Shown here one piece after another: positions 1 to 64,000 of a stretch of DNA of 64,000 bases (positions within the stretch are counted from its first letter, which is position 1; every line of letters starts with the position of its first letter). The notes below the pieces were generated by a model that was not told the DNA's origin, ran no database searches, and saw nothing but the letters and a program-made list of their open reading frames with translations. Made by a program: the position numbers and the translations under genes. This DNA is from Microgenomates group bacterium. Its GTDB lineage: Bacteria > Patescibacteriota > Microgenomatia > UBA12405. The DNA lies in assembly GCA_049303675.1 (NCBI GenBank), contig JBAQNJ010000001.1:536711-600710 (forward strand), in the 5' to 3' direction.

Positions 1-2
1 TA

Positions 3-206
3 GCCAAATTACTCGAAATAATAGGCATCTCCAAAGACAATGCCACTGGAATAGGCGATGGAGGTAATGATTTGCACCTATTCAATGCCGTCGGGACAAA
101 AGTGGCCATGGGCAATGCAAGCGATGCCCTCAAGGCTAGGGCTGATATTGTCATTGATTCAATTAATAATGATGGTTTGGCTCAATATTTTGAGAGTCTG
201 AATTAG
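3..206 (+). CDS. HAD-superfamily (Cof-like) hydrolase, C-terminal fragment; 5' end outside window
   Basis: Frame 3 is open from the window edge to TAG at 204-206. The translation ...IGDGGNDLHLFNAVGTKVAMGNASDALKARADIVI... carries the HAD motif III (GDGxND). Confidence 0.6.
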   Translation, partial: AKLLEIIGISKDNATGIGDGGNDLHLFNAVGTKVAMGNASDALKARADIVIDSINNDGLAQYFESLN

Positions 207-232
207 CATTATCTGCAACTATATTTTCATTC

Positions 233-261
233 TTGCAAAGCCATTTTCTTACTGCTACAAT
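233..261 (+). promoter_or_regulatory. sigma70-like promoter TTGCAA-17 nt-TACAAT upstream of tuf
   Basis: Near-consensus -35 (233-238) and -10 (256-261) boxes with a 17-nt spacer, about 70 nt upstream of the tuf ATG. A GTCCGA-TAT-TCGGAC hairpin lies at 301-315 in the leader. Confidence 0.4.
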
Positions 262-333
262 CTTAAAGCGTTTTTCGCTATACTTAATAGTTACAAATTC
301 GTCCGATATTCGGACACTAAAATCTAAAAATCT

Positions 334-1506
334 ATGGCTGACAACTATAAAAGAACCAAACCACATGTAAACGTCGGTACTATCGGACACGTTGATCATG
401 GTAAAACTACCTTAACTGCGGCTATTTCTAAAGTCCAGGGAAGTTCCAAATCCTACGCAGACATCGCCAAGGGCGGTACTGTCCGTGATGCTTCCAAAAT
501 CGTTACTATCGCTATTTCCCACATTGAGTACGAAACTGATGCTCGTCATTATGCTCATATCGACTGCCCAGGACATGCCGATTATGTCAAAAACATGATT
601 ACCGGTGCTGCTCAAATGGACGGTGCTATCCTCGTCGTTTCTGCACCCGATGGTCCCATGCCTCAAACCCGTGAGCACGTTCTACTTGCCAAGCAGGTCA
701 ACGTTCCTTCACTCGTCGTCTTTTTAAACAAAGTCGATTTAGTCACTGATCCAGAATTCCTCGACCTCGTCGAAATGGAAATCCGCGATCTTTTGACCAA
801 ATATGGCTATCCAGGTGATACCACTCCCATTGTTCGCGGATCAGCTCTCAAAGCCTTAAACGGTGAAGCTGAGGGTACTGAATCTATCAAGAAATTGATG
901 GAAGCTCTCGATACCTACATTCCTGAGCCCAAGCGCGAACTTGATCAACCTTTCCTCATGCCTATTGAGGATGTCTTCTCTATCAAAGGTCGAGGCACAG
1001 TCGCTACCGGTCGTATCGAACGCGGTATCGTCAAAGTCAACGAAGAAATTGAAATAGTCGGTCTCAATGCCACCAAAAAGGCCGTTGTTACTGGAGTCGA
1101 AATGTTCCACAAAACACTCGATCAGGGTCAAGCAGGCGACAATGTCGGTATCCTACTTCGCGGAGTTGAAAAAGATGATATTGAACGTGGACAAGTATTG
1201 GCCAAAATTGGCTCAATTACTCCTCACACTGAGTTCAAAGCCGAAGTCCTACTTCTCAAAAAAGAAGAGGGTGGCCGTCATACTCCAATCTTCAATGGTT
1301 ATCGTCCCCAAGTTTTCATCAGGACCACTGATGTTACCGGTGATATTACCCTACCCGAAGGTATGGAAATGGTTATGCCTGGCGACAATGCCAATGTTAT
1401 AATCAAGCTCATCAAACCAGTAGCTATGGAAAAGGGTATGCGTTTTGCTATCCGAGAAGGTGGTTTGACAGTTGGTGCCGGTGCCATCACCGAAATAATA
1501 AAGTAA
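334..1506 (+). CDS. tuf: elongation factor Tu
   Basis: 390 aa. [11 protein letters not shown]-loop, DCPGHADY and NKVD GTPase motifs, full-length EF-Tu architecture. Confidence 0.97.
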
Positions 1507-1518
1507 TTGTCTTTTTAA

Positions 1519-1560
1519 AGGGGCGCCCCGAAAGCTTTCGGGACGCCCTTTCATAAAAAA
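1519..1560 (+). terminator. rho-independent terminator after tuf
   Basis: GC hairpin GGGCGCCCCGAAAGC/GCTTTCGGGACGCCC followed by TTTCATAAAAAA. Confidence 0.6.
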
Positions 1561-1650
1561 CAATTTATTATAAAAATAGATCTTTAAAAATGTATTTTTT
1601 TAGTTCTAAATTGTTTTAAAAAATTATTAAATTTTTAAATTTTTTTAAAA

Positions 1651-1962
1651 ATGCCCAAAGGTAACAGAATCAGAATCAAACTAAAATCGTTTGATCATCG
1701 AATCATTGACCAAGCCGCCAACAAAATTGTTGAGGCTGCTGTTACTGCTGGTGCTACTGTTCAGGGTCCTATTCCTCTTCCCACAACCAAAAAAATTATA
1801 GTCGTCCTCACCAGTCCTCATGGTGACAAAAATGGCCGAGATCATTTTCAAATTCTCACCCACAAGAGATTAATTGATATCTACAATACTAGTTTACGTA
1901 CCGTCGACTCTCTCCAACATCTCGATCTTCCCTCAGGTGTTGAAATTGAGATTAAGATGTAA
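1651..1962 (+). CDS. rpsJ: 30S ribosomal protein S10
   Basis: 103 aa. Translation MPKGNRIRIKLKSFDH... matches S10. First gene of the S10 operon. Confidence 0.95.
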   Translation: MPKGNRIRIKLKSFDHRIIDQAANKIVEAAVTAGATVQGPIPLPTTKKIIVVLTSPHGDKNGRDHFQILTHKRLIDIYNTSLRTVDSLQHLDLPSGVEIEIKM

Positions 1963-1967
1963 TCACT

Positions 1968-2588
1968 ATGATATCCGGATTTGTCGTCAAAAAATCAACT
2001 ATGACCAATATTTATACCCCCGAGGGTAAACGTATTGCCGTCACCAAATGCATTGTTAGTCCCTTGACTGTCACCCAAATTAAATCTACCGACAAAGATG
2101 GTTATGCGGCTATTCAGGTCGCCTATGGTGCCAAGAAAAATTTAAATAAAGCCGTTTCCAGTAAAATATCCAAACTAAAGTTAGATATTTATCCTCGATT
2201 TTTCAAAGAATTCGATCTCACTTCCGAAACCATTCCCGAAATTGGCTCAAATATTGCTATCGATTCGGTTTTTGCCGTTGGCGACAAAGTCGCTGTTTAC
2301 GGTATTACCAAAGGACGCGGTTTTGCCGGTGTTATCAAGCGTTATGGTTTCCGTCGTCAACCTGTTTCCGGTGGTCAATCAGACAGGGTCCGCGCCCCAG
2401 GTGCTATTGGTGCCCAGACTCCAGGTAAAGTTATCAAGGGTAAAAAAATGCCAGGTCATATGGGTAATGTTCGTCAATATGTCAAAGGTCTTCAAATATT
2501 TAGTCTCGATGCTGCCAAAAATGAAATTGTTATCAACGGTCCAGTCCCAGGTCATGTTAATTCTTGGATTACTATTTGCAAGGCATAA
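1968..2588 (+). CDS. rplC: 50S ribosomal protein L3
   Basis: 206 aa. Position and sequence (GITKGRGFAGVIKRYGF, GAQTPGKV) match L3. Confidence 0.95.
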   Translation: MISGFVVKKSTMTNIYTPEGKRIAVTKCIVSPLTVTQIKSTDKDGYAAIQVAYGAKKNLNKAVSSKISKLKLDIYPRFFKEFDLTSETIPEIGSNIAIDSVFAVGDKVAVYGITKGRGFAGVIKRYGFRRQPVSGGQSDRVRAPGAIGAQTPGKVIKGKKMPGHMGNVRQYVKGLQIFSLDAAKNEIVINGPVPGHVNSWITICKA

Positions 2589-2593
2589 ATCAT

Positions 2594-3310
2594 ATGGCAA
2601 CTACCACTAAAGTCACCAAAACTATCAAAACCAAAAAAATAGTTAAAACTGTCAAAGCCGTTAAAGTTGCCACCGGAATCACCGCCCCAGTTTACAATCT
2701 CAGAGCCGAAAAAATAGAGGATATGTCTTTACCCAAAAATGTTTTTGGTGTCAAAGTCAATGATAGCTCAATTGCACTCGCTGTTCGTGCTTATCTTGCC
2801 AACAAACGTTCTGCTCGAGCCACCGTCAAAGAACGAGGTGATGTGGCTGGAACTACCAAGAAAATGTATGCCCAGAAAGGTACTGGTCAGGCCCGTCACA
2901 GTACAGCCAAAGTCGGTATTTTCGTTGGAGGAGGTAGCGTTCATGGTCCTCAGGGTACCCAAAATTACACCATCAAACTCAACAAAAAATTCAAACAAAG
3001 TACCTTAAATCAGGTATTATCCAAATTTGCGGCTGCCCAAAAAGTATTGATTGTCGAAGATTTTTCCAAGTTGGCCCCCAAGACCAAAGAAGCTTGGAAT
3101 TTTATGGAGTTATTAGAAAAGAATCATTCGGACTTGGCAACCTCCAAAAAAATTGGTATCATCGTCCCCGCTGGTTCAAATCATGTTACCCGTGCCTTCC
3201 GCAATATCCCCGGTTTCTCGATTTTCACCAGTTCTTCGTTAAATGTCTATCAATTATCACTTCAAAATACTTTGATTTTTGCCAAAGATTCAATTTTAGC
3301 TTTCAAATAA
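2594..3310 (+). CDS. rplD: 50S ribosomal protein L4
   Basis: ATG at 2594 inside ORF 2564..3310. L4-like sequence in the conserved operon position. Confidence 0.9.
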   Translation: MATTTKVTKTIKTKKIVKTVKAVKVATGITAPVYNLRAEKIEDMSLPKNVFGVKVNDSSIALAVRAYLANKRSARATVKERGDVAGTTKKMYAQKGTGQARHSTAKVGIFVGGGSVHGPQGTQNYTIKLNKKFKQSTLNQVLSKFAAAQKVLIVEDFSKLAPKTKEAWNFMELLEKNHSDLATSKKIGIIVPAGSNHVTRAFRNIPGFSIFTSSSLNVYQLSLQNTLIFAKDSILAFK

Positions 3311-3311
3311 T

Positions 3312-3617
3312 ATGGCCAACAATAGTCTGCAAAACATCATCACCGCTCCCATAGTTACCGAAAAATCTCTAGCGGCTCAGTCTCGTGGGGTTTATTCATT
3401 CTGGGTAGCACCTACTGCTACCAAGGGTCAAGTGGCCTCAGCTTTCAAACAAATATTCGCTATTACCCCACTCTCTGTCCGCACTATGAATTTAGGTGGC
3501 AAGGTCAAGTCCGATCCCCGCCGTCGCCAGACAATTTATAGAATTGATCGCAAACGGGCCCTAGTAACCATCGATAAGGACAAAAAAATTGAAATATTAA
3601 ATCTCAATACCAAATAA
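3312..3617 (+). CDS. rplW: 50S ribosomal protein L23
   Basis: 101 aa. Small basic protein in the L23 operon position. Confidence 0.88.
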   Translation: MANNSLQNIITAPIVTEKSLAAQSRGVYSFWVAPTATKGQVASAFKQIFAITPLSVRTMNLGGKVKSDPRRRQTIYRIDRKRALVTIDKDKKIEILNLNTK

Positions 3618-3618
3618 T

Positions 3619-4365
3619 ATGAAATCTAAATCACTTTATATAATTAAGAAAAAGACATCAGGACGCGATTCACAGGGCCATGTTTCAGTTCGTCATCGTG
3701 GTGGAGAAGAAAAGCGATTTATTCGGGTCATAGATTGGCAACGTTCCAAAATTGACGTCCCCGCCAAAGTCTTGGCCATCGAATACGATCCCAACCGGAC
3801 TGCTCAACTTGCTCTTATTATGTACATCGACGGTACTAGAGGTTATATTCTAGCTACTACCAATCTCAAAGTCGATGATGCGGTCATTGCCTCCGAAAAC
3901 GCTCCTATCAAAGATGGTAATCGCCTTCCACTTCGCAATATCCCTGTTGGAGTTGCCATTCATGGGCTCGAATTTCAGCCGGGCAAAGGAGCTCAGTTGG
4001 TTAAAAGTGCTGGTTCAGCCGCTTACATCCAAAGTATTGATGACAAAAAGGTCACTATTAAATTACCTTCAGGCGAATTAAGATTATTTAACGCCGAAAC
4101 TTGGGCAACCATTGGCCAAGTTAGCAATGCCGATCACTTCAACCAAAAATTAGTCAAAGCCGGAGATTCTCGCCATCGGGGTATCCGTCCTTCTGTTCGT
4201 GGTGTCGCTCAAAATCCTCACTCACATCCACATGGAGGTGGAGAGGGTAAGTCCAGTATTGGTATGAATCCCAAGACGCCTTGGGGCAAGCCAGCTATGG
4301 GCTATCGCACTCGAAAAAAGAAAAAAGCTTCCAACAAGTTAATTGTTCAACGACGTAAAAAGTAA
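3619..4365 (+). CDS. rplB: 50S ribosomal protein L2
   Basis: 248 aa. Conserved L2 C-terminal motifs GRDSQG, HPHGGGEGK and GMNPKTPWGKPA. The N-terminus is shorter than typical. Confidence 0.93.
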   Translation: MKSKSLYIIKKKTSGRDSQGHVSVRHRGGEEKRFIRVIDWQRSKIDVPAKVLAIEYDPNRTAQLALIMYIDGTRGYILATTNLKVDDAVIASENAPIKDGNRLPLRNIPVGVAIHGLEFQPGKGAQLVKSAGSAAYIQSIDDKKVTIKLPSGELRLFNAETWATIGQVSNADHFNQKLVKAGDSRHRGIRPSVRGVAQNPHSHPHGGGEGKSSIGMNPKTPWGKPAMGYRTRKKKKASNKLIVQRRKK

Positions 4366-4404
4366 CTTTTTACTTTTTCACTTTATAACTTTATAAACTA
4401 ACTT
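4366..4404 (+). repeat. CTTTATAA/AACTTTATAA tandem spacer motif upstream of rpsS
   Basis: Spacer ctttttactttttcactttataactttataaactaactt. Same motif family as spacers at 5779, 6683, 9447 and 9966. Confidence 0.6.
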
Positions 4405-4680
4405 ATGTCAAGATCAAGCAAAAAAGGACCATATATCGACGCCAAACTTCTGCTCAAGTCAGCCAAGATATCAGCCTCAGAGGCCATCAAAACTTGGGCC
4501 CGTAAAAGTCAGATTGCTCCCGAATTCATTGGTCACAACTATGCTGTTCACAATGGTAAAAAATTTGTCAACGTCTTTGTCACCGAAGACATGGTCGGTC
4601 ATTATTTTGGCGAATTTTCTCCCACCCGTACATTCAAAGGTCATGGACGTATTGTTAAACGTGTTATTGAAAAAACCTAA
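4405..4680 (+). CDS. rpsS: 30S ribosomal protein S19
   Basis: 91 aa. HNGKKFV and [16 protein letters not shown] motifs. Confidence 0.95.
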
Positions 4681-4683
4681 ACT

Positions 4684-5133
4684 ATGGCTATTACTACTAA
4701 AAAAACTACTACTGTCAAAAAAGCTGTTGTTAGTAAAACAACTGCTCCAAAAATTGTTGAGGCAATTCCCACCCCAGTCAAAACTGGTCTGGCTAAATAT
4801 ATCAACAAAAATCTCAAGGTCTCCCCCCGTAAATTACGTTTAGTGGTCACTGCTATCAAAAATCTTGATCCAGCTACCGCATATACCCGCCTCAAGTTTA
4901 CTAATTCTAACGCCGCCCAATTATTAGCCCGAGCAGTCCAAGATGTGATCGCTTCTGCCAAGAACAATCACCATCTCGATCCCGCCACTCTAAAATTTTC
5001 CGAAATGAGAGTTGATGAAGGCATGAAGATCAAACGCATGGACAAATCACATGGTTCCCGTTTTGCCCGAGGTATTATTCAAAAAAGACATAGTCGATTA
5101 GTTATCGTTTTATCTGGTACAATACAAAGTTAA
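4684..5133 (+). CDS. rplV: 50S ribosomal protein L22 with N-terminal extension
   Basis: 149 aa. L22 core (SPRKLRLVV...AKNN) preceded by a Thr/Lys-rich extension of about 35 aa. Confidence 0.9.
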   Translation: MAITTKKTTTVKKAVVSKTTAPKIVEAIPTPVKTGLAKYINKNLKVSPRKLRLVVTAIKNLDPATAYTRLKFTNSNAAQLLARAVQDVIASAKNNHHLDPATLKFSEMRVDEGMKIKRMDKSHGSRFARGIIQKRHSRLVIVLSGTIQS

Positions 5134-5136
5134 TCT

Positions 5137-5778
5137 ATGGGAAATAAAATTAATCCAATCGGTTTTAGGTTAGAGACTGTCAAAAACAGTCCAGAATGGC
5201 AGTCTTCGTGGTATGCCAATAAAAAGCTCTATCCTCAATTGTTATTAGAAGACAAAAAAATCCGTGATTTTGTCCAGAAAAAATTGTCATCTGCCGGTAT
5301 TGTTTCCATTCGCATCGAACGCTCAGTCAAGAAGCTCAAAATTATCTTAGTTGTTTCTCGTCCAGGATTAGTTATTGGTCGTGGTGGTAAAGAGTTGGAA
5401 ATGCTCAAAAAAGATATCCAGAAAATTATTGCCAAAACTCCAGGCAAACAAAACATTGACATTCAGGTAGAAGAGTTTAAATTAGCCGATCTATCCGCCA
5501 AACTAATTGCCGAAAAGATTGCCTTCCAATTAACCAAGAGAATGCCCTATCGCCGAGTTGTCCTCTCTTCGATCGAAAAATCAATGGCCGCCGGTGCCAA
5601 GGGTGTCAAAATCGTCCTTGGTGGACGTATTAATGGTGCCGAAATTAGTCGACGCGAAAAATTTTCGCAAGGCAAAGTTCCTCTTTCCACTATCCGATCC
5701 AAAATTGATTATGCCGAATGCCCTTCATTAACTCGTTCTGGCTATATCGGAGTTAAAGTTTATTTATGTCTGGTCTAA
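5137..5778 (+). CDS. rpsC: 30S ribosomal protein S3
   Basis: 213 aa. KH-domain motif (GRGGKELE) and the S3 C-terminal domain. Confidence 0.93.
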   Translation: MGNKINPIGFRLETVKNSPEWQSSWYANKKLYPQLLLEDKKIRDFVQKKLSSAGIVSIRIERSVKKLKIILVVSRPGLVIGRGGKELEMLKKDIQKIIAKTPGKQNIDIQVEEFKLADLSAKLIAEKIAFQLTKRMPYRRVVLSSIEKSMAAGAKGVKIVLGGRINGAEISRREKFSQGKVPLSTIRSKIDYAECPSLTRSGYIGVKVYLCLV

Positions 5779-5833
5779 TTTTATAACTTTAACTTTACAA
5801 ACTTTTAACTTTATAAACTTTATAAACTAAATT
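5779..5833 (+). repeat. AACTTTA(T/C)AA tandem spacer array upstream of rplP
   Basis: ttttataactttaactttacaaacttttaactttataaactttataaactaaatt holds about 5 degenerate units. Confidence 0.6.
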
Positions 5834-6238
5834 ATGTTACAACCATCCCGTACCAAATATCGTAAACAATTCCGTGGCCGCATGAGAGGGCTCTCTCAAG
5901 GTCACTTAGTTGAGTTTGGTGATTTTGGTCTCAAGGCTCTCGAGTGTGGCTGGCTCACTGCCAATCAAATCGAAGCCGCCCGCAAAGCTATTTCTCACGC
6001 CACCAAACGTAACGGCCGGATGTGGCTTCGCGTCTTTCCCGACAAACCCTTTACCGAAAAGGGTGCTGGTGCACCACTTGGTGCAGGCAAGGGTGATGTC
6101 AAGGGTTATGTCTGTGTAGTTCGTCCTGGACGAATTATGTTTGAAATTTCCGGTGTCACCGATGCCGAAGCTAAAATTGCCCTCAATCTCGCTTCTGCCA
6201 AGTTACCTGTTACTACCAAGGTTGTCAAAAGAATCTAA
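5834..6238 (+). CDS. rplP: 50S ribosomal protein L16
   Basis: 134 aa. Translation MLQPSRTKYRKQFRGR... is a classic L16 N-terminus. Confidence 0.95.
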   Translation: MLQPSRTKYRKQFRGRMRGLSQGHLVEFGDFGLKALECGWLTANQIEAARKAISHATKRNGRMWLRVFPDKPFTEKGAGAPLGAGKGDVKGYVCVVRPGRIMFEISGVTDAEAKIALNLASAKLPVTTKVVKRI

Positions 6239-6253
6239 TTTAACCTAGTAATT

Positions 6254-6454
6254 ATGAAAAAAACTGATAAAATGTCCTACAGGCAAAAATCTCTACCAGA
6301 GCTTCAAAAACTCATGGCCGATCTGCAGAAGAAACTAGTGGAAACTAGACTCAAGCATCTTACTGGAAATCAGAAAGACACCTCACAGATTCGTAAAGTT
6401 AAATATGAGATTGCCTACGTCTTAACATTAATTACCGAAAATGGAAACAAATAA
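6254..6454 (+). CDS. rpmC: 50S ribosomal protein L29
   Basis: 66 aa helical protein in the L29 position. Confidence 0.85.
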   Translation: MKKTDKMSYRQKSLPELQKLMADLQKKLVETRLKHLTGNQKDTSQIRKVKYEIAYVLTLITENGNK

Positions 6455-6707
6455 AGGAAAAACATTTACTGGTGTTGTCGTCTCCGACAAAATGACCAAT
6501 ACTATCGTTATTGAGCTGAGCTATACCTCACGTCATCCGATGTACAAAAAAATCGTCAAAAAACATAAGAAAATTTATTCAGAAAACAACTTATCCGCCA
6601 AAACTGGCGACACTGTCTTAGTCCGCGAAACTCGTCCCCTTAGCAAGCTCAAAAGATTCACTACTGTAGAAATTATTAAAAAAAATCAAGAACTTTCAAC
6701 TTTATAA
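6441..6707 (+). CDS. rpsQ: 30S ribosomal protein S17
   Basis: 88 aa. Translation GVVVSDKMTNTIVIE... matches S17. The last 6 codons are encoded by the AACTTTATAA repeat. Confidence 0.9.
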   Translation: METNKGKTFTGVVVSDKMTNTIVIELSYTSRHPMYKKIVKKHKKIYSENNLSAKTGDTVLVRETRPLSKLKRFTTVEIIKKNQELSTL

Positions 6708-6732
6708 CTTTTAACTTTATAAACTAATTTCT
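6683..6732 (+). repeat. AACTTTATAA spacer array overlapping the rpsQ 3' end and preceding rplN
   Basis: Sequence gaactttcaactttataacttttaactttataaactaatttct. Confidence 0.55.
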
Positions 6733-7101
6733 ATGTTACAACTACGCTCAATCATCAAACCAGCCGACAACTGCGGAGCCCGTCGTGTCATGGTCATGCA
6801 CATCTACAAGGGTAGCGTTCATCGTAGTGCTACTGTTGGTGATATTGTTTTAGCCGTCGTCAAAGATGCCATTCCCAATGGCATGGTCAAGAAAAAAGAA
6901 AAAGTCAAAATGGTTATTGTTCGAACACGCAAAGAAATTCAACGTGCCGATGGTTCCCTTATCCGTTTCTCTGACAATGCCGCCGTCGTTATCGATGCTC
7001 AAAATAATCCCCGTGGTACTCGTATCTTTGGGCCGATTGCTCGTGAAATCAAAGACTTAGGTTTTAATAAAATTGCTTCAATGGCTCAGGAGGTCTACTA
7101 A
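6733..7101 (+). CDS. rplN: 50S ribosomal protein L14
   Basis: 122 aa. MLQLRSIIKPADNCGAR matches the MIQxxTxLxVADNSGA core of L14. Confidence 0.95.
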   Translation: MLQLRSIIKPADNCGARRVMVMHIYKGSVHRSATVGDIVLAVVKDAIPNGMVKKKEKVKMVIVRTRKEIQRADGSLIRFSDNAAVVIDAQNNPRGTRIFGPIAREIKDLGFNKIASMAQEVY

Positions 7102-7102
7102 T

Positions 7103-7426
7103 ATGAAAATTCAAAAAGGTGATACCGTCAAAGTATTAATCGGCAAGGATAAAGGTCGTGAGGGAGTTGTCGTTTCTGCTTTCCCCAAAAAGGACTCCCT
7201 AGTCGTCAAAGGCCTCAATATCTACAAAAAACACGTTAAGCCCTCTCAAGGACAGAAGGGTGGTATAGTCGAAAAAGAACGCGCTCTCCACTCTTCAAAA
7301 TTAATGTTGATTTGTCCTTCCTGTAAAAAAGCCACCCGTGTCAGTTATCAAATTGACAAGACTGGTTCCAAGTATCGTATTTGTCAAAAATGTAAGGCTA
7401 TACTAACCAATAAATTAACCAAATAA
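7103..7426 (+). CDS. rplX: 50S ribosomal protein L24 with C-terminal C4 zinc-ribbon extension
   Basis: ATG at 7103 inside ORF 7073..7426. KOW motif (KGDTVKVLIGKDKGREG) plus CPSCKK...CQKCK at the C-terminus. Confidence 0.85.
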   Translation: MKIQKGDTVKVLIGKDKGREGVVVSAFPKKDSLVVKGLNIYKKHVKPSQGQKGGIVEKERALHSSKLMLICPSCKKATRVSYQIDKTGSKYRICQKCKAILTNKLTK

Positions 7427-7427
7427 T

Positions 7428-7970
7428 ATGACCACCTCAACTTCATCTCTCACCACTTCCTTACTTAAAACTCTCCAAACTCAGTTTCCCCAGAGGAACA
7501 TCCATTCATTCCCTTCCCTTACCAAGGTAGTTCTCAATTACCGTGTCAGCGACGGTCGTGATAGTCAAGAGCAATTAGCTGCTGCCGAGACAGAACTAGT
7601 CGCTATCGCTGGTCAAAAACCCAAGCTTTGTAAATCCAAAAAATCTATCGCTACTTTCAAATTACGTGAAGGTGAGCCCTTAGCCTACAAAGTTACCCTT
7701 CGTGGTCTGCGTATGCACCAATTTGTCGAGAAACTTTTCAACATTGTTTTGCCTCGTCTTCGTGATTTCAAAGGTATGCCTCTTTCCGCCTTTGATCAGG
7801 AGGGGAACTATAATCTAACTATCAAGGATCAGACCTATTTTCCTGAAATCAATTTAGATAAAGTCAACAAAATTAGACCTATTCAAATTACTCTGTGTAT
7901 ATCTTCCTCTTCAAAAGAAGATTCAAAAATGTTATTATCCGCCTTAGGTTTTCCATTTGAGAAACAATAA
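7428..7970 (+). CDS. rplE: 50S ribosomal protein L5
   Basis: 180 aa in the L5 position with an L5-like core. Confidence 0.92.
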
Positions 7971-7972
7971 AT

Positions 7973-8158
7973 ATGGCTACTACTGCAAAAATAGTTCGAG
8001 AAACTAAAAAACTAAAATATTCGGTCCGTCACCACAATCGGTGTAGTTTGTGTGGCCGTCCTCACGCATTTATTCGTTTATTTGGCATTTGCCGTCTTTG
8101 TTTTCGCAAACTCGCCAATGCCGGTATGTTGCCCGGAGTTAAAAAGGCTAGCTGGTAA
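7973..8158 (+). CDS. rpsN: 30S ribosomal protein S14, zinc-binding type Z
   Basis: 61 aa with CSLCGRP...CRLCFR, a CxxC-x12-CxxC arrangement. Confidence 0.9.
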
Positions 8159-8166
8159 AAATTACT

Positions 8167-8553
8167 ATGATTACTTCACTTTCCAACGATTTTTTAATTA
8201 GACTCAAAAATGGTTCCCGTGCTGATCGTAAAACAATTACGGCCCCTCTTTCCAAGTACTGTGTCGCTATTGCTCAATTGATCAAAAAGTATGGTTATAT
8301 TGCTGATTATTCTATCTCCGACTCTGACAAGCTGATAACTATCAGTTTTGCCTATCATGATGGTGTTCCAGCTATCTCCGATGTTCAATTATTTTCTCGT
8401 CCGGGACGTCGACTTTATGAAAAGGCTTTTTCCCTTCCCTGGGGTAAATCAAAAGACTCACTTATTATTATTTCCACATCCTCCGGTGTCATGTCTCAAA
8501 AAGAGGCCAAGAAAAGGGGATTGGGCGGCGAAGTTATCGCTGAAATTTGGTAA
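8167..8553 (+). CDS. rpsH: 30S ribosomal protein S8
   Basis: 128 aa in the S8 position with an S8-like C-terminus (GGEVIAEIW). Confidence 0.92.
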   Translation: MITSLSNDFLIRLKNGSRADRKTITAPLSKYCVAIAQLIKKYGYIADYSISDSDKLITISFAYHDGVPAISDVQLFSRPGRRLYEKAFSLPWGKSKDSLIIISTSSGVMSQKEAKKRGLGGEVIAEIW

Positions 8554-8559
8554 ACCACT

Positions 8560-9099
8560 ATGTCACGAATTGGAAATCTTCCCATTACTATTCCTGCAGG
8601 AGTCACTCTAGCCCAAGAAGGGTCACTCATTACTGTCACTGGACCCAAGGGTTCGTTGACCCTCTCTCTGCCACTCAAAATCAAAGTAGTCGTTACCGAT
8701 AATCAAGTTGTCATTTCTCGTTTAGGCGAGGACAAGAAAACCAAGGCTAATCATGGCACTATCCGTGCCCGAATTGCCAATATGATAAACGGTGTAGTCA
8801 CACTTTGGACCAAAGATATGGAAATCCGTGGCACTGGTTACAAATTCCAAGTCGCCGGCAACAAGCTCACTGTCCATGCTGGTTACATCAATCCTGTCGT
8901 AGTCACAGCCCTAGATGGGATATTTTTTGCCTCTGCCGACGAATCAAAACTAACCATTTCTGGTATCGACAAAGTAGTTGTTGGACAAACTGCCTCAAAT
9001 ATTCGTAAAATAAGAACACCCGAGCCTTACAAAGGTAAAGGAATTAGATATCTTAACGAATTTATCAAGCTCAAAGCCGGCAAGACCGCTAAAGCCTAA
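8560..9099 (+). CDS. rplF: 50S ribosomal protein L6
   Basis: 179 aa. MSRIGNLPITIP is the L6 N-terminus. Confidence 0.93.
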   Translation: MSRIGNLPITIPAGVTLAQEGSLITVTGPKGSLTLSLPLKIKVVVTDNQVVISRLGEDKKTKANHGTIRARIANMINGVVTLWTKDMEIRGTGYKFQVAGNKLTVHAGYINPVVVTALDGIFFASADESKLTISGIDKVVVGQTASNIRKIRTPEPYKGKGIRYLNEFIKLKAGKTAKA

Positions 9100-9104
9100 A
9101 ACAT

Positions 9105-9446
9105 ATGATCACTAAAAATAGAACTCAAAAAAGACAAAATCGTGTCCGTGCCAAAATTGCCAAAAACATTGGTATTCCTCGATTAACCGTCCTTCGTACT
9201 AACTCTCATATGTGGGTTCAGGTAATTGACGACAAACATGGTAAAACTTTAGCCAGTAGTTCCAGCAAAACCATCAAAGCTACTGGTTCCAAAACCGAAG
9301 TCGCCATTCAGGTTGGGACCGATATTGCCAAAAAATCATTAGCCAAGAAAATTCTCAATATTCGTTTTGATCGTGGTGGCTACAAATATCATGGCCGAGT
9401 CAAAGCTCTGGCCGATGCTGCCCGCGATGGAGGACTCAAGTTCTAA
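9105..9446 (+). CDS. rplR: 50S ribosomal protein L18
   Basis: 113 aa. RLTVLRTNSHMWVQVIDD and FDRGGYKYHGRVKALADAARDGGL match L18. Confidence 0.9.
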   Translation: MITKNRTQKRQNRVRAKIAKNIGIPRLTVLRTNSHMWVQVIDDKHGKTLASSSSKTIKATGSKTEVAIQVGTDIAKKSLAKKILNIRFDRGGYKYHGRVKALADAARDGGLKF

Positions 9447-9485
9447 CTTTATAACTTTATGAACTTTTAACTTTATAACTAACTT
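9447..9485 (+). repeat. AACTTTATAA spacer array upstream of rpsE
   Basis: Sequence ctttataactttatgaacttttaactttataactaactt. Confidence 0.6.
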
Positions 9486-9965
9486 ATGAACTCATCATTT
9501 GAAAACAAACAAATTCGCCATATGGATCGTCCTGAGTCTGAATTTACCGACAAAGTAGTCGAGATCAAACGTGTCAGCAAGAAGACCAAGGGTGGTAATC
9601 AAATTTCTTTTACCGCTCTGGTTGTTACTGGTGATAAAAAATCTCGTGTCGGGGTAGGTCATGCCCGAGCCAAGAGTGTCGCCGATGCAATTGCCAAGGC
9701 TATCCAAAAAGGCCGCAAATCCATTATGACTATCAATATTATCAACGGTACCATTGCTGATTCGATTAAATTAAAATTCAAGGGTGCCATAATTCTAATC
9801 CGTCCAGGCAAGCAGGGTAGCGGCTTAATCGCCGGAGGTCCAGTTCGCTCTGTTGTTGAATTAGCTGGTATTAAGGATATTGTTAGCAAAGTCATTGGTT
9901 CCAAGACCAAATCAGTTAATGTTTGGGCTACCTTCAAAGCTCTAGAACAATTCAAAAAAAACTAA
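9486..9965 (+). CDS. rpsE: 30S ribosomal protein S5
   Basis: 159 aa. dsRBD-like N-terminal domain plus the S5 C-terminal domain (GSGLIAGGPVRSV). Confidence 0.93.
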   Translation: MNSSFENKQIRHMDRPESEFTDKVVEIKRVSKKTKGGNQISFTALVVTGDKKSRVGVGHARAKSVADAIAKAIQKGRKSIMTINIINGTIADSIKLKFKGAIILIRPGKQGSGLIAGGPVRSVVELAGIKDIVSKVIGSKTKSVNVWATFKALEQFKKN

Positions 9966-10007
9966 TCTTTACAAACTTTATAAACTTTTAACTTTACAAA
10001 CTCTATT
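9966..10007 (+). repeat. AACTTTA(C/T)AA spacer array between rpsE and rplO, where rpmD is usually located
   Basis: Sequence ctaatctttacaaactttataaacttttaactttacaaactctatt. No L30 ORF is present here. Confidence 0.6.
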
Positions 10008-10427
10008 ATGAATATTCAATCAAGTTTACCCAAAACCACTACTAAACAGCAAAAAAGAGTCGGTCGTGGCTATGGTTCCGGTGTCGGTGGCCACACCACT
10101 GGTCGCGGCTCCAAGGGTGACAAAGTTCGCGGCACCACCAAAATTACTTTTGATGGTACCAAAATCAAAAAAGGCTGGATCAAACGGACACCTTTTTTGC
10201 GCGGCAAACATCGCACTCTCAAACTCGGCACCTATGCAGTTTTCAACTTATCCCGAATTGATGCTATGTTCAAGGCAGGGGAAACCGTTGATACCAAAGC
10301 CCTCAAATTTATGTCTGTCAAAATTTTGGGTAGTGGCACGCTGACCAAAGCCCTCAACTTCAAAGGATTGGTTTATTCCGAATCAGCCAAGAAGGCCATA
10401 TTAGCAGCCGGTGGTAAGATAGATTAA
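10008..10427 (+). CDS. rplO: 50S ribosomal protein L15
   Basis: 139 aa. Gly-rich N-terminus (GRGYGSGVGGHTTGRGSKG) typical of L15. Confidence 0.9.
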   Translation: MNIQSSLPKTTTKQQKRVGRGYGSGVGGHTTGRGSKGDKVRGTTKITFDGTKIKKGWIKRTPFLRGKHRTLKLGTYAVFNLSRIDAMFKAGETVDTKALKFMSVKILGSGTLTKALNFKGLVYSESAKKAILAAGGKID

Positions 10428-11707
10428 TGAACAAATTCTTTCATTCCCTCTCTCTCTACGTCGAAGGTCTAAAAACTCCGCTTCTTAGGAAAAAAATAGG
10501 TTTTACTCTTGGTATCCTTATTCTCTTTCGTTTAATTGCTCATATCCCTGTTCCGGGTGTCAATTTAGCTCTCTTGCGTCAGTTCTTTTCCCAAAACCAA
10601 TTATTATCACTTCTCGACATATTTTCTGGTGGCACTCTCGCCAACTTTTCTATTGCTGCCCTTGGGTTAAATCCCTACATCAACGCCTCAGTGATGATGC
10701 AGTTACTGACATTAGTTAGCCCTCAGTTGGAGGCACTCAGCAAAGAAGGTGAGTATGGTCGTGCCAAGATTAACCAATATACCAGAATCATTACCATTCC
10801 CTTGGCGATTGTCCAAGCATTGGGAATGTATGGTATTTTAAGATCGCAAAACATTATTTCCAACTTAGCTCCACTTACCTTGATAGCTTTAGTCTTAAGT
10901 ATGTTGGCCGGCACTATGATCATGATATTTTTAGGCCAGCTAATAAATCAATTTGGCGTTGGCAATGGCATTTCTATGATTATTTTTGCCGGTATCATTT
11001 CTCGATTACCACTTTCTGCGGTTCAGGCATATAGCATTACCGACTTTAGTAATCCACAGACCGGCATAAATTTGGTAGTTTTTGCTCTAATGGCCATTGG
11101 ATTAATTTTAGCCATAGTTACGGTAGAAGAAGCTATATTACGCATTCCCATTCACTATGCCAAGCGGGCTCAGGTCACTTATCTACCTGTCAAGGTTGAT
11201 ACTGCCGGAGTCATGCCCATTATTTTTGCTGTATCTTTGGCCACTATTCCCTCACTAATCGGTCAATCCTTAGGTAAACTCTCCAATCCAGCTATAGCCA
11301 ACCCAGCTTTAGCCATGGCTCACTTTTTCCGTACTGATGGTTATTTTTACATCATATTTTATTTCTTACTCGTCATTGGTTTTACCTTTTTCTATACTAG
11401 TGTTGTTTTCAAGCCCAAAGATATTGCGGAGGAATTACGCAAGTCTGGTGGATTTATTCCAGGGATTCGTCCGGGTATTGCCACCGAAAAACGCCTTGGC
11501 TATCTCATAAATAGAGTTATAGTTATTGGAGCTGTCTTTTTAGGTACCATTGCCGTCTCACCCTCGATTGTCCAAAAAATGACCGGCATCACTTCATTAA
11601 CCATTGGTGGAACCTCTGTTTTGATTGTGGTTTCAGTAGTTATCGAGCTCACTCGCAAAATCGAAAACGTTGTCCAAACTTATAATTACGATAAGTTAAC
11701 TTATTAA
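10427..11707 (+). CDS. secY: preprotein translocase subunit SecY
   Basis: 426 aa multi-pass membrane protein in the secY position, with a SecY-like TM pattern. Confidence 0.95.
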   Translation: MNKFFHSLSLYVEGLKTPLLRKKIGFTLGILILFRLIAHIPVPGVNLALLRQFFSQNQLLSLLDIFSGGTLANFSIAALGLNPYINASVMMQLLTLVSPQLEALSKEGEYGRAKINQYTRIITIPLAIVQALGMYGILRSQNIISNLAPLTLIALVLSMLAGTMIMIFLGQLINQFGVGNGISMIIFAGIISRLPLSAVQAYSITDFSNPQTGINLVVFALMAIGLILAIVTVEEAILRIPIHYAKRAQVTYLPVKVDTAGVMPIIFAVSLATIPSLIGQSLGKLSNPAIANPALAMAHFFRTDGYFYIIFYFLLVIGFTFFYTSVVFKPKDIAEELRKSGGFIPGIRPGIATEKRLGYLINRVIVIGAVFLGTIAVSPSIVQKMTGITSLTIGGTSVLIVVSVVIELTRKIENVVQTYNYDKLTY

Positions 11708-12288
11708 TGCCTCTTAATTTATTTATAATCGGACCTAGTGGCTGTGGCAAAACTACCCAGGCCAAAAAAATCGCTGAAAAATATTCTCTCAGCCATATCT
11801 CCATGGGGCAATTGCTACGAGACGAAATTACTAAAAAGAGTGGTTTTGGACTTGAAGCCAAAAAATATATTGATGACGGACAACTTGTTCCAGATGATCT
11901 AGTTTTTGACGTATTGATTTTAAAACTCAAATCTCTCAATTATCAAAATTTTATTATCGACGGCTTCCCTCGAATTTTAAATCAAGGACGGATCATCGAA
12001 TTTTATTTACGTAAGCAAAATATGCCCATATCAGCCGTGATTCATTTGGGTGTCACCTTTGCGGAAATCACTGATCGTCGAGTCAAAATGGGGGACGACT
12101 TTCAAGACAAAACCCGCACCGACAATACTCCTGCTGATATCGCCAACCGTCAAAAGTTTTACGATGACAATATTGAACCTATCCGTGATTATTTCACTCG
12201 CAAAAGCGAGTTCATTGATATCGACGGCAACCGCCCTATCGAACCTATATTTGAGGATATCTGTTTGGCCATCAATAAACTTTTATGA
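11707..12288 (+). CDS. adk: adenylate kinase, short-lid type
   Basis: 193 aa. The sequence carries a GPSGCGKTT P-loop and follows secY. Confidence 0.9.
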   Translation: MPLNLFIIGPSGCGKTTQAKKIAEKYSLSHISMGQLLRDEITKKSGFGLEAKKYIDDGQLVPDDLVFDVLILKLKSLNYQNFIIDGFPRILNQGRIIEFYLRKQNMPISAVIHLGVTFAEITDRRVKMGDDFQDKTRTDNTPADIANRQKFYDDNIEPIRDYFTRKSEFIDIDGNRPIEPIFEDICLAINKLL

Positions 12289-12782
12289 AAGTAGCTATTT
12301 TTATTGCCACATCTATTAATGGTCTAATTACCAAAGCTGATTTTGACTCAGACTGGGTCAATGATTGGGATACTTTTACCACAATCATCAAAGAATATGG
12401 TTGCGTGGTTATGGGACGTAAAACATATGAAGCTTCTCTAGAAGTCTCTCCTTTTCCTGCTGCTCAAAATGTAGTTTTGACTAGCAACACTGAGATTTCC
12501 AACGACAAGGTAATTTTTTTAAATTTATCTCCAGCAGAAGCTCTATCAGTACTAAACAAGAGGGGATTCGACAAGTTACTCCTAATTGGAGGTCAATATA
12601 CTATTACTGAATTTCTCAAGGCGGGACTAGTTGATGAAATATATCTAGATGTACATCCACTTTATATCGGTCGAGGCAAATCAATTTCTCAGTCAATTGA
12701 TAATTTAGATCTCACCTTAATCGATACAAAAACATCAGAACAAGGTATTGTCACCCTACATTACAAAATCAATAAAATATGA
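12285..12782 (+). CDS. dihydrofolate reductase-like / RibD C-terminal domain protein
   Basis: 165 aa. MKVAIFIATSINGLI...VVMGRKTYE...LLIGGQ...DEIYL pattern typical of the RibD_C/DHFR family. It occupies the slot where map usually sits. Confidence 0.7.
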   Translation: MKVAIFIATSINGLITKADFDSDWVNDWDTFTTIIKEYGCVVMGRKTYEASLEVSPFPAAQNVVLTSNTEISNDKVIFLNLSPAEALSVLNKRGFDKLLLIGGQYTITEFLKAGLVDEIYLDVHPLYIGRGKSISQSIDNLDLTLIDTKTSEQGIVTLHYKINKI

Positions 12783-13270
12783 AAACCTTTACCGAATTTT
12801 TCCACAAACTAATTCAAAACGCCAACAGCCAAACTATTTTTGAAATCTTTGGTCAAAAAAAGACAATCAAAGGTATGTCACTATATTCAGCCGAACATGG
12901 CAGTAAATACTACAAAATCGTCTTTTCAGACAACAGTCTACTAATTGTCCTGCCAGAAGAACAGATAGTTCAGTATGCCCACAAGGAATTGGGTCATATA
13001 AAATCAATCTCCGACGAAGATGTCGGTGAAAAAGATATAATTGAATACAAAAATCACCAGTTCAAGTTGGAAAACAAACACGATTATCAATTTGTATTAC
13101 AAAAAATTGTCGGTGGATTGCATGACATCGAAGGTGAGTGTCAATTTTCCGACTATGTTAACATAAGCGATTCAGGAGATTGTCTTAGTTTGGCTTGGAT
13201 TGCCTTCGACGGCCGCCGCTCCGACGTCAATTCCCAGACTATCAATATAAAAGATATTAATATTTTATAA
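12779..13270 (+). CDS. hypothetical protein, no recognisable domain
   Basis: 163-aa ORF tightly coupled (4-nt overlap) to the upstream gene inside the ribosomal operon. Confidence 0.5.
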   Translation: MKTFTEFFHKLIQNANSQTIFEIFGQKKTIKGMSLYSAEHGSKYYKIVFSDNSLLIVLPEEQIVQYAHKELGHIKSISDEDVGEKDIIEYKNHQFKLENKHDYQFVLQKIVGGLHDIEGECQFSDYVNISDSGDCLSLAWIAFDGRRSDVNSQTINIKDINIL

Positions 13271-13284
13271 TTTAATAAATATAC

Positions 13285-13491
13285 TTGATGAAAGATCCAA
13301 CTGTTCGAGCAACTGTTACTGAGGTATTGCCAAATCAACTATTTCGAGCTAAACTCGAAAACGGCAAAGAAATTATTTGCCATTTAGCCGGCAAATTGAG
13401 GATGAATCACATCCGCTGTCTCGCAGGTGACGCAGTTTCCCTAGTTCTCTCCCCCGAGGGTGAAAAGGGTAGAATTGTCTACCGAGGCTAA
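13285..13491 (+). CDS. infA: translation initiation factor IF-1
   Basis: 68 aa. Translation GTVTEVLPNQLFRAKLENGKEIICHLAGKLRMNHIR...GRIVYR matches IF-1 (S1-like OB fold). Confidence 0.92.
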   Translation: MMKDPTVRATVTEVLPNQLFRAKLENGKEIICHLAGKLRMNHIRCLAGDAVSLVLSPEGEKGRIVYRG

Positions 13492-13560
13492 ATTAAATTT
13501 ACTCTTTGATATTGAAGGCTATTTAGGTTACAATATCCAAGTCTTAAAAACCAAAAAAAT

Positions 13561-13674
13561 ATGAAAGTCCAGTCTAGCATCCGCCGTCGTTGTAAAAATT
13601 GCAAGGTGGTTATCAGATCTGGTGTCCGACGAATTATTTGTTCTACCAAAAAACATACCCAAAAACAGGGCTAA
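13561..13674 (+). CDS. rpmJ: 50S ribosomal protein L36
   Basis: 37 aa, MKVQSSIRRRCKNCKVVIRSGVRRIICSTKKHTQKQG, with the L36 C-x2-C-x12-C-x4-H pattern. Absent from the ORF track because it is under 60 aa. Confidence 0.88.
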   Translation: MKVQSSIRRRCKNCKVVIRSGVRRIICSTKKHTQKQG

Positions 13675-13677
13675 ACT

Positions 13678-14097
13678 ATGAGAATATCCGGTATTGAAAT
13701 TCCCGATCATGAGAGAGCGCAGGTAGGCCTCACCCGTTTTTACGGTATTGGTCCTGTCAATGTTCTAGCCCTGGCCGTCCTCGCCAAAATTGACTTAAAC
13801 AAAAGAATCAAAGATTTATCCCGCGACGAAATTGGAAGTCTCATGAAAGCACTCGAGAGTTTCAAAGTCGAAGGGGATCTCAAAAAAGACATTCGCGAAA
13901 ATATCGATCGTCTCCGAGCCATTAAATGCTATCGCGGCATTCGCCATATCGTCTCTCTACCTGTTCGCGGTCAACGGACCAAATCCAATGCCCGTACTCG
14001 CAAAGGCAAGAAAAAGACCGTCGGTTCACTTACCAAAGAAGCATGGGCAAAAATCGAAACCCAGCAAAAAGCCGCTACCGTGGCCACCAATAAATAA
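13678..14097 (+). CDS. rpsM: 30S ribosomal protein S13
   Basis: 139 aa. MRISGIEIPDHERAQVGLTRFYGIG is a classic S13 N-terminus. Confidence 0.95.
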   Translation: MRISGIEIPDHERAQVGLTRFYGIGPVNVLALAVLAKIDLNKRIKDLSRDEIGSLMKALESFKVEGDLKKDIRENIDRLRAIKCYRGIRHIVSLPVRGQRTKSNARTRKGKKKTVGSLTKEAWAKIETQQKAATVATNK

Positions 14098-14102
14098 AAC
14101 AT

Positions 14103-14522
14103 ATGGCAGAAAAAACCTCCAAACCAACTACCACTACCAATTCTACTCCGACAAAGAAAAAGGTCTACAAAAATATCGCCGAGGGTCGACTGACTATCAA
14201 ATCATCTTTCAACAACACCATTGTCGCTATTACCGATGCTAAGGGGAATACACTGGCATGGTCTTCTGCTGGCCATTGTGGTTTCAAGGGAGCCCGCAAG
14301 TCTACTCCTTTTGCGGCTACTACCGCTATCGAACGCACTCTCGAAGAAGCCAAAAAATATGGTATCAAAAAGTTAGAAATTTATCTCAATGGACCTGGAG
14401 TTGGTCGAGATGCCGCTCTCCGTTTTCTTCGCAGCAAACGCGATTTCGACGTTGAAATGATCTCTGATGTCACTCCCATTGCCCATAACGGTCCTCGACC
14501 ACCCAAGTCCCGCCGTGCCTAA
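14103..14522 (+). CDS. rpsK: 30S ribosomal protein S11
   Basis: 139 aa. The sequence carries the S11 motifs SFNNTIVAITDAKGN and HNGPRPPKSRR. Confidence 0.95.
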   Translation: MAEKTSKPTTTTNSTPTKKKVYKNIAEGRLTIKSSFNNTIVAITDAKGNTLAWSSAGHCGFKGARKSTPFAATTAIERTLEEAKKYGIKKLEIYLNGPGVGRDAALRFLRSKRDFDVEMISDVTPIAHNGPRPPKSRRA

Positions 14523-14531
14523 TAACTAAAT

Positions 14532-15164
14532 ATGTCAAGAATAACCTTAGATTCAAAATGTCGTCTCTGTCGAGCAGCTGGTACCAAGCTCTATCTCAAA
14601 GGTGCCCGTTGTTTATCTTCAAAATGCCCTATTGAGAAAAAGGGAGCTATCGCTCCAGGTATGCACGGTGCCAAGAGATCCAAAAAACCCACTGATTACG
14701 GCATTCAATTAAAAGCCAAGCAAAAAGCCAAAAGAATATTTGGCGTCCAAGAGACTCAATTTAAAAATTATTTTCTCTTAGCCAAGACCAAGAAAGGGCT
14801 AGTGGGCGAAAATTTATTAGATTTAGTTGCCCGTCGGCTTGACAATGTTGTCTACGAAGCCGGACTATCACTCTCCCGTTCCCATGCCAAACAATTAATT
14901 TCTCATCGACACATTTTGGTCAATGGCAAAGTGCTCAATATTGCCTCATATCCGGTCAAAAAGTCAGATGTTATTACCCTAGATACCACCTCTGCTTCCA
15001 AAAGCATCGATACTATTCGTCTAACCGACAAGGACTTCAAAGCTCCGCAGTGGTTGGACCTTCAAAAAGCCAAATATTCAGTCTCTTTAGCCGCTGGTAC
15101 TCCGGAATATGGCTATGCAAAAGAGATTGATCTAAATTTAATAATTGAATATTATTCTAGATAA
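14532..15164 (+). CDS. rpsD: 30S ribosomal protein S4
   Basis: 210 aa. N-terminal Cys cluster (CRLCRAAG...CLSSKC) plus an S4 domain. Confidence 0.95.
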   Translation: MSRITLDSKCRLCRAAGTKLYLKGARCLSSKCPIEKKGAIAPGMHGAKRSKKPTDYGIQLKAKQKAKRIFGVQETQFKNYFLLAKTKKGLVGENLLDLVARRLDNVVYEAGLSLSRSHAKQLISHRHILVNGKVLNIASYPVKKSDVITLDTTSASKSIDTIRLTDKDFKAPQWLDLQKAKYSVSLAAGTPEYGYAKEIDLNLIIEYYSR

Positions 15165-15175
15165 AGGAGATAAAT

Positions 15176-16093
15176 ATGGTAGATACAAGCAAATTTAACA
15201 TCAAATCCATCAAAGCCAATGATAGCTATGGAAAATTCGAGCTCTCACCACTTATTGGTGGATTCGGTCATACAATTGGTAATTGTCTTCGCAGAATTTT
15301 ATTAATCACCATCCCTGGTGCTGCCATTACCAAAATCAAAGTTGATGGTGTCAACCATCTCTTTACCACCCTCGCTGGAGTCAAGGAAGACTTAGTTGAT
15401 ATTTCTCTTAATTTAAAAAAAGTAAAATTTACCTATCATCAGGACGAGCCAATTACTCTCGAAATCAATAAAAAGGGTGTCGGTGTAGTCACTGCCAAAG
15501 ACATTATTGGCAACGATCTTTGCCAAGTCTCCAATCCCGACCAAATCATTGCCACAATTACTGACAGCAAGACCACTCTTCGTATCGAATTAGTCGTCGA
15601 AAGGGGAGTCGGTTATACACTGGCCAAAGAACAAAAGACCGATATCATCGGCCAAATAATTCTTGATGCCACTTTTACTCCTGTTCTACGCGCTAATTAC
15701 CAGGTAGAGCCAACTCGTCTTGGTAAAAAATCAAACTATGATAAGTTGACTATGGAAATATGGACTGATGGCTCCATCGATCCCCTGACTGCTATGAAAA
15801 TCGCTGCCAAGGATATGATCAAGACACTTTCCCAAATAGTTGATCCCAAAGAATTTGATGATGAAGTCATCACACTTGCCAGCAACCCTTCAGTCTCTGG
15901 ATTAGACATCTCCATCGAAGAAATCGAACTACCTCTCCGAGTCACCAATGCTCTCAAAAAATCGGGCTATACCACTATTGACAACCTGCTCAAGGGTGGA
16001 CGGGCTGATGTTAGCAAGGCCAAAAACGTTGGTGAAAAATCTTTAAAAATTATTGACGCATGGCTCAAGGAGAAAAACTTTAGCTGGAAGTAA
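15176..16093 (+). CDS. rpoA: DNA-directed RNA polymerase subunit alpha
   Basis: 305 aa. N-terminal dimerisation domain and C-terminal alpha-CTD (ELPLRVTNALKKSGYTTIDNL). Confidence 0.95.
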   Translation: MVDTSKFNIKSIKANDSYGKFELSPLIGGFGHTIGNCLRRILLITIPGAAITKIKVDGVNHLFTTLAGVKEDLVDISLNLKKVKFTYHQDEPITLEINKKGVGVVTAKDIIGNDLCQVSNPDQIIATITDSKTTLRIELVVERGVGYTLAKEQKTDIIGQIILDATFTPVLRANYQVEPTRLGKKSNYDKLTMEIWTDGSIDPLTAMKIAAKDMIKTLSQIVDPKEFDDEVITLASNPSVSGLDISIEEIELPLRVTNALKKSGYTTIDNLLKGGRADVSKAKNVGEKSLKIIDAWLKEKNFSWK

Positions 16094-16102
16094 CTAAAAT
16101 GT

Positions 16103-16579
16103 ATGAACCATCGTAAATTTGGCATCAAACTAGGACGCAATCGTCGCGAAAGAGAAGCACTTTTCAAATCTTTGGTCCGATCAGTTTTTACCCACGGTAC
16201 CATTCAAACCACTAGTGCCAAGGCAAGATCAGTTGTCCCCATCATTGAAAAACTCGCCAACCATATCATGGTCAAGGATGTTGTCCTAGCCTCACGCGAA
16301 CTTTCTACTTATATTCAGGACAAAAATCTAGTCAGTCAAATTGTTGCCAGTGCCAAATCAGCCTTTGCCGATCAAACTAGCAACTTCACCACCATGTCCA
16401 AAGTCAAAATCAGACTGGGTGACGATGCTCTTATTGTAAAGTTTGGTTTTGTTAAACCCTACAAACTAATCATTAAAGATAAAAAAGAAGTCATTAAAAA
16501 AGAAGCTGTTAAAAAAGAAGTTCTTAAAAAGGCAGTAGCGAAGAAAGTCGTTAAGTCAAAAGTTTCTAAAACAAAATGA
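16103..16579 (+). CDS. rplQ: 50S ribosomal protein L17 with Lys-rich C-terminal extension
   Basis: 158 aa. L17 core followed by a roughly 40-aa KKEVIKKEAVKKEV... tail. Confidence 0.9.
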   Translation: MNHRKFGIKLGRNRREREALFKSLVRSVFTHGTIQTTSAKARSVVPIIEKLANHIMVKDVVLASRELSTYIQDKNLVSQIVASAKSAFADQTSNFTTMSKVKIRLGDDALIVKFGFVKPYKLIIKDKKEVIKKEAVKKEVLKKAVAKKVVKSKVSKTK

Positions 16580-16995
16580 AAACCAAAACAACCGTCACCA
16601 AAGGTAACATTATAGATCGTAAATGGCATTTAATTGATCTATCAGATCAAGTATTAGGTCGTGTTTGCGTCAAAATTGCCAATATTTTACAAGGTAAAGA
16701 CAAAATTGATTATTCACCCAACCGTGACGCCGGAGATTATGTGGTCGCTATCAATGCTGCCAAAATACGTGTCACCGGCAAGAAAATGACTGATAAAATT
16801 TATTATCATCACACTGGATATGCTGGTCATCTGCGCGAACTAACCCTTGAACAACTAATGAAAAAAGATCCTCGACAGGTCATTTCTATTGGTGTTCGTG
16901 GTATGTTACCCAAAAACAAATTACGTGCCCGACGTCTGACTCGTCTTAAAATATTTATTGATGCCAACCACACCTACAATGACAAAATCAAATAG
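16576..16995 (+). CDS. rplM: 50S ribosomal protein L13
   Basis: 139 aa. WHLIDLSDQVLGRVCVKIANILQGK is L13-like. Confidence 0.93.
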   Translation: MKTKTTVTKGNIIDRKWHLIDLSDQVLGRVCVKIANILQGKDKIDYSPNRDAGDYVVAINAAKIRVTGKKMTDKIYYHHTGYAGHLRELTLEQLMKKDPRQVISIGVRGMLPKNKLRARRLTRLKIFIDANHTYNDKIK

Positions 16996-17395
16996 TAAAA
17001 ACACCTATACTTATGCTCTCGGTCGACGCAAATCTGCCGTCGCTACAGTCAAGCTTTTTGCCGGTAAATCTGGCGAAAGCCAAGTCAATGGTCAAAAAGC
17101 CGAAGCCTATTTTGTCGGTGAACATAATAAAATTATTTCCGAAAAACCATTTGTGGTGACCTCGACTGTCGGCAAATACTACTACCAGGCCAAAATCGTT
17201 GGTGGTGGTAAGAATGGCCAGTTAGATGCCCTAGTTTTGGCTATTTCTCGGGCTCTGAAGAAAATTGATGAAGCTGCCTACAAACCACTACTTCGAGCCG
17301 CTGGCTTTCTCACTGTTGACTCTCGTGTCCGTGAGCGACGGATGGTTGGTACTGGTGGCAAGGCCCGCCGCCAAAAGCAATCTCCTAAGCGTTAA
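16979..17395 (+). CDS. rpsI: 30S ribosomal protein S9
   Basis: ATG at 16979 within ORF 16958..17395. C-terminal GGKARRQKQSPKR is the S9 signature. Confidence 0.9.
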   Translation: MTKSNSKNTYTYALGRRKSAVATVKLFAGKSGESQVNGQKAEAYFVGEHNKIISEKPFVVTSTVGKYYYQAKIVGGGKNGQLDALVLAISRALKKIDEAAYKPLLRAAGFLTVDSRVRERRMVGTGGKARRQKQSPKR

Positions 17396-17411
17396 AATAT
17401 TAAAGTCAAAT

Positions 17412-17648
17412 ATGTCAGTAAATTTTTTACCCGGTGAAGAAAAGTTTATACTTCGAGCTCGATGTTTACGAAGTCAAGACGTCAAGGCATACAAACAGGT
17501 AACAAAATTGCAAAGTGAAGTGGACCTTGTTGAAGACCTGTTAAATACTGGCATTACTGGAAGAGATATAAAGGCACAACAAAAAATTGATGGTTTCAAA
17601 TCTAGAAAAGCCGCGGCTCGTATGGTGATAATCAACCATATCGCCTAA
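17412..17648 (+). CDS. hypothetical small protein
   Basis: 79-aa ORF from the ATG at 17412, directly after rpsI. No recognisable domain. Confidence 0.4.
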   Translation: MSVNFLPGEEKFILRARCLRSQDVKAYKQVTKLQSEVDLVEDLLNTGITGRDIKAQQKIDGFKSRKAAARMVIINHIA

Positions 17649-17664
17649 TTTTGTCAAGTTTTTT

Positions 17665-18408
17665 TTGCTACACTACTTTATGAGCTTTATCCAAGCCCTT
17701 ATCTTGGCCGTAGTCCAAGGCATCACTGAGTTTCTCCCCATTTCCTCTACGGGACATATCAATTTACTTCAGCATTTTTTTGGACTTAGTCCCTCACTCA
17801 CCTTTGATATTTTTCTAAATACAGCCAGTTTACTGGCAGTCATTTTCTATTTTCGTCAAAAAGTTCCCTATTTTTTCAAAAATTTCAAATATATTTTTGT
17901 GGGAACAATCCCCGCTCTTGTCGCCGGACTTTTTTTCAAAGATCAAATCGAAGTCATGTTCTCCTCTGTCCAAACTTTGCCCTATGAGTTTTTGTTTACC
18001 GCCATTCTCCTCTTATCATCCAAATATTTCAAACATCAGTCTCAATCCATTACCTACAAAAAATCCCTAGTTATAGGTATGTTCCAAGCCTTAGCTATTA
18101 TTCCTGCTATTTCTCGCTCTGGTTCAACTATTTTTGCCGCTCTACTATTGGGACTGGCGCCAATTGATGCCTTCAATTTTTCCTTTGCCCTACTAATACC
18201 CGCCTCAATTGGTGCGCTATTACTCGATATAAAAGAGCTAAGTAATTTGACTATTTTTGGTAGTCAAAATCTTATTGCCTTTTTTGTTTGTTTTTTCATT
18301 AGCCTTGCTTCACTCCACTATTTGCAAAAGATAATGGTCAATCGCTCACTGTGGAAATTTGGCTATTATTGTCTTTTCCTAGGAATGACACTACTCTTTG
18401 TTCTCTAG
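17665..18408 (+). CDS. uppP: undecaprenyl-diphosphate phosphatase
   Basis: 247 aa, 7-8 TM helices. The sequence carries GITEFLPISSTGH, the UppP/BacA signature. Confidence 0.85.
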   Translation: MLHYFMSFIQALILAVVQGITEFLPISSTGHINLLQHFFGLSPSLTFDIFLNTASLLAVIFYFRQKVPYFFKNFKYIFVGTIPALVAGLFFKDQIEVMFSSVQTLPYEFLFTAILLLSSKYFKHQSQSITYKKSLVIGMFQALAIIPAISRSGSTIFAALLLGLAPIDAFNFSFALLIPASIGALLLDIKELSNLTIFGSQNLIAFFVCFFISLASLHYLQKIMVNRSLWKFGYYCLFLGMTLLFVL

Positions 18409-18612
18409 CAGTCGCCTCTTTTCCCTAAGATCATGTCCTCGACACATCTTCGCAATCTATCTTCAATCAACCGGATATTCTTCCGACGCTTTTTTTGGGT
18501 TTCTTTTTTACTATCCGTCTCCTTAAACAATACCTGACCATTTTCAATCGTATATTCTAGATCCATATCTAATTATATCTCAAAATAAACCATTTGTTAT
18601 AATATAAAACCT

Positions 18613-19134
18613 ATGTTCAAACATATCACTATCGGCCCCAAAAGCCCTAAAATAGTCAATACCATTATCGAGATCACCAGTGAGACACGTAACAAATACG
18701 AATACGACGAAGAGTTAGGTATTATCAAGTTAGACAGAGTTCTCCATTCACCAGTTCACTATCCATTTGATTACGGATTCATCCCTGAAACTCTGTGTGA
18801 TGATGGCGATCATCTCGACGTCATGGTGATCACCAATGCCCCTACCTTCCCTGGCTGTCTAGTTGAGGTCAGGCCAATTGGTGCATTAATGATGGAAGAT
18901 GAACATGGCGGCGACGAAAAAGTCATCGCTGTACCTCTTCATAATCCTCAGTTTACTCATATCAAAAAACTAAAAGATTTATCACCCCATTTATTAGACG
19001 AAATTGAGCATTTTTGGCTTACCTACAAATTTTTGGAAAGAAAAAGTAAACCAGTCAAGCTCAGTGGTTGGATCAATCGCCTCGACACCTATCAGCTCAT
19101 CAAAGCGTCTCAGAAAAAACAGCAAAGCCAGTAA
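18613..19134 (+). CDS. ppa: inorganic pyrophosphatase (family I)
   Basis: 173 aa. EITSETRNKYEYD...DGDHLDVMVI pyrophosphatase motifs. Confidence 0.9.
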   Translation: MFKHITIGPKSPKIVNTIIEITSETRNKYEYDEELGIIKLDRVLHSPVHYPFDYGFIPETLCDDGDHLDVMVITNAPTFPGCLVEVRPIGALMMEDEHGGDEKVIAVPLHNPQFTHIKKLKDLSPHLLDEIEHFWLTYKFLERKSKPVKLSGWINRLDTYQLIKASQKKQQSQ

Positions 19135-19149
19135 TTAGTTTGCGCATCT

Positions 19150-19169
19150 AAATTGATATCAATTTAGCT
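19150..19169. promoter_or_regulatory. perfect 20-bp palindrome CTAAATTGATATCAATTTAG
   Basis: The sequence is self-complementary and lies about 90 nt upstream of the secreted-protein gene at 19261. Possible operator. Confidence 0.3.
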
Positions 19170-19260
19170 TCATACATTGCTATATTTTAGTACAGTCTGT
19201 TCTTAATAAATCCTTAATGTTGTCTTGATAATATCACTTGATTATAAATTAAATCAAAAT

Positions 19261-19746
19261 ATGAAAATTAAATTTCAAACCGTATTCAGTTCGCTTATTA
19301 TCATGGCTCTAATGTTTGTTAGCAGCACAGTTAGTGCCAAGGCGGCAATACTACCACTTAGACTCTCCGCCACTGCGCCCAAGTCAATCACTCAGGGACA
19401 AGTATTTAATCAGTCATTTGCCCTGATTAATCCAAACTCTTTTTTGAGACCTGCCATTCTTCCATTTAAAAGAACTGTGTTTTTTCCCAGTGATGTGATT
19501 TCAAATGTCCAAATAGTAAGTGTTACCAACGGTACTTTTTATAAACCTGTAATTACTGCCGAAGGAGTAACCTATTCTTGGGTTAACTCTGGATATGGGC
19601 TGAGAATGGGTACTGCATCTATCGTCAAATTGGCACTCACTGCCAATTCTACCAATAGTGGCGATCGCTTAAAAATGATGTCAATTGCCGATGTACTTGG
19701 CTATAGCTCACCCGCTGAATATTTTACCAGCTTGCTAAGTTTGTAA
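19261..19746 (+). CDS. secreted hypothetical protein with signal peptide
   Basis: ATG at 19261 within ORF 19225..19746. N-terminal hydrophobic segment ending AKAA. No known domain. Confidence 0.5.
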   Translation: MKIKFQTVFSSLIIMALMFVSSTVSAKAAILPLRLSATAPKSITQGQVFNQSFALINPNSFLRPAILPFKRTVFFPSDVISNVQIVSVTNGTFYKPVITAEGVTYSWVNSGYGLRMGTASIVKLALTANSTNSGDRLKMMSIADVLGYSSPAEYFTSLLSL

Positions 19747-19765
19747 ACTAGATATAAAAACCAAT

Positions 19766-19806
19766 ACCCTCCGCCATAACAATGGACAGGAGGGTATTTT
19801 TTTGTG
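19766..19806 (+). terminator. rho-independent terminator
   Basis: Hairpin ATACCCTCC...GGAGGGTAT followed by TTTTTTT. Confidence 0.65.
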
Positions 19807-19873
19807 ACCAAAATCCCAGAACATTCTCTAATTGTCGGGCTTGCCTCGACGAAGTTCGAGCGAAGTGAGAACG

Positions 19874-19898
19874 AAGTCGGGAATACTGGATTCGAACC
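19874..19898. repeat. 25-bp direct repeat duplicating the tRNA-Pro 3' end (attR-like)
   Basis: aagtcgggaatactggattcgaacc is identical to 20178-20202. It covers the T-loop and acceptor 3' strand but there is no 5' tRNA half here. Confidence 0.8.
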
Positions 19899-20177
19899 TC
19901 AGCCACAGGCTGATCCGCCTTTGGCGGAAGCAACTTCTTTCAGTATTATATCTCTAATTTTTCTACCAAAACCACTTTTGTAAAAGATCTCTCTATTGGT
20001 AGCATCATCCTTACAAATATATTTTTCAAAATATACTAATTCAAAAGGTATATTCTCTGCAGTAAATTTATTCATACCTCTATTATGTTTATTTAGCCTT
20101 ATCTCTGGCAGTTGTGATGTTTTACCAGTATATATTTTTCCATTTCGCAAACTTCTCAAGAAGTATACAAAATACAT
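19899..20177 (-). CDS. GIY-YIG nuclease family protein
   Basis: 92 aa from the ATG at 20177, immediately 3' of tRNA-Pro. MYFVYFLRSLRNGKIYTGKT...R...HNRG matches the GIY-YIG motif layout. The TGA stop lies inside the duplicated tRNA fragment. Confidence 0.75.
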   Translation of the reverse strand: MYFVYFLRSLRNGKIYTGKTSQLPEIRLNKHNRGMNKFTAENIPFELVYFEKYICKDDATNREIFYKSGFGRKIRDIILKEVASAKGGSACG

Positions 20178-20180
20178 AAG

Positions 20181-20254
20181 TCGGGAATACTGGATTCGAA
20201 CCAGCAACCTCGCGCACCCCATGCGCGCGCGCTAGCCAATTGCGCCAATCCCCG
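20181..20254 (-). tRNA. tRNA-Pro (anticodon GGG)
   Basis: Hand-folded cloverleaf: acceptor CGGGGAT/ATTCCCG, D-stem GCGC/GCGC, anticodon stem CGCGC/GCGCG with loop AUGGGGU, T-arm GCTGG-TTCGAAT-CCAGT, discriminator A. CCA is not encoded. Confidence 0.85.
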
Positions 20255-20371
20255 TGGTTGTAGACACTATTATACTATCTATATTATCTTTTGCCTAACT
20301 TTAAGTATATTCGGGTTATCTTCGGTTTTGCCTCTTGACTTGATATAGTTACAATTGCTATTACTTATATA

Positions 20372-20423
20372 TTAATTCAAATTCAATTCGTAATTAGTAA
20401 TTCGTAATTTGTAATTAATTAAT
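20372..20423 (+). repeat. degenerate heptamer array (aattcgt/aattagt/aattcgt/aatttgt/aattaat) directly upstream of recA
   Basis: It is near-identical (31/33) to the array at 29108-29142 upstream of miaA. The same heptamer is tandemly repeated inside cca at 37919-37950. Confidence 0.6.
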
Positions 20424-21518
20424 ATGGCCAAGAAATCAAAGTCTACCAAAACTCCAATTACTGTTAACACCAAAATCAATGACTCACTTCATGGCAAAAA
20501 GCTAGAAGCTGTTCGTCTGGCAATGGATCAGATCACCAAATCATATGGTGAAGGTGCCATCATGAAAATGGGCGACAAGCAGGCCGACATGAAAGTCGAG
20601 TCGATCCCCACTGGTTGTCTTCCACTTGATATTGCTCTAGGTATTGGTGGTCTACCACGTGGTCGCATTACCGAAATTTTTGGACCCGAGGCCTCCGGCA
20701 AAACCACTATTTGTCTTCATGTTATCAAAGAAGCCCAGCGACTCGGTGGCACCGCCGCCTTTATCGACGCCGAGCACGCTCTCGACCCACTCCGAGCCCG
20801 AACTATTGGTGTAGATCTAGACAGTCTGCTGATTTCCCAACCCGACAACGGCGAGCAAGCTCTGGAAATAGTTGATACCCTCGTTCGTAGTAATGCTGTT
20901 GATGTCATCGTTATCGATTCTGTCGCCGCCCTCGTCCCCAAAGCCGAAATTGAAGGTGAGATGGGGGACTCTATGATGGGTCTACAAGCCCGTCTGATGT
21001 CTCAGGCGTTGCGCAAACTAACTGGTGCTATCAGTAAATCCAAAGCAGTTGTCATCTTCACCAACCAAATGCGCCAAAAGATTGGCGTCATGTTTGGTAA
21101 TCCTGAAACCACTACTGGTGGCTTAGCCCTCAAGTTTTATTCATCAGTTAGAATTGATGTTCGCAAAATCGCCAACATCAAAACACCCAGTGGTGAGGCA
21201 GTTGGTTCTCAACACCGTGCCAGAATTGTCAAAAACAAAGTCTCTCCTCCATTCAAAGAAGCCGAGTTTGATGTCATGAATACCGAGGGCATCTCTGTCT
21301 ACGGTAGTTTAGTTGATTTAGCCGTCACCCATGGCCTAATCACCAAATCAGGCGCCTTCTTCAAAGTCGATGGCCAAAACATTCAAGGCCGCGAAGGTAC
21401 CAAAAAGTATCTCAAGGAAAACCCTGTCGTAGCCGAGGGCATAACTACCAAAATTTGGGAACTAATCAAAAATCCCTTAGTCAAAAATGCAGATTCTTCA
21501 GATCAGCCCGAGTCGTAA
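20424..21518 (+). CDS. recA: recombinase RecA
   Basis: 364 aa. The sequence carries GPEASGKTT Walker A and RecA L1/L2 loop regions. Confidence 0.97.
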
Positions 21519-22116
21519 ACCTCAGCAGGTTTGGCTAAAATTTAGTGATGATAGTTTGTTACCTCTGAGGGTCGACGATGTCGTCTCCCTTAAACTCAAA
21601 AAATTTATTGATATTACCCCTGAGTTTTACCACACAATTCTTCTCGCTTCTGGAAATTATTTATTAATAGAGTACTGCCTGCGCCAATTAGCCATATCAC
21701 CCAAAACACAGAAAATACTCGTCCAAAAACTAAAAATATATGTTCAAAGACTAGTTTATAAATATAAGTTTAAACAAGATTTATTAAATCAACTTATAGA
21801 CCCCACAATTAACAAGATAATTTCACTAGAACTACTTAATGACCAAAACTATATTGCATACATTCAAAGAAAGTTTTCCAAAAAGTCTCAATATGAAATC
21901 CAAATCATATTATCCCAGCAGGGTATTCACACCACCTTACCAATCGACCCAAGACAAGAAATAAATAAGATAAAAAATCTGATAATAAAAAAATACTCAA
22001 AGACAAACTTGTCCGATTACAACGAGAAAAACAAACTTATTAATAGTTTGTACCGTAGAGGTTTTGCCGGAGATTACATAAAAATAGCAATTGACGAAAC
22101 CCAAAAAGTTGGATAG
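21487..22116 (+). CDS. recX: regulatory protein RecX (probable)
   Basis: Follows recA. Helical-repeat protein with a C-terminal [15 protein letters not shown] motif typical of RecX. The true start is probably downstream of 21487. Confidence 0.65.
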
Positions 22117-22254
22117 AATAAGAGGCTTACAAGCATTTAATTTATATATTTCTACTTTTATCAACTTGATCACTACGAATAAAAATCAATTTCTTAGGCA
22201 AACGGATATATCATAGCGGATTTTTGTGATCAAAATAAAAGTACAGGAGGTTTT

Positions 22255-23844
22255 ATGTTTAATTCGTTTTTATCCAAATTTAAGGATATTTTCTCGTCAG
22301 CAGGTTCGGTTACCAGTCCTCCTCCGGTTATCACCCCAACTGTCAATGATAGTACTGATGATAACAATCGGGTAGTCTTTTCCCCCAAAAAGTCCACCAA
22401 AGCAGACAAAAAGTCCACCAAAGCTGTTGCTCCAGCCCCCACAGTTATTACTCAAAATGTCATTCCTAACCCCCAGACAGACATTGCTCTTCAAAATGCC
22501 AAGAAATTAGAGGCTCAGGCCCAAGCCAAGGAGCAAGAGGTTTTTACTCGCCTTCGCTCGTTAGACGAAAAAGAACAGTATCTTATTCAAAAGGAGAAAA
22601 ATCTTGATAACCAAACTGCTCAAGTCAAAACGAAAACAGACCAACTAGATGATATTTATCGTAAGCAATTAGAAAAACTCGAGACAATTTCTGGGCTGGA
22701 TGTCGCCAAAGCCAAGCAGCTCATCATGAGCAGCACTGAGAAAAAAATGGCCGACTGGATTGCCAAGAAGATAGAGGAAACCAAAGAGGATCTCCACCAA
22801 CGTGAAGAAGAACTCTCCAAAGAAATACTATCCGAAGCCATCCAACATGGAATTACTGATACTGTCGCCGAATATACAGTCTCCACCATCTCCTTGCCCG
22901 ATGAAAAAATCAAAGGCAAAATTATAGGTCGCGAGGGTCGCAACATTCGCGCTTTTGAAAAAGCTACTGGAGTTGAACTCGAATTAGACGAAACCAATGA
23001 TATCCGCATCTCCAGTTTTGACAGTACTCGTCGTGAAATTGCCAAACAAAGTTTGGAAAAATTAATTCGCGATGGTCGTATTCAGCCAGTCAAGATTGAG
23101 CAAATCGTTGCTCAGACAAAAATGGAAATGGACAAGATACTCCTCAATGAAGGTAAGAGAATTTGTCAAGAAGTCGGTGTTTTCAACCTCCCTGTCGAGA
23201 TAATTAAAACTATTGGTAAATACAAATTCCGTTTTTCCTATGGCCAAAATTTAGCCAAACACACTGTCGAGGCTACCAAAATTGCCGTCAATATCGCTCA
23301 AGAGTTGCACGCCGACGTCAACACCGTTCGTCTTGGTACCTTACTCCATGATATTGGCAAGGTTATCACCGATCTCGAAGGTACCCATGTTGAGTTGGGG
23401 GTTGATCTCCTCCGCCAACACCACTTACCCGAGGCAGTTATCGCTGCGGTAGCTGAACATCACGAAGAAAAAGCCTTTAGTTCAGTTGAGTCAGCTATTG
23501 TTTATGTCGGAGATGCTGCGTCAGGAGCCCGCCCTGGAGCCCGTTATGAAGTCCACGAAGAGTATCTCAAACGCATGAAAAACATCGAGGAAGTCGCTCG
23601 TAGCTTTCCTGGCGTTATTAGTGTCGCCGCCTATCAGGCCGGTCGTGAAGTTATGGTCATTGTCGAGCCGAGTCAAGTATCCGACTCTGAGGCCACTGTC
23701 CTATCACAAAATATTGCCGATAAACTCGACGAAGAAGCCAAGTGGGCCGGTCAAATAAAGGTCACCTGTATTCGCGAAACCCGCACCAGTTCCGTCATTG
23801 TTGGTAGCAAAATCAATAAAAGTGCGGTGAATAGCGTTTCGTAA
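22255..23844 (+). CDS. rny: ribonuclease Y
   Basis: 529 aa. KH domain (KIIGREGRNIRAFEKATGV) and HD domain (LLHDIGKV, HH). Consensus AGGAGG SD. The N-terminus is low-complexity with no TM helix. Confidence 0.88.
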   Translation: MFNSFLSKFKDIFSSAGSVTSPPPVITPTVNDSTDDNNRVVFSPKKSTKADKKSTKAVAPAPTVITQNVIPNPQTDIALQNAKKLEAQAQAKEQEVFTRLRSLDEKEQYLIQKEKNLDNQTAQVKTKTDQLDDIYRKQLEKLETISGLDVAKAKQLIMSSTEKKMADWIAKKIEETKEDLHQREEELSKEILSEAIQHGITDTVAEYTVSTISLPDEKIKGKIIGREGRNIRAFEKATGVELELDETNDIRISSFDSTRREIAKQSLEKLIRDGRIQPVKIEQIVAQTKMEMDKILLNEGKRICQEVGVFNLPVEIIKTIGKYKFRFSYGQNLAKHTVEATKIAVNIAQELHADVNTVRLGTLLHDIGKVITDLEGTHVELGVDLLRQHHLPEAVIAAVAEHHEEKAFSSVESAIVYVGDAASGARPGARYEVHEEYLKRMKNIEEVARSFPGVISVAAYQAGREVMVIVEPSQVSDSEATVLSQNIADKLDEEAKWAGQIKVTCIRETRTSSVIVGSKINKSAVNSVS

Positions 23845-23902
23845 GACTTGCTTTTGCCCAATATTGGGCTAGAATGATAGTTGAATTATAAATTAATAAA
23901 TT

Positions 23903-24175
23903 ATGACCAAAAAAGATCTAATCGAAGTCGTCTCCACCAAGGCCAAACTTTCCAAGAAAGCCGCCAAGGTAGCAGTTGAAACATTTTTAAATGAAATCAT
24001 GAAAGCCCTCGGCAATGGTGATGTTGTCAAACTCTCTGGTTTTGGTACTTTCAAAACCAAAATGTTCAAGGCCAAGACCATCAAAGCTATCGGTAGCAAA
24101 GAATCCAAGAAGATCGTTGCTCGCCGCATGCCTCGTTATATCCCCGGCACCAAGATCAAGAAAATGGTCAAATAA
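23903..24175 (+). CDS. hup: DNA-binding protein HU
   Basis: 90 aa. MTKKDLIEVV...GFGTFK and RMPRYIPGTK match the HU/IHF family. Confidence 0.9.
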   Translation: MTKKDLIEVVSTKAKLSKKAAKVAVETFLNEIMKALGNGDVVKLSGFGTFKTKMFKAKTIKAIGSKESKKIVARRMPRYIPGTKIKKMVK

Positions 24176-24183
24176 ATACACTT

Positions 24184-24224
24184 TGTATTTACAAAATCCC
24201 CTACGAAAGTGGGGGATTTTTTTA
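24184..24224. terminator. bidirectional rho-independent terminator
   Basis: AAAATCCCCTACGAAAGTGGGGGATTTTTTT sits between convergent hup and the minus-strand ORF. Confidence 0.65.
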
Positions 24225-24452
24225 ATCCTCCGTAATTGTCCCCACAGCCTGACCAGTCACCCTTACATTTTCACCCTCCAACAAATTTCTTACCATCAGT
24301 ATCTTTTTAGAATCATCACCATTAAAACTAAAAGATCTCACTTGTTTTTTCCCAAACCTAATCTGAATCGCTGCAAACTTGTTTGGTTTACCATCGACCT
24401 CATCGATAGCCGCTGTTTTTAAATTTAGCTCTATTTTGTCAATAAAATTCAT
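24222..24452 (-). CDS. hypothetical small protein
   Basis: 76-aa ORF convergent with hup. The sequence looks coding but has no recognisable family. Confidence 0.4.
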   Translation of the reverse strand: MNFIDKIELNLKTAAIDEVDGKPNKFAAIQIRFGKKQVRSFSFNGDDSKKILMVRNLLEGENVRVTGQAVGTITED

Positions 24453-24506
24453 ATCCTATATTATATTATACTAAAAACATTTTGTCAATTTAGTTTAAAA
24501 TATACC

Positions 24507-25481
24507 ATGTCAATTATTTCCGTCCAAAATTTAAGCCGCTCCTTTCAAGTCTTCGACAAGCAGGCCGGACTCATGGCTTCGATCAAATCAATTTTTTACC
24601 GTCCCGAGCGTACTGTTCATGCAGTAGAAAACGTTAGTTTTGATATCGATCAGGGGGAGCTGGTTGGTTTTATTGGTCCCAATGGTGCTGGCAAGACGAC
24701 TACCCTAAAATGCCTCTCTGGGTTATTATACCCATCCTCAGGTAAAATCGATGTACTTGGCTATCATCCATCTGATCGTAAATACGAGTATCTAAATCAA
24801 ATTGGTTTTGTTATGGGCCAGAAAAATCAACTTTGGTGGGATATTCCTCCTCAGGAAACTTTTCTCCTCAACAAAGCCATTTATGGTATTTCCGACAAAG
24901 ATTATCAAAAACGACTGAGTTTTTTTAAAGAGACGCTAGATATTGGCGAGATTATTTCCGTCCAAACAAAAAAGTTATCTTTGGGCCAGCGGATGAAATG
25001 CGAGTTTGTCGCTGCACTCCTCCACAACCCCAAAGTCCTGTTTTTAGATGAACCCTCTATTGGACTTGACGTTATCGCCTCCCAAAAAATTCGTCAGTTT
25101 ATCAAAAGTGTCAATTCTGAATTCAAGACGACTATTATTTTGACTAGCCACAATATGAATGATGTCGAAGAACTCTGTCAAAGAGTTATTTTAATCGACC
25201 ACGGTCAAATAAAATTTGACGGTCAACTGACTGATTTAACCAAAAAATTTACCGAGCTCAAAATTCTTAAATTTACTTTTGAAAACAAAATTTCCAAAAA
25301 CAAGATTTCTCACTTTGGCGAAATAGTAAATAGTGATGGCTACAGTTATACCATCAAAGTAGCCAAGGATAAGTATCTTGCCGTGGCCAGTAACATTCTC
25401 TCCACCCTACCTGTCACTGATTTAAATATTGAAGACACCCCCATCGAAGATGTCATTCGCCAAGTATATACTGATCGCTAA
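24507..25481 (+). CDS. ABC transporter ATP-binding protein (ABC-2 type)
   Basis: 324 aa. The sequence carries GPNGAGKTT Walker A, LSLGQRMK ABC signature and LFLDEPSIGLD Walker B. Confidence 0.9.
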   Translation: MSIISVQNLSRSFQVFDKQAGLMASIKSIFYRPERTVHAVENVSFDIDQGELVGFIGPNGAGKTTTLKCLSGLLYPSSGKIDVLGYHPSDRKYEYLNQIGFVMGQKNQLWWDIPPQETFLLNKAIYGISDKDYQKRLSFFKETLDIGEIISVQTKKLSLGQRMKCEFVAALLHNPKVLFLDEPSIGLDVIASQKIRQFIKSVNSEFKTTIILTSHNMNDVEELCQRVILIDHGQIKFDGQLTDLTKKFTELKILKFTFENKISKNKISHFGEIVNSDGYSYTIKVAKDKYLAVASNILSTLPVTDLNIEDTPIEDVIRQVYTDR

Positions 25482-26250
25482 AAATACTTTACAAGAGTAT
25501 TTTGTCTATCGAGTCAATTTCTTCTTTTGGCGCCTTCAGGTCTTTATTACTTTTGTCATGTTTTTTAGTCTCTGGTCAGCTATCTCTATTGGTAAAAATA
25601 ATTTGGGCATCTACTCGATTCCCCAAATATATAGTTACTTTGTCATTGGCTATGTTATTCGGGCAATTGTTTTTGCCACCCGCACCCAAGACATTGGAGC
25701 CGAAATTCAAAACGGCAATATTTCTCTCCTCCTTATTAAGCCAATTAGCACCCTAAATTATTATTTTGCCCGCGATTTGGTTGACAAATTATTCAATCTT
25801 TTTTTCATGTTTTGGGAGTTCTTATTAATTTTATTTTTATTTAAGCCAGCACTTACCCATCCTACCTTTGCCAATTTCCTTTTGTTTTTGGCATCCTTGT
25901 TGATTTCCATATTATTATTTTTTTTCTATAGTTTAGTCATTTCTTTTATTACCTTTTGGTCCGACAGTGCTTGGTCATCCCGTTTTTTATTTGGGGTTGT
26001 ATTTGTCACCCTCTTTAGTGGCCAATATATCCCTCTAGATTTTTTACCCTCAGTATTTTCCAGATTCCTAGATTACACCCCCTTTCCTTACATGTACTAT
26101 TATCCAGTCAAAATCTGGTTGGGCCAAATTCCTAGCTCCCAAATATATTGGCATTTATTCAATGGTTTGCTAATTTCTATTTTTTTCTATTTTCTCTCCC
26201 AATTCTTATGGTTAAAGGGTAAACAAAAATATCAAAGTTATGGCAACTAA
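25450..26250 (+). CDS. ABC-2 family transporter permease
   Basis: ATG at 25450 within ORF 25429..26250. Six predicted TM helices, follows the ATPase. Confidence 0.7.
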   Translation: MSFAKYILIAKNTLQEYFVYRVNFFFWRLQVFITFVMFFSLWSAISIGKNNLGIYSIPQIYSYFVIGYVIRAIVFATRTQDIGAEIQNGNISLLLIKPISTLNYYFARDLVDKLFNLFFMFWEFLLILFLFKPALTHPTFANFLLFLASLLISILLFFFYSLVISFITFWSDSAWSSRFLFGVVFVTLFSGQYIPLDFLPSVFSRFLDYTPFPYMYYYPVKIWLGQIPSSQIYWHLFNGLLISIFFYFLSQFLWLKGKQKYQSYGN

Positions 26251-27031
26251 CAAACTCCTCAAGGTTTGGTCAATTATGGCCAAAAACAACTTACAAAATC
26301 AATTACTCACTCCTAGTTCTTCAGTATTATTTATTCTAGGCAAGCTCTTCAATTTCATTTTTTCGGTAATCATAATTTTCTCCATCTTCAACCAAGTTTC
26401 CACTATCAAAAACTTTACCTTACCTCAGGCTATTATCATTACCCTAGTTTTTAGCCTTATTGACTCCATCACCAATTTTTTATTTCGGGCCCTCTACACT
26501 TTCCGCCCCATATTACTCAAAGGTGATTTTGATCTAGATTTACTCAAACCATTGCCCTCTTTTTTCCGCCCCATTTTTTCTGGGCCAGATTTTTTAGATG
26601 TGCCTATGATTATTATTCAAGTTATTGCCCTTATCTTTTTTCTCTTTCACTATTCACTGGTACCCTCTGTTTTTACTCTTATCTTTTTTCTTTTGATTTT
26701 ACTAAACGGTATTATTCTAGCTTTCGCCATTCATCTTTCTATTGCCGCTTTTTCTATCATTACCACTGAAATAGATAGCTTGGTCATGATCTACCGTTCA
26801 CTCGGCCGAGCCGCCATTGTCCCCACCGATATCTATGGTAACTTTTTTAGATTTATCTTAGACTATCTCATTCCTATTACCGTTATTTTTACTCTCCCCG
26901 CCAAAGCATTACTTAGTATTCTTACGCCAGTCGGTATTATCTATTCCTTTGTTTTCACTTTTATCTTTTTATTTTTGTCATTATATTTTTGGAATTATTC
27001 CCTCAGCCGCTACACCAGCGCTAGCAGTTAA
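26240..27031 (+). CDS. ABC-2 family transporter permease (second)
   Basis: 263 aa polytopic membrane protein, overlapped start. Confidence 0.7.
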   Translation: MATNKLLKVWSIMAKNNLQNQLLTPSSSVLFILGKLFNFIFSVIIIFSIFNQVSTIKNFTLPQAIIITLVFSLIDSITNFLFRALYTFRPILLKGDFDLDLLKPLPSFFRPIFSGPDFLDVPMIIIQVIALIFFLFHYSLVPSVFTLIFFLLILLNGIILAFAIHLSIAAFSIITTEIDSLVMIYRSLGRAAIVPTDIYGNFFRFILDYLIPITVIFTLPAKALLSILTPVGIIYSFVFTFIFLFLSLYFWNYSLSRYTSASS

Positions 27032-27039
27032 AATACCCC

Positions 27040-28023
27040 ATGAATCTCGATTCTTATAGACTCCGAGCAATTAGCCAAATTGAGGCCAGACCATATCCTC
27101 CAGATTTCGCCAACAGTATCTTGGCAGAGTCAAGAGTTTTACTATTGCCCTTAGTCAATATCGTTGAATCAGAGAGCCCAGGTCATATGGCCGGCCATAA
27201 TAAAATTAAGGAAATGGATGTCTTGACTAGTGGAATCAACACTATCGGCGACCGACTAAATATTCATGGTCACGATCTGCAAATACTCAAGATAATATTA
27301 GGCACTCACGATACTGGTCGAATCTCTGAATATATCCAAAGGCGAGACACTCTCGCCAGTGGTCAGCGCCACGGTATTTTATCAGCCCAATTTTTGGAAG
27401 AAAATCATTTACTCGATTTACTCACACCCGAGGATCAATACTGCGTTCTATTCGCGGCTACCTATCATTCCGAAAAAGAAGTCCCCAGTCCCAGCCCCGA
27501 CGATCCCGAGTTTGTCAAAAAAGCCTACAACTATTGTTATATTCTTCGTGATCTCGACAAACTCCACTTATTTTTTGAGTTTGACAAATATCATCGTGCT
27601 GAAGGTGTTCTAGGCCAACTCACTTCACTCCATCTCTTGCCACAAAACGCACTCTCAGAAAAACCAGCTATCCTCGACTTTCTCAAAAAAATCTTAAGTA
27701 GCGAGCAAACCGCTAATCTCGATTTAGATCAACTTAATAATTTTATGACTGGACCAGTTAATCCAAACATTATTGCCGCCATCCGACAACACCAATCAGC
27801 CAATCTTGCCGATATAAAAACTTCTTGGTCTTCATATTTAGCTATGCGCCTAGCCATGCTTTTTGATGTTCAGCATCCCACTTTTATTAATGAAGCCATC
27901 AAACGTCGATCTGAGTTTATTGACCCCTCATTGGAATATATTAGTCGCTTCGATACTGCTTCTGCCAATCAAATAAAAGACCATTTACATCAAGTTTTTG
28001 GAACTGAATTTCTGTTAAAATAG
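27040..28023 (+). CDS. HD-domain protein (putative phosphohydrolase)
   Basis: 327 aa. The H..H, HGHD, THDTGR and RHG motifs suggest the HD superfamily. Confidence 0.5.
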   Translation: MNLDSYRLRAISQIEARPYPPDFANSILAESRVLLLPLVNIVESESPGHMAGHNKIKEMDVLTSGINTIGDRLNIHGHDLQILKIILGTHDTGRISEYIQRRDTLASGQRHGILSAQFLEENHLLDLLTPEDQYCVLFAATYHSEKEVPSPSPDDPEFVKKAYNYCYILRDLDKLHLFFEFDKYHRAEGVLGQLTSLHLLPQNALSEKPAILDFLKKILSSEQTANLDLDQLNNFMTGPVNPNIIAAIRQHQSANLADIKTSWSSYLAMRLAMLFDVQHPTFINEAIKRRSEFIDPSLEYISRFDTASANQIKDHLHQVFGTEFLLK

Positions 28024-28026
28024 GCC

Positions 28027-29100
28027 ATGTCCAAACTTAGTATCGGTATAGTTGGGTTGCCCAACGTCGGCAAATCCACTTTATTCAACGCCCTTTTAGG
28101 TAAAAAGGTGGCCGATGCCTCAAATTATCCTTTTTGTACCATCGATCCCAACGTCGGCGTAGTCGAAGTCCCCGACGAAAAATTATCTATTCTCGGCGAT
28201 ATTGTCAAAACCCAAAAAATAGTCCCCGCCATCGTCGAGTTCGTCGATATTGCCGGATTAGTCAAAGGTGCCTCCACTGGTGAGGGTCTGGGCAACAAAT
28301 TTTTAACCAACATTCGTGATTGCGATGCCATAATGCATGTCGTCCGTAATTTTCCTGATGAAAACATTATTCGTGAGGGTTCACTCGACCCTCAGGGTGA
28401 TTTTGAAGTCATCTGTACCGAATTGATTATCAAGGATCTAGAATCAGTCGACAAATATCTCAGTTCTTACAAAAATAATCCTAAGGAAAATACCTCCAAA
28501 AAATATCTCTTTGCCGCCAAATTAAAGTCCGAATTAGAAAAGGGGATTCTGACTATCAATATGTCCTTGAGCGATGAGGAGAAATTATTAGCCAAAGAAT
28601 TTTTCTTATTAACCAACAAGCCCTATTTTATTGTCGCCAATGTCGACGAGTCTGTTTACCAAAATTTATCTAGTTTCCAGTTTCCAATTTCCAGTTTCAA
28701 TACTGTCGTCCCAGTCTGTGCCAAAACAGAATTTGATCTATCCGAATTGGATAAAACCGATCAAACAAATTATCTAAAAGAATTAGGTATGGAAAAATCA
28801 GGTCTTGAACGAGTAATCCTCAAAGCCTACGAAACCTTGGGCCTACAGTCATATTACACTGCCGGTCTCAAGGAGACTCGGGCTTGGACCATCCCTACCG
28901 GAGCTACTGCCCCACAGGCTGCAGGTGCAATTCACACCGATTTCGAGCGGGGATTCATTATGGCCGAAATTGTCTCTTATTCAGATTTTGTCGCCAACAA
29001 TGGCATCGAAGGTGCCAAATCAAAGGGTCTTCTTCGCCATGAGGGCCGCGATTACATTATGCACCCCGACGATGTCGTCGAGTTCCGTTTTAATGTATAA
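28027..29100 (+). CDS. ychF: ribosome-binding ATPase YchF
   Basis: 357 aa. The sequence has [17 protein letters not shown] as G1, and the TGS domain ends with the motif [12 protein letters not shown]. Confidence 0.93.
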
Positions 29101-29107
29101 ACCAACC

Positions 29108-29142
29108 AATTCGTAATTAGCAATTCGTAATTTGAAATTGAA
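29108..29142 (+). repeat. degenerate heptamer array (aattcgt aattagc aattcgt aatttga aattgaa) at the miaA start
   Basis: Near-identical to the recA-upstream array. It overlaps the TTG start of miaA. Confidence 0.6.
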
Positions 29143-30043
29143 TAAACTACTAATCCTCTCCGGCCCCACAGCCACAGGGAAAACAGCGCTGGCCATTGAA
29201 ATAGCCCAAAAGTTCGCTGGCGAGTTAATTTCTGCCGATTCTCGTCAAATATATCGAGGTATGGATATTGGCACAGGCAAGGATCACCCCCCGAATATCA
29301 AAATTAATTTAATAGATATTATCAATCCCGATCAAAGTTTTTCTGTAGCGCAATTTAGGCAACTCGCTATTGAAAATATCAACGAAATTCATAGTCAAAA
29401 TAAACTTCCAATTATTGTCGGTGGCACTGGTCAATATATCGATGCCCTCGTCAATCCCCGCCCCACTTTTGCCATCCCTCCCCACAACTTTTTACGCTTT
29501 TTTCTGAATCACCTTCCGCTAAAATTTCTTCAACATACTTTAAAAACTTTGGACTTTAAAACTTTCAACTCACTTAACAATTCCGATCTCCACAACCCCC
29601 ACCGTCTTATAAGAAAAATAGAAATAAGATTATCAAAAAAAAAGATTGCAGATTGTAGTTTGAAGATTGAAGATTATGATATTCTCCATCTTTCTCTCAC
29701 TGCCCCAAACCAATTTCTTTACTCTCGTGTCGACACCCGTGTCCAGTCCCGTCTCGATGCTGGACTATTAGCCGAAATCAAAATGTTATTAAAAAAATAT
29801 AAATGGACTGACCCTGGATTAAACACTCTTGCCTATATGGATTTTAGACCATATTTTGTAGAGACGCCATATATGGCGTCTCTACTCTCTCGTTGTATTG
29901 AATCATGGCGTTTTGCCGAACATGCTTATGTTCGTCGCCAAAAAACATGGTTTAAGAAAATTAATCCGCTTTTTATCGATATCTCCACCGCAGGGTATAA
30001 AAAAAATCTCATGACCAAAATTAATAAATGGTACAATCAGTAA
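29132..30043 (+). CDS. miaA: tRNA dimethylallyltransferase
   Basis: TTG start. The sequence carries LILSGPTATGKT and SADSRQIYRGMDIGT as MiaA motifs. Confidence 0.88.
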   Translation: MKLNKLLILSGPTATGKTALAIEIAQKFAGELISADSRQIYRGMDIGTGKDHPPNIKINLIDIINPDQSFSVAQFRQLAIENINEIHSQNKLPIIVGGTGQYIDALVNPRPTFAIPPHNFLRFFLNHLPLKFLQHTLKTLDFKTFNSLNNSDLHNPHRLIRKIEIRLSKKKIADCSLKIEDYDILHLSLTAPNQFLYSRVDTRVQSRLDAGLLAEIKMLLKKYKWTDPGLNTLAYMDFRPYFVETPYMASLLSRCIESWRFAEHAYVRRQKTWFKKINPLFIDISTAGYKKNLMTKINKWYNQ

Positions 30044-31032
30044 TGAAAGCCCAGCGAATTGAAATATCCACCAAGACAATTGTATTTACCGTTTCCTTTT
30101 TACTCGGGCTTTGGCTGCTGTGGTTTTTGCGCGATATTATTTTACTCATGTTTATTTGTGTGATTTTTATGGAGGTCCTCAATCCTGCTATCAGCACTCT
30201 CCAGAATTTTAAAATCCCTAGGTTTCTCAGCATTATCTTTATCTACACCGTGGTCATTAGCTTTATTAGTTTTATGCTAGCTTGGGTCATTCCTATATTA
30301 GTTAGCGAGACATCTGGACTACTTCGAGTTTTACCAGACTCTCTCCAAAACATAAACATCATGGGGTTTTCCGCCATCGATTTGTCATCTCAATTTAAAA
30401 TTCTTGAGTCAATTCCTGCCAATGTCGCTTGGACAGTAATTTCCTTTTTTTCCAATTTATTTACTGGCTTTCTCATCCTAGTTATCACCTTTTATCTACT
30501 AATTGAGAGAGAAAAATTAGACGACTACACCGCCATGTTTTTTGATTCAAAGGGGCAGGATATAGTCAAAAGTGTTTTCAATAAAGTCGAGAAGAGGCTT
30601 GGTCGCTGGGTCAACGGCGAGCTTATTTTGATGTCCGTGATTGGTATCTTGTCATACTTGGGATATGTTTCAGTTGGTCTAAACTATGCCCTTCCTTTAG
30701 CTATTATAGCTGGATTACTAGAAGTAGTTCCTACTGCTGGACCAATTGCCGCGACAATTCTGGCTGCCCTTGTTGGACTGACCACCTCCCCCTTAACTGC
30801 TTTATTTGCAGTTTTCTGGGGAATTATTGTTCAGCAATTAGAAAACAATTTTATAGTCCCCAAAATCATGAATGCTGCCGTCGGTCTCCACCCCATTATT
30901 ACCATTCTCGTCATTACCATCGGTGCCAAGTTTGCCGGTGTTGGTGGCGCCCTACTTGCCGTGCCTGTTTATATTACTTTTGAGACTATCGTCCGCTCCA
31001 TTTTGGAGTGGAAAAAAAGTGCTTCCAAGTAG
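30028..31032 (+). CDS. AI-2E family transporter (UPF0118/PerM-like)
   Basis: 334 aa, about 8 TM helices, overall AI-2E topology. Confidence 0.75.
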   Translation: MVQSVMKAQRIEISTKTIVFTVSFLLGLWLLWFLRDIILLMFICVIFMEVLNPAISTLQNFKIPRFLSIIFIYTVVISFISFMLAWVIPILVSETSGLLRVLPDSLQNINIMGFSAIDLSSQFKILESIPANVAWTVISFFSNLFTGFLILVITFYLLIEREKLDDYTAMFFDSKGQDIVKSVFNKVEKRLGRWVNGELILMSVIGILSYLGYVSVGLNYALPLAIIAGLLEVVPTAGPIAATILAALVGLTTSPLTALFAVFWGIIVQQLENNFIVPKIMNAAVGLHPIITILVITIGAKFAGVGGALLAVPVYITFETIVRSILEWKKSASK

Positions 31033-31311
31033 CCGATAAGCCGAATTCTGTTTAGGAACCATTTATCTATTCTCTTTACCTGAGACTCTCGAAAGAGAGA
31101 TATTAACGTCTCGACTCAAGATTTCCACCAAAGGGTTGCTCGTTTCATTTCAGGCGCCGGAGCTTCTTGCGAAGGCGACCCCATCTCGTCTCTGTAGCAG
31201 CGCCCCTAGCTTGCGCCAGTGTCTACTTTTTCGACCTTTGTTCTTTCTGTGGTTCGGACTTTCCTGCCGCGATTTTTAAAATCGGGCTTGATTCCTCAAC
31301 TACTTGGAAGC
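31021..31311 (-). ncRNA. rnpB: RNase P RNA (reduced bacterial type)
   Basis: Minus strand carries P4 5' strand AGGAAAGTCCGAAC and P4 3' strand ACAGAATTCGGCTTA with compensatory GAA/TTC changes. A 12-bp P1 (GCTTCCAAGTAG/CTACTTGGAAGC) closes the ends. P3-like hairpin CGATTTTAAAAATCG. Confidence 0.65.
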
Positions 31312-31325
31312 AACTACATTCTACC

Positions 31326-31362
31326 AAAAAAAATCCCCCCGAGCTTGTCGAGGGGGATTTTT
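31326..31362. terminator. bidirectional terminator hairpin
   Basis: AAAAAAAATCCCCCCGAGCTTGTCGAGGGGGATTTTTT lies 3' of the minus-strand small gene and 5' of rnpB. Confidence 0.6.
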
Positions 31363-31372
31363 TAAGTACTTA

Positions 31373-31549
31373 CTACGACAATAAAGCTGCATCTGCAGCG
31401 GATAGTATTTTGAACATTTTAGTTCCGGTCTCTGGATCGACTGCTTCTGCTGCTGGTCTACCGTTCTTCAACATTACTTTTTTAACCTTACTGACATCAA
31501 CCTCGACGGATTTTCGAGATTTTACTGAATAAAATTTTATTACTGGCAT
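31373..31549 (-). CDS. 58-aa basic small protein with strong SD; tentative Sul7d/SH3-like nucleic-acid-binding fold
   Basis: ATG at 31549 preceded by AGGAGGTG (9-nt spacer), TAG at 31373-31375, then a terminator hairpin. Translation MPVIKFYSVKSRKSVEVDVSKVKKVMLKNGRPAAEAVDPETGTKMFKILSAADAALLS. Missed by the ORF track because it is under 60 aa. Confidence 0.6.
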   Translation of the reverse strand: MPVIKFYSVKSRKSVEVDVSKVKKVMLKNGRPAAEAVDPETGTKMFKILSAADAALLS

Positions 31550-31735
31550 TAATCTTCACCTCCTAAATAATTAATAATTAACGGTTATTTTGGAAAAATA
31601 TACGAACAATACCAACCCGACACAGATCAAACTAAGGACAATACTTTTAATCAAATCTTTTTTTAAATAATTTTCTTGATTCATTTGGCTTCAAAGCCAG
31701 TATAGCACAATCAATTTTGTTACAATAACTTAGTT

Positions 31736-32089
31736 ATGTCTAATTTCTATATCTTGATCTTAATTCTTAATTGTATTTGGCTGTCCTACCTTACTTTTTT
31801 AATTTACAAGAAAGTTCTCAAGTCTAGCCAAATTTTTTCTACCCCTCCGTTAGTTGCCGGTCACTTCAAACTCCAGTTAGTTCGTTACAATCCATTTAAC
31901 GATGTTGGTGGTGATCAAAGTTTTATATTATGTTTGTTGGACAAAACAAATTCCGGTGTTATTATTACTTCATTGCATACTCGCGACTCAACTCGTGTTT
32001 ATGCCAAGGCCATCAAAAACGGATCCTGCGACTCCTTGACTTTATCCAAAGAGGAAACCAAGGCCTTAATCAAAACAGTTAACAGTTAA
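31736..32089 (+). CDS. hypothetical membrane-anchored protein
   Basis: 117 aa with an N-terminal TM helix. No known domain. Confidence 0.45.
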   Translation: MSNFYILILILNCIWLSYLTFLIYKKVLKSSQIFSTPPLVAGHFKLQLVRYNPFNDVGGDQSFILCLLDKTNSGVIITSLHTRDSTRVYAKAIKNGSCDSLTLSKEETKALIKTVNS

Positions 32090-32097
32090 TATATGAT

Positions 32098-33357
32098 ATG
32101 AACTCCAAGTTGTGGCCTTATTTTACTTACTTCGGCATATTTTTAGTATTTACTCCGGCTTTTTTCTTATTATTTTCCAAAGTATTACCCGTAAATCTTG
32201 GTGGAGCCAATAATCAAAATCAAGCGACCGATATTTCAGCCACACCTACAAAAATTGGTGTTATAACTTTCAATGGTCCCAAAACAGAGGTTTGTCCTCT
32301 CAACGGTCTCTTGTACACCGCCGAGGAAAAAAAGATTTGGTCTACCCGCCGACCCATGGAAATTATGATTGAAAATCATACCGATTCCCGACCCCAATCA
32401 GGTCTCCAAAACGCTGATATAGTCTATGAGGCAATAGCCGAGGGAGGAATTACCCGATTCATGGGTGTTTTCTATTGCGGAGCCGTTAGTGGTGCTGCCA
32501 TCAAATACGATGTTGGCCCAGTTCGTTCCGCCCGTACTTATTTTCTCGACCTAGCTTCTGAGTATGCCGACTATCCACTCTACGCTCATGTCGGTGGTGC
32601 CAATTGTAGTGCTCCACTCGATCCGGTGACTGGTCGAGCTGCTGGTCCTTGTACCACCAGCAAAAAGGCTTTAGCTATCGAGCAAATCGGCGACTATGGT
32701 TGGAATAATGCCGGTACATGGGGCGATCTTAGCCAGTTTTCATTATCATACAAAGCTTGTCGCCGCGAGGCCGAGCGTACCGGTGAAGTCCGTGATACCG
32801 AACACACGATGTATTGTTCTACTACCGAAATGTGGAACGTGGCTGCCGCACGTGGACTCACCAATTTAACCGCAGTTAAAAAACAAAGCTGGGACAAAAA
32901 CTATCGCGCTTGGTCGTTCAAACAAAAAGATGCACCGGCCGCGACTATCTCGGCACCCAAAATTTCTTTTGGATTTTGGGCCGGCTATGCCGATTACAAT
33001 GTTACCTGGACTTATGATCAAACTAAAAATGAATACACTCGTCAAAACGGTGCCCAGCCCCATATCGATTTCAATACTCAGGAAGTACTTAGCACCAAAA
33101 ACATTGTTATCGAGTTCACCAAAGAATCTCGATCGATTGATATCCATGGTCACAATCTCTATGAGGTAATTGGTTCCGGCAAGGGAATTCTTTTCCAAAA
33201 CGGTGCCAAAGAAGAAATTACCTGGCAGAAGGCCAATCGGCTCTCTCGCACCATCTACAAAGATAGCAAGGGTGCCGAAGTCAATTTTGTCCCTGGCAAA
33301 GTTTGGGTTGAAATTTTACCAATTGGAAACACCGTAAATTATGAAGGTCAGTCATAG
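32098..33357 (+). CDS. DUF3048 (YerB-like) domain protein, membrane anchored
   Basis: 419 aa. RRPMEIMIENHTDSRPQSGLQNADIVYEAIAEGGITRFMGVFY matches the conserved N-terminal block of DUF3048. Confidence 0.75.
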   Translation: MNSKLWPYFTYFGIFLVFTPAFFLLFSKVLPVNLGGANNQNQATDISATPTKIGVITFNGPKTEVCPLNGLLYTAEEKKIWSTRRPMEIMIENHTDSRPQSGLQNADIVYEAIAEGGITRFMGVFYCGAVSGAAIKYDVGPVRSARTYFLDLASEYADYPLYAHVGGANCSAPLDPVTGRAAGPCTTSKKALAIEQIGDYGWNNAGTWGDLSQFSLSYKACRREAERTGEVRDTEHTMYCSTTEMWNVAAARGLTNLTAVKKQSWDKNYRAWSFKQKDAPAATISAPKISFGFWAGYADYNVTWTYDQTKNEYTRQNGAQPHIDFNTQEVLSTKNIVIEFTKESRSIDIHGHNLYEVIGSGKGILFQNGAKEEITWQKANRLSRTIYKDSKGAEVNFVPGKVWVEILPIGNTVNYEGQS

Positions 33358-33931
33358 TTTTGCTCACCTGCTTACTTCCCAAACTAGATTAAAATTAATT
33401 AACATTTTTTTCTATTCACCAGGTAGCCTTTTTTATGTCCGCGAGCTAGTGAGGCTCACCTCAGAGGAAATCAATTCAGTTCGTCGCGAGCTCCAAAATC
33501 TCGAAAAGCATTCATTTATCATTCGCGAAGCCAGAGGCAATCGAGTATACTATTGGTCCAATCCCGCCCACTATCTCTATTACGATCTCATCATTTTGGC
33601 TCATCAGCACTATGGTCTTGGCGCAAAGATTAGGGAAAATCACCTAAAACTAGGTAAAATAAAATATTTATTTTACAGTCAGGAATTTCTATCACATCCA
33701 GTCGACGACAGTCACAATGTTGATCTGGTTTTGGTTGGAGATATCTCTCTCAAGATGGTTGCCGAATATATCAAAAGTGAAGAATTAGTTATCGGCCGTG
33801 AAATCAATTACATGGTCATGTCCCAGTCTGAAATGGATCTCCGGCTTAGCAAGCGTGATCCAGTTATGGTAGACTTCTTTCTTAATTACCCCGCCTTAAT
33901 TATTGGTCGGCCCGAAAATATTTCCAAATAA
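33341..33931 (+). CDS. putative winged-helix DNA-binding protein with uncharacterised C-terminal domain
   Basis: 196 aa. The N-terminal 90 aa look like an ArsR/wHTH fold (LVRLTSEEINSVRRELQNLEKHSFI). Confidence 0.45.
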   Translation: MKVSHSFAHLLTSQTRLKLINIFFYSPGSLFYVRELVRLTSEEINSVRRELQNLEKHSFIIREARGNRVYYWSNPAHYLYYDLIILAHQHYGLGAKIRENHLKLGKIKYLFYSQEFLSHPVDDSHNVDLVLVGDISLKMVAEYIKSEELVIGREINYMVMSQSEMDLRLSKRDPVMVDFFLNYPALIIGRPENISK

Positions 33932-34121
33932 CATGCCTATTTTGCGCAAAATTATTAAAACCGGCAATAGTTTAGCCCTGACTATCCCTACTCTTGCCAT
34001 CAACGATTTTAATCTCAAAGAAGGCGATGTTTGCAGCATCACCATCAATAAAACCCATTCATCTCTGACCTATTTATTTAGTGGACATCCCCGCCAACTT
34101 TCTCTTATTAAAAAATCCTAA
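33932..34121 (+). CDS. AbrB/MazE/SpoVT-family DNA-binding domain protein
   Basis: ATG at 33932, 63 aa. MPILRKIIKTGNSLALTIPTLAINDFNLKEGDV is the looped-hinge-helix (SpoVT/AbrB) signature. No toxin partner is evident. Confidence 0.6.
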
Positions 34122-34122
34122 C

Positions 34123-35466
34123 ATGACTGCCCATACCCGTGCCCAAAATATTTTCTGGACAATTCTTTGCATTTCTTTTCTTTGTCTGATTGTCAATCTG
34201 CCGCCATCTTTTACCATCCTCAACAAAACCTTTTATCGTCCCGATTTTTCGATAAAAATAGGCAATTTTAGTTTCAAAAAAAATCTCGACCTTCGTTACG
34301 GTCTCGACCTAGCCGGTGGTGCCTCGCTGCTCTATGACATTGACACTACCAAGACCACTTCAGAAAATTTGCCCTCCGCCCTCGAATCTCTCAAGAACAA
34401 TATTGAGCGTCGCGTCAATTTATTCGGCATCAGCGAGGCCAATGTCAAGTTAACCAACAATTCCGGCCAAAATCGACTCTCCATCGAGCTCCCTGGTGTT
34501 GCCGATATCAACTCGGCCATCAATTTAATTGGTAAAACCGCCAACCTCAGCTTTCGCGGAGAAGATTCAGCTGTTACTGAGGCAACCACCTCCGCCAGTT
34601 TTATCGACGCTTTCCCGTTTGATACCAAAATTAATGGCTCCCATTTAGTTAGATCCAACGTTCAACTAAATTCCAATACTTCCACTCCCGAAGTTGGACT
34701 AGAATTCAATCCCGAGGGTAGTCGTTTATTTGAAGAAGCCACTCGCAAATATCTCAACAAGAGAATAGCCATCTTCTTAGACGATGTGCCCATTACCTAT
34801 CCCACGGTCCAATCAGTTATTACCGATGGCAAGGCAGTTATCAATGGTCAATTCGACATCAAAACCGCCAAGGAACTCTCCGCCCAACTCAATGCTGGTG
34901 CTCTACCTTTACCGATCACCATTCTCTCTCAGACTACGATCGGTGCTACTCTCGGCAAAGACACTATTCAGAAGGGGATTACCGCTGGACTAATTGGATT
35001 ACTTATCCTCGCTATTTTTATGGTCGGAAACTATGGATACTTGGGATTTATTTCAGTTATTGGACTAATAATTTATGGCCTGATTACCCTTACTCTCTAC
35101 CGTCTAATACCTATTACGCTGACTTTTCCAGGAATTGTCGGTTTCCTCCTCTCTATAGGTATGGCCGTTGACAGCAATATCCTCATTTTTGAGAGATTAA
35201 AAGAAGAAACTCGTGCAGGCAAGCCATGGAATATCGCTATGGAGTTGGGTTTTGGTAAGGCTTGGGACTCCATCAAAGATGCCAATACCTGCACCATCAT
35301 TACCGGACTTATTTTATTCAATCCGTTTAGTTGGAATTTTCTCAATACTTCTGGGATGGTCAGAGGATTTGCCCTCACCCTGATTCTTGGTATTCTTATT
35401 GGGATGTTCACCGGTGTCTTTGTCACCCGTAACTTACTCCGTATTCTTGCTCATAAAAAAAATTAA
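34123..35466 (+). CDS. secD: protein translocase subunit SecD
   Basis: ATG at 34123 within ORF 34081..35466. Periplasmic domain plus six C-terminal TM helices with SecD motifs (GLDLAGG, RIAIFLDD). Confidence 0.9.
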   Translation: MTAHTRAQNIFWTILCISFLCLIVNLPPSFTILNKTFYRPDFSIKIGNFSFKKNLDLRYGLDLAGGASLLYDIDTTKTTSENLPSALESLKNNIERRVNLFGISEANVKLTNNSGQNRLSIELPGVADINSAINLIGKTANLSFRGEDSAVTEATTSASFIDAFPFDTKINGSHLVRSNVQLNSNTSTPEVGLEFNPEGSRLFEEATRKYLNKRIAIFLDDVPITYPTVQSVITDGKAVINGQFDIKTAKELSAQLNAGALPLPITILSQTTIGATLGKDTIQKGITAGLIGLLILAIFMVGNYGYLGFISVIGLIIYGLITLTLYRLIPITLTFPGIVGFLLSIGMAVDSNILIFERLKEETRAGKPWNIAMELGFGKAWDSIKDANTCTIITGLILFNPFSWNFLNTSGMVRGFALTLILGILIGMFTGVFVTRNLLRILAHKKN

Positions 35467-35469
35467 TTA

Positions 35470-35516
35470 TGATACTTAATACTTACTACTTAATACTTAA
35501 TACCTACTACTAACTT
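35470..35516 (+). repeat. tandem tacttaatact-type repeat in the secD-secF spacer
   Basis: Sequence gatacttaatacttactacttaatacttaatacctactactaactt. Confidence 0.45.
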
Positions 35517-36374
35517 ATGAATGTAATGAAATTCCGCCCCCTATTTTATCTTGTTTCCAGTTTCCTGTTACTAGTTTCTGCATTTTCTATTGCCAAATGG
35601 GGATTTCGCCTCTCCTCCGATTTTACCGGCGGCTCGGTCTGGGAAATTCAATTTAACCAAGCACCTGATATCAGTTCAGTCAACCAAGTTTTTGCCGATC
35701 AAAAAATAGACCTTTCCAGCCAACAAATTGACCAAAACAAATTGACTCTCCATTTTTCCCATATCTCCCATCCTCAAAAAGAAGTACTAGACCAGAAAAT
35801 AAAAACCATCGATCCCAAATTCACTGAATTAAAGTTCGAAACTACTGGTCCAATTTTAGGCAAGGAGCTGATGCGCAAGACCATCATCGCTATTATTCTA
35901 TCTTCATTTGCTCTGCTAATTTTTATTGGCTCCAAATTTAGTGACTTTTCCTTTGGTGTTTCCGCAGTATTGGCCATGTTACACGATGCTTTTATTCTAC
36001 TCGGTGCCTTTTCCCTTCTGGGACACTTTTTCGGGGCGCAGCTTGATTCTCTTTTTGTAACGGCACTGTTGACCACACTCTCCGCCTCAGTTCATGACAC
36101 AGTTGTTACCTTTGACCGTATTCGTGAATTACGCCGGAAAAATTTCAAAATAGATTGGGAAAATCTCGCCAATCAGGCAGTTTCTGAGGTTATTGTCCGC
36201 TCTATCAACAATTCTATGACTATTATTTTTATGTTGTTGTCTCTAGTTATGTTGGGTGGAGCTATTACCCGCTGGTTTGCCCTAGCTTTACTTATTGGTG
36301 TAATTTGTGGCACTTATTCTAGTACCGGTGTCGCCATTCCCTTAGTTCTGTTTTTCAAGAAAAATAAAAAATAA
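35517..36374 (+). CDS. secF: protein translocase subunit SecF
   Basis: 285 aa. The SecF N-terminus is DFTGGSVWEIQF, followed by a six-TM C-terminal domain. Confidence 0.9.
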   Translation: MNVMKFRPLFYLVSSFLLLVSAFSIAKWGFRLSSDFTGGSVWEIQFNQAPDISSVNQVFADQKIDLSSQQIDQNKLTLHFSHISHPQKEVLDQKIKTIDPKFTELKFETTGPILGKELMRKTIIAIILSSFALLIFIGSKFSDFSFGVSAVLAMLHDAFILLGAFSLLGHFFGAQLDSLFVTALLTTLSASVHDTVVTFDRIRELRRKNFKIDWENLANQAVSEVIVRSINNSMTIIFMLLSLVMLGGAITRWFALALLIGVICGTYSSTGVAIPLVLFFKKNKK

Positions 36375-36375
36375 T

Positions 36376-36603
36376 TTATTCAATTATTTTTATTATTTTT
36401 CCGTTCAATAAAGTAAATCTCCCCTCTACCATCTCTGCATCCATTACAAAGCTTATACCTGCTTTTTTTACTACTCCCAGTACTCCCTGCCTTTCAACCT
36501 CATCTACGTTAAATACATCAGCTCTTTTTATCCCCACTGTCACCTCATCCATTTTTATTTTTACTACATCACCTTTTGCCTCAACCTGTTTTGCTATTTT
36601 CAT
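36376..36603 (-). CDS. hypothetical small protein
   Basis: 75-aa ORF convergent with secF. No recognised family. Confidence 0.35.
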   Translation of the reverse strand: MKIAKQVEAKGDVVKIKMDEVTVGIKRADVFNVDEVERQGVLGVVKKAGISFVMDAEMVEGRFTLLNGKIIKIIE

Positions 36604-36662
36604 TTCGGCTATTATATCAAATGTACACTTGAAAACACATTGCTATGGAGTAAAATACCCAC

Positions 36663-36980
36663 ATGATAGAAAAAATCCTCGTTCAAATAGAAGGGTTAAT
36701 AAATTCTAAATCAAAACTAGGTACAATTCGTGGCGTCCGATTCGAGGGGGAGGAAATCACCCCAGCATTAGAAACAGTCGCCACCGTTCTTGGAGTCAAT
36801 ATAGCCGAGCCCAAAGTGGACACTGATAATTCCAACTATCACCAAATCAGATCTCGTCTTTATTCGACCGCAGCCCATAGTGATATTATAGTCGAGCTAA
36901 GAAGTGTTGAGGGTAAAAATATAGCCGTCTTTGTCACCAAAACTCCCGTCGCAATTGTACAGAAATTGTTGCAAGGTTAG
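36663..36980 (+). CDS. hypothetical protein
   Basis: 105-aa ORF with no recognised family. Confidence 0.4.
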   Translation: MIEKILVQIEGLINSKSKLGTIRGVRFEGEEITPALETVATVLGVNIAEPKVDTDNSNYHQIRSRLYSTAAHSDIIVELRSVEGKNIAVFVTKTPVAIVQKLLQG

Positions 36981-38317
36981 GCCATATCTCTAATCTTCTG
37001 AAGTAGCACTTCTCTCACATTCAAACTCACATCTTTTTCTACTTCTTCAAACAGAGCATCCAGCACTTCACCCACTTTTCGGCTCGGTTTAATATTTAGA
37101 GTTTCCATTACATCCAGCCCATCTACTTTTAGATCTTTGACCGAAAAAGGTTGTTTTTGCACTTCGACAAATCGTTTTTTGAGTAGTTCCCAGCGCCAGC
37201 TCGTTTCCTTAGCCCCGCTGCCTATCCTATCAGCCCGCCGCAGGTCAATCATCTCCTCTAGGTATTCTGGTGTCACATTGCGAATTAGGCGTCGTACCGC
37301 GCTATCAGTTTGTAGTTCCGTAGCCGTAAACATATGCCATCGCACCAGTCTAAATAATTTATCTAATTCTTTATTAGACAGTCTTAATCTTTTACCAATT
37401 TTATTGGCAATTCTACTGCCAATAATGTCGTGATTATGAAAAGTATTAATGCCATTTATTGTTTTCATCACTACCGGCTTGCCTATATCGTGAATCAGTG
37501 TCGCCAATCTAGTGATTGGATCATTAGTTTGGCAATTTCGCAGTGCCTCGAGGCTGTGGGTGAAGACATCGTATATATGGTGACCTCGCTGTTTCATTCC
37601 TTCCCCCACCAAAATTTCTGGCATAATTTCCGCCAACAATCCGGCATTTTTCAGCATCTTAATTCCATCTACAGCCTGATCACTCGCCAATATTTTAAAC
37701 AATTCATCTCGCACCCGCTCCGCTGCAATCTTATTAATTAATGGGGCATTATTTTGGATGGCTCCAAACGTTTTTTCTTCTATTATAAATTCAATTTGGC
37801 AGGCGATACGGATCGCCCGCATCATTCGCAGGGCATCTTCCTTAAATCTCTCCTCTGGATTTCCCACCGCCCGAATAATTTTATTTTTAAGATCATTTTG
37901 CCCATCATATGGGTCAATAATTCGTAATTCGTAATTCGTAATTCGTAATTCCAACGCGATAGCGTTGACCGTAAAATCTCTCCTCTCTAAATCCTCTTCA
38001 ATTGTCTTTCCCCACTCCACCTTGTCCGGATGTCGATTATCACTATATTCCCGCTCCGTGCGATAAGTGGTTATTTCAAAAATCTCCCCGTCTGGATTAA
38101 CTATACTAAATGTCCCATAGTCATTCTCGCAAAAACTATTTTTCGGGAAAATCTTTTTCATTTCCTCGGGAGTGAGGTTGGTGGCAAAATCCCAATCTTT
38201 TACCTCTCGTCCTAGCATCAAATCTCTTACCGCCCCTCCCACCACAAAAATCTCAGATTTATTATCTGAGAATTTTTTCATAACCTTAGTTACTTTCTCT
38301 GGCAATTTCATTTCCAT
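36977..38317 (-). CDS. cca: CCA-adding tRNA nucleotidyltransferase with HD domain
   Basis: 446 aa. Pol-beta NTase head (VVGGAVRDLMLG...DWDFAT) plus HD domain (LIHDIGKP). Confidence 0.85.
   Translation of the reverse strand: MEMKLPEKVTKVMKKFSDNKSEIFVVGGAVRDLMLGREVKDWDFATNLTPEEMKKIFPKNSFCENDYGTFSIVNPDGEIFEITTYRTEREYSDNRHPDKVEWGKTIEEDLERRDFTVNAIALELRITNYELRIIDPYDGQNDLKNKIIRAVGNPEERFKEDALRMMRAIRIACQIEFIIEEKTFGAIQNNAPLINKIAAERVRDELFKILASDQAVDGIKMLKNAGLLAEIMPEILVGEGMKQRGHHIYDVFTHSLEALRNCQTNDPITRLATLIHDIGKPVVMKTINGINTFHNHDIIGSRIANKIGKRLRLSNKELDKLFRLVRWHMFTATELQTDSAVRRLIRNVTPEYLEEMIDLRRADRIGSGAKETSWRWELLKKRFVEVQKQPFSVKDLKVDGLDVMETLNIKPSRKVGEVLDALFEEVEKDVSLNVREVLLQKIRDMA
37919..37950. repeat. heptanucleotide tandem repeat (aattcgt) x4.5 inside the cca CDS
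   Basis: aattcgtaattcgtaattcgtaattcgtaatt encodes the peptide repeat ELRITNYELRI. The same heptamer arrays occur upstream of recA and miaA. Confidence 0.8.
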
Positions 38318-38338
38318 TCTCTATTTTACCCTATTCCA

Positions 38339-38860
38339 TCATTTCTTTCTCCTCGTCAACAACACCGCATAGGGTACATCATCTCCTTTTTGTCTCAATG
38401 CGTCTGTCAGTGTCGTCGTTTCAAATAATTTATCTGCCCCAGCATCGACCTTCAGCAAAGTTCCACTTTCTACATCTCGAATAATTGCCACTGCGTGGCC
38501 ATCTCTTCCTCTACTTGATATTACCATTGCTCCAGTAATATTATTTTCCTTCAAAGTATTTTCCACTTCGGTCAAAATACCCTCACCACCACAAGTTATA
38601 TTAAATCCACGCGCTACCACTAGATCAGACTCTTCGATTATTTCATGATCCCATCTTTTTGGATCTAGTTGACCCGCTATTTTCCTGCGACTAACGGCAT
38701 AAACTTTATCCGAGTTTCCCCCAAGTGTCACTGCCGCCACTTCAATACAGCCGTCTCGTCTTCGTGCCGCACAAAATATACTTATGGTTTCAAAAACAGG
38801 ACCAACTATCTCACCAACACTTGCCATGTTTATTATCTCATTCATCGCCAATACTATCAC
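38339..38860 (-). CDS. hypothetical protein
   Basis: 173 aa. There is a weak resemblance to the PPC/DUF296 family, not confidently assigned. Confidence 0.4.
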   Translation of the reverse strand: MIVLAMNEIINMASVGEIVGPVFETISIFCAARRRDGCIEVAAVTLGGNSDKVYAVSRRKIAGQLDPKRWDHEIIEESDLVVARGFNITCGGEGILTEVENTLKENNITGAMVISSRGRDGHAVAIIRDVESGTLLKVDAGADKLFETTTLTDALRQKGDDVPYAVLLTRRKK

Positions 38861-38932
38861 AAAATAATAAATATATTGATATATTAATAGTCAGGATCTA
38901 CAATACAGCTAAATTATATTTTAAATACATAT

Positions 38933-39208
38933 ATGGCAGGTAAAAAAGGACCCAGAGTTGAAAGTTCACAAATTAGAGCAGTTGGTGCAACTATTGGTAA
39001 AAATGGTCAAGTTGAAAGTATTTCTACCGTGATTCGCTCCACTTCCCTTGAAGCCGAGAACGCTACCCTAGACCTTTTACACCAAATGGGTATTACCTCT
39101 AGACCAATAGAACGCAGTAAAAATAATGGTAAATCATTTGCCCCAGGCCAAAACATGAGTCAAGCGGATTGGGACAAGATTTTCAAAAAAGGTCAATCAC
39201 AAAATTAG
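38933..39208 (+). CDS. hypothetical protein
   Basis: 91-aa ORF followed by a strong terminator. Confidence 0.4.
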   Translation: MAGKKGPRVESSQIRAVGATIGKNGQVESISTVIRSTSLEAENATLDLLHQMGITSRPIERSKNNGKSFAPGQNMSQADWDKIFKKGQSQN

Positions 39209-39227
39209 AACTATATTTCCTACCAAA

Positions 39228-39258
39228 AACCCCTCCGAAAGCTTTCGGAGGGGTTTTT
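39228..39258. terminator. bidirectional rho-independent terminator
   Basis: AAAACCCCTCCGAAAGCTTTCGGAGGGGTTTTT is a perfect GC hairpin with flanking A and T tracts between convergent genes. Confidence 0.7.
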
Positions 39259-39276
39259 ATTTTAATGTAATTAAAA

Positions 39277-39543
39277 TTACATCTGTGGCTTGTCAGGTCG
39301 AGGTAGGGCTTCCTTGACGGCGATATTTCGGCCATCTTGTTCGGAGCCATCCAGAGCAGCCATGGCTGCTTGGGCTTCTTCCTCAGTCTCAAATTCCACA
39401 AAGGCAAAGCCTTTGCTTCTGTGAGAGAATTTATCAAATACTATGTTTGCCGAAATAACCTTACCGTACGCAGAAAAAATCTGTGTCAGCTGGTCATCGG
39501 TCATGTTGAAGGAAAGATTTCCTATAAAAAGCTTTTTTGCCAT
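39277..39543 (-). CDS. RRM-type RNA-binding protein
   Basis: 88 aa. The RNP2 motif is LFIGNL, and the RNP1 motif is KGFAFVEF. Confidence 0.85.
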   Translation of the reverse strand: MAKKLFIGNLSFNMTDDQLTQIFSAYGKVISANIVFDKFSHRSKGFAFVEFETEEEAQAAMAALDGSEQDGRNIAVKEALPRPDKPQM

Positions 39544-39640
39544 TATTTTTGCCCAAACTTGGGCGTTTTAACCTTATATAATACGACCAAGATTAAGGTC
39601 AGAACCCCTTGATCAACAAAAGTATAACATATAATAGCTT

Positions 39641-41242
39641 GTGGACAAGAAAATAAATTTATTATCACCAATTGTAATTAGTAGCCAAACACTATCCCAG
39701 TTAGTGCCAACTCTAGTTCACAATCGTTCCATAACCGATTTCGATGAATTTATCAATCCACCCTATCCCAAATTAAAACTAACTCTAAAACCAGCCATCA
39801 ATCTAATAAATAAAATTATAAAATCACGTAAAAATATCCTTATTTACGGGGATTACGATGTCGACGGCATTACTGCCACTGCCGTACTTTGGCAGGCAAT
39901 TTACAAAAATTATCCGAACGTCACCCCCTTTGTTCCCCATCGTCAACGTGATGGTTATGGTATCAAGGCCGCCTCATTTTTTCGTTTCCAGCAGGAGAAA
40001 AACATTCAATTTGATCTGTTAATTACTGTCGACAACGGTATCGTGGCCGACAAAGAATTGGCCAAAATCAAGTCCAAACAGCCGATAAAAATAATTGTTA
40101 CCGATCATCATCTAGGTAACGTCAAATTAGAATCTGCCGATTGCATTGTCCACAATGTCTTAATATCAGGTGCTGGAGTATCTTGGTTTCTAGCCAAAGA
40201 ATTGGATCCCAGTGCTGATTTGGGGTTGGCTGCCCTAGGTAGTGTGGCTGACTGTCTACCACTCACTGGTGTCAATCGTTCTCTGGTCGTTCATGGTCTA
40301 GCCCAAATAAATTCCACGCCCTCCCTTGGTCTCCAGAAGCTAATTCAAATTTCTGGTATCCACCATCCAGTTTCTGTCTATGAATTGGGTTTTCTTATCG
40401 GTCCACGGATAAATGCAATTGGCCGGCTCTCCGATCCCACCGATGCCTTGCGACTTTTATGTAGTCAAAACAACCTTCAAGCCTCACGTTATGCCAAGTC
40501 GCTCAATGATTTTAATCAAGACCGCCAAGTCATCCAAAAAGATTCACTTGAGCAGGTTGAATTATCAATAAGTAAGGGCGAGTCTCGTGCTCGCCCCAAC
40601 CAAAAAATCATCTTTGTCTCTGGTCCATATAATGCCGGAATCATTGGTCTAATTGCCGGTCGACTCACCGGAAAATATTATTTGCCTTCAATTGTGATTA
40701 GTGTCGATGGCGATATCGCCAAGGGCTCCTGTCGCTCTATTCCCGAACTAAATATTATTGAATCTCTCCGCCATCATTCTGATTTGTTTATTGATTTAGG
40801 GGGCCACTCCGGTGCGGCAGGCTTTAGTATTTTAACCAAAAACATCAATAAACTAGAGAAATCCATACTGAAAACTGTTAACTCCAAACTCAACAAATTG
40901 AATTTAATGCCCCATCTTGACGTTGATTTACAAATGGATTTATCTGTAGTCAATACCAAAACCATCAAATCAATTCAGCAGTTGGCTCCTTTTGGTATTG
41001 GCAACCCCGAGCCATTATTTTTATTCAAAGATCTAAATATTCAAAATATCCGAACCATCGGCCAAACTAATGATCACCTCAAACTAAAATTAAATAATAT
41101 CGATGCCATTGCCTTTAAAAAAGGGGAGTTAGTCCACAAATTAAAAGTTGGCGATAGCCTCGACGTTATCGCCAGTTTGTCAATCAACGAATGGAACAAT
41201 GTTAGCTCCCCTCAGTTGATAATTAAAGAAATTATCATATAA
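39641..41242 (+). CDS. recJ: single-stranded-DNA-specific exonuclease RecJ
   Basis: 533 aa, GTG start. The sequence carries DHH family motifs (IYGDYDVDGITA, VTDHH) and a DHHA1 region (GGHSGAAG). Confidence 0.88.
   Translation: MDKKINLLSPIVISSQTLSQLVPTLVHNRSITDFDEFINPPYPKLKLTLKPAINLINKIIKSRKNILIYGDYDVDGITATAVLWQAIYKNYPNVTPFVPHRQRDGYGIKAASFFRFQQEKNIQFDLLITVDNGIVADKELAKIKSKQPIKIIVTDHHLGNVKLESADCIVHNVLISGAGVSWFLAKELDPSADLGLAALGSVADCLPLTGVNRSLVVHGLAQINSTPSLGLQKLIQISGIHHPVSVYELGFLIGPRINAIGRLSDPTDALRLLCSQNNLQASRYAKSLNDFNQDRQVIQKDSLEQVELSISKGESRARPNQKIIFVSGPYNAGIIGLIAGRLTGKYYLPSIVISVDGDIAKGSCRSIPELNIIESLRHHSDLFIDLGGHSGAAGFSILTKNINKLEKSILKTVNSKLNKLNLMPHLDVDLQMDLSVVNTKTIKSIQQLAPFGIGNPEPLFLFKDLNIQNIRTIGQTNDHLKLKLNNIDAIAFKKGELVHKLKVGDSLDVIASLSINEWNNVSSPQLIIKEIII
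41210..41235. repeat. 26-bp direct repeat (copy 1, recJ 3' end)
   Basis: cctcagttgataattaaagaaattat is 23/26 identical to 41598-41623. Confidence 0.65.
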
Positions 41243-41243
41243 T

Positions 41244-41576
41244 ATGAACTATATGACAAAGAGATACGATGTAGTTGCCATTGGACATCTACACCAACAA
41301 ATTGTTCCACATGATTTTAATATTATCGCTGGAATGAGATACCCCGACGTCGGTATTGAAGTTAGTGATATTGGTTTAATTAGGCTAGATAAGAGAATCA
41401 GAGTTGCCAGTGTCAAGAGACTTGAAAATGATGGGCACTTCGAAGTACGACGTGGTAAATTAGGAAAAATTACTCTTCCTCCCCCTCGCACCTACGAGGG
41501 ACGAATCGAATTTCTTAGTCCAGATGAGTCCGTTGTCTCAATTACTTTTCCAAGAAAAACTGTCAAAGAAGTCTAA
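41244..41576 (+). CDS. hypothetical protein within a direct-repeat-flanked cassette
   Basis: 110 aa with no recognised domain. Flanked by 26-bp direct repeats that copy the recJ 3' end. Confidence 0.45.
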   Translation: MNYMTKRYDVVAIGHLHQQIVPHDFNIIAGMRYPDVGIEVSDIGLIRLDKRIRVASVKRLENDGHFEVRRGKLGKITLPPPRTYEGRIEFLSPDESVVSITFPRKTVKEV

Positions 41577-41597
41577 TGGAAATCAAACTCCATTATT

Positions 41598-41623
41598 CCT
41601 CAGCTTATAATTAAAGAAATAAT
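41598..41623. repeat. 26-bp direct repeat (copy 2)
   Basis: cctcagcttataattaaagaaataat is a non-coding copy of the recJ terminal codons. Confidence 0.65.
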
Positions 41624-41643
41624 ATTTTAAATAAATTTGGCAC

Positions 41644-41699
41644 CCTCCTTGTCAAGGGAGGGGGATGTCACGACTAATGTCGTGACAAGGGGCTGGGTT
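41644..41699 (+). repeat. structured hairpin repeat element, copy a
   Basis: ccctccttgtcaagggaggg, then the TGTCACGAC-TAAT-GTCGTGACA hairpin, then aggggctgggtt. Same architecture as copies at 44372, 45485, 48028, 53591 and 63388. Confidence 0.75.
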
Positions 41700-41716
41700 A
41701 AATATATAATTCCTCT

Positions 41717-43468
41717 ATGAATCGTAGCAAAACTATCGAGTGTTTGGTCCTTGTCGGTCAAACCGTCAAATTGCAGGGTTGGGTGGCCAATATTCGTGAT
41801 CATGGTCAATTAGCTTTTATTGATTTACGTGATTGGTTTGGCACAGTTCAAATCGTCACCAATAGGGAGATTGACTTTGGTAAAGAATGGGTCATCGAGG
41901 TCGAGGGTCTGGTCAAAAATCGTGATCCAAAATCAGTCAACACCAAAATACCCACAGGTTCAATCGAAATAGAGGCGACTCGGATCACTATCTTGAACAA
42001 ATCTGAGGTCTCTCCCTTTCCACTCGACACCGATGGCACCGAACAGGACGAAAACTTGCGTCTCAAATACCGTTATCTTGACTTGCGACGGACTCGACTA
42101 GCCAATATTATTCAAAAAAAACACAAATATATTTTAGCTGTCCGTAATTGGATGGACAACGCCGGTTTTACCGAAATTATCACCCCTCTTCTGACCACTA
42201 GTTCTCCTGAGGGTGCCCGTGATTTTCTGATTCCCTCGCGGATTCATCAAGGTAAATTTTTTGTTCTCCCTCAGGCTCCCCAGCAATTCAAACAATTACT
42301 CATGGTTGGCGGTATTGATCGATATTTTCAAATTGCTCCTTGTGCCCGTGATGAGGATCCTCGGGCTGATCGCCATGCTGGAGTCTTTTATCAAATCGAT
42401 ATCGAAATCAGTTTTCCCACTATTGATATTATTTTTTCCACTGCCGAGAATCTGCTCCGTGACACTATTTCCACCATTGCCCCCCAAAAGAAAATTACCA
42501 CTTTCCCTTTCCCTCGGATTTCTCACACCGATGCCCTGAATCGCTATGGCTCCGACAAGCCAGATATTCGTTTTGGCCTCGAGCTTCAGGATGTCACCTC
42601 CATATTAAAAAATAAAACCGAATTTAATGTCTTTAACAATGCAGAAATTATAAAAACAATAGTAGTAACCGGTGGTGGTGAATTTTCCAAAGCCCAAATC
42701 AATACTTTGGAGTTTGCCGCCAAAGAAAAGGGAGCCAAGGGGCTAGCCTATACCAAGGTTACCCAGAATGGTTTTGATACTGGTATTTCCAAATTCATTG
42801 AATCAACAAAAAATGATTTAATCAATTCTACAAAAGCACAAGAAGGGGACCTCTTAATTTTTGTCGCCGATAATTCAAAGACAGTCAACAAATCACTTGG
42901 TCATGTCCGCAATCTCTTGGGCACAATGCTAAATTTAATTGACCCAAATCTCCTCTCATTTGCTTGGATCACTGGTTTTCCTTTTTACGAAATCAATGAT
43001 GAGGGTATATTGGATTTTGGTCACAACCCTTTTTCTATGCCAGTCGGTGGCATCGATGCTCTTAACTGTAACGATCCCTTATCTATCGAGTCCCATCAAT
43101 ATGATTTGACTCTCAATGGTTTCGAGTTGGCCTCTGGCAGTATTCGCAATCACGAACCTGAGACTTTAGTCAAAGCCTTCGAAATAGTCGGTTATGGCCG
43201 CGACGAAGTCATTCGTAAATTTGGTGGCCTCTACAACGCTTTTCACTATGGCGCCCCACCCCACGGTGGCTGGGCTATTGGTTTGGATCGGCTCTTAATG
43301 CTCTTGCTTGATGAGCCCAATATTCGCGATATCTACGCTTTTCCTCTCAATTCCAATGGCATCGATGTCCTGATGGGCGCCCCGAGCGTTGTCGACGAGC
43401 GGCAACTATCCGATGTTGGTATCAAATTAATCCATGAAGACAAAATTAAAAAACCTGCCCAAAAATAA
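41717..43468 (+). CDS. aspS: aspartate--tRNA ligase
   Basis: 583 aa. Anticodon-binding OB fold, class II motifs ([20 protein letters not shown]) and a GAD insertion. Confidence 0.95.
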
Positions 43469-44363
43469 TCAGCTTTTATTTTGGCTATTATCAACGGTTA
43501 TCTTGCTATCTAGTTTTTTAATATTTTTTTTATACAAATCGCCACTAGCAGTCAATTCTCCTGTCTTTGCACCCATTTCTCTCTACCAGCATCCACTTAT
43601 CCCCCATGTTAATGCCACTACTAATCCTCACTTGTTAGCCAAAAATTATATTTTAATTGATATCGCCACCAACACTATTTTATTATCTCAAAACCCCCAT
43701 GGGCGAATTTATCCGGCTTCTACCACCAAGTTAGCTACCGCCCTGACTGCCCTCAATATCTATCCTCTCGACGAAGTAGTCAATATTGGGGCCACTTATG
43801 CCGAGGGTAAAGTTATGGAATTGAAAAGCAGCGAAAATATCACCATCCGTTCACTAGTCACCGCCCTCTTAGTCTATTCCGCCAACGACTCTGCCTACAA
43901 TTTAGCCAGTCATCATCAACTAGGTGTTGCCGGATTTATCAAAGAAATGAATTCAATCGCTACAAAATATAATTTATCGGACACCCATTTTGTCAATTAT
44001 GATGGCATCCATTCCGATAATCACTACAGTTCAGTTTGGGACTTATCCCAGTTAGGCCGACTGGCCATCAAGAATCAAATTATTCGAGATACAGTCAAAA
44101 GTAAAAACATTACAGTTACCGACACTAGTGGCAAAATCGTTCATCTCCTCGAGTCCACCAACGAGCTACTCGGCGTTATCCCTGAGATAGAGGGTCTCAA
44201 GACCGGTTGGACACCCGAGGCCGGTGGTTGTTTTGTCGCTCTAATCAATATTAACGGTCACGAATTAATTAGTGTAGTTGCCCAAAGTGATGATCGTTTT
44301 GGTGATACTACCAAGATTGTTTCTTGGGCCAAAGACAACATCTCTTGGCAATCCTATAAATAA
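43434..44363 (+). CDS. D-alanyl-D-alanine carboxypeptidase (peptidase S11, PBP5-like)
   Basis: N-terminal TM anchor. The SxxK motif is ASTTK, the SxN motif is SAND, and a KTG-like triad (KTGWT) is present. Confidence 0.8.
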
Positions 44364-44371
44364 TTTGTGCA

Positions 44372-44421
44372 TTTCCCTTTCTTCAAGGGGAGATCCCGAC
44401 TTTATGTCGGGAGAGGGGTTT
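44372..44421 (+). repeat. structured hairpin repeat element, copy b
   Basis: ttccctttcttcaaggggaga, then the TCCCGAC-TTTAT-GTCGGGA hairpin, then gaggggttt. Lies between convergent genes. Confidence 0.75.
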
Positions 44422-44423
44422 AA

Positions 44424-45461
44424 TTATTTTATATAACTATCCTTTACTGCCGTCACATAGGCGGCAAACTTACCATCGCCTTCAAACACATAAATTGGTT
44501 GTAAATAATTTGTTAGGCTAATTGGCTCAAAATAAGCCAAATATATGTTTCGTATCGCCACATTATTGGCCACCACATCCGATGCTGGCCAATAGTTCCC
44601 TGACTTTAGGTCATTAAATGCTTCCTCAGCTGTTTTTATAGGATAAGTAGAATATATCTCTCGGTCTATGTTGGCATATTTATAATTTACTTCGACTACT
44701 TTTCTCCCCTCCGTTTGTGAGCCAGTAACTAGCACCGACACCGATGCACCATTAATATCTGTCGACATTATTTTCATATTGTCGGCAATAACTTTTCTAA
44801 AGAAGTCTACCTTAACAATATTTGCCTCGGACAAGGATGAGACCGATTTTAGTCCCTCAAATCCTATTTTCCAAAAGCTAACTTTAGCATCCCCTTCGAC
44901 TAAATCAGTCGGGAATTTACTTCCTCCTGACAAATATCCCTTGGCAATATTAACCGCCTCTTCCTTAGTGGGCATCTTTTCCGGATTCAGCAATAGTTGG
45001 TCACTTTCATACGGGTATTTAAGGCTAAAACTGCCATCCAATACATTCATAGTCAGTGTCAAGTTCAGGCTATCATTTTTGAATTCATAGACCCCATATT
45101 TTACTTCACTTGGCTTACCCACAAATCCGAGGTCTCTGGCAGTAATCGTATCCTGATCTAAGGCCAAAAAAGTATTATCCGGTCTAGTAATTACAAACAC
45201 CCTCGCTTGATCTTTGTAGACTGGAAACTTGTCGCTGGCCAGCTCAGTCGTAAAATTTTTCTTTTCAAATTTTTTCTCAGGGAAAACCGTCTTGGGCAAC
45301 AATCCAAATTTTACATCGGGGGGAGTATAGGGTGGATGGGCTCGGACATAGGCCGCAATCCCCATCCCAATCAACATGTACAATCCTGTAAAAATAGCAA
45401 TTCCCACTCCTCCGTATTTTATTATTTTCCGACTAACATAAGCTGTGTGCGTCAAAGACAT
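44424..45461 (-). CDS. hypothetical membrane-anchored protein
   Basis: 345 aa, one N-terminal TM helix then a large extracytoplasmic domain. No confident family. Confidence 0.45.
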   Translation of the reverse strand: MSLTHTAYVSRKIIKYGGVGIAIFTGLYMLIGMGIAAYVRAHPPYTPPDVKFGLLPKTVFPEKKFEKKNFTTELASDKFPVYKDQARVFVITRPDNTFLALDQDTITARDLGFVGKPSEVKYGVYEFKNDSLNLTLTMNVLDGSFSLKYPYESDQLLLNPEKMPTKEEAVNIAKGYLSGGSKFPTDLVEGDAKVSFWKIGFEGLKSVSSLSEANIVKVDFFRKVIADNMKIMSTDINGASVSVLVTGSQTEGRKVVEVNYKYANIDREIYSTYPIKTAEEAFNDLKSGNYWPASDVVANNVAIRNIYLAYFEPISLTNYLQPIYVFEGDGKFAAYVTAVKDSYIK

Positions 45462-45484
45462 AAAATATTCTACATTATTTTAAG

Positions 45485-45516
45485 TCTCCCTTGTTAAAGG
45501 GAGATTTAGAGGGATT
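45485..45516 (+). repeat. structured hairpin repeat element, copy c
   Basis: tctcccttgttaaagggaga plus agagggattgaa. The ends are identical to copy f at 48028-48093. Confidence 0.7.
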
Positions 45517-45519
45517 GAA

Positions 45520-46959
45520 ATGCTAAAATATCCCATGTCTTCTACTACTGTTCGTACCCGTATTGCGCCTAGCCCCACTGGTGAATATCATATTGGTCAT
45601 CTTCGCACCTGTCTTTACGACTATGCCCTAGCTCGCCAAAGTGGCGGTCAGTTTGTCATTCGTATTGAGGACACCGACCAAAAAAGATTTGTCCTCGGTG
45701 CTACCGAGAAAATTTTAGAGGTAATCAAAGATTATGGTCTCACTTGGGACGAAGGTCCTGATGTTGGTGGTCCCTATGCTCCCTATATCCAGACCCAACG
45801 TCTGTCCACCTATCAACCGATAGTCGACGAACTAGTCAAAAAAGGCCATGCATATCACTGTTTTTGCAGCCAAGAGACCCTCGACCAGATGCGTGAAGTC
45901 CAAAAAGCTGCCAAAAAAATACCCAAGTATGACCGTCGTTGTCTCAAACTGACTCCAGAGGAAATTAAGACCAAGATAAACAATGGTGAGCAGTCTGTTA
46001 TCCGCATGCGTATTCCAGATCGTGAGACCATCGAATTTACCGATCTTATTCGTGGCAAAATAAAATTTAACTCGAGTGATATCGACGATCAGGTACTTAT
46101 AAAATCAAATGGCATTCCCACCTATCACTTTGCCGTGGTGGTCGATGACCATCTCATGAACATTACTCATATTTTTAGGGGTGAGGAGTGGATCACCTCT
46201 ACCCCCAAACAAATTTTACTTTATCGTTTTATGGGTTGGGATGTCCCTCTCTTTGCTCACTTGACGGTTCTGCTCGATCCGGGTGGACAGAAAAAAATGA
46301 GCAAGCGTAGCGGTTCTGTTTCCGCTCGTTCATTCTTGGATGACGGTTATTTGCCCGAAGCTATGCTAAATTTTCTGATGCTACTAGGGTGGAACTCCGG
46401 CACGGAAAAAGAGATATTCTCCCTCGAAGAATTTGTCAAAGAATTCAGCCTCGATCATTTACACAAAAAATCTCCAGTTTTTGATCGCCAAAAATTAGAT
46501 TATTTTAACGGATTATATATTCGTCGGTTATCTGACGAAAAATTATTTGCTTATTTCAAAAATTTTTTACCCTCAGCCAGCGACGAACAAGTAAAAATAT
46601 TAGCTCCAGTCTTAAAGGAACGAATCGTCAAATTTTCCGATTTAAAAGAATCACTTAAATTTTTATTTGAAGACGTTGTCTACGACAAAGAATTATTACT
46701 CAAGAAGGGGACTAGTGTCGAAGTTGCTCGCGATATGTTGACTCAGACAAAAAATGTTTTTATAGATTTTACAGATTTACAGCCCAAGATAGACAGTTTA
46801 ATTGCTGATAATAATTGGAGCAAGGGCGAATACTTTATGGTACTCAGAGTGGCTATCTATGGTTCTGCTTTTACTCCCCCAGTGGTCGAATGTCTACCCG
46901 CTCTGGGTCCAGAAAAATCCATTCACAAATTAGATCTGGCCATCAATTTGCTAAAATAA
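45520..46959 (+). CDS. gltX: glutamate--tRNA ligase
   Basis: 479 aa. The HIGH motif is PSPTGEYHIGHLRT, and the KMSKS motif is KMSKRSGS. Confidence 0.92.
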   Translation: MLKYPMSSTTVRTRIAPSPTGEYHIGHLRTCLYDYALARQSGGQFVIRIEDTDQKRFVLGATEKILEVIKDYGLTWDEGPDVGGPYAPYIQTQRLSTYQPIVDELVKKGHAYHCFCSQETLDQMREVQKAAKKIPKYDRRCLKLTPEEIKTKINNGEQSVIRMRIPDRETIEFTDLIRGKIKFNSSDIDDQVLIKSNGIPTYHFAVVVDDHLMNITHIFRGEEWITSTPKQILLYRFMGWDVPLFAHLTVLLDPGGQKKMSKRSGSVSARSFLDDGYLPEAMLNFLMLLGWNSGTEKEIFSLEEFVKEFSLDHLHKKSPVFDRQKLDYFNGLYIRRLSDEKLFAYFKNFLPSASDEQVKILAPVLKERIVKFSDLKESLKFLFEDVVYDKELLLKKGTSVEVARDMLTQTKNVFIDFTDLQPKIDSLIADNNWSKGEYFMVLRVAIYGSAFTPPVVECLPALGPEKSIHKLDLAINLLK

Positions 46960-46962
46960 ATT

Positions 46963-47697
46963 GTGTTTTTATTTTTAGCCCTATTATTTTTATTTTCCTC
47001 TCCCGTTTTTGCTACACCCATAATTAAAATTACCAATTTTTCCTCCAACTCTTTACCTGAATGGATCGAAATTCACAATGAGACTGACAATTTAATTGAT
47101 TTAACTGGCTGGAAAATAGGCGATAGCAATCCTACACCAGAATACGATATCTCATTATCTGGCTGTTTGTCGGAAAATTCTTATCTTACTGTTTACCAAC
47201 AGTCAGCCTTATTGAACAACGATGGTGATACTATATCTTTGTTTGACCAAAATAATATATTAATTGATCAGTTGGTCTATTCAGTAGGCAAAACGGATAG
47301 TACTCAAAGATCAGACAATACTTGTGTTCCTTCACCAACGCCCACTCTAACCCCTACCGCCACATCAATTCCACCCACCAATACTCCTATTCCCACTGTC
47401 ACCAATACCCCAACAACCACCCCCACCTCATCAGCTACTCCCACTCCCACCGCCACTATTACCCCCAAGCCGACTCTTACCCCTACCCCCACCCCGGAAC
47501 CCACAGTCGTCATGGAGCCCACCCCCACCGATTTACCCGATCAACCCATGGTTTTAGCCAGTACTGACCTCAACATCACTCCTACCCCCGCCCTCAAAAC
47601 TTCATTTTTCACTCCCACCACTATCTCCACTCTGGCCATTGGCCTTGGTCTTCTGCTCTTGGTCACCCCCTTAATTATGCAAAAGTTTAAGAGATGA
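46963..47697 (+). CDS. lamin-tail-domain (LTD) protein with Thr/Pro-rich linker and C-terminal TM anchor
   Basis: Signal peptide. EWIEIHNETDNLIDLTGWKIGD...GDTISLFD matches the LTD pattern, then a TPTPT... linker of about 60 aa and a terminal hydrophobic helix plus KFKR. Confidence 0.65.
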   Translation: MFLFLALLFLFSSPVFATPIIKITNFSSNSLPEWIEIHNETDNLIDLTGWKIGDSNPTPEYDISLSGCLSENSYLTVYQQSALLNNDGDTISLFDQNNILIDQLVYSVGKTDSTQRSDNTCVPSPTPTLTPTATSIPPTNTPIPTVTNTPTTTPTSSATPTPTATITPKPTLTPTPTPEPTVVMEPTPTDLPDQPMVLASTDLNITPTPALKTSFFTPTTISTLAIGLGLLLLVTPLIMQKFKR

Positions 47698-48068
47698 AAT
47701 TATCATCATATCTCAAATTATTACCCTCCATTATCTGGATGTGTTTTATTTTTTTTCTCTCTTCCCTGTCCACCTCATCTATTCATGGCACCTTCAATCA
47801 GCGTTTCCTCATTCTCAAATCCTTTCATCTAATAGAGTATGCCGTGTTGGCCATCCTCATCTATTTACCAATTCAAAAAATACCCCAATCTATTCTTATT
47901 TCCTATCTCTATGCCATCACCGATGAAATCCATCAACACTTTGTCACTGGTCGTACCAGCAAATTTTCCGACACCCTAATAGATTTGATTGGAATTACCC
48001 TCGGAATAATTATTATAAAAAAACTATTCTCCCTTGTTAAAGGCGTGCGGTCCCAGAAGTGGGAGTGA
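47694..48068 (+). CDS. VanZ-like family membrane protein
   Basis: 124 aa, 4 TM helices. ITDEIHQHFVTGRTSKFSDTLIDLIG is the VanZ signature. The last roughly 12 codons are encoded by repeat copy f. Confidence 0.7.
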   Translation: MKLSSYLKLLPSIIWMCFIFFLSSLSTSSIHGTFNQRFLILKSFHLIEYAVLAILIYLPIQKIPQSILISYLYAITDEIHQHFVTGRTSKFSDTLIDLIGITLGIIIIKKLFSLVKGVRSQKWE

Positions 48069-48093
48069 TACGGCGTAGCCGAGAGGGATTGAA
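48028..48093 (+). repeat. structured hairpin repeat element, copy f (expanded), overlapping the VanZ 3' end
   Basis: tctcccttgttaaagg, a 38-nt insert, then agagggattgaa. The ends are identical to copy c. Confidence 0.65.
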
Positions 48094-48109
48094 TTTGCTA
48101 CACTGAATT

Positions 48110-48952
48110 GTGTTCAAATTTCTCAAACTATATTTCCTGCCCCATCCCGACAACAATCACAAGGCCTATCTCATTCAGCCAGGGTTTATTGGTGTCTTAA
48201 TCGCTGTCTATCTCCTCAACCAGTCATTTATCAAATCCTTTACTATTCTTCGCCCTGGAGTACTCGGTTATTCCTCAGAAATAACTGTTCAAAAAGTCAT
48301 AGACCAAACTAATTTGCTTCGCAAGGAAGCGGGTCTACCTCGTCTAGTTTACAATCCCATCCTATCCCAATCCGCCGCCAGCAAAGCCGCCGATATGTTT
48401 GCCGCCAATTATTGGGCTCACAATTCGCCCAGTGGTCGCACCCCTTGGGATTTTTTCAAAGCTGCCGGTTACAAATATTCCCTTGCTGGCGAAAACCTCG
48501 CCAAGGACTTTTATGACACCGATTCGATGATGAAAGCTTGGATGAATTCACCGACACACAGGGACAATATTGTTAACAGTAAATACAAAGAAATTGGTAT
48601 TGGTGTGGTCAATGGCGTCCTCGGTGGTGTCAAAACCACCCTCGTCGTCCAGCATTTTGGTACCCCCCAAAGTGGAGTTGTCTATAGTGCCACCACTCAA
48701 GAGCCGGAAATTGTCTCCCCAGTCAACGACGTGGCTCCCAGCTCTCGACCCCTAGTTAGTCCTCTGGCCATCAGCCAAATAGTTGGATTACTTATGTTTG
48801 GGTTAATCATCATTACTTTAATTATTGATATTTATCATTCCCTCCAATTCAAGCATCATCGTCTTAGCGGTTCCTCACTTAGCCATGCCGGCTTTTTACT
48901 AGTTATTCTCATGCTCTTAATATTTACGAGGCAGGGGAGTATTCTATTCTAA
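48110..48952 (+). CDS. CAP/SCP domain protein (YkwD-like) with flanking TM segments
   Basis: The sequence LLRKEAGLPRLVYNPILSQSAASKAADM...YWAHNSPSG...GENLA...W..S..HRDNI matches the CAP domain consensus. Confidence 0.8.
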   Translation: MFKFLKLYFLPHPDNNHKAYLIQPGFIGVLIAVYLLNQSFIKSFTILRPGVLGYSSEITVQKVIDQTNLLRKEAGLPRLVYNPILSQSAASKAADMFAANYWAHNSPSGRTPWDFFKAAGYKYSLAGENLAKDFYDTDSMMKAWMNSPTHRDNIVNSKYKEIGIGVVNGVLGGVKTTLVVQHFGTPQSGVVYSATTQEPEIVSPVNDVAPSSRPLVSPLAISQIVGLLMFGLIIITLIIDIYHSLQFKHHRLSGSSLSHAGFLLVILMLLIFTRQGSILF

Positions 48953-49197
48953 TGAAACAAAAACTCGATTATCTCTTAGTGTTTTTACTTTTTTCTTTTG
49001 GATTTTGTCTTTATCTTTATTTTTCCTACAATGGTCATTTACAGCGCAATGTTATTTACGTTACCGGTGGCTTATATTTTCTTTGGAGTCTCTGGCACCA
49101 CTATCGTCTTGGCGACCTCCACTTGTCCATTATTATCGAATATCTAGCCATCATCTCCCTCGGATTACTAGTTCTCTCTTCAACTTTTGTATTTTGA
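48952..49197 (+). CDS. small hypothetical membrane protein
   Basis: 81 aa with two hydrophobic helices. The 3' end overlaps convergent trmD. Confidence 0.35.
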   Translation: MKQKLDYLLVFLLFSFGFCLYLYFSYNGHLQRNVIYVTGGLYFLWSLWHHYRLGDLHLSIIIEYLAIISLGLLVLSSTFVF

Positions 49198-49825
49198 ACT
49201 TATTTATTCTCACTGGGTCTCCACTTAGTAGTTCCTCAGGTACTTTTTGTCCCTCATACTCCGCTGGTCTAGTGTATTGAGGATACTCGATATAGCCTTC
49301 ACTCGAATGACTTTCTTCCTTACTCGAATCATCTTTTCCGAGGACTCCCTTTAACAATCTAGTTACACTATCAATCATCACCATTGCTGGAATTTCCCCA
49401 CCAGTTAGGACATAATCACCAATCGATATTTCTTCGTCTACCAGACTCGATACCCGTTCATCAAATCCCTCGTAGTGGCCACAAATAATAATCAAATTTT
49501 CATATTGCCCCAATCTTTCCGCATCTTGTTGCGTAAACCTTTTCCCTCGCGCCGAAGTTAATATTATTCTTGTTTTTTCTTTAACTCGTAACTTATCACT
49601 CGTAACTTCAGTGATTGCCTTCGCAATCACGTCGACTCTTATCAACATCCCCACTCCACCACCATAAGGTCGATCATCCACTGCCCCATAATTATTCCAT
49701 GCCCACTGGCGCATATCATGGGTATTTATTTCGACAATTTTTTTATCCATTGCTTTTTTTATCATTGACTCCCCAAACACTCCCTCAAACATTTTCGGGA
49801 ACAATGTCACAATATCAAATTTCAT
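49151..49825 (-). CDS. trmD: tRNA (guanine37-N1)-methyltransferase
   Basis: 224 aa. MKFDIVTLFPKMFE...DDRPYGGGVGM matches the TrmD N-terminus. Confidence 0.92.
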   Translation of the reverse strand: MKFDIVTLFPKMFEGVFGESMIKKAMDKKIVEINTHDMRQWAWNNYGAVDDRPYGGGVGMLIRVDVIAKAITEVTSDKLRVKEKTRIILTSARGKRFTQQDAERLGQYENLIIICGHYEGFDERVSSLVDEEISIGDYVLTGGEIPAMVMIDSVTRLLKGVLGKDDSSKEESHSSEGYIEYPQYTRPAEYEGQKVPEELLSGDPVRINKFKIQKLKRELVIRGR

Positions 49826-49844
49826 GGAATATTATACCAACTTA

Positions 49845-50602
49845 TTACTTATCCATCATCCCTATCTTCTCATTAATTTTTTTGGCAATTTTTTCTGGAC
49901 TCAGCAGTTTTCCCTCTTCACAGCAGTCAATTCCCACCCACCAATTTGGATTCGTATTTATCATATAGCGATACTCTTCTGCCGCTCGATTTTGATGTTC
50001 CAGATTTGCCTCAGCTTGGTCAATATTTACAACACCAGCATATTCTCTTTTTTGTTTATTCAAAATATTTTGATAACAAATATCCGGGTCAACAAATAGT
50101 ACAATTATTAAATCAGGTTTAAAAATCTTCATTTCTTTCCAACCAGTTTTCCATAGCCAGTCGCGATATTCTTTTTGATTATCACCACTCAACTTGGCCA
50201 CTTGATGGACATTAGAGGTGAAATATCGATTAGAAATTACATACAGTCCTCGATCAATTTTTTTCTTTATTTCTTGGCTACCCCAATATTCATCAATCAT
50301 ATATGGTAAAACCGACAGATAAGGACTTATCGAAAATAATTCGCCAAATTCACAATTAGCATTCTCCCCACCAGTTTTCCCCAGACACTGGTTTTATATC
50401 GGGGAAAATCTTCTGTTTCAACTTTATACCCCCTATCTTTAAATTGATCACCCAGCAAACTGATTTGATTATTTTCAAATTTATTGTTATCTACAGCGTA
50501 TCCATCGCTAACTAATTTCTGAATCAACAGTCCCGACTGCAATGTTTTTCCACTTCCATCAATCCCTTCAATCACAATAAATTTTCCTCTTTTCCTTTGC
50601 AC
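49845..50602 (-). pseudogene. tmk: thymidylate kinase interrupted by a -1 frameshift at a G4 homopolymer (pseudogene or sequencing error)
   Basis: N-terminal ORF 50327..50602 has FIVIEGIDGSGKT. C-terminal ORF 49845..50300 has YVISNRYFTSNVHQ. A third frame bridging them reads ENANCEFGELFSISPYLSVL, matching the expected Tmk segment. The shift is at CCCC 50366-50369. Confidence 0.75.
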
Positions 50603-50636
50603 CTCTCAGATTATCAATGACCTAGCAAAATTACAA

Positions 50637-51068
50637 TTAATCAAATAATTGGTCAATTTCTACTTCATTATCACCATCTGTCATTAATGGTAAATTCATT
50701 CGTAGTTGTTGGGTTTTTTTAAATCTTTTCTCACATTCAGGCATAATATCATTTGCTAAGTCATCAGCTGTAATTTGACATTCTACCTCACTTCTTTTTG
50801 GAATTTTACCAAAAATTCCTTTAGCCATTAAATTTAAATGTAGTTGATGTTCGCCACTTATGCTTCTGGTTTTTCTAACTTTCAACAATTCACACAAATC
50901 ACAGCCCAACATTTCTCTTAATTTTTCTTGGTCGGGACTAAATTCAAAACGCTTTTGATAGACAAATGATACACCGTTATTATATGCAAACACACTTGGA
51001 TAGGCAGTATGTCGACCTACAGGCACAAACTTTGCCAATACTAACGCTTCATCTGTTGTAGGTAACAT
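50637..51068 (-). CDS. hypothetical protein with four-Cys cluster
   Basis: 143-aa ORF with CDLC...C...C, in operon position upstream of tmk. Confidence 0.4.
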   Translation of the reverse strand: MLPTTDEALVLAKFVPVGRHTAYPSVFAYNNGVSFVYQKRFEFSPDQEKLREMLGCDLCELLKVRKTRSISGEHQLHLNLMAKGIFGKIPKRSEVECQITADDLANDIMPECEKRFKKTQQLRMNLPLMTDGDNEVEIDQLFD

Positions 51069-51092
51069 AGTATAATATTATATACCATTGTA

Positions 51093-51881
51093 TTACCACT
51101 TACTCGATTGCCGTCTACAGATATCTATTAGCAAGTCTGTAGTGCATTCTTCTTTGGGGATACCTAGTGGCGTCAGCTCTTCTATGGCGCAGACGTCAGG
51201 TGCTACCGCTCTTCTTTTTCGAGGCTGGATTTCACCAGATTCTTTAATAGGATATCTCGTTTCCTCATAATACCAATTACCTCTATCGCTGTATCTTATT
51301 CTCCCAGTTCTGACCGAAATATATTCATACCACCGACGAGCATTTTTAGATAAAACCGTCATTAATCGACAATCTGGTAATCGGCGTTTATTAATATCTC
51401 GCATTTCTGCCATCACAATTTCTTGTACTATCGATTCTCGATACCACATTTCTTCACTTTTTTCATGACACCAATAATTATCTTCACCCCCAGCTAGTTC
51501 AAAAAGCCATTCCGGAACTTCCGCTACATCATCCGCAGTTAATGGTCTAATTTCTGGCATTCTTACAAATTCTTTATCTAATATCTCGCCAACCGTATCA
51601 AGTAAATCATTATCAACAAATTCAATATCTTCCTCATCTTGGTATAAATCTTGTTCTCCATGATAATAATAATCAAACCACTCATTAGAATTATCATAAC
51701 TAATTACTCCATCTCTGCTTCGTTGCATTGACAAATGCATGGCTGAGTCATCTGCCGTCATTACCTCTTGAGATTGGATTTCGGCCAAATCCTCATCTAA
51801 TCCCAATGGTTTACCAAAAAATATTGGATCATTTTGTTCCAGCTGATAATTTATATTATCTATTGACTCAGAATTTAACAT
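51093..51881 (-). CDS. hypothetical highly acidic protein
   Basis: 262-aa ORF. The N-terminal two thirds are D/E/Y-rich and the C-terminus is Arg-rich. No known domain. Confidence 0.45.
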   Translation of the reverse strand: MLNSESIDNINYQLEQNDPIFFGKPLGLDEDLAEIQSQEVMTADDSAMHLSMQRSRDGVISYDNSNEWFDYYYHGEQDLYQDEEDIEFVDNDLLDTVGEILDKEFVRMPEIRPLTADDVAEVPEWLFELAGGEDNYWCHEKSEEMWYRESIVQEIVMAEMRDINKRRLPDCRLMTVLSKNARRWYEYISVRTGRIRYSDRGNWYYEETRYPIKESGEIQPRKRRAVAPDVCAIEELTPLGIPKEECTTDLLIDICRRQSSKW

Positions 51882-51939
51882 TTGGTTGATTATATTTCAA
51901 AGTTTCAAAAATTGCTGATGTTTGTTATATACTCATTTC

Positions 51940-53100
51940 ATGACACAAGACAAACAAACTGCGGTGATAGTTATCCCCACCTACAACGAGGCAGGGAGTA
52001 TCGGTCAGATGATCGATTACTTAAACAGCAAAACTTTCCCATCTTTGGACAAAAAATGGGAAATGAAAATATTAGTTGTCGATGGTAACTCCCCCGACGG
52101 TACTGGCAAAATCGTCACCGACAAATCTAAAAAATATAAAAACGTTTTTCTTCTTACTGAGACCAGCAAAGATGGCATTGGTGCCGCTTACCTCAAAGGC
52201 TTCAAATATGCCATGGAAAAATTGGCCGCCGATTTTGTATTTGAATTTGATGGTGATTTCCAACACCCTCCCGAGATGATCCCCAAAATGTTGCAGGCAA
52301 TAGACGATGGTTATGATTATGTTATCGGCTCCCGTAAAATCAAGGGTGGTAGCAACCCCAAGGGTTGGGGATTCAAACGGACCTTCCTCTCCGAGGCCGG
52401 CAGTCTAGTTGCCAGAATTATTTTGTTTTTTCCATTCAAAAACTTTTTCCATGTCACCGATCCCACCACTGGTCTGAAGGTCACTCGTGTCCGTGGTTTT
52501 GCCGATCACTTAAATCTAAATTTTAATCATCTTTATACCAAGAGCTTTGGTTACAAATTCCAATTATTATTCGAAACTCTGGCCTTAGGTGCCCGATTTA
52601 AAGAAGTTCCCCTCGTCTTCAATGTCCGGACTACTGGCGAGTCCAAAATAGAGCGTCAGGCTACTATCGAGATGTTGATGACTACCCTAAAAATACGCTG
52701 GTTTGATGACTTTACCCAAAAATTCCTCAAGTTTGGCACAGTTGGTTTTGTTGGCTATTTATTCAATGCCTTCGGTCTCGTTTTGTTTGCCAAAATCACC
52801 ACAATCGAGTGGCTTATTTGGTTACTGGCTACCGAAGTAGCTATCATTAGCAACTTTACTCTCAATAATGTCTGGACGTTTAGCTCACAGAAGATTACCG
52901 ACACTTCTCTTTTTATCAAAAAGTTTTTTCAATTCAATTTATCTTCTGTTGGAGCCATCATTATACAGGCAGTTGTTGGCTCAATTGGTGTTACCGTGTT
53001 TGGCCTCTCTCGTCAGATATTATTACCCCTTATCATTCTGTTTCTGGTTTTGCCCTACAATTGGCTGATGTACAACACCTTTATTTGGAAAAAGAAATAA
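51940..53100 (+). CDS. polyprenol-phosphate glycosyltransferase (GT2, DPM synthase-like) fused to GtrA-like membrane domain
   Basis: ATG at 51940 in ORF 51922..53100. VIVIPTYNEAGSI and DGDFQHPPE are GT2 motifs. The C-terminal 4 TM helices are GtrA-like. Confidence 0.8.
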   Translation: MTQDKQTAVIVIPTYNEAGSIGQMIDYLNSKTFPSLDKKWEMKILVVDGNSPDGTGKIVTDKSKKYKNVFLLTETSKDGIGAAYLKGFKYAMEKLAADFVFEFDGDFQHPPEMIPKMLQAIDDGYDYVIGSRKIKGGSNPKGWGFKRTFLSEAGSLVARIILFFPFKNFFHVTDPTTGLKVTRVRGFADHLNLNFNHLYTKSFGYKFQLLFETLALGARFKEVPLVFNVRTTGESKIERQATIEMLMTTLKIRWFDDFTQKFLKFGTVGFVGYLFNAFGLVLFAKITTIEWLIWLLATEVAIISNFTLNNVWTFSSQKITDTSLFIKKFFQFNLSSVGAIIIQAVVGSIGVTVFGLSRQILLPLIILFLVLPYNWLMYNTFIWKKK

Positions 53101-53583
53101 ATGTCAGAAGCCAGTCATCATCAAGTCAATCAACCCGGCGACCACGACAATATATTCTTTTATCCCAAAGAATTTTATGTCTTTGATAATTTCAGCTCAT
53201 TTCAGGTCGAATGGCACGGTTTTCTCTGGCCCACCTCCGAGCATGCTTTTCAGGCTGCCGGCTTTATTGATACCGCCCCAGATATTTATTCGGAAATACA
53301 ATCAGCTCGATCGGCTCATGATGCCCAAAAAGTTGCCTACCAGAACAGGGATAAATTACCTTCAGATTGGGATAATATAAAAGTTAATCTAATGAAAGAC
53401 ATCCTTCGCCACAAAATTGACCAACATCCATACGTTCTCAAAAAGTTACTTCAATCCGGCACTAGGGAGATTATCGAAGACTCATGGCGTGATTCAGAAT
53501 GGGGCTGGGGGTTGCATCAGGACGGTCAAAACAAATTAGGCCATATTTGGATGGATCTTCGCACAGAATATCAGAAAAAATAG
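53101..53583 (+). CDS. NADAR (YbiA-like, DUF1768) domain protein
   Basis: 160 aa. The sequence FYVFDNFSSFQVEWHGFLWPTSEHAFQAAGF...DWD...LMKDILRHK...DSEWGWG follows the NADAR consensus. Confidence 0.75.
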   Translation: MSEASHHQVNQPGDHDNIFFYPKEFYVFDNFSSFQVEWHGFLWPTSEHAFQAAGFIDTAPDIYSEIQSARSAHDAQKVAYQNRDKLPSDWDNIKVNLMKDILRHKIDQHPYVLKKLLQSGTREIIEDSWRDSEWGWGLHQDGQNKLGHIWMDLRTEYQKK

Positions 53584-53587
53584 TTAG

Positions 53588-54070
53588 TTACTCTCCCTTT
53601 TTCAAGGGGAGATGGTCCTGAGCTTGTAGAAGGACCAGAGGGGTTTTGATTTTCATCACCCTTCCACCTGTCTCTTTTACCAATTCTTCAAAAGTAAGTT
53701 CAAACACAGCATTATTTTTTCCTGCTGCCGCCCAAATCCTCTCAAATCTATCCAAATCCATATCTATATAGGTCTCTATCTTATTTAGGTGCCCCCATGG
53801 CGGCACACCTCCGATTACGTAGCCAGTTTGGCCACGGACAAAATCGGCATCAGCTTTAAATATTTTCTCTCCCAACTCACTTTCTATTAGTGCTTCATCT
53901 ATTCTATTTATCCCACTAGCTACCACCAAAATAGCCTTGTTTTCGGCAGTTTTAAAGATAATAGATTTGGCAATTTGGGCCACCTCACACCCTAGTGCAC
54001 TGGCAGCCTCCACCACTGTTCTAGTTAACTCTTTAAACTCTATTACTTTGTATTTATCCGCCAAAAACAT
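53588..54070 (-). CDS. YbaK/ProX-family aminoacyl-tRNA deacylase domain protein
   Basis: 160 aa. The YbaK-like part contains IAKSIIFK, ILVVASG and GYVIGGVPPWG. The last roughly 17 codons are encoded by repeat copy d. Confidence 0.7.
   Translation of the reverse strand: MFLADKYKVIEFKELTRTVVEAASALGCEVAQIAKSIIFKTAENKAILVVASGINRIDEALIESELGEKIFKADADFVRGQTGYVIGGVPPWGHLNKIETYIDMDLDRFERIWAAAGKNNAVFELTFEELVKETGGRVMKIKTPLVLLQAQDHLPLKKGE
53591..53647 (+). repeat. structured hairpin repeat element, copy d, overlapping the YbaK-like CDS 3' end
   Basis: ctctccctttttcaaggggagat, then the TGGTCCT...AGGACCA hairpin, then gaggggtttt. Confidence 0.75.
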
Positions 54071-54164
54071 AGAAATATAGGATAATAATATAAATGGATC
54101 AACTTATAGCTTTTAGATATAGTCTGTAGTATAATACGACCATTATCGATTATTTATAACACAA

Positions 54165-54968
54165 ATGAAAGGTATCGTCTTAGCAGGTGGACATGCTACT
54201 CGGCTTCGTCCTCTCACCAAAATCACCAGTAAACAGTTATTGCCGGTCTACGACCGACCCATGATTTATTATCCCATTGATACCCTCATCAAAATGGGCA
54301 TTAGGGAAATCCTTATAATCGTTGCTCCCGAGTATGCTGGCCACTATCTCAATCTTCTCGGTTCAGGTAAAGAAATGGGAGTGGATTTTAGCTACGAAAT
54401 TCAAGATGAGCCTCGAGGTCTAGCCGAGGCCTTTATTATTGGCGAAAATTTTATAGGCCAAGACAATGTCACCATGGTTTTAGGTGACAATATTTTTGAT
54501 CAAGACTTTTCCAAAGAAATCAGTACTTTCAAGAGTGGTGCCATGGTCTTTGCCAAGAAGGTTGAGGATCCCCAGCGTTTTGGTGTAGTCGAGTTTGATG
54601 AAAATATGAAGGCTCTCAATATCGAAGAAAAGCCCAAGGTTCCCAAGAGTGATTATGCCGTCGTCGGACTCTATACCTACGACAACCGTGTAGTTGGTTA
54701 TGCCAAAAATCTTCAGCCATCAGCTCGTGGGGAGATAGAAATCACCGATCTCAACAATTTATATCTAAAGAATGGCGAAATAAGAGTCAACATTTTTGGA
54801 GGTATGTGGGAGGATGCCGGTACTTTTGAAAGCCTAGTTCGTGTCAATCAAATGATGTACGAGCGTCATCAACAGAAGGTCCGCAATGAAGTGGAGACTC
54901 TCAAAAAGCGAGTTATCGATCTCGAGACCGAGAAAGGCAACCTTCAGGCCCAATTGTCTGTCAACTAG
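54165..54968 (+). CDS. glucose-1-phosphate thymidylyltransferase-like sugar nucleotidyltransferase with coiled-coil tail
   Basis: [38 protein letters not shown] matches the RmlA N-terminus. The C-terminal 35 aa are coiled-coil. Confidence 0.85.
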
Positions 54969-55006
54969 TCATTGCATTTCTCCCTCTGTTGTCATAAATT
55001 AAACAT

Positions 55007-55474
55007 ATGACAAATTCAACCAACTCCACCGATCTCAAGGGTTTATTAGTCCAATTGGACAATTTTTTGACCGAGTATCTGGTCAAAAAAGCCCCTAGTT
55101 TACCCGACAATGTTAAGGAAATCATCGTCAAATACGCACCATATCTCAGCATTTTAGTTATCGTTCTGGCAGTTCCGGGTGTAATTGCTTTACTAGGACT
55201 TTCGGCCATGATGACGCCATTTGCTTATACAGCTGGATTATATCGACCATCCTTTTCCTTCCCCGTTTTATTTTTAATTGCTTCCCTAGTCATCGAGGCT
55301 TTAGCTATCCCCGGCCTTTTTGCTCGCAAAATTACTGGCTGGAATTTTATGCTATATGGTACCCTTATCAACGCCGTCTACCAATTGCTACGACTCGACA
55401 TTGGCGGACTCATTATCAGTACTGGCCTATCGCTTTATTTCCTCTATCAGGTCAAGTCACTTTACAAAGCCTAG
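55007..55474 (+). CDS. hypothetical membrane protein
   Basis: 155 aa with 4 predicted TM helices. Confidence 0.4.
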   Translation: MTNSTNSTDLKGLLVQLDNFLTEYLVKKAPSLPDNVKEIIVKYAPYLSILVIVLAVPGVIALLGLSAMMTPFAYTAGLYRPSFSFPVLFLIASLVIEALAIPGLFARKITGWNFMLYGTLINAVYQLLRLDIGGLIISTGLSLYFLYQVKSLYKA

Positions 55475-55478
55475 TTTA

Positions 55479-56579
55479 TTATATTGTCCTCACGCTCAAT
55501 CTATTGGCCGGCCCTAGTCCAAACCATGAATCACCATGGACAATCACTATGGTATCGCCCTTCTTTAGCCAGTTACTGTTTTTTAATTCCTCAAATACTG
55601 GGTCCTCACCAGTATATACTTCATTTTTGAATGTTTTATAGTAGGGGATAGCCCCATAAGATAGGCATAATTGATTCAATACTTGGGTATCATTGCAAAT
55701 GGCAATTAGTGGCACTGCCAGTCTATATCGTGACATTATTCTGGTAGTTGTCCCTCCACGGGTAAAAGTCACCACCGCTTTTATCGGCTTATCCAACTTA
55801 TCTCTGGTCATTTTCGCGGCCGATTCGGCTATGGCGTCGGTTAGTGTTTTGGCCACTATTTCCACATTTCTCAATTCTCCGGTGTTTTCGCAAAAACTCA
55901 ATATTTTGCCCATAATACTCACCGCCTCAATTGGATATTTACCTACCGCTGTTTCTTCCGAGAGCATCACCGCATCTGTCCCATCAAAGACGGCATTGGC
56001 CACGTCCGTTGCTTCAGCCCGAGTTGGGTTAGGATTATTAATCATCGAATACAACATTTCCGTGGCTACAATCACTGGTTTGCCCCCCCTCCGGCACTCA
56101 TCGACTATTTTTTTTTGGAAAAATGCCAGCTCTTCAATCGGAATCTCTCTCCCCAAGTCTCCTCTGGCCACCATTATCCCATCAGCGGAATTTATAATCG
56201 GTATCAAGTTTTTTATTGCCATGCCATTTTCAATTTTAGCCACTACTTTGGCAGATATCTTGTTTTTCTGCAGTCTGCCTTTCAAGTTCTCTACCTCTTT
56301 AGATGTTTTTAGGTAGGACAAGGCCACATAATCAAAATCCCTTATTTCGATTCTAAAATCGGCACTGGGGATATCGATCATTATCGCCACATTTATTTTT
56401 ACTTTTTTAGACAAAGCTCGAATCAGGCCAATTTTCTGATTATGCCACTCTGTTGGGCTATATTTGAGATTAAATCTAAATACGTTTACCCCCAATCTCA
56501 ACAAGGATAGTAGTGTTTTTTCCGAAGTCGTCGCTGGTCCGATTGTCGCCACAATTTTAGTTCGTCTCATCTCCTTCAT
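55479..56579 (-). CDS. pyk: pyruvate kinase (short form, no C-terminal regulatory domain)
   Basis: Start at MKEMRRTKIVATIGPAT (internal Met of ORF 55479..56639), 366 aa. PK barrel and A-domain motifs (MVARGDLG). The protein ends before the usual C-domain. Confidence 0.75.
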   Translation of the reverse strand: MKEMRRTKIVATIGPATTSEKTLLSLLRLGVNVFRFNLKYSPTEWHNQKIGLIRALSKKVKINVAIMIDIPSADFRIEIRDFDYVALSYLKTSKEVENLKGRLQKNKISAKVVAKIENGMAIKNLIPIINSADGIMVARGDLGREIPIEELAFFQKKIVDECRRGGKPVIVATEMLYSMINNPNPTRAEATDVANAVFDGTDAVMLSEETAVGKYPIEAVSIMGKILSFCENTGELRNVEIVAKTLTDAIAESAAKMTRDKLDKPIKAVVTFTRGGTTTRIMSRYRLAVPLIAICNDTQVLNQLCLSYGAIPYYKTFKNEVYTGEDPVFEELKNSNWLKKGDTIVIVHGDSWFGLGPANRLSVRTI

Positions 56580-56627
56580 ACAAAATTCTACCAAAATATA
56601 GGCGAGTGGTGATATCCTATATGGATT

Positions 56628-57740
56628 ATGCGCCGCCAATATCTCTGGTATTCACTAATATTCATATCAATCCTCATTATCTTCGGGGCACTTTATGGTA
56701 TTTTTAGCCTCAAAAAAATTATCGTTAGCCCTATCGCTCCAACCCCACTGCCTACCTCAATTCTACCTACGCCCACCTCTGATCCAGATGCTGAGTTCTC
56801 AGTTCTCTTGCTCGGTTATGGCGGCGGTCTGCATGATGGCGGTGCCCTAACTGATTCAATTATCCTTGCCAATATTCGTCCTCACGACCGGAAAATCAGT
56901 CTCATCTCTATTCCTCGTGACCTTTGGGTAGAATTGCCAGTCGGTACTAGTACCCCCTATTTTTCCAAACTAAATTCCGCCTATCCCTATGGCAATGACG
57001 ACAAAAAATTCCCCGACAAACTGCCCCAATTTACCGGTCCTGCCGGCGGCGGCCAAATGGTTTCCTCAGTTGTCTCCCAAGTCACCGGCAAAACAGTTAA
57101 CTATTTTTTAGCCGTTGATTTTGCCGGTTTTACCAAAGCTGTCGATGTCTTGGGTGGGATTGATCTGCGGATCACTCAGCCTTTTACCGACAAATTTTAT
57201 CCCCTCGAAATCGGTACCACCGATACCTGCGGCAAGTCAGGAGAAGAGATTATCGCCCTCGAAGCCACCATGTCCGGTGACAAACTGGATCAGCAGTTTA
57301 CCTGTCGTTACGAAACACTGGCTTTTTCGGTAGGTACTACTCATTTGGATGGCGCCACTGCTCTCAAATTCGCCCGTTCCCGCCACTCTGAGTTTGACGG
57401 GGGGGACTTCAATCGCAGCAGTCGCCAGCGTCAAGTTATCTTAGCTATCAAATCTAGGGTAATTAATTTCAACTTTATTAGTAAAATCATCCCCCTACTT
57501 CGGACTTTATCGTCTCACCTCCGCACCAATATTCCCTTATCAACGATGGAGTCTCACTTATCTCGGGCCAGTGAGTTTTCTCAATATCAGGTGACCTCTG
57601 TTTCACTTAATGACAAAAATGTTCTCCTCCAAAGTTTCCAAAATCGCCAGTCAGTTCTCATACCCACCGGTGGGGTGAATAATTATTCTGAAATAATCCA
57701 ATATATTCTCGATCAGCAAACCACAAATTCTAAATTCTAA
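56628..57740 (+). CDS. LytR-CpsA-Psr (LCP) family protein
   Basis: N-terminal TM helix. LLLGYGGG...DSIILANIRP...ISIPRDLWVELP matches the LCP core. Confidence 0.85.
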   Translation: MRRQYLWYSLIFISILIIFGALYGIFSLKKIIVSPIAPTPLPTSILPTPTSDPDAEFSVLLLGYGGGLHDGGALTDSIILANIRPHDRKISLISIPRDLWVELPVGTSTPYFSKLNSAYPYGNDDKKFPDKLPQFTGPAGGGQMVSSVVSQVTGKTVNYFLAVDFAGFTKAVDVLGGIDLRITQPFTDKFYPLEIGTTDTCGKSGEEIIALEATMSGDKLDQQFTCRYETLAFSVGTTHLDGATALKFARSRHSEFDGGDFNRSSRQRQVILAIKSRVINFNFISKIIPLLRTLSSHLRTNIPLSTMESHLSRASEFSQYQVTSVSLNDKNVLLQSFQNRQSVLIPTGGVNNYSEIIQYILDQQTTNSKF

Positions 57741-58888
57741 ATTAATCCCTTTATGGTTTTCTCAATCATCTTCGGTACCTCTTTATCCAAAATAGACGGC
57801 AGCAAGTTAGTGACACTTAGATTAGGCAAATTATATTCAAAAATAGCCTTAGCCACCGCCAATTTTATCTCAATTGTCACCTTATTAATCTTGGCACTCA
57901 GTAACCCCTTAAACATCCCAGGGTAGGCCAGAGCATTATTGATTTGATTATCATAGTCAGATCTACCGGTAGCCACTATCATTGCTCCGGCTTTTTTGGC
58001 CTCATCGGGCATTATTTCTGGACTAGGGTTGGCCATGGCAAATATAATCGGTTCTGGCGTCATTTGTTTGATCATTTCTGGGGTCAATATATTCGGTCCC
58101 GACACCCCGATAAATACATCGGCATTTTTTAATCCCTGCCCCAAAGATTCTGTTTTTGTTTGTCCTGTCAGTTTTGCCATCTCCATTTTGTATTTATCCA
58201 TCTCAGTCCGGTCCGAGGATACCAATCCCTTAGAATCAAACAATTTTATCGACTCGATTGGCAAATCAGAGGCGTGTAGCAATCTCGTAATCGCATTTCC
58301 TGCTGCCCCCGCCCCCACAACTACTACATTTATTTTTTTAAATTTTAAATTCAAAATTTTAAATTTTATATGCAGTGCTCCTCTCAGTGCTGCCAGGCAG
58401 ACTATCGCCGTCCCATGTTGATCGTCATGGACAATTGGTATATCCAATTCTTCACTCAATCTCTTTTCAATTTCAAAACAGCGTGGCGCTGAGATGTCTT
58501 CGAGGTTTATAGCGGCAAAGTTTACCGAAATCGCCTTAACTATTTTAATTATTTCCTCGGTGTCTTGGGTGTCTAGGCATATCGGAAAAGCATTTAGCCC
58601 CGCAAATTCTTTAAAGATGACACATTTCCCCTCCATTACTGGCAGTGCCGCTCTTGCCCCGATATTCCCAAATCCCAACACCGCCGTCCCATCCGATATC
58701 ACTGCCACCATCTTGCCAGCAATTGTATAGTCCCGTACTAGATCCGGATTGTCTTTGATTGCCATACATATTTTACCTACATTTGGGGTGTATATTTGCG
58801 ACAAATCGTCTCTCGTCTCTACTTTTACAGTGTTACAAATTTCTAGCTTACCAATATTTTTTTTATGTATTTCAAACGTATCGGTCAT
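57737..58888 (-). CDS. NAD(P)-dependent malic enzyme (short bacterial type)
   Basis: 383 aa. Malic enzyme N-terminal and NAD-binding (VVVGAGAAGNAI) domains. Contains an in-frame AT-rich insert encoding IKFKILNLKFKKINVV. Confidence 0.85.
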   Translation of the reverse strand: MTDTFEIHKKNIGKLEICNTVKVETRDDLSQIYTPNVGKICMAIKDNPDLVRDYTIAGKMVAVISDGTAVLGFGNIGARAALPVMEGKCVIFKEFAGLNAFPICLDTQDTEEIIKIVKAISVNFAAINLEDISAPRCFEIEKRLSEELDIPIVHDDQHGTAIVCLAALRGALHIKFKILNLKFKKINVVVVGAGAAGNAITRLLHASDLPIESIKLFDSKGLVSSDRTEMDKYKMEMAKLTGQTKTESLGQGLKNADVFIGVSGPNILTPEMIKQMTPEPIIFAMANPSPEIMPDEAKKAGAMIVATGRSDYDNQINNALAYPGMFKGLLSAKINKVTIEIKLAVAKAIFEYNLPNLSVTNLLPSILDKEVPKMIEKTIKGLI

Positions 58889-58941
58889 TTGTGAATTATA
58901 ATTTAAGTAGTGACATAGTACAATTCATATATTTCCATAAG

Positions 58942-59313
58942 ATGACAATTGATTTACCGAGGCATCATCCAATTTTAGACCAAGATAAACATCAAAATCT
59001 CAAAGATCATTATCATCTGGTTTCCACCATTCTTAGCGTTTCCCGAGAACAATTGCCCCCAGACAATGTTAACTGGATTAGTTTCTTAGAAGAATTCGTC
59101 CTCTCTCGGCTGGCCCATGCTATCGATCCTCACCCGACTGTTCAAAACAAAGCAGTCCCCCGCCTACCCCGCAAAACAATTACAGGACGTGCCAATCGTC
59201 ATAAATTAAATTTCTTATGGAATGATTTTATTTCAGTGCCAGTCGTGGACACTGAAAAATGTCTTTCCCAAATAGAAAATCTTTATATATTCTGGCAAGA
59301 GAAAAGTCATTGA
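58942..59313 (+). mobile_element. IS200/IS605-family HuH (Y1) transposase TnpA remnant, N-terminally truncated
   Basis: 123 aa from the ATG at 58942. KDHYHLVSTI resembles the HuH motif KDHIHILADI of IS608 TnpA. LWNDFISVP...IENLYIFWQEK resembles LWTNSCFISTVG...VKQYIENQ, placing the catalytic Tyr. The N-terminal beta-strands are missing. Confidence 0.5.
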
Positions 59314-60509
59314 TTATTTTTTTCTTTTAACGAAAAAAATATTTCTGTCGATATCGCCAGTCCCAGTAGCAATCCTACAAATACTCCATATCCATAGTTA
59401 ACCATGTAGGCGAATATCAACAGTAGTGGAAACTTCAACAGTTCAGTTATCAGGCTCGATCCCGAAATAGTCGTCGCTCGATTATAGGAGTTACTATATT
59501 TATTAATAATATCGGAAAAATAGGGATATCTCACATTTTCACAAATAACTAGCATTATATATGCCCCCATGGCCACCAATATATTTTTTACCGATACTTC
59601 GTTTAGCCAAAACAATCCTAAGAAAAATACACATCCCCAGTTGGCCACTTTAATTATCGTTTCACTGCTCCACCATCGCCACCACTGGTGTGATTTCATA
59701 TTGAGAATAAAAATTATTCCATGATAGAAAGTTGCCATTAGTCCAATCCAAAGTACCGCCATTCCCATATTAGTAAAGTATACCGAGCTAACTCTCCACA
59801 GCATAAAACTCGCCAAAAAAATCAAAGTTCGGTTGATTGTCACTCGGATTAGTGTGGGGTTATCTTTAAATAGTTGAAGCGAATCTCGTAGAACCCCTTT
59901 GGCTATTTTTTCTCCTCTCTGAAAATGCTTTGGTTCTACCAGCAAATCAATTAGAAATAGCGCCACTAGGCCAGCCAGTAAATCAATTCCCAAGATTATT
60001 CTAAACTGCCCATCCGTCAAATTTGCGGCAATCAAGACAGCTAGGAGTGGCCCTACTATTTTGAAAACTCTACCCGCCGCGATAAACCTACCCATAAATT
60101 TTACCCCACTTTTTTCCTCACCCAGTTCTCGGGCAGAGTCATATAGTAGAGCTTCATCTGTCCCCGACATAAAGGAGTAGGATATCGAAAATATCCCAAT
60201 CGCAATCACAAAAGCTACAAATCCATAGGCAAACATATTGAAAGTGGTGTAAATTACTGCCGTAATTATGGCGATACTCATCAATCCCTTTCGGCTCCAT
60301 TTATCAGCAAGGTAACTCGAAGGCAGTTCAGATATTATTGCCACAATCGAGAAGACGACAGCTGTCAAAAATATTTGCGTCATGGTCAATCCTCTCGACA
60401 GCATAAATAGAGTACTCACCACACTAATTAGTCTCATTTCCGACAACGCTTGTATCCAGTACGTCAGTTTAAAATTTCGCCTTAGTTTCTTCTCTCGATC
60501 AATATCCAT
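59307..60509 (-). CDS. MFS transporter
   Basis: 400 aa with about 12 TM helices, MFS-like. Confidence 0.7.
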   Translation of the reverse strand: MDIDREKKLRRNFKLTYWIQALSEMRLISVVSTLFMLSRGLTMTQIFLTAVVFSIVAIISELPSSYLADKWSRKGLMSIAIITAVIYTTFNMFAYGFVAFVIAIGIFSISYSFMSGTDEALLYDSARELGEEKSGVKFMGRFIAAGRVFKIVGPLLAVLIAANLTDGQFRIILGIDLLAGLVALFLIDLLVEPKHFQRGEKIAKGVLRDSLQLFKDNPTLIRVTINRTLIFLASFMLWRVSSVYFTNMGMAVLWIGLMATFYHGIIFILNMKSHQWWRWWSSETIIKVANWGCVFFLGLFWLNEVSVKNILVAMGAYIMLVICENVRYPYFSDIINKYSNSYNRATTISGSSLITELLKFPLLLIFAYMVNYGYGVFVGLLLGLAISTEIFFSLKEKNNQ

Positions 60510-60544
60510 CCCAAAATTATAGCAACAATGATCTATACTATTTT

Positions 60545-61195
60545 GTGAAATACCACCGACTAGCTATTGCTACTTTGCTATTGCTCGTTCCTAGCTTGGG
60601 TGTCGCTCTCCAGTTTACAAAAGATAAATCAGTAGGAGATTTGGTGGTCAAAATAGTCGATGGTGATACCTTCAAGTTGGCCAACAATCAAACCATTCGA
60701 CTGGCTAGTATTGACGCTCCCGAGACCGGTCGTTGTTATAGTCGGGAGGCCACGGAGGCACTTTCAGATTTGATACTCAATAAACGGGTAATTCTCTCCG
60801 ACCCTTACTCCGACAAATATGGCCGAATCATGGCTCTAGTTATCAGTCAAGGTCAAGTAATCAATGAAGTTCTCGTCCGCAATGGCTTTGCCGTTTACAC
60901 TTATGACAAAACTGCAGCCAAAGCAGCCCTCCAGGATGCCAATACCTACGCTCGTTCCCACAACCTTGGTATTTATAGTGACCAGTGCTCCCAAGTTGTC
61001 CCCCCAGACCTCGGTTGTGTCATCAAGGGCAATCTTGACCAGCGCGAAAATCGCCTTCTATATTCTTTTCCCAGCTGTGGCAACTACGATTTGACTGTAG
61101 TCGAAACATTTTCTGGTGATCAGTGGTTTTGTAGCGAGCAGGATGCTATCAAAGCAGGCTATGTTCGCTCAGGCAATTGTCCCGACCATCAGTAG
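60545..61195 (+). CDS. secreted thermonuclease (SNase-like) with Cys-rich C-terminal domain
   Basis: Signal peptide. VVKIVDGDTFKL...RLASIDAPE is the SNase signature. The C-terminal segment carries CVIKGN...WFCSEQDAIKAGY. Confidence 0.75.
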   Translation: MKYHRLAIATLLLLVPSLGVALQFTKDKSVGDLVVKIVDGDTFKLANNQTIRLASIDAPETGRCYSREATEALSDLILNKRVILSDPYSDKYGRIMALVISQGQVINEVLVRNGFAVYTYDKTAAKAALQDANTYARSHNLGIYSDQCSQVVPPDLGCVIKGNLDQRENRLLYSFPSCGNYDLTVVETFSGDQWFCSEQDAIKAGYVRSGNCPDHQ

Positions 61196-61801
61196 TTATT
61201 TTCTGTATATTATCGCCGTAGCGTTTCTTTGAGCCAGTGTCGTATACGGTCGTGGTTCACCCTCAAATATTTCAGCTATCTCGTGTCTATGAAGTATTTT
61301 TTCGGTTTTAAATCCTGCATTGACAAAATCTGTCTTCAAACTCTCAACCAGTTCTTCAGTCGGAGTCAACGTTTCCACTAGCACTGCCCGTCCCTCAGGT
61401 TTCAAAACCCGATAAATTTCTCTGGCAATAACTTCTCTATTTCCTACTCTTTCGATTACCATGCCATCCTTTGGCGTATCTGCCGTCTCACTATCAGCAC
61501 AAAACACATCTTTTTCCACCACCGTCTCAATTGAGCTACTGGCAAAAGGCAACGCTTGGGCTTCTGCTTGGTAATAGGGGATTACCTTTGGTCCAATTCC
61601 GTCTTCAGTTAGTCTTTTACCCCAATGCCGTTTGTCCACTAGTAGCAGTTGGCCACTTCCCACCACCTCTTCCCTCAGGTTATCCCCAATAGGATTATAT
61701 TTTGACCCAATCTCTACTATATACTTACCGCTTTTCATACAGCCTATATTATAACACGCCGATTTTTTCGAAGCTAAAGTACCTCTTATTTCTCTTCCCA
61801 C
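61196..61801 (-). CDS. class I SAM-dependent methyltransferase (degenerate motif I)
   Basis: The sequence LPFASSSIETVV...YRVLKPEGRAVLVE matches methyltransferase post-I/II/III motifs. Confidence 0.5.
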   Translation of the reverse strand: MGREIRGTLASKKSACYNIGCMKSGKYIVEIGSKYNPIGDNLREEVVGSGQLLLVDKRHWGKRLTEDGIGPKVIPYYQAEAQALPFASSSIETVVEKDVFCADSETADTPKDGMVIERVGNREVIAREIYRVLKPEGRAVLVETLTPTEELVESLKTDFVNAGFKTEKILHRHEIAEIFEGEPRPYTTLAQRNATAIIYRK

Positions 61802-62145
61802 GGACTCATTAGTTGAAAGTAGTTTCCATCAGGATCAGCCAACGTGGCAATCCATGCCCCCTCCATTTCATAAGGCGCCTTGATTTCTTTGGCCCCGACC
61901 GTTATTAATCTGTCAAATTCACCTTTGACATCGGCAGTTTCAAAATTAAACATTACTCTAGCAGGGTCTTTTGTCATTCCCTTCATTTCCGAGTGGTCAC
62001 CGATCATGAAATAAGTACTACCAGCACTAAATCCACTCCACCCTTCTTCAGTCATATCGGGATCCTTACCCAATACTTTTTTATAAAAATCTGTCATCAC
62101 TTCCAACTGTTTTGTTCCCAACATGATTGATCTCAGGTTCAACAT
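61786..62145 (-). CDS. VOC-family protein (glyoxalase/bleomycin-resistance fold)
   Basis: 119 aa with two beta-alpha-beta-beta-beta modules. The C-terminus carries DPDGNYFQL. Confidence 0.7.
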   Translation of the reverse strand: MLNLRSIMLGTKQLEVMTDFYKKVLGKDPDMTEEGWSGFSAGSTYFMIGDHSEMKGMTKDPARVMFNFETADVKGEFDRLITVGAKEIKAPYEMEGAWIATLADPDGNYFQLMSPWEEK

Positions 62146-62247
62146 AGGTATATTAAATAACTAATACTATAATAGTAGTAGTTGTAAATTCAATTGTCAA
62201 TCTGTAAGCGCAGTGGAGTGATTTTAGAACTTCAGGACGTCATTGTA

Positions 62248-63051
62248 CTACTCTTTGACTCTAGATAAATTAAATTCTTCTCTACTTAGAGGATAGTCTA
62301 AAACAATTACTTCTAAAACTACATCGGACCTCTTATCTGGATCGTCTGGCAGTTTTGTGTCAGTAGGGTTAAATTTATCTCGATTATAAATAATTAATAA
62401 AGGAAAAATGGAATGAGATTCAGCTGTTTTACCTTCTTTAACAGCCATCCCTCTGATTGCCTGTGGGTGTTGATATAGCCATTGTTCTGAGCGGTAGGGG
62501 ATTCTTTCATCATCTCTGGTAAATCCTATTTGTGGGGAGTGATCTACAGCCTTTTCTGCACCTAGTTGTAGTATCTGCGCAGGATTGGTGATTAGTTCAT
62601 CGTTTATTACAACAGGGTATCCAGACAAAGAACAAGCAACACCTCGGACCGCTATGTTTTTACCATCATATTTTTCATGTAAATATCTCACTAGTGGATT
62701 TGAAGTACAGTCCTGAATGATATTTGTCGGTGCTCCAACTCTATTGATCATGTCAAACCCAATTGATAAATCCATATCAGTTACAGGATAAACTGAAATC
62801 GGGTCATTGGCTTCAAAAAATTCTATTTTTGGGTCATCAGATCCATCAGTTTTTACAACTTTTGGTTCTCGGAGATGAAAATATGTAATCCGTTCATCCA
62901 TTTCCACAAATCTTTGAATCACTGGGACTTGTGGCGATTCAATCAATAGGGTACCTGAAGCACTATACATTCCTGGGAAGTATTCAGGTATACCTTCTTT
63001 TGATGGCACTCCATTGTCAACACATAATTTAATATCAGCAAGTTTGTTCAT
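62248..63051 (-). CDS. hypothetical protein
   Basis: 267 aa with no TM helix and no recognised domain. Adjacent to tRNA-Gln. Confidence 0.4.
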   Translation of the reverse strand: MNKLADIKLCVDNGVPSKEGIPEYFPGMYSASGTLLIESPQVPVIQRFVEMDERITYFHLREPKVVKTDGSDDPKIEFFEANDPISVYPVTDMDLSIGFDMINRVGAPTNIIQDCTSNPLVRYLHEKYDGKNIAVRGVACSLSGYPVVINDELITNPAQILQLGAEKAVDHSPQIGFTRDDERIPYRSEQWLYQHPQAIRGMAVKEGKTAESHSIFPLLIIYNRDKFNPTDTKLPDDPDKRSDVVLEVIVLDYPLSREEFNLSRVKE

Positions 63052-63131
63052 GACTATTTATCAATTCTATCAAAATTCGAATCCACGCTGGGGTGATGAG
63101 TTATAGGGATAAAATTTGTGCCTAAAAACTG

Positions 63132-63202
63132 TTACCCCGCATGGATTCGAACCACAATCACGAAGTTCAGAGCTTCGTGTCCTACCATTAGACGACGGGG
63201 TA
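63132..63202 (-). tRNA. tRNA-Gln (anticodon CUG)
   Basis: Hand-folded: acceptor TACCCCG/CGGGGTA, D-arm GTCT-AATGGTA-GGAC, anticodon stem CGAAG/CTTCG with loop CUCUGAA, T-arm TGTGG-TTCGAAT-CCATG, discriminator A. Confidence 0.8.
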
Positions 63203-63334
63203 GTAAAAGAAATCAAAGAGCTAGTGTCCTATTGTACCAGTCCGTAGCTTTAGCGAAGGATGGTTGTACCAAGCCGAAGCCTTGGCGTAGGCTGGCCATT
63301 AGACGATTTATCCGCCGTAGTTCGTAGAACGTAG
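63203..63334 (-). other. degenerate partial duplicate of the tRNA-Gln 5' half, interspersed with CTACG-rich hairpins
   Basis: Minus strand reads TACCCCGTC...ATCGTCTAATGG...GGTACAATAGGACAC, echoing the acceptor, D-arm and D-loop of tRNA-Gln. Contains hairpins GTTCTACGAAC and CCAAGGC-UUCG-GCTTGG. No T-arm or anticodon arm. Confidence 0.4.
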
Positions 63335-63387
63335 GTGGACGGGGTAATTTATATGTATTTTATCCTATTATTTAATACTTCTCCACA

Positions 63388-63424
63388 CCCCTCCTTGTCA
63401 AGGGAGGGGTCAGGGGTGGGTTTT
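63388..63424 (+). repeat. structured hairpin repeat element, copy e
   Basis: cccctccttgtcaagggagggg plus tcaggggtgggtttt. The core is near-identical to copy a. Confidence 0.75.
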
Positions 63425-63444
63425 AATGGTAAAATATACTCTAT

Positions 63445-63610
63445 GCAAAACTTTGATGAACTATCTACTCAACTAAAACTGACTCCAGTCCAAAAATCAT
63501 CAGTCGAAAAATTCTTCGGCCAAATGATTATCGAGCTCCTCGAGAGTATCAAGCAAGACAATGTCCAAAACTTCGACGAGACTATCAACTCGATAAAAAA
63601 TTCGAAATAG
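63445..63610 (+). CDS. small hypothetical protein
   Basis: The start is the internal ATG (MQNFDEL...) of ORF 63335..63610. The upstream part of that ORF is encoded by repeat copy e and is probably not translated. Confidence 0.3.
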
Positions 63611-64000
63611 TGTTTTCCTCGCCATGTCCAGCTAGTATCAAGGTATCTTTGGGCAAAGCTGTTAACTGGGCCACACTCCTTCTCAGGACAAGCATCGATG
63701 AATAGCCATGCTCAGTACTGCCAATACTACCATCGGCAAACAGGGTATCACCAGTAAACAGGCGTTGATTAGTAGCATCATGAAAACAAATCCCCCCAGG
63801 GGTATGCCCAGGAGTTTTGATTACCTTCATCTTATATTTACCCAAAATTATATTTTTGGCTATATTTAGGTCAATATCGACATGGGAAATATCCAAAGTA
63901 TTTACCTTATGTCGGAGGAATTTCTCCGCCGTACTCTTTTGTCGTTCCAGCAAGAATTTATCAAGGCTACTGACCGCAATTGGGATATTGTAAATTAATT
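63585..64000 (-). CDS. MBL-fold metallo-hydrolase (glyoxalase II-like), N-terminus beyond window end
   Basis: PGHTPGGICFH...LFTGDTLFADGSIG...AGHGE matches C-terminal MBL motifs. The frame stays open to the window edge. The TTG at 63953 is not the real start. Confidence 0.6.
   Translation of the reverse strand, partial: LIYNIPIAVSSLDKFLLERQKSTAEKFLRHKVNTLDISHVDIDLNIAKNIILGKYKMKVIKTPGHTPGGICFHDATNQRLFTGDTLFADGSIGSTEHGYSSMLVLRRSVAQLTALPKDTLILAGHGEENTISNFLSS

Follow-up and report, generated by a model that had tools for sequence, protein, structure and literature searches.

A duplicated recJ 3' end around a small gene cassette, and its probable origin by displacement, at the recJ-aspS junction of Shapirobacteria

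The window analyzed here, a 64-kb stretch of DNA from a Shapirobacteria-like CPR genome, carries the 3' end of recJ twice, on either side of a small gene that separates recJ from aspS. The analyses support the view that this duplication is the footprint of an insertion or displacement at the recJ 3' end and not a chance similarity. The explanation favored here, which is considered rather probable, is that the downstream copy is the former working end of recJ, displaced by a cassette that brought a replacement tail together with a predicted promoter; the route was probably ordinary homology-driven recombination.

The recJ repeat and the gene it encloses

The recJ gene (39641-41242, forward strand) is intact and encodes a full-length single-stranded-DNA exonuclease of 533 amino acids. 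The protein matched TIGR00644 with 413.6 bits, above the curated cut-off of 396.9, over profile positions 2-546 of 546, and Pfam searches revealed intact DHH, DHHA1 and C-terminal OB domains, the last of these (RecJ_OB) covering positions 1-106 of 107 and reaching residue 529. The next conserved gene on the same strand is aspS (41717-43468), which encodes an aspartyl-tRNA synthetase with the tRNA-synt_2 (E 9.8e-99), GAD and anticodon OB domains. The neighborhood comprises SecDF, a CCA-adding enzyme, an RRM protein, recJ, aspS, a peptidase S11 and gltX, and the genes recorded up to 6 kb away on each side of the locus include no member of a recombinase family. The region has a G+C content of 36-39%.

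The 26-mer CCTCAGTTGATAATTAAAGAAATTAT at 41210-41235 recurs with three mismatches at 41598-41623, and no further match was present on either strand of the 64-kb window (0.00 expected from 100 dinucleotide-preserving shuffles). The sequence-only reading of this DNA had reported the 23/26 match, which was confirmed, and had taken the 26-mer for the very last bases of recJ; the gene ends at 41242, and the full repeat is 33 nt long. The two copies, copy 1 (41210-41242, forward strand) and copy 2 (41598-41630, forward strand), are identical at 27/33 positions (82%), have a spacing of 388 bp and are both closed by a TAA stop. A 27/33 match was reached in none of 200 shuffles of the downstream 1.5 kb. 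No extension of the repeat 5' of the 33 nt was detected, local and anchored alignments being no better than shuffles (p 0.35 and 0.6), and a possible reach up to a Trp codon (common AATGGAA) was dropped, as shuffles did as well. At the other end the likeness stops exactly at the stop codon, and nothing 3' of copy 2 resembles the beginning of the enclosed gene. The longest exact run shared by the copies, the 14-nt ATAATTAAAGAAAT, is also kept between species because it encodes I-I-K-E-I.

Copy 1 is the working recJ 3' end and encodes PQLIIKEIII*, while copy 2, the candidate relic, encodes a complete RecJ C-terminus, PQLIIKEIIF*. The six differences among 33 nt fall at codon positions 1, 3, 3, 3, 1 and 3 and cause a single conservative amino acid change, with the stop kept; for six random substitutions the probability of at most one amino acid change together with a kept stop is 0.0016, which indicates that the copies diverged as working recJ ends under coding selection. 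In addition, the peptide of copy 2 is identical to the working tail of another RecJ protein (P0045, locus L097), from which its DNA differs only at eight third codon positions. This identity and the coding-constrained divergence suggest that the two copies were joined recently relative to that divergence. Over the PQLIIKEI codons, copies 1 and 2 share 21/24 nucleotides and the recJ tails of different species share 18-22/24, so that the similarity of the copies is no higher than that between species and the repeat is not evidence of a fresh target-site duplication. The tail DNA is more conserved than the remaining recJ (18-22/24 versus 64-76%), and some 120 RecJ proteins of Shapirobacteria have PQL[IV][IV]KEI as their conserved C-terminus. 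An 8-bp palindrome or stem is confined to copy 1 and lacking in copy 2 and the tails of relatives, which argues against a conserved hairpin or a conserved symmetry of a binding site; on the same ground, a site for recombination of attC-like or palindromic type was rejected. Copy 2 folded no better than its shuffled versions on both strands (z +1.25 and z +0.49).

The enclosed gene, ORF110 (41244-41576, forward strand), encodes 110 amino acids from its first ATG; the GenBank start is the second ATG (41253), which gives 107 amino acids and is likely the true one. Its position just past the recJ stop had been recognized before, and only the distances needed correction: the gap is one base instead of two, and copy 2 begins 21 nt instead of 22 nt past the ORF110 stop codon, in the ORF110 frame. 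The absence of a recognizable domain also held, since nothing significant was found in Pfam (best E 0.2), NCBIfam, PHROGs, PADLOC or by PDB sequence and profile searches. The search for nuclease and recombinase folds that had been proposed as a check gave no match to HNH, GIY-YIG, LAGLIDADG, His-Cys or PD-(D/E)xK families in these databases, and the 388-bp unit encodes only the 107-110 aa protein and carries no recombinase signature. The cargo is not unique: two homologues, the only ones among 5.8 billion proteins, were detected, P0011 (BLASTP E 6.6e-13) and P0132 (E 1.8e-6 to P0011), and both sit between recJ and aspS in other Shapirobacteria genomes. The ORF110 protein was read on two contigs, and the base composition of its gene is the same as that of its neighbors.

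Several identities of ORF110 were considered and rejected. For an origin by duplication and divergence from the RecJ OB domain or the AspRS N-terminus, BLASTP gave only the 9-residue tail; a metallophosphoesterase fragment had as its sole support a PHROGs phosphoesterase match with E 0.023; and a Cadherin/Ig-like assignment (phmmer E 1e-17 to giant proteins) owed its score to the adding up of weak matches to repeats, dozens in number and none above 11 bits. A phage origin of the family was dismissed as well, as it is absent from IMG/VR contigs. The AlphaFold2 model, built from a three-sequence alignment, is unreliable (pLDDT 48). The Cadherin/Ig-like matches give only a hint of a beta-rich fold, and ORF110 may be a small all-beta or beta-rich passenger protein, not detectably a nuclease or a recombinase.

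Further sequence analyses revealed a sigma-70-type promoter-like site, TTGATA-N16-TATAAT, within copy 1 (41216-41243, forward strand; 11/12 consensus matches), with the -35 box in the Leu-Ile codons (QLII) and the -10 box over the recJ stop. The site is the predicted promoter of ORF110: its -35 and -10 boxes lie within the 16-18 nt spacing of sigma-70 promoters, and it is placed like those of other genes in the window, where a -10 box ends 5-7 nt before the ATG in 13 of 37 long ORFs and in none of the controls. The same geometry with at least 9/12 matches was found in 11/16 related loci compared to 3% of control ATGs. Because of this geometry, the duplicated segment is predicted to double as the promoter of the next gene, a point that the sequence-only reading had missed. 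Copy 2 falls below the threshold of the promoter scan, and aspS at present has a promoter-like site of its own (41682-41710, forward strand; GTGACA-N17-TATAAT, 11/12), which ends 6 nt before its ATG. Between copy 2 and aspS there are two hairpins on the forward strand. Hairpin 1 (41643-41662, CCCTCC-TTGTCAA-GGGAGGG) has an exact second copy at 63389-63408, 5' of another gene start, and in hairpin 2 (41667-41686, GTCACGAC-TAAT-GTCGTGAC) the 3' arm gives the -35 box of the aspS site. The fold of 41570-41720 had a z-score of -4.6. Rfam gave no match for the relic and hairpin region or for a conserved non-coding element of the relatives, and literature searches on Shapirobacteria recJ and on leaderless promoters of CPR returned nothing specific.

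The recJ-aspS slot in related genomes

The slot, which has an essential gene on each side, was compared in about 15 related genomes (some 20 loci), with aspS as its conserved right border, syntenic in all related loci. Its content ranges from nothing to three small genes, drawn from at least seven unrelated families that include an HTH protein and a HAD hydrolase, or is a candidate small RNA; cargos measure 0.2-0.6 kb and show no trace of element genes. The content varies over the RecJ tree, and the outgroups are empty. A single fast-evolving family was rejected as the source of the slot ORFs (hhalign probability of 0.3% between families A and B, most pairs lacking a BLAST signal). Genes of family A, to which ORF110 belongs, occur in the window, L006/L007 and L096; in L096 two small ORFs stand in tandem and family A was detected only for the first, whereas L011 keeps two full-length paralogous ORFs (E 1.6e-8), with a tail or relic before each.

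Cassette-free relatives, which the sequence-only reading had proposed to look for, were found. From the recJ stop to the aspS start, the distance is 10 nt in L092-L094, 6-11 nt in L017, L021, L038 and L020, and 30 nt in L013 and L014, and in these empty sites the last 30 nt of recJ likewise resemble a sigma-70-type promoter. The RecJ of L092-L094 is 68% identical to that of the window. The RecJ search gave 574 homologues with E below 1e-100. Among the relatives none above 70% RecJ identity was found, too wide a distance for recognizing a cassette-free state of the window's own lineage, the left junction or a donor. A mosaic signal in recJ, sought in order to place the left junction, was absent, the relatives being too distant. 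A metagenome scan with a single RecJ protein returned nothing, and the loci obtained with a RecJ alignment were for the most part distant ones.

In at least five further lineages, other cassettes are bordered by relics of the recJ tail: two relics in L006/L007 and one each in L010, L011, L012, L098 and L099, compared to one in the window. The relic of L012, beside the HTH-protein cargo, matches at 26/33 positions and that of L011 at 22/33, each reached in 0/200 shuffles. Relic lengths vary by locus from about 15 to 33 nt, and in most lineages the left ends cluster at Pro or Gln codons. In L010, the relic that runs into the aspS start, AAAGAAATCGTAACAGTGTAAAATTCCTTCAT-ATG, is almost identical to the working tail of the empty site L092, AAAGAAATCATAACAGTGTAAAATTCCTTCT-ATG, and closer to this tail of another species than to that of L010 itself, which suggests that the aspS-proximal copy is the ancestral one. 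Between L006 and L098, the family A gene appears as an indel of about 340 bp with the tail at one end and a relic at the other, and newest-first displacement is suggested by this pair. Elsewhere in the window, 25 nt from the 3' end of a tRNA-Pro gene are repeated exactly around another small cassette, which contains a GIY-YIG gene.

Probable displacement and its alternatives

In the displacement explanation, the last 30 nt of recJ would encode the final strand of the RecJ OB domain (PQLIIKEI..) and at the same time form a sigma-70-type promoter that would give the gene after recJ an mRNA with almost no leader; ancestrally, when the junction was compact, this gene would have been the essential aspS. 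Since the tail would be coding end and promoter at once, any insertion there would have to duplicate the segment, one copy keeping recJ whole and driving ORF110 and the other remaining as a relic. The events may have begun with the uptake of DNA from another Shapirobacterium with recJ tail, cassette and relic; on the left side recombination would have passed through the long homologous recJ anchor, while the right junction would have formed in the short, highly conserved tail by homologous or homology-facilitated illegitimate recombination, in line with the descriptions in PMC5361080 and PMC3240628. A dedicated recombinase would be unnecessary. Recombination between the direct repeats could also delete the cassette and restore an intact recJ, which would make the slot a hotspot of gain, loss and swap. 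Promoter activity, direction of transfer and recombination pathway are here deduced from sequence comparison. A bolder generalization, to be taken as tentative, is an integrase-free cassette exchange site in Shapirobacteria, where the last 30 nt of recJ would be coding end, promoter and portable homology arm, and units of tail half, gene and tail half might be gained, lost and passed from genome to genome by recombination at the recJ-aspS junction, building promoter-equipped arrays such as those of L006/L007 and L011.

Some observations do not fit displacement easily. RecA-type recombination would have had little to work with on the right-hand side, where the homology spans about 20-33 nt and includes mismatches, and the clustering of left ends at Pro/Gln codons could mean a defined recombination site. 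As copy 2 lies in the ORF110 frame, read-through translation could supply its coding constraint. Moreover, copy 2 has lost the look of a promoter and aspS has its own 60 nt further on, so that selection for promoter retention fails to explain why copy 2 persists.

The sequence-only reading had taken the duplication for the footprint of a site-specific insertion or a homing-type event. A footprint of displacement agrees with the empty and alternatively filled relatives, whereas an autonomous element of either type finds no nuclease or recombinase signature to rest on. Site-specific recombination would require the tail, with a core of about ATAATTAAAGAAAT, to act as an att-like site for a recombinase encoded elsewhere (e.g., Xer-like), or ORF110 to be the remnant of a larger element whose integrase was later deleted. 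The attL/attR-like architecture, as of an element that targets and restores a gene 3' end, the exact 14-nt core, the clustered left ends in several lineages and the tRNA-Pro duplication would all suit this alternative, which is nevertheless judged unlikely given the lack of a recombinase in the cassette and its 6-kb surroundings, a palindrome present in copy 1 only, the unequal relic lengths and small cargos free of element genes. Homing, by which ORF110 or a nuclease acting in trans would cut cassette-free tails and repair would spread the cassette, with the synonymous changes of copy 1 as protection, is very improbable: at least seven unrelated families occupy the same slot, ORF110 matches no nuclease family in the databases searched, and homing alone does not leave a displaced target copy. 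This outweighs the presence/absence polymorphism at one site with homologous cargo in three genomes, the mostly synonymous differences between the copies and the GIY-YIG gene of the analogous tRNA-Pro cassette.

A local origin without horizontal transfer, that is, a tandem duplication of recJ tail plus small ORF followed by loss of the second ORF, draws on the paralogous ORFs of L011, the tandem ORFs of L096 and the unremarkable base composition of ORF110. It is likewise judged unlikely, because a neutral relic left in place long enough to gain 6/33 differences should not still encode a flawless RecJ peptide with its stop (p 0.0016), because the end of similarity at the stop codon would call for another deletion that happened to have its boundary there, and because the L010 relic is nearer to the working tail of another species. 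Chance similarity, which the sequence-only reading had proposed to check against AT-rich composition, or an assembly artefact can practically be dismissed; the region is indeed AT-rich, but the match was reached in 0/100 and 0/200 shuffles, copy 2 translates into a bona fide RecJ C-terminus known from other species, ORF110 was read on two contigs, and assemblies made independently from other samples show this architecture too.

CPR/Patescibacteria have tiny, compact genomes whose acquisition of accessory genes is poorly known, and the locus provides a concrete, testable example. Where a gene end is the promoter of the next gene, new genes could enter only with that segment duplicated, and the copies would then serve as handles for gain, loss and swap. 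The slot is a fixed chromosomal address with a pool of fast-evolving orphan small proteins, most of whose families (at least seven) are missed by standard searches; the families could serve as a strain-level marker across metagenomes, and their proteins are candidate players in interactions with hosts, phages or episymbionts. For annotators, short duplications of gene ends need not mean integrases or homing enzymes.

Comparison with known systems

Integrative elements may insert at the 3' end of a gene for a tRNA, a tmRNA or a protein, their attP supplying a substitute for that end. The slot resembles their integration sites in that direct repeats of the recJ end flank the insert, the gene is restored intact and the displaced copy stands at the distal end of the insert. 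It differs in that no tyrosine or serine recombinase was found in the insert or among the neighbors within 6 kb, a single gene, some 0.33 kb long, makes up the cargo, identity between the repeats is just 82% with 14 nt in the exact core, and several unrelated cargos share the site. Like integron arrays, the slot holds small, mostly orphan genes beside a fixed point with a short repeat between them; unlike in integrons, no IntI or attI was present among the neighbors, no attC-type hairpin was found by folding, and the repeat comes from a housekeeping gene, whose coding end it forms. Integron cassettes are promoterless, whereas slot cassettes each have their own predicted promoter.

Free-standing homing endonuclease genes such as seg and mob of T4 (PMC2330249) are likewise small genes between conserved ones, present in some relatives and missing from others, and the target beside them also shows synonymous differences, but the cargo of the slot lacks a nuclease motif and many unrelated cargos use one site. 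Similar to the proposed route is homology-facilitated illegitimate recombination, described for bacteria capable of natural transformation (PMC3240628; de Vries and Wackernagel, 2002, and Prudhomme et al., 2002, as cited in PMC5361080), where a long anchor on one side, here recJ, and short or micro-homology on the other let foreign DNA enter without an element-encoded enzyme. In the slot the same short right-junction sequence is used recurrently, which would be unusual for such recombination, and the process is proposed from sequence alone.

The C-terminal (3'-end) displacement arrays of rhs loci, CDI orphan modules and T6SS effector-immunity loci (Jackson et al., 2009, cited in PMC5361080; Kirchberger et al., 2017, PMC5361080) differ from the slot in three respects: the recJ tail ranks among the best conserved stretches of its gene and is not a polymorphic toxin domain, with no toxin or immunity signature and no toxin-immunity logic in the slot cassettes; the relic has only 11 codons; and the duplicated piece is also a predicted promoter. 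The likeness lies in the arrangement and its proposed origin. In both, a new 3' end arrives with a small downstream gene and orphans the resident end, repeated events build arrays, and an upstream homologous anchor with an illegitimate or short-homology downstream junction has been proposed; as in those arrays, a conserved gene, here recJ, is followed by its own orphaned 3' ends interleaved with small genes.

A displaced recJ 3' end

The duplication of a 26-mer at the recJ 3' end noticed in the sequence-only reading was confirmed, with exactly two sites in the window, an exact one at 41210-41235 and one with 3 mismatches at 41598-41623, where shuffles predict none. With both TAA stops included, the repeat is 33 nt long (copy 1, the working recJ end, 41210-41242; copy 2, the relic, 41598-41630), and the copies are 27/33 identical at a spacing of 388, a match reached in 0/200 shuffles of the downstream 1.5 kb; an upstream extension of the 33-nt repeat was not found. 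Between them lies ORF110 (41244-41576), for which the GenBank start is the second ATG (41253).

The window matches the 998-kb contig JBAQFH010000001.1 of GCA_049287145.1 ("Microgenomates group bacterium"), and the RecJ proteins nearest to its own are from Candidatus Shapirobacteria (best identity 70%). The recJ gene is intact, scoring above the TIGR00644 cut-off with a complete OB domain, and the local order is RRM protein (minus strand), recJ, ORF110, aspS and peptidase S11. At 39164-39260, on a terminator-like hairpin between a 91-aa ORF and the RRM gene, an Rfam match to the Listeria sRNA rli38 fell below threshold (43.9 bits; gathering score 49) and is probably a mere bidirectional terminator.

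Reading the ORF110 frame past its stop gives WKSNSIIPQLIIKEIIF followed by a stop. Among about 120 Shapirobacteria RecJ proteins the conserved C-terminus is PQL[IV][IV]KEI plus 2-3 residues and the stop, and several end exactly in ..KEIIF. Six nucleotides differ between copy 1 and copy 2, at codon positions 1, 3, 3, 3, 1 and 3, and only one residue is altered (Ile to Phe). The working recJ tail of a related locus, L097, encodes the peptide of copy 2 with eight nucleotide differences, all at third positions. This coding-type pattern, together with the L097 identity, argues that copy 2 is a recJ 3' end shaped by coding selection, its role apparently lost recently. A decayed in-place duplicate was rejected on the intact RecJ peptide and stop (P = 0.0016 for at most one amino-acid change and a retained stop, given six random substitutions), and a chance match on the identity of the encoded peptide to that of L097. 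Over its first 24 nt the tail shows 18-22/24 identities between species (64-76% in the remaining recJ), and the two copies share 21/24; two tails from different lineages would give precisely this likeness.

Content of the recJ-aspS slot in relatives

Relatives keep the gene order around recJ and aspS, variation being confined to the slot between them, which is hypervariable. Relatives without the cassette were sought at recJ, and the slot was empty at L092-L094, L013, L014, L017, L021 and L038. The window slot contains A110 (cargo family and length in amino acids) and a relic. Elsewhere it contains A108, relic, orf96, relic, B97 and a candidate small RNA (L006/L007); C74 on the minus strand, A100 and A101 (L096); B91 (L009); x97, relic, B98 and a candidate small RNA (L098); D108 and relic (L010); D114, relic and D111 (L011); F136 (L008); G74, minus-strand C78 and a candidate small RNA (L095); minus-strand C77 (L002); a candidate small RNA and nothing else (L003); a 70-aa HTH protein and relic (L012); and a minus-strand HAD hydrolase and relic (L099).

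The relics of L012 (26/33) and L011 (22/33) were each matched in 0/200 shuffles. That of L010 is 20/33 identical to L010's own tail and near-identical to the working tail of empty L092, down to the spacer that precedes the ATG of aspS; judged by sequence, the aspS-side copy is the older. L099 carries an L010-type relic with a 20-nt internal deletion and other cargo, and therefore the relic predates the present cassette. Between L006 and L098, the family A gene is an indel of ~340 bp between tail and relic. In the RecJ tree the outgroups are empty, the L012 relic is independent, and L092, itself empty, sits amid filled loci, an arrangement consistent with loss through recombination between the repeats.

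ORF110 is a real small protein of conserved length (E 6.6e-13 for WIN110 against its homologue P0011; 1.8e-6 for P0132 against P0011). Among 5.8 billion clustered proteins, three belong to family A, all of them in the recJ-aspS slot; phmmer over 1.8 billion representatives detected just one of the three. Other cargo is related within families (L009_91 with L007_97, E 2e-9; L011_114 with L011_111, E 1.6e-8), hhalign shows no relationship between families A and B (probability 0.3%), and the HTH protein was the sole match of slot cargo to Pfam or PADLOC. ORF110 is predicted, at low confidence (pLDDT 48), to be all-beta. A cadherin-like reading was rejected, the phmmer matches to giant proteins being unreliable sums of weak repeat matches.

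A conserved non-coding element of ~150-200 nt occupies the slot of four relatives (L003, 5560-5760; L098, 4700-4890; L095, 4590-4785; L007, 1105-1196). It carries a -10-like box of its own and, just before a T run, a terminator-like hairpin, and is near-identical in L098 and L095 although the adjacent ORFs differ. It matched no Rfam family, is absent from the window, and is a candidate new small RNA.

Promoter-like sequence in the tail and other features of the window

Copy 1 holds TTGATA-N16-TATAAT (11/12), with the -35 box in Leu-Ile codons and the -10 box overlapping the recJ stop, and we infer that the recJ tail is also a putative promoter. A TATAAT-like hexamer ends 5-7 nt upstream of the ATG in 13/37 long ORFs of the window and at 0 control positions, from which near-leaderless transcription would appear to be usual here; this suggests that leaderless or near-leaderless mRNAs are widespread in this genome. 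At L017, L021, L038 and L020 a TAAAAT box overlaps the recJ stop, and the start of aspS lies 6-11 nt beyond that stop; the gap at L092 is 10 nt. When the best promoter-like site upstream of the first post-recJ gene was taken at each of 16 loci, 11 scored at least 9/12, nine of these 11 using the tail geometry; just 3% of control ATGs scored as high. ORF110 is treated here as a passenger, putatively expressed from the recJ-tail promoter.

In copy 2 the promoter match is gone, and aspS is preceded by a GTGACA-N17-TATAAT site of its own, part of which comes from two hairpins inserted downstream of the relic. The hairpin CCCTCCTTGTCAAGGGAGGG occurs exactly twice in the window (41643-41662 and 63389-63408), and both times a G-rich box (AGGGGYTGGGTT) comes next, then a -10-like box and a gene start; the hairpin may be a regulatory or mobile promoter module that recurs.

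A further 3'-end duplication lies at 19874-20254 (minus strand), where the last 23 nt of tRNA-Pro(GGG) (20180-20254) plus 2 more (GGTTCGAATCCAGTATTCCCGACTT) are repeated exactly at 19874-19898. The span is filled by a 92-aa ORF, directly after the tRNA and abutting the second copy, in which Pfam recognises a GIY-YIG nuclease domain (E 2.6e-13); this unit has the look of a genuine nuclease cassette lying between copies of a duplicated gene end. At 31028-31304 (minus strand), the RNase P RNA matches the archaeal Rfam model RF00373 (107 bits), with no bacterial-model match among the matches listed, an oddity in a bacterium. Intergenic AT-rich repeat families of two kinds, CAATTCGTAATTAGTAATTCGTAATT... 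and AACTTTATAAACT-like units in arrays, recur several times (20384-20422, 29107-29145, 37918-37956; also 4365-10019).

Probable route of cassette acquisition

The displaced functional recJ end, the empty sites and the recurrence of relics with unrelated cargo bear out the insertion footprint proposed from sequence alone, and the geometry of the tail is promoter-like. The att-like or homing element proposed with it found no support: neither the unit nor its neighbourhood yielded a recombinase or nuclease, and the repeat showed no attC-like fold, which is evidence against an element-encoded mechanism. A recombinase may instead work in trans on the recJ tail, as the left ends of relics cluster at Pro/Gln codons, but selection to keep the -35 box would also cluster them there. 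The class that suits the feature best is 3'-end displacement at a hotspot of horizontal transfer. The cassette would have entered by recombination, bringing a foreign recJ tail, with the left side anchored within recJ and the second junction, on the right, within the short conserved tail. CPR bacteria commonly carry DNA uptake genes.

Such a route follows the scheme of displacement and homology-facilitated illegitimate recombination that PMC5361080 sets out for T6SS and rhs arrays and PMC3240628 for the recombination in general. What sets this case apart is the displaced piece itself, a dual segment, coding and putatively promoter, in a CPR genome.

Follow-up and report, generated by a model that had tools for sequence, protein, structure and literature searches.

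The six repeated elements of the window (the whole stretch of 64,000 nucleotides that was analysed) are probably dispersed class II "potential intrastrand triplex" DNA repeats of the BoxC/PIT/TMECO kind described in E. coli. By the comparative evidence below they would be selfish and linked in orientation to chromosome polarity, and not terminators, riboswitches or Shine-Dalgarno-sequestering switches. Elements of this kind (BoxC/PIT/TM) have already been described, which the earlier note on this DNA had missed. In the fold that we propose, based on covariation and on the biophysics of the E. coli element, the first two arms of the G-rich strand would pair as a Watson-Crick hairpin when that strand is single-stranded. 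The 3' tail would then fold into the major groove of the hairpin, antiparallel to the purine arm, with G.G-C, A.A-T and T.A-T triads. Loop 2 would consist either of 2–5 nt or of a T and a self-closing GC-rich mini-hairpin; the latter would hold the ends of the loop together, so that the fold-back is still permitted.

Architecture of the six copies

All six copies read on the + strand, at most 1–2 nt from where the earlier note had placed them. Their parts are as follows (Y arm, pyrimidine arm; R arm, purine arm).

Copy a, 41643–41699, + strand, 18 nt 5' of the aspS ATG: hairpin 1 with Y arm CCCTCCTT (41643–41650), loop GTCA (41651–41654) and R arm AGGGAGGG (41655–41662); hairpin 2 TGTCACGAC/TAAT/GTCGTGACA (41666–41687); putative third-strand tail GGGG(C)TGGGTT (41689–41699).
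Copy b, 44372–44421, + strand, occupying the whole gap between the convergent dac-like and 345-aa ORFs: hairpin 1 with Y arm TTTCCCTTT (44372–44380), loop CTTC (44381–44384) and R arm AAGGGGAGA (44385–44393); T (44394); hairpin 2 CCCGAC/TTTAT/GTCGGG (44395–44411); tail AGAGGGGTT(T) (44412–44421).
Copy c, 45485–45516, + strand, a minimal form between the divergent 345-aa ORF and gltX: hairpin 1 with Y arm TCTCCCTT (45485–45492), loop GTTA (45493–45496) and R arm AAGGGAGA (45497–45504); loop 2 TTT (45505–45507); tail AGAGGGATT (45508–45516).
Copy d, 48027–48089, + strand, a disrupted relative of copy c at the 3' end of the VanZ-like ORF: Y arm TCTCCCTT (48027–48034), loop GTTA (48035–48038) and truncated R arm AAGG (48039–48042); a 38-nt insert (48043–48080) in place of the remaining purine arm, with mini-hairpins TCCCA/GAAG/TGGGA (48050–48063) and CGGC/GTA/GCCG (48070–48080); tail AGAGGGATT (48081–48089).
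Copy e, 53592–53647, + strand, between the convergent NADAR and YbaK-like ORFs: hairpin 1 with Y arm TCTCCCTTT (53592–53600), loop TTC (53601–53603) and R arm AAGGGGAGA (53604–53612); T (53613); hairpin 2 GGTCCT/11-nt loop/AGGACC (53614–53636); tail AGAGGGGTT(TT) (53637–53647).
Copy f, 63388–63424, + strand, a minimal form of copy a between tRNA-Gln and a small + strand ORF: hairpin 1 with Y arm CCCCTCCTT (63388–63396), loop GTCA (63397–63400) and R arm AGGGAGGGG (63401–63409); loop 2 TCA (63410–63412); tail GGGGTGGGT(TTT) (63413–63424).

The class II definition entails, from 5' to 3' on one strand, a pyrimidine arm, a purine arm (6–15 nt, at most one Watson-Crick mismatch between the two) and a reverse-Hoogsteen (G/A/T) arm that runs antiparallel to the purine arm, with at most one triad mismatch. 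Copies a, b, c, e and f have this arm order in full, and their first two arms pair over 8–9 bp. Copy d keeps the outer blocks only, and its purine arm is broken after 4 nt. The earlier note had credited every copy with a conserved first hairpin; that of copy d is not intact, with the 38-nt insert following AAGG. The first stem that it gave, CTCCCTT/AAGGGAG, is not that of copies a and f, whose arm is CCC(C)TCCTT/AGGGAGGG(G). Loop 1 is 3–4 nt in all copies, while loop 2 is 3 nt in copies c and f and 26, 18 and 24 nt in copies a, b and e, where it takes the form of a closed mini-hairpin. The predicted fold of copy a is hairpins 1 and 2 (z = -4.1). Hairpin 1 contains one T.G wobble in each of copies a, e and f, two in copy b and none in copy c; because copies a, b, e and f need such a wobble, their hairpin 1 folds better on the + strand. 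T.G wobbles are commoner in RNA helices and so count against a DNA fold, although decay of C to T would give the same outcome.

The related pairs within the window, lettered in positional order, are a–f, b–e and c–d (not a–e, c–f and b–d, as had been proposed), and members of a pair have identical ends of 16–21 nt. The common ends of copies c and d are 16 nt at the 5' side and 12 nt at the 3' side. The placement described in the earlier note is correct: copies a and c are found just 5' of aspS and gltX, b and e separate convergent ORFs, and d and e extend into the 3' ends of coding sequences. The VanZ-like ORF takes its final 14 codons and its stop from copy d, and the reverse complement of copy e encodes C-terminal residues of the YbaK-like ORF. 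The ORF at 41244–41576 was considered as a RecJ duplicate and was ruled out, as just 33 nt of the recJ 3' end are repeated there.

The architecture of the elements is non-random; the short words within them, taken alone, are not. CTCCCTT occurs 13 times in the window (9.3 expected), and GAGGGGTT with at most one mismatch occurs 32 times (47.6 expected), neither being enriched. Exact consensus searches with the words of the earlier note returned copy c only, and the family was not among the 20 largest direct-repeat families of a generic repeat finder. Judged by 7–8 nt words, the copies could pass for ordinary hairpins of independent origin whose likeness is due to chance in an AT-rich genome. 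We give this reading practically no weight, as the search for whole elements speaks against it. A strict search (pyrimidine/purine hairpin of at least 7 bp followed by a triad-compatible tail) recovered copies a, c, e and f on the + strand of the window and none on the - strand; copy b was missed solely through a filter of at least four C in the arm, and copy d is degenerate. Block-shuffled windows (n = 100) gave a mean of 0.05 strict matches and a maximum of 1, to be set against 4–6 elements observed, so the claim of six copies far from chance holds. The identical ends within pairs and the presence of the same 18-mer in multiple copies in dozens of related genomes also weigh against chance.

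The mirror relation of the tail to the purine arm

As a rule, the tail mirrors the hairpin 1 purine arm: G stands opposite G, and either A or T opposite A, a pattern characteristic of class II purine-motif intrastrand triplexes. This rule is kept by copies b (a perfect mirror with 0 mismatches), c (8/8 triads), e (9/9) and f (9/9). The tail of copy a is triad-compatible with one bulged C. In copy d the relation is disrupted, and the triplex potential is limited to 5–6 nt (CTCCC / GGGAG at 48060–48064 / GAGGG). The short run of triads in copy d and the bulge in copy a point against the triplex reading. Beyond the window, about 170 copies in assemblies of Candidatus Shapirobacteria and other CPR keep the rule as well. 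Matches to the class II order numbered 4 + 138 + 29 (171 in total) and those to the mirror-image class I order 0 + 3 + 0, in an element search that presupposes pyrimidine/purine hairpins and whose largest subfamily is ascertained by its own 18-mer. A permissive search (6-nt arms, mismatches allowed) returned mostly noise, and ambiguity of register makes its count of T.G versus C.A meaningless.

An independent set of 153 pyrimidine/purine hairpins was taken from loci not picked by the seed word, and the tail was sought within 45 nt. A perfect triad tail followed 55 of the 153, compared to 1.6 (maximum 7) with shuffled downstream sequence. On the same hairpins, a direct repeat of the purine arm accounted for 11 tails and Watson-Crick complementarity to the 5' arm for 10. 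The direct-repeat relation was rejected, as it fits far worse than the mirror rule. The alternative fold proposed in the earlier note, in which the tail pairs with the 5' CTCCC, fares no better (10/153 Watson-Crick versus 55/153 mirror). For asymmetric arms the triad tail was present in 37 of 102 hairpins, compared to 0.8 in shuffled sequence, 6 direct repeats and 7 Watson-Crick tails. The tail base opposite G was G in 425 instances, and that opposite A was A in 133 and T in 148 (independent set).

The arms themselves vary. The strict set holds 38 distinct purine arms in 52 arm/tail combinations, and the rule is kept throughout. At the gltX site, the copy in the related locus L136 is changed at one position in all three strands (T to C in the pyrimidine arm, A to G in the purine arm and A to G in the tail). 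Long distinct linkers contain a Watson-Crick stem of at least 4 bp in 81% of cases (18% when shuffled) and of at least 5 bp in 44% (3% when shuffled), and the commonest loops of hairpin 2 are the triloops C-GAA-G, C-GCA-G and C-GTA-G. The reading of the earlier note, a modular family with selection on structure, is supported, the family being a single homologous one. Varied subfamilies with covarying arms are comparative evidence, at the level of sequence, for selection on the putative three-stranded fold itself.

A role in RNA was weighed against the DNA fold. The elements could be intrinsic or bidirectional terminators, 3' hairpins that stabilise mRNA, or a switch in which the Shine-Dalgarno-like GAGGG tail and the AAGGGAG arm compete for CUCCC. 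The + strand RNA folds are stable and the G.U pairs of hairpin 1 exist on that strand only; copies b and e lie between convergent genes; T is found after the tails at +1 (92% of copies) and at +2 (66%); and the GAGGG of copy c is 6 nt 5' of an ATG. The positions of copies b and e are those of bidirectional terminators and the tails end in T runs, both of which count against a DNA reading. We nonetheless consider an RNA role improbable. The tail mirrors the purine arm (55 mirror versus 10 Watson-Crick tails), the orientation to flanking genes is not fixed (<E< being the commonest class), intragenic copies are present in both orientations, and a purine tail of 8–11 nt parts hairpin 2 from the U-run. 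A terminator scan of 38000–57999 flagged none of the six copies, and the six sites were without an Rfam 15 match, both at the gathering threshold and at E<=5. The structured RNA or terminator module of the earlier note is disfavoured on these same grounds: mixed orientation, intragenic copies, no flag in the terminator scan and no Rfam match. The orthologues of gltX and aspS have a TAAAAT -10 box 6–7 nt before the ATG, and the sequence suggests that these mRNAs are leaderless, starting downstream of the element. The PIT elements of E. coli are reported to have neither promoter nor terminator activity (Hoyne & Maher 2002, cited in PMC4666352).

The four G tracts GGG-A-GGG ... GGG-T-GGG raise a different prospect, that of a G-quadruplex (G4) competing with hairpin 1 as a switch. 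Kaplan et al. 2016 (cited in PMC8044849) put forward such a competition for the element of E. coli, and in K+ the archaeal relatives of the motif switch back and forth between triplex and G4 (PMC8044849). Four or more G3 tracts, counted from the purine arm to the tail, are present in copies a and f and in nearly all of the CCCTCC/GGGAGGG subfamily. Among 55 copies of the remaining subfamilies just 4 could form a G4, and by inspection the G tracts of copies b, c, d and e number fewer than four; all of these still obey the mirror rule. NMR of the E. coli oligonucleotide favoured triplex over G4 (PMC4666352). We thus regard the switch as very unlikely, and G4 was rejected as a general explanation because only one subfamily is capable of it.

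Sites on double-stranded DNA for a protein (a nucleoid, promoter or origin-associated factor), conserved for binding and not for a single-strand fold, would fit some of the locations. Hexamers resembling a -10 box follow a few bases after copies a, c, d and f, copies cluster by the DnaA-box-like TTGTGGAAAA upstream of dnaA in several loci (L017, L040, L079 and L006), and the 18-mer core is identical across distant CPR lineages. The arms vary freely (38 purine arms) with the three-way relation kept, which is the opposite of what sequence-specific binding predicts, and mirror symmetry is not that of dimeric DNA-binding proteins. The intragenic copies and those at convergent stop codons are also devoid of promoter context. 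This explanation seems to us highly improbable, and we return to the intrastrand triplex repeat as the preferred one.

Turnover and strand polarity in related genomes

The 18-nt core of copy f, CTCCTTGTCAAGGGAGGG, occurs 90 times in the 83 stretches of the genome collection that were retrieved with it (L003–L085). These genomes are mostly Candidatus Shapirobacteria and other CPR assemblies, and the core is followed by GGG(G)TGGGTT in nearly all occurrences. It had no match in a viral contig collection. The family is multi-copy in many related genomes.

Comparison of syntenic sites documents gain and loss. The site upstream of aspS is without an element in all listed syntenic relatives but one (L099), which has a b/e-type copy there. 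At the site of copy b, the stop codons in close syntenic relatives are 0–20 nt apart and the element is absent. The CAT..ATG spacer at gltX is 35–45 nt in relatives, and the window has the same spacer with an insertion of about 34 nt, copy c; in L136 a diverged copy is at the identical position. No target duplication accompanies this clean insertion. The vanZ 3' end and the vanZ-CAP spacer of relatives are unrelated in sequence, and copy d takes the place of the vanZ C-terminus. Relatives lack the block of NADAR, copy e and the YbaK-like gene (53101–54070) and have 29–82 nt between the glycosyltransferase and nucleotidyl-transferase genes. In related genomes, copies are also found in frame inside conserved domains of LigA, RecG and MiaA, read as about 12 residues, (Y)PSLSREGxGVGF. 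Taken together, these sequence comparisons indicate that the elements act as selfish DNA of fast turnover, with gains and losses both between genes and at the 3' ends of genes. Element sites would accordingly mark intergenic regions and gene ends that are variable between close relatives.

The earlier note had suggested a mobile REP/MITE-like element. The turnover between syntenic relatives agrees with mobility, while the repeats and duplications of MITEs were not found. A Pfam scan of the 36 ORFs of the window detected no transposase or integrase, and the flanks of the copies have no conserved or duplicated bases beyond the 3' T run. As neither a transposase nor terminal inverted repeats nor target-site duplications turned up, the term mobile draws here only on presence and absence.

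The orientation of the elements follows the chromosome strand. The G-rich strand of the element is the C-rich strand by GC skew in 58 of 62 loci, with 4 opposite (p = 2.6e-13), and 28 of 29 copies at the aspS locus are on one strand. With respect to flanking genes the orientation is mixed (<E< 25, <E> 19, >E< 12 and >E> 12), in comparison data that are nearly all metagenome assemblies with crude ORF calls for gene context. Gene orientation relative to skew is 52:48 and is uninformative for the leading strand. The C-rich strand carries the S10-spc-alpha cluster, but three stable-RNA genes are found on the G-rich one, and at four loci there is no flip of the GC skew within 4 kb of dnaA. We infer that this polarity ties the elements to replication or to single-stranded DNA and not to transcription. 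Orientation would be set by the strand asymmetry of the chromosome, and the polarity would fit either selection against exposure of the fold-forming strand in replication or strand-specific insertion.

It is conceivable, though we hold it to be unlikely, that the triplex repeats of CPR are an active mobile class that spreads in the form of folded single-stranded DNA. An enzyme would then recognise the fold-back triplex, with or without the mini-hairpin, and a link between the replication fork and the insertion or survival of copies would account for the strand polarity of about 92%. Copies would be small and stop-free enough to enter essential genes in frame. If this is true, the three-way covariation would be the first comparative proof of a selected intrastrand DNA triplex in living cells.

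Comparison with known repeat families

The BoxC/PIT/TM intrastrand triplex repeats have been known from E. coli for about 30 years. To our knowledge they have no known function there, and there is no evidence of importance of the triplex in vivo. The BoxC/PIT/TMECO elements of E. coli and other Proteobacteria (Hoyne & Maher 2000, 2002; Holder et al. 2015, PMC4666352) have the same three-arm order as the present copies, the same triad rules (G.G-C, A.A-T, T.A-T), arms of 8–9 nt and a loop 1 of 3–4 nt. They are likewise multi-copy, in variable intergenic regions, and have one subfamily with possible G4. The commonest short loop 2 here, TTA, is that of TMECO type A. The single-stranded TMECO oligonucleotide forms a triplex by CD and NMR, with a Tm of 70–82 C (PMC4666352). 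In vivo DMS footprinting of the E. coli element gave no protection and the duplex wins when the complement is present, both of which count against the triplex reading (PMC4666352). The purine-motif triplex is reported as not forming in RNA, which speaks against a structured RNA here (PMC4666352).

There are also differences. The TMECO pattern itself, CCCTCNCCC N3-6 GGGNGAGGG N3 GGGNGAGGG, was matched neither in the window nor in any of the 149 loci. Loop 2 of the CPR elements often carries a GC-rich mini-hairpin of 10–28 nt, unlike that of TMECO; with the loop limits used earlier, 1–6 nt (ITxF) and 0–10 nt (Hoyne & Maher), copies c and f are within and copies a, b and e are beyond. TMECO was reported as always intergenic and without strand bias (we read Table 1 as 8 leading and 5 lagging single copies; PMC4666352), whereas the CPR copies are strongly polar with GC skew and are present in frame inside genes as well. 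The host, too, is different: it belongs to a CPR/Patescibacteria lineage, and its genome measures about 1 Mb.

The G-rich repeats of Methanomicrobiaceae with an adjacent C-tract (PMC8044849) are likewise interspersed and intergenic, and their single strand can adopt a GC hairpin to which a G-rich third strand adds in antiparallel orientation, a form that is in equilibrium with a G4. These archaeal repeats have the opposite, class I order, with the third strand and purine arm 5' of the C-tract. That order is essentially absent here (3 versus 171), and a hairpin within the loop is not described for them (PMC8044849).

Short, structured, multi-copy and mostly extragenic elements are also seen in the REP/BIME and RAYT system and in PATE/IS200-IS605-type elements, which are thought to act as folded single-stranded DNA and whose orientation can follow replication. 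REPs are imperfect palindromes of a simple kind, marked by a conserved 5' tetranucleotide of the GTAG type and accompanied by a RAYT gene. The present copies differ in that they have no conserved 5' flank, no transposase among the 36 ORFs of the window, and a third, mirror-image arm as the defining part. MITEs have terminal inverted repeats and target-site duplications, neither of which is seen here. The Rickettsia palindromic elements also insert into genes in frame, which recalls the copies within LigA, RecG and MiaA of related genomes and copies d and e of the window, which provide C-terminal codons of two ORFs. At about 150 bp, the Rickettsia elements are roughly four times longer than the copies here (PMC10969869).

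Rho-independent terminators are likewise GC-rich hairpins with a T run, and two copies lie between convergent genes. In the elements, unlike in terminators, the T run is not next to the hairpin, the orientation is independent of the upstream gene, and the tail has no terminator role. The clear terminator of the window, at 39225–39258, looks quite unlike the copies. For annotation, we suggest that such sites not be called terminators, small RNAs or riboswitches. Compared to the E. coli elements, the CPR copies have a strong orientation bias with strand asymmetry that is not apparent in E. coli. The form with a hairpin in loop 2 and the in-frame copies in essential genes lie outside the limits of earlier surveys, and the family has therefore probably been under-counted.

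Six copies and a large family in other genomes

The element reads, 5' to 3', as a pyrimidine arm, loop 1, a purine arm, loop 2 and a tail that forms a third arm. All six copies named in the earlier note are present in the window:

Repeat copies in the window
41643-41699, +: copy a (paired with f)
44372-44421, +: copy b (paired with e)
45485-45516, +: copy c (paired with d)
48027-48089, +: copy d (paired with c)
53592-53647, +: copy e (paired with b)
63388-63424, +: copy f (paired with a)

Copies a and f have in common CACCC(C)TCCTTGTCAAGGGAGGGG ... GGGG(C)TGGGTT, copies b and e TCCCTTT.TTCAAGGGGAGAT ... AGAGGGGTTT, which encloses different perfect hairpins, and copies c and d TCTCCCTTGTTAAAGG ... 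AGAGGGATTGAA, with a 38-nt insert in copy d in place of most of the purine arm. Given these three pairs and the damage to copy d, the pair labels and the single consensus first proposed are slightly off. Chance resemblance is excluded. The short words alone are not enriched in the window; a strict search for the architecture recovered four copies (a, c, e, f), all on the + strand, with nothing on the - strand, against a mean of 0.05 matches in 100 block-shuffles. The genes around the copies (RecJ, AspRS, D-Ala-D-Ala carboxypeptidase, GluRS, TrmD and the S10-spc-alpha ribosomal cluster) are bacterial.

Exact matches to the 18-nt core that a and f share (CTCCTTGTCAAGGGAGGG) occur in 83 genome-collection stretches, mostly of MAGs with the label Candidatus Shapirobacteria, Peribacteria, Absconditabacterales or 'Patescibacteria group', with several copies per genome. 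The core had no match in viral contigs. It is nearly always followed either by 2-5 nt and GGG(G)TGGGTTT, or by T, a GC-rich hairpin whose sequence varies, and GGGTGGGTTT. Within the 8-kb stretches around the core matches there are many more hairpins, built from other pyrimidine/purine arms and each followed by a tail of its own. Non-CPR genomes that the 18-mer matched by chance have class II triplex repeats (arm order pyrimidine, purine, third arm) of their own sequence: an alphaproteobacterial MAG (L080), Buttiauxella (L046), a deltaproteobacterial MAG (L061), Thiothrix (L077) and Abditibacteriales (L078). Loop 2 in L080 also consists of T and a GC hairpin, so the form with a hairpin in the loop occurs outside CPR bacteria as well.

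Other features of the window
4365-4407, 5785-5836, 6691-6725, 9447-9481, 9967-10019: separate family of AT-rich tandem-like repeats, AACTTTATAAACT / AACTTTTAACTTTA, just upstream of ATG codons in the ribosomal-protein cluster
20384-20422, 29107-29145, 37918-37956; 28665-28698, 35545-35578: further AT-rich intergenic families, (CAATTCGTAATT)n / (TTTCCAGTTTCC)n
31028-31304, -: RNase P RNA; the archaeal model RF00373 (107 bits, Rfam) was kept as best among related RNase P models, despite the otherwise bacterial (CPR) gene set
39225-39258: perfect 15-bp palindrome AAAAACCCCTCCGAAAGC/GCTTTCGGAGGGGTTTTT resembling a bidirectional terminator, with CCCCTCC/GGAGGGG words in its stem and without a third arm
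49845-50602, -: thymidylate kinase, seemingly split over two adjacent ORFs (91 aa, 151 aa), which may reflect a frameshift or pseudogene; residues 11-44 of the former match the Pfam model start and the latter matches the C-terminal part of the model, both below the curated cut-off

All three arms co-vary

The tail is the purine arm in reverse order, with A replaceable by T, and has no complementarity to the 5' arm:

Purine arms and their tails
CPR locus: purine arm AAGAGGGA, tail AGGGAGATT
CPR locus: purine arm AAAGGGGGA, tail AGGGGGATTT
Deltaproteobacterial MAG: purine arm AGGGAGAGGGGGA, tail AGGGGGTGAGGGT
Alphaproteobacterial MAG: purine arm AAGGGGAGG, tail GGTGGGGAT

This rule was examined on 153 strand-specific pyrimidine/purine hairpins, none selected by the core word, including 102 with asymmetric arms:

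Tail types (all hairpins; asymmetric arms)
Perfect mirror tail, triad-compatible, <=45 nt: 55/153; 37/102
The same, downstream sequence shuffled: mean 1.6, max 7; 0.8
Direct repeat of the purine arm: 11/153; 6/102
Watson-Crick paired with the 5' arm: 10/153; 7/102

The earlier note had offered pairing of the tail with the 5' arm as an alternative fold; the mirror tails outnumber such Watson-Crick tails and that pairing is not borne out. Where the purine arm has G, the tail had G 425 times and any other base 30 times; where it has A, the tail had T 148 times and A 133 times. G.G-C, A.A-T and T.A-T are precisely the triads that make up a purine-motif triple helix, in which the third strand runs antiparallel to the purine strand. 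Applied to mirror-reversed sequence, the same finder gave 3 matches for the opposite arm order (class I) versus 171 in class II order. The window copies have the class-defining features, except for loop 2 length (a, b, e) and damage (d). We infer that the property under selection is a fold-back triplex of a single G-rich DNA strand; for the a/f subfamily only, a G4 switch is possible.

The length of loop 2 is bimodal, with one class at 2-5 nt and another at about 10-28 nt. Of the 36 distinct long linkers in perfect-tail copies, 81% (18% when shuffled) contained a Watson-Crick stem of >=4 bp and 44% (3% when shuffled) one of >=5 bp. The most frequent loops of this second hairpin are C-GAA-G, C-GCA-G and C-GTA-G, types known to close very stable mini-hairpins in DNA; tetraloops of the GNRA and UNCG kinds are rare. 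One such hairpin is found with several sets of triplex arms and one arm set with several hairpins, and the modularity noticed at the outset is real. By holding its own ends together, a closed hairpin could replace a 3-nt turn. Earlier surveys limited the loop to <=6 or <=10 nt and would thus miss hairpin-in-loop forms.

Turnover and copies inside genes

About 50 syntenic metagenome contigs keep the order recJ-aspS-dac-(345-aa ORF, - strand)-gltX-LTD-vanZ-CAP...GT2-NTP transferase, with AspRS 57-79% identical to that of the window. At site a, the recJ stop runs directly to the TAAAAT -10 box and aspS ATG in nearly all relatives, and only L099 has an element, of b/e type. At site b, convergent stops lie 0-20 nt apart in close relatives, and the 60-nt gap of the window is the element. 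The spacer at site c is 35-45 nt in relatives; the window has the same spacer plus a clean insertion of ~34 nt. A diverged copy lies in L136 at exactly this insertion point, with one position altered in three strands (pyrimidine arm T->C, purine arm A->G, tail A->G) and one new tail mismatch. At site d, the element replaces C-terminal codons of a VanZ-like ORF. Site e (53101-54070) is an insertion of ~1 kb comprising a convergent pair, a NADAR gene and a YbaK/aminoacyl-tRNA-editing-domain gene, with element e between the two; every syntenic relative examined has the flanking glycosyltransferase and nucleotidyl-transferase genes side by side, 29-82 nt apart. The elements showed neither target-site duplication nor terminal inverted repeat, and a 3' T run was their only conserved flank; no transposase was found among 36 window ORFs scanned against Pfam.

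Other observations concern the same intervals. Thirty-three nt of the recJ 3' end are directly repeated (41210-41242 and 41598-41630), enclosing a segment of ~390 nt immediately upstream of copy a, with an ORF (41244-41576, 110 aa) that has no Pfam match and is not RecJ-like; the segment is missing from relatives in which recJ abuts aspS. The recJ-aspS gap of eight relatives (L097, L100, L103, L109, L110, L115, L129, L137) contains a sequence, ..GAAGCTGAGGGAAGAAA..TTAGAACCCTACAGAAG..GTGTGTCAC..GAGCACGA.., that is conserved and looks structured; a terminator hairpin comes after it, and it is probably a small RNA gene. Arrays of GGAAATTGG type occupy the convergent dac/345-aa ORF site of copy b in L089, L092 and L142. 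A TAAAAT or TATAAT hexamer 6-7 nt upstream of the aspS and gltX ATG is conserved between the window (41700-41719 and 45520-45537) and the relatives L086-L145 and hints at leaderless mRNAs; gltX would then probably start at ATG 45535, as in the NCBI record, and not at 45520.

In related genomes, copies also lie in frame within conserved domains, and Pfam matches span the element in three cases (LigA, RecG and MiaA):

Copies inside genes
L013: LigA adenylation domain
L058: RecG wedge domain
L007, L020: MiaA, same site in two genomes
L005, L016: membrane protein
L037, L034, L003, L055: further loci

Their translation gives ~12 residues, either (Y)PSLSREGxGVGF or PLLVKGGxxGGF. Orthologues paired across assemblies have the copy at the same site, and the two membrane-protein copies differ by a compensatory change in the second hairpin (GCCC/GGGC vs GTCC/GGAC). 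RNA-level roles (terminator, mRNA stabilizer or SD switch) leave the mirror tail, the mixed orientation and the genic copies unexplained, but single copies, b and e among them, may have such a role. The earlier reading of a REP/MITE-like element under selection on structure is half right; its RNA or terminator module is not supported.

Orientation tracks strand asymmetry, as compared with known triplex repeats

With elements masked in the computation of GC skew, the G-rich strand of the element is the negative-skew strand for 111 of 122 copies at the loci matched by the core, 28 of 29 in the aspS loci and all window copies. With one vote per locus (62 loci), 58 lie on the C-rich strand and 4 do not (p = 2.6e-13), and the polarity holds by subfamily (core type 66:6, others 49:5). 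Orientation relative to neighboring genes is mixed. Skew on the + strand of the window is negative for genes of both orientations (-0.12, -0.24), and the polarity is thus not a coding-strand effect. Along a 735-kb contig, core copies lie on the - strand at 72-96 kb, on the + strand at 160-168 kb and on the - strand again at 624-688 kb; replichores would be expected to give two such switches. Orientation thus tracks the compositional asymmetry of the strands, not transcription.

The leading strand is usually G-rich, and if so here, the elements lie on the leading-strand template. Selection against exposure of the fold-forming strand as template could produce the polarity, as could strand-specific insertion at the fork. 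Taken as a whole, the direction of the genes does not tell which strand leads. In the window, 62 of 78 ORFs and the S10-spc-alpha cluster lie on the C-rich strand, which would be unusual with a G-rich leading strand, and two tRNAs and the RNase P RNA lie on the G-rich strand. The skew itself is large, -0.1 to -0.5 (window, L003-L145, contigs JAQWEN010000001.1 and JBAZTV010000001.1). It keeps its sign within 4 kb on each side of dnaA (L017, L019, L040, L079), although three of these loci (L017, L040, L079), like L006, have DnaA-box-like TTGTGGAAAA sequences upstream of dnaA.

All six copies are members of a large family of structured DNA repeats with fast turnover and class II triplex architecture, a functionally unexplained kind of repeat already described and here a variant in a new lineage. 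The class II intrastrand motif was first seen in E. coli as BoxC, rediscovered by Hoyne and Maher as potential intrastrand triplex (PIT) elements and studied by Holder et al. (2015) as TMECO (PMC4666352). CD and NMR show that the E. coli element, as a single-stranded oligonucleotide, folds into a triplex of very high stability; it showed no protection in DMS footprinting in vivo and neither promoter nor terminator activity, and its loci are unusually variable among strains (PMC4666352). Purine-motif triplexes are stated not to form in RNA (PMC4666352, introduction). A class I-like counterpart is known from methanogenic archaea (PMC8044849), and the in-frame genic copies recall the Rickettsia palindromic elements (PMC10969869). 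The architecture is common to TMECO and the window copies, whereas the TMECO sequence pattern matches none of the latter. The two also differ in polarity: single TMECO copies, placed relative to oriC and dif, divide 8 leading to 5 lagging (PMC4666352 Table 1) and so show no polarity, while the copies described here are strongly polar with GC skew.
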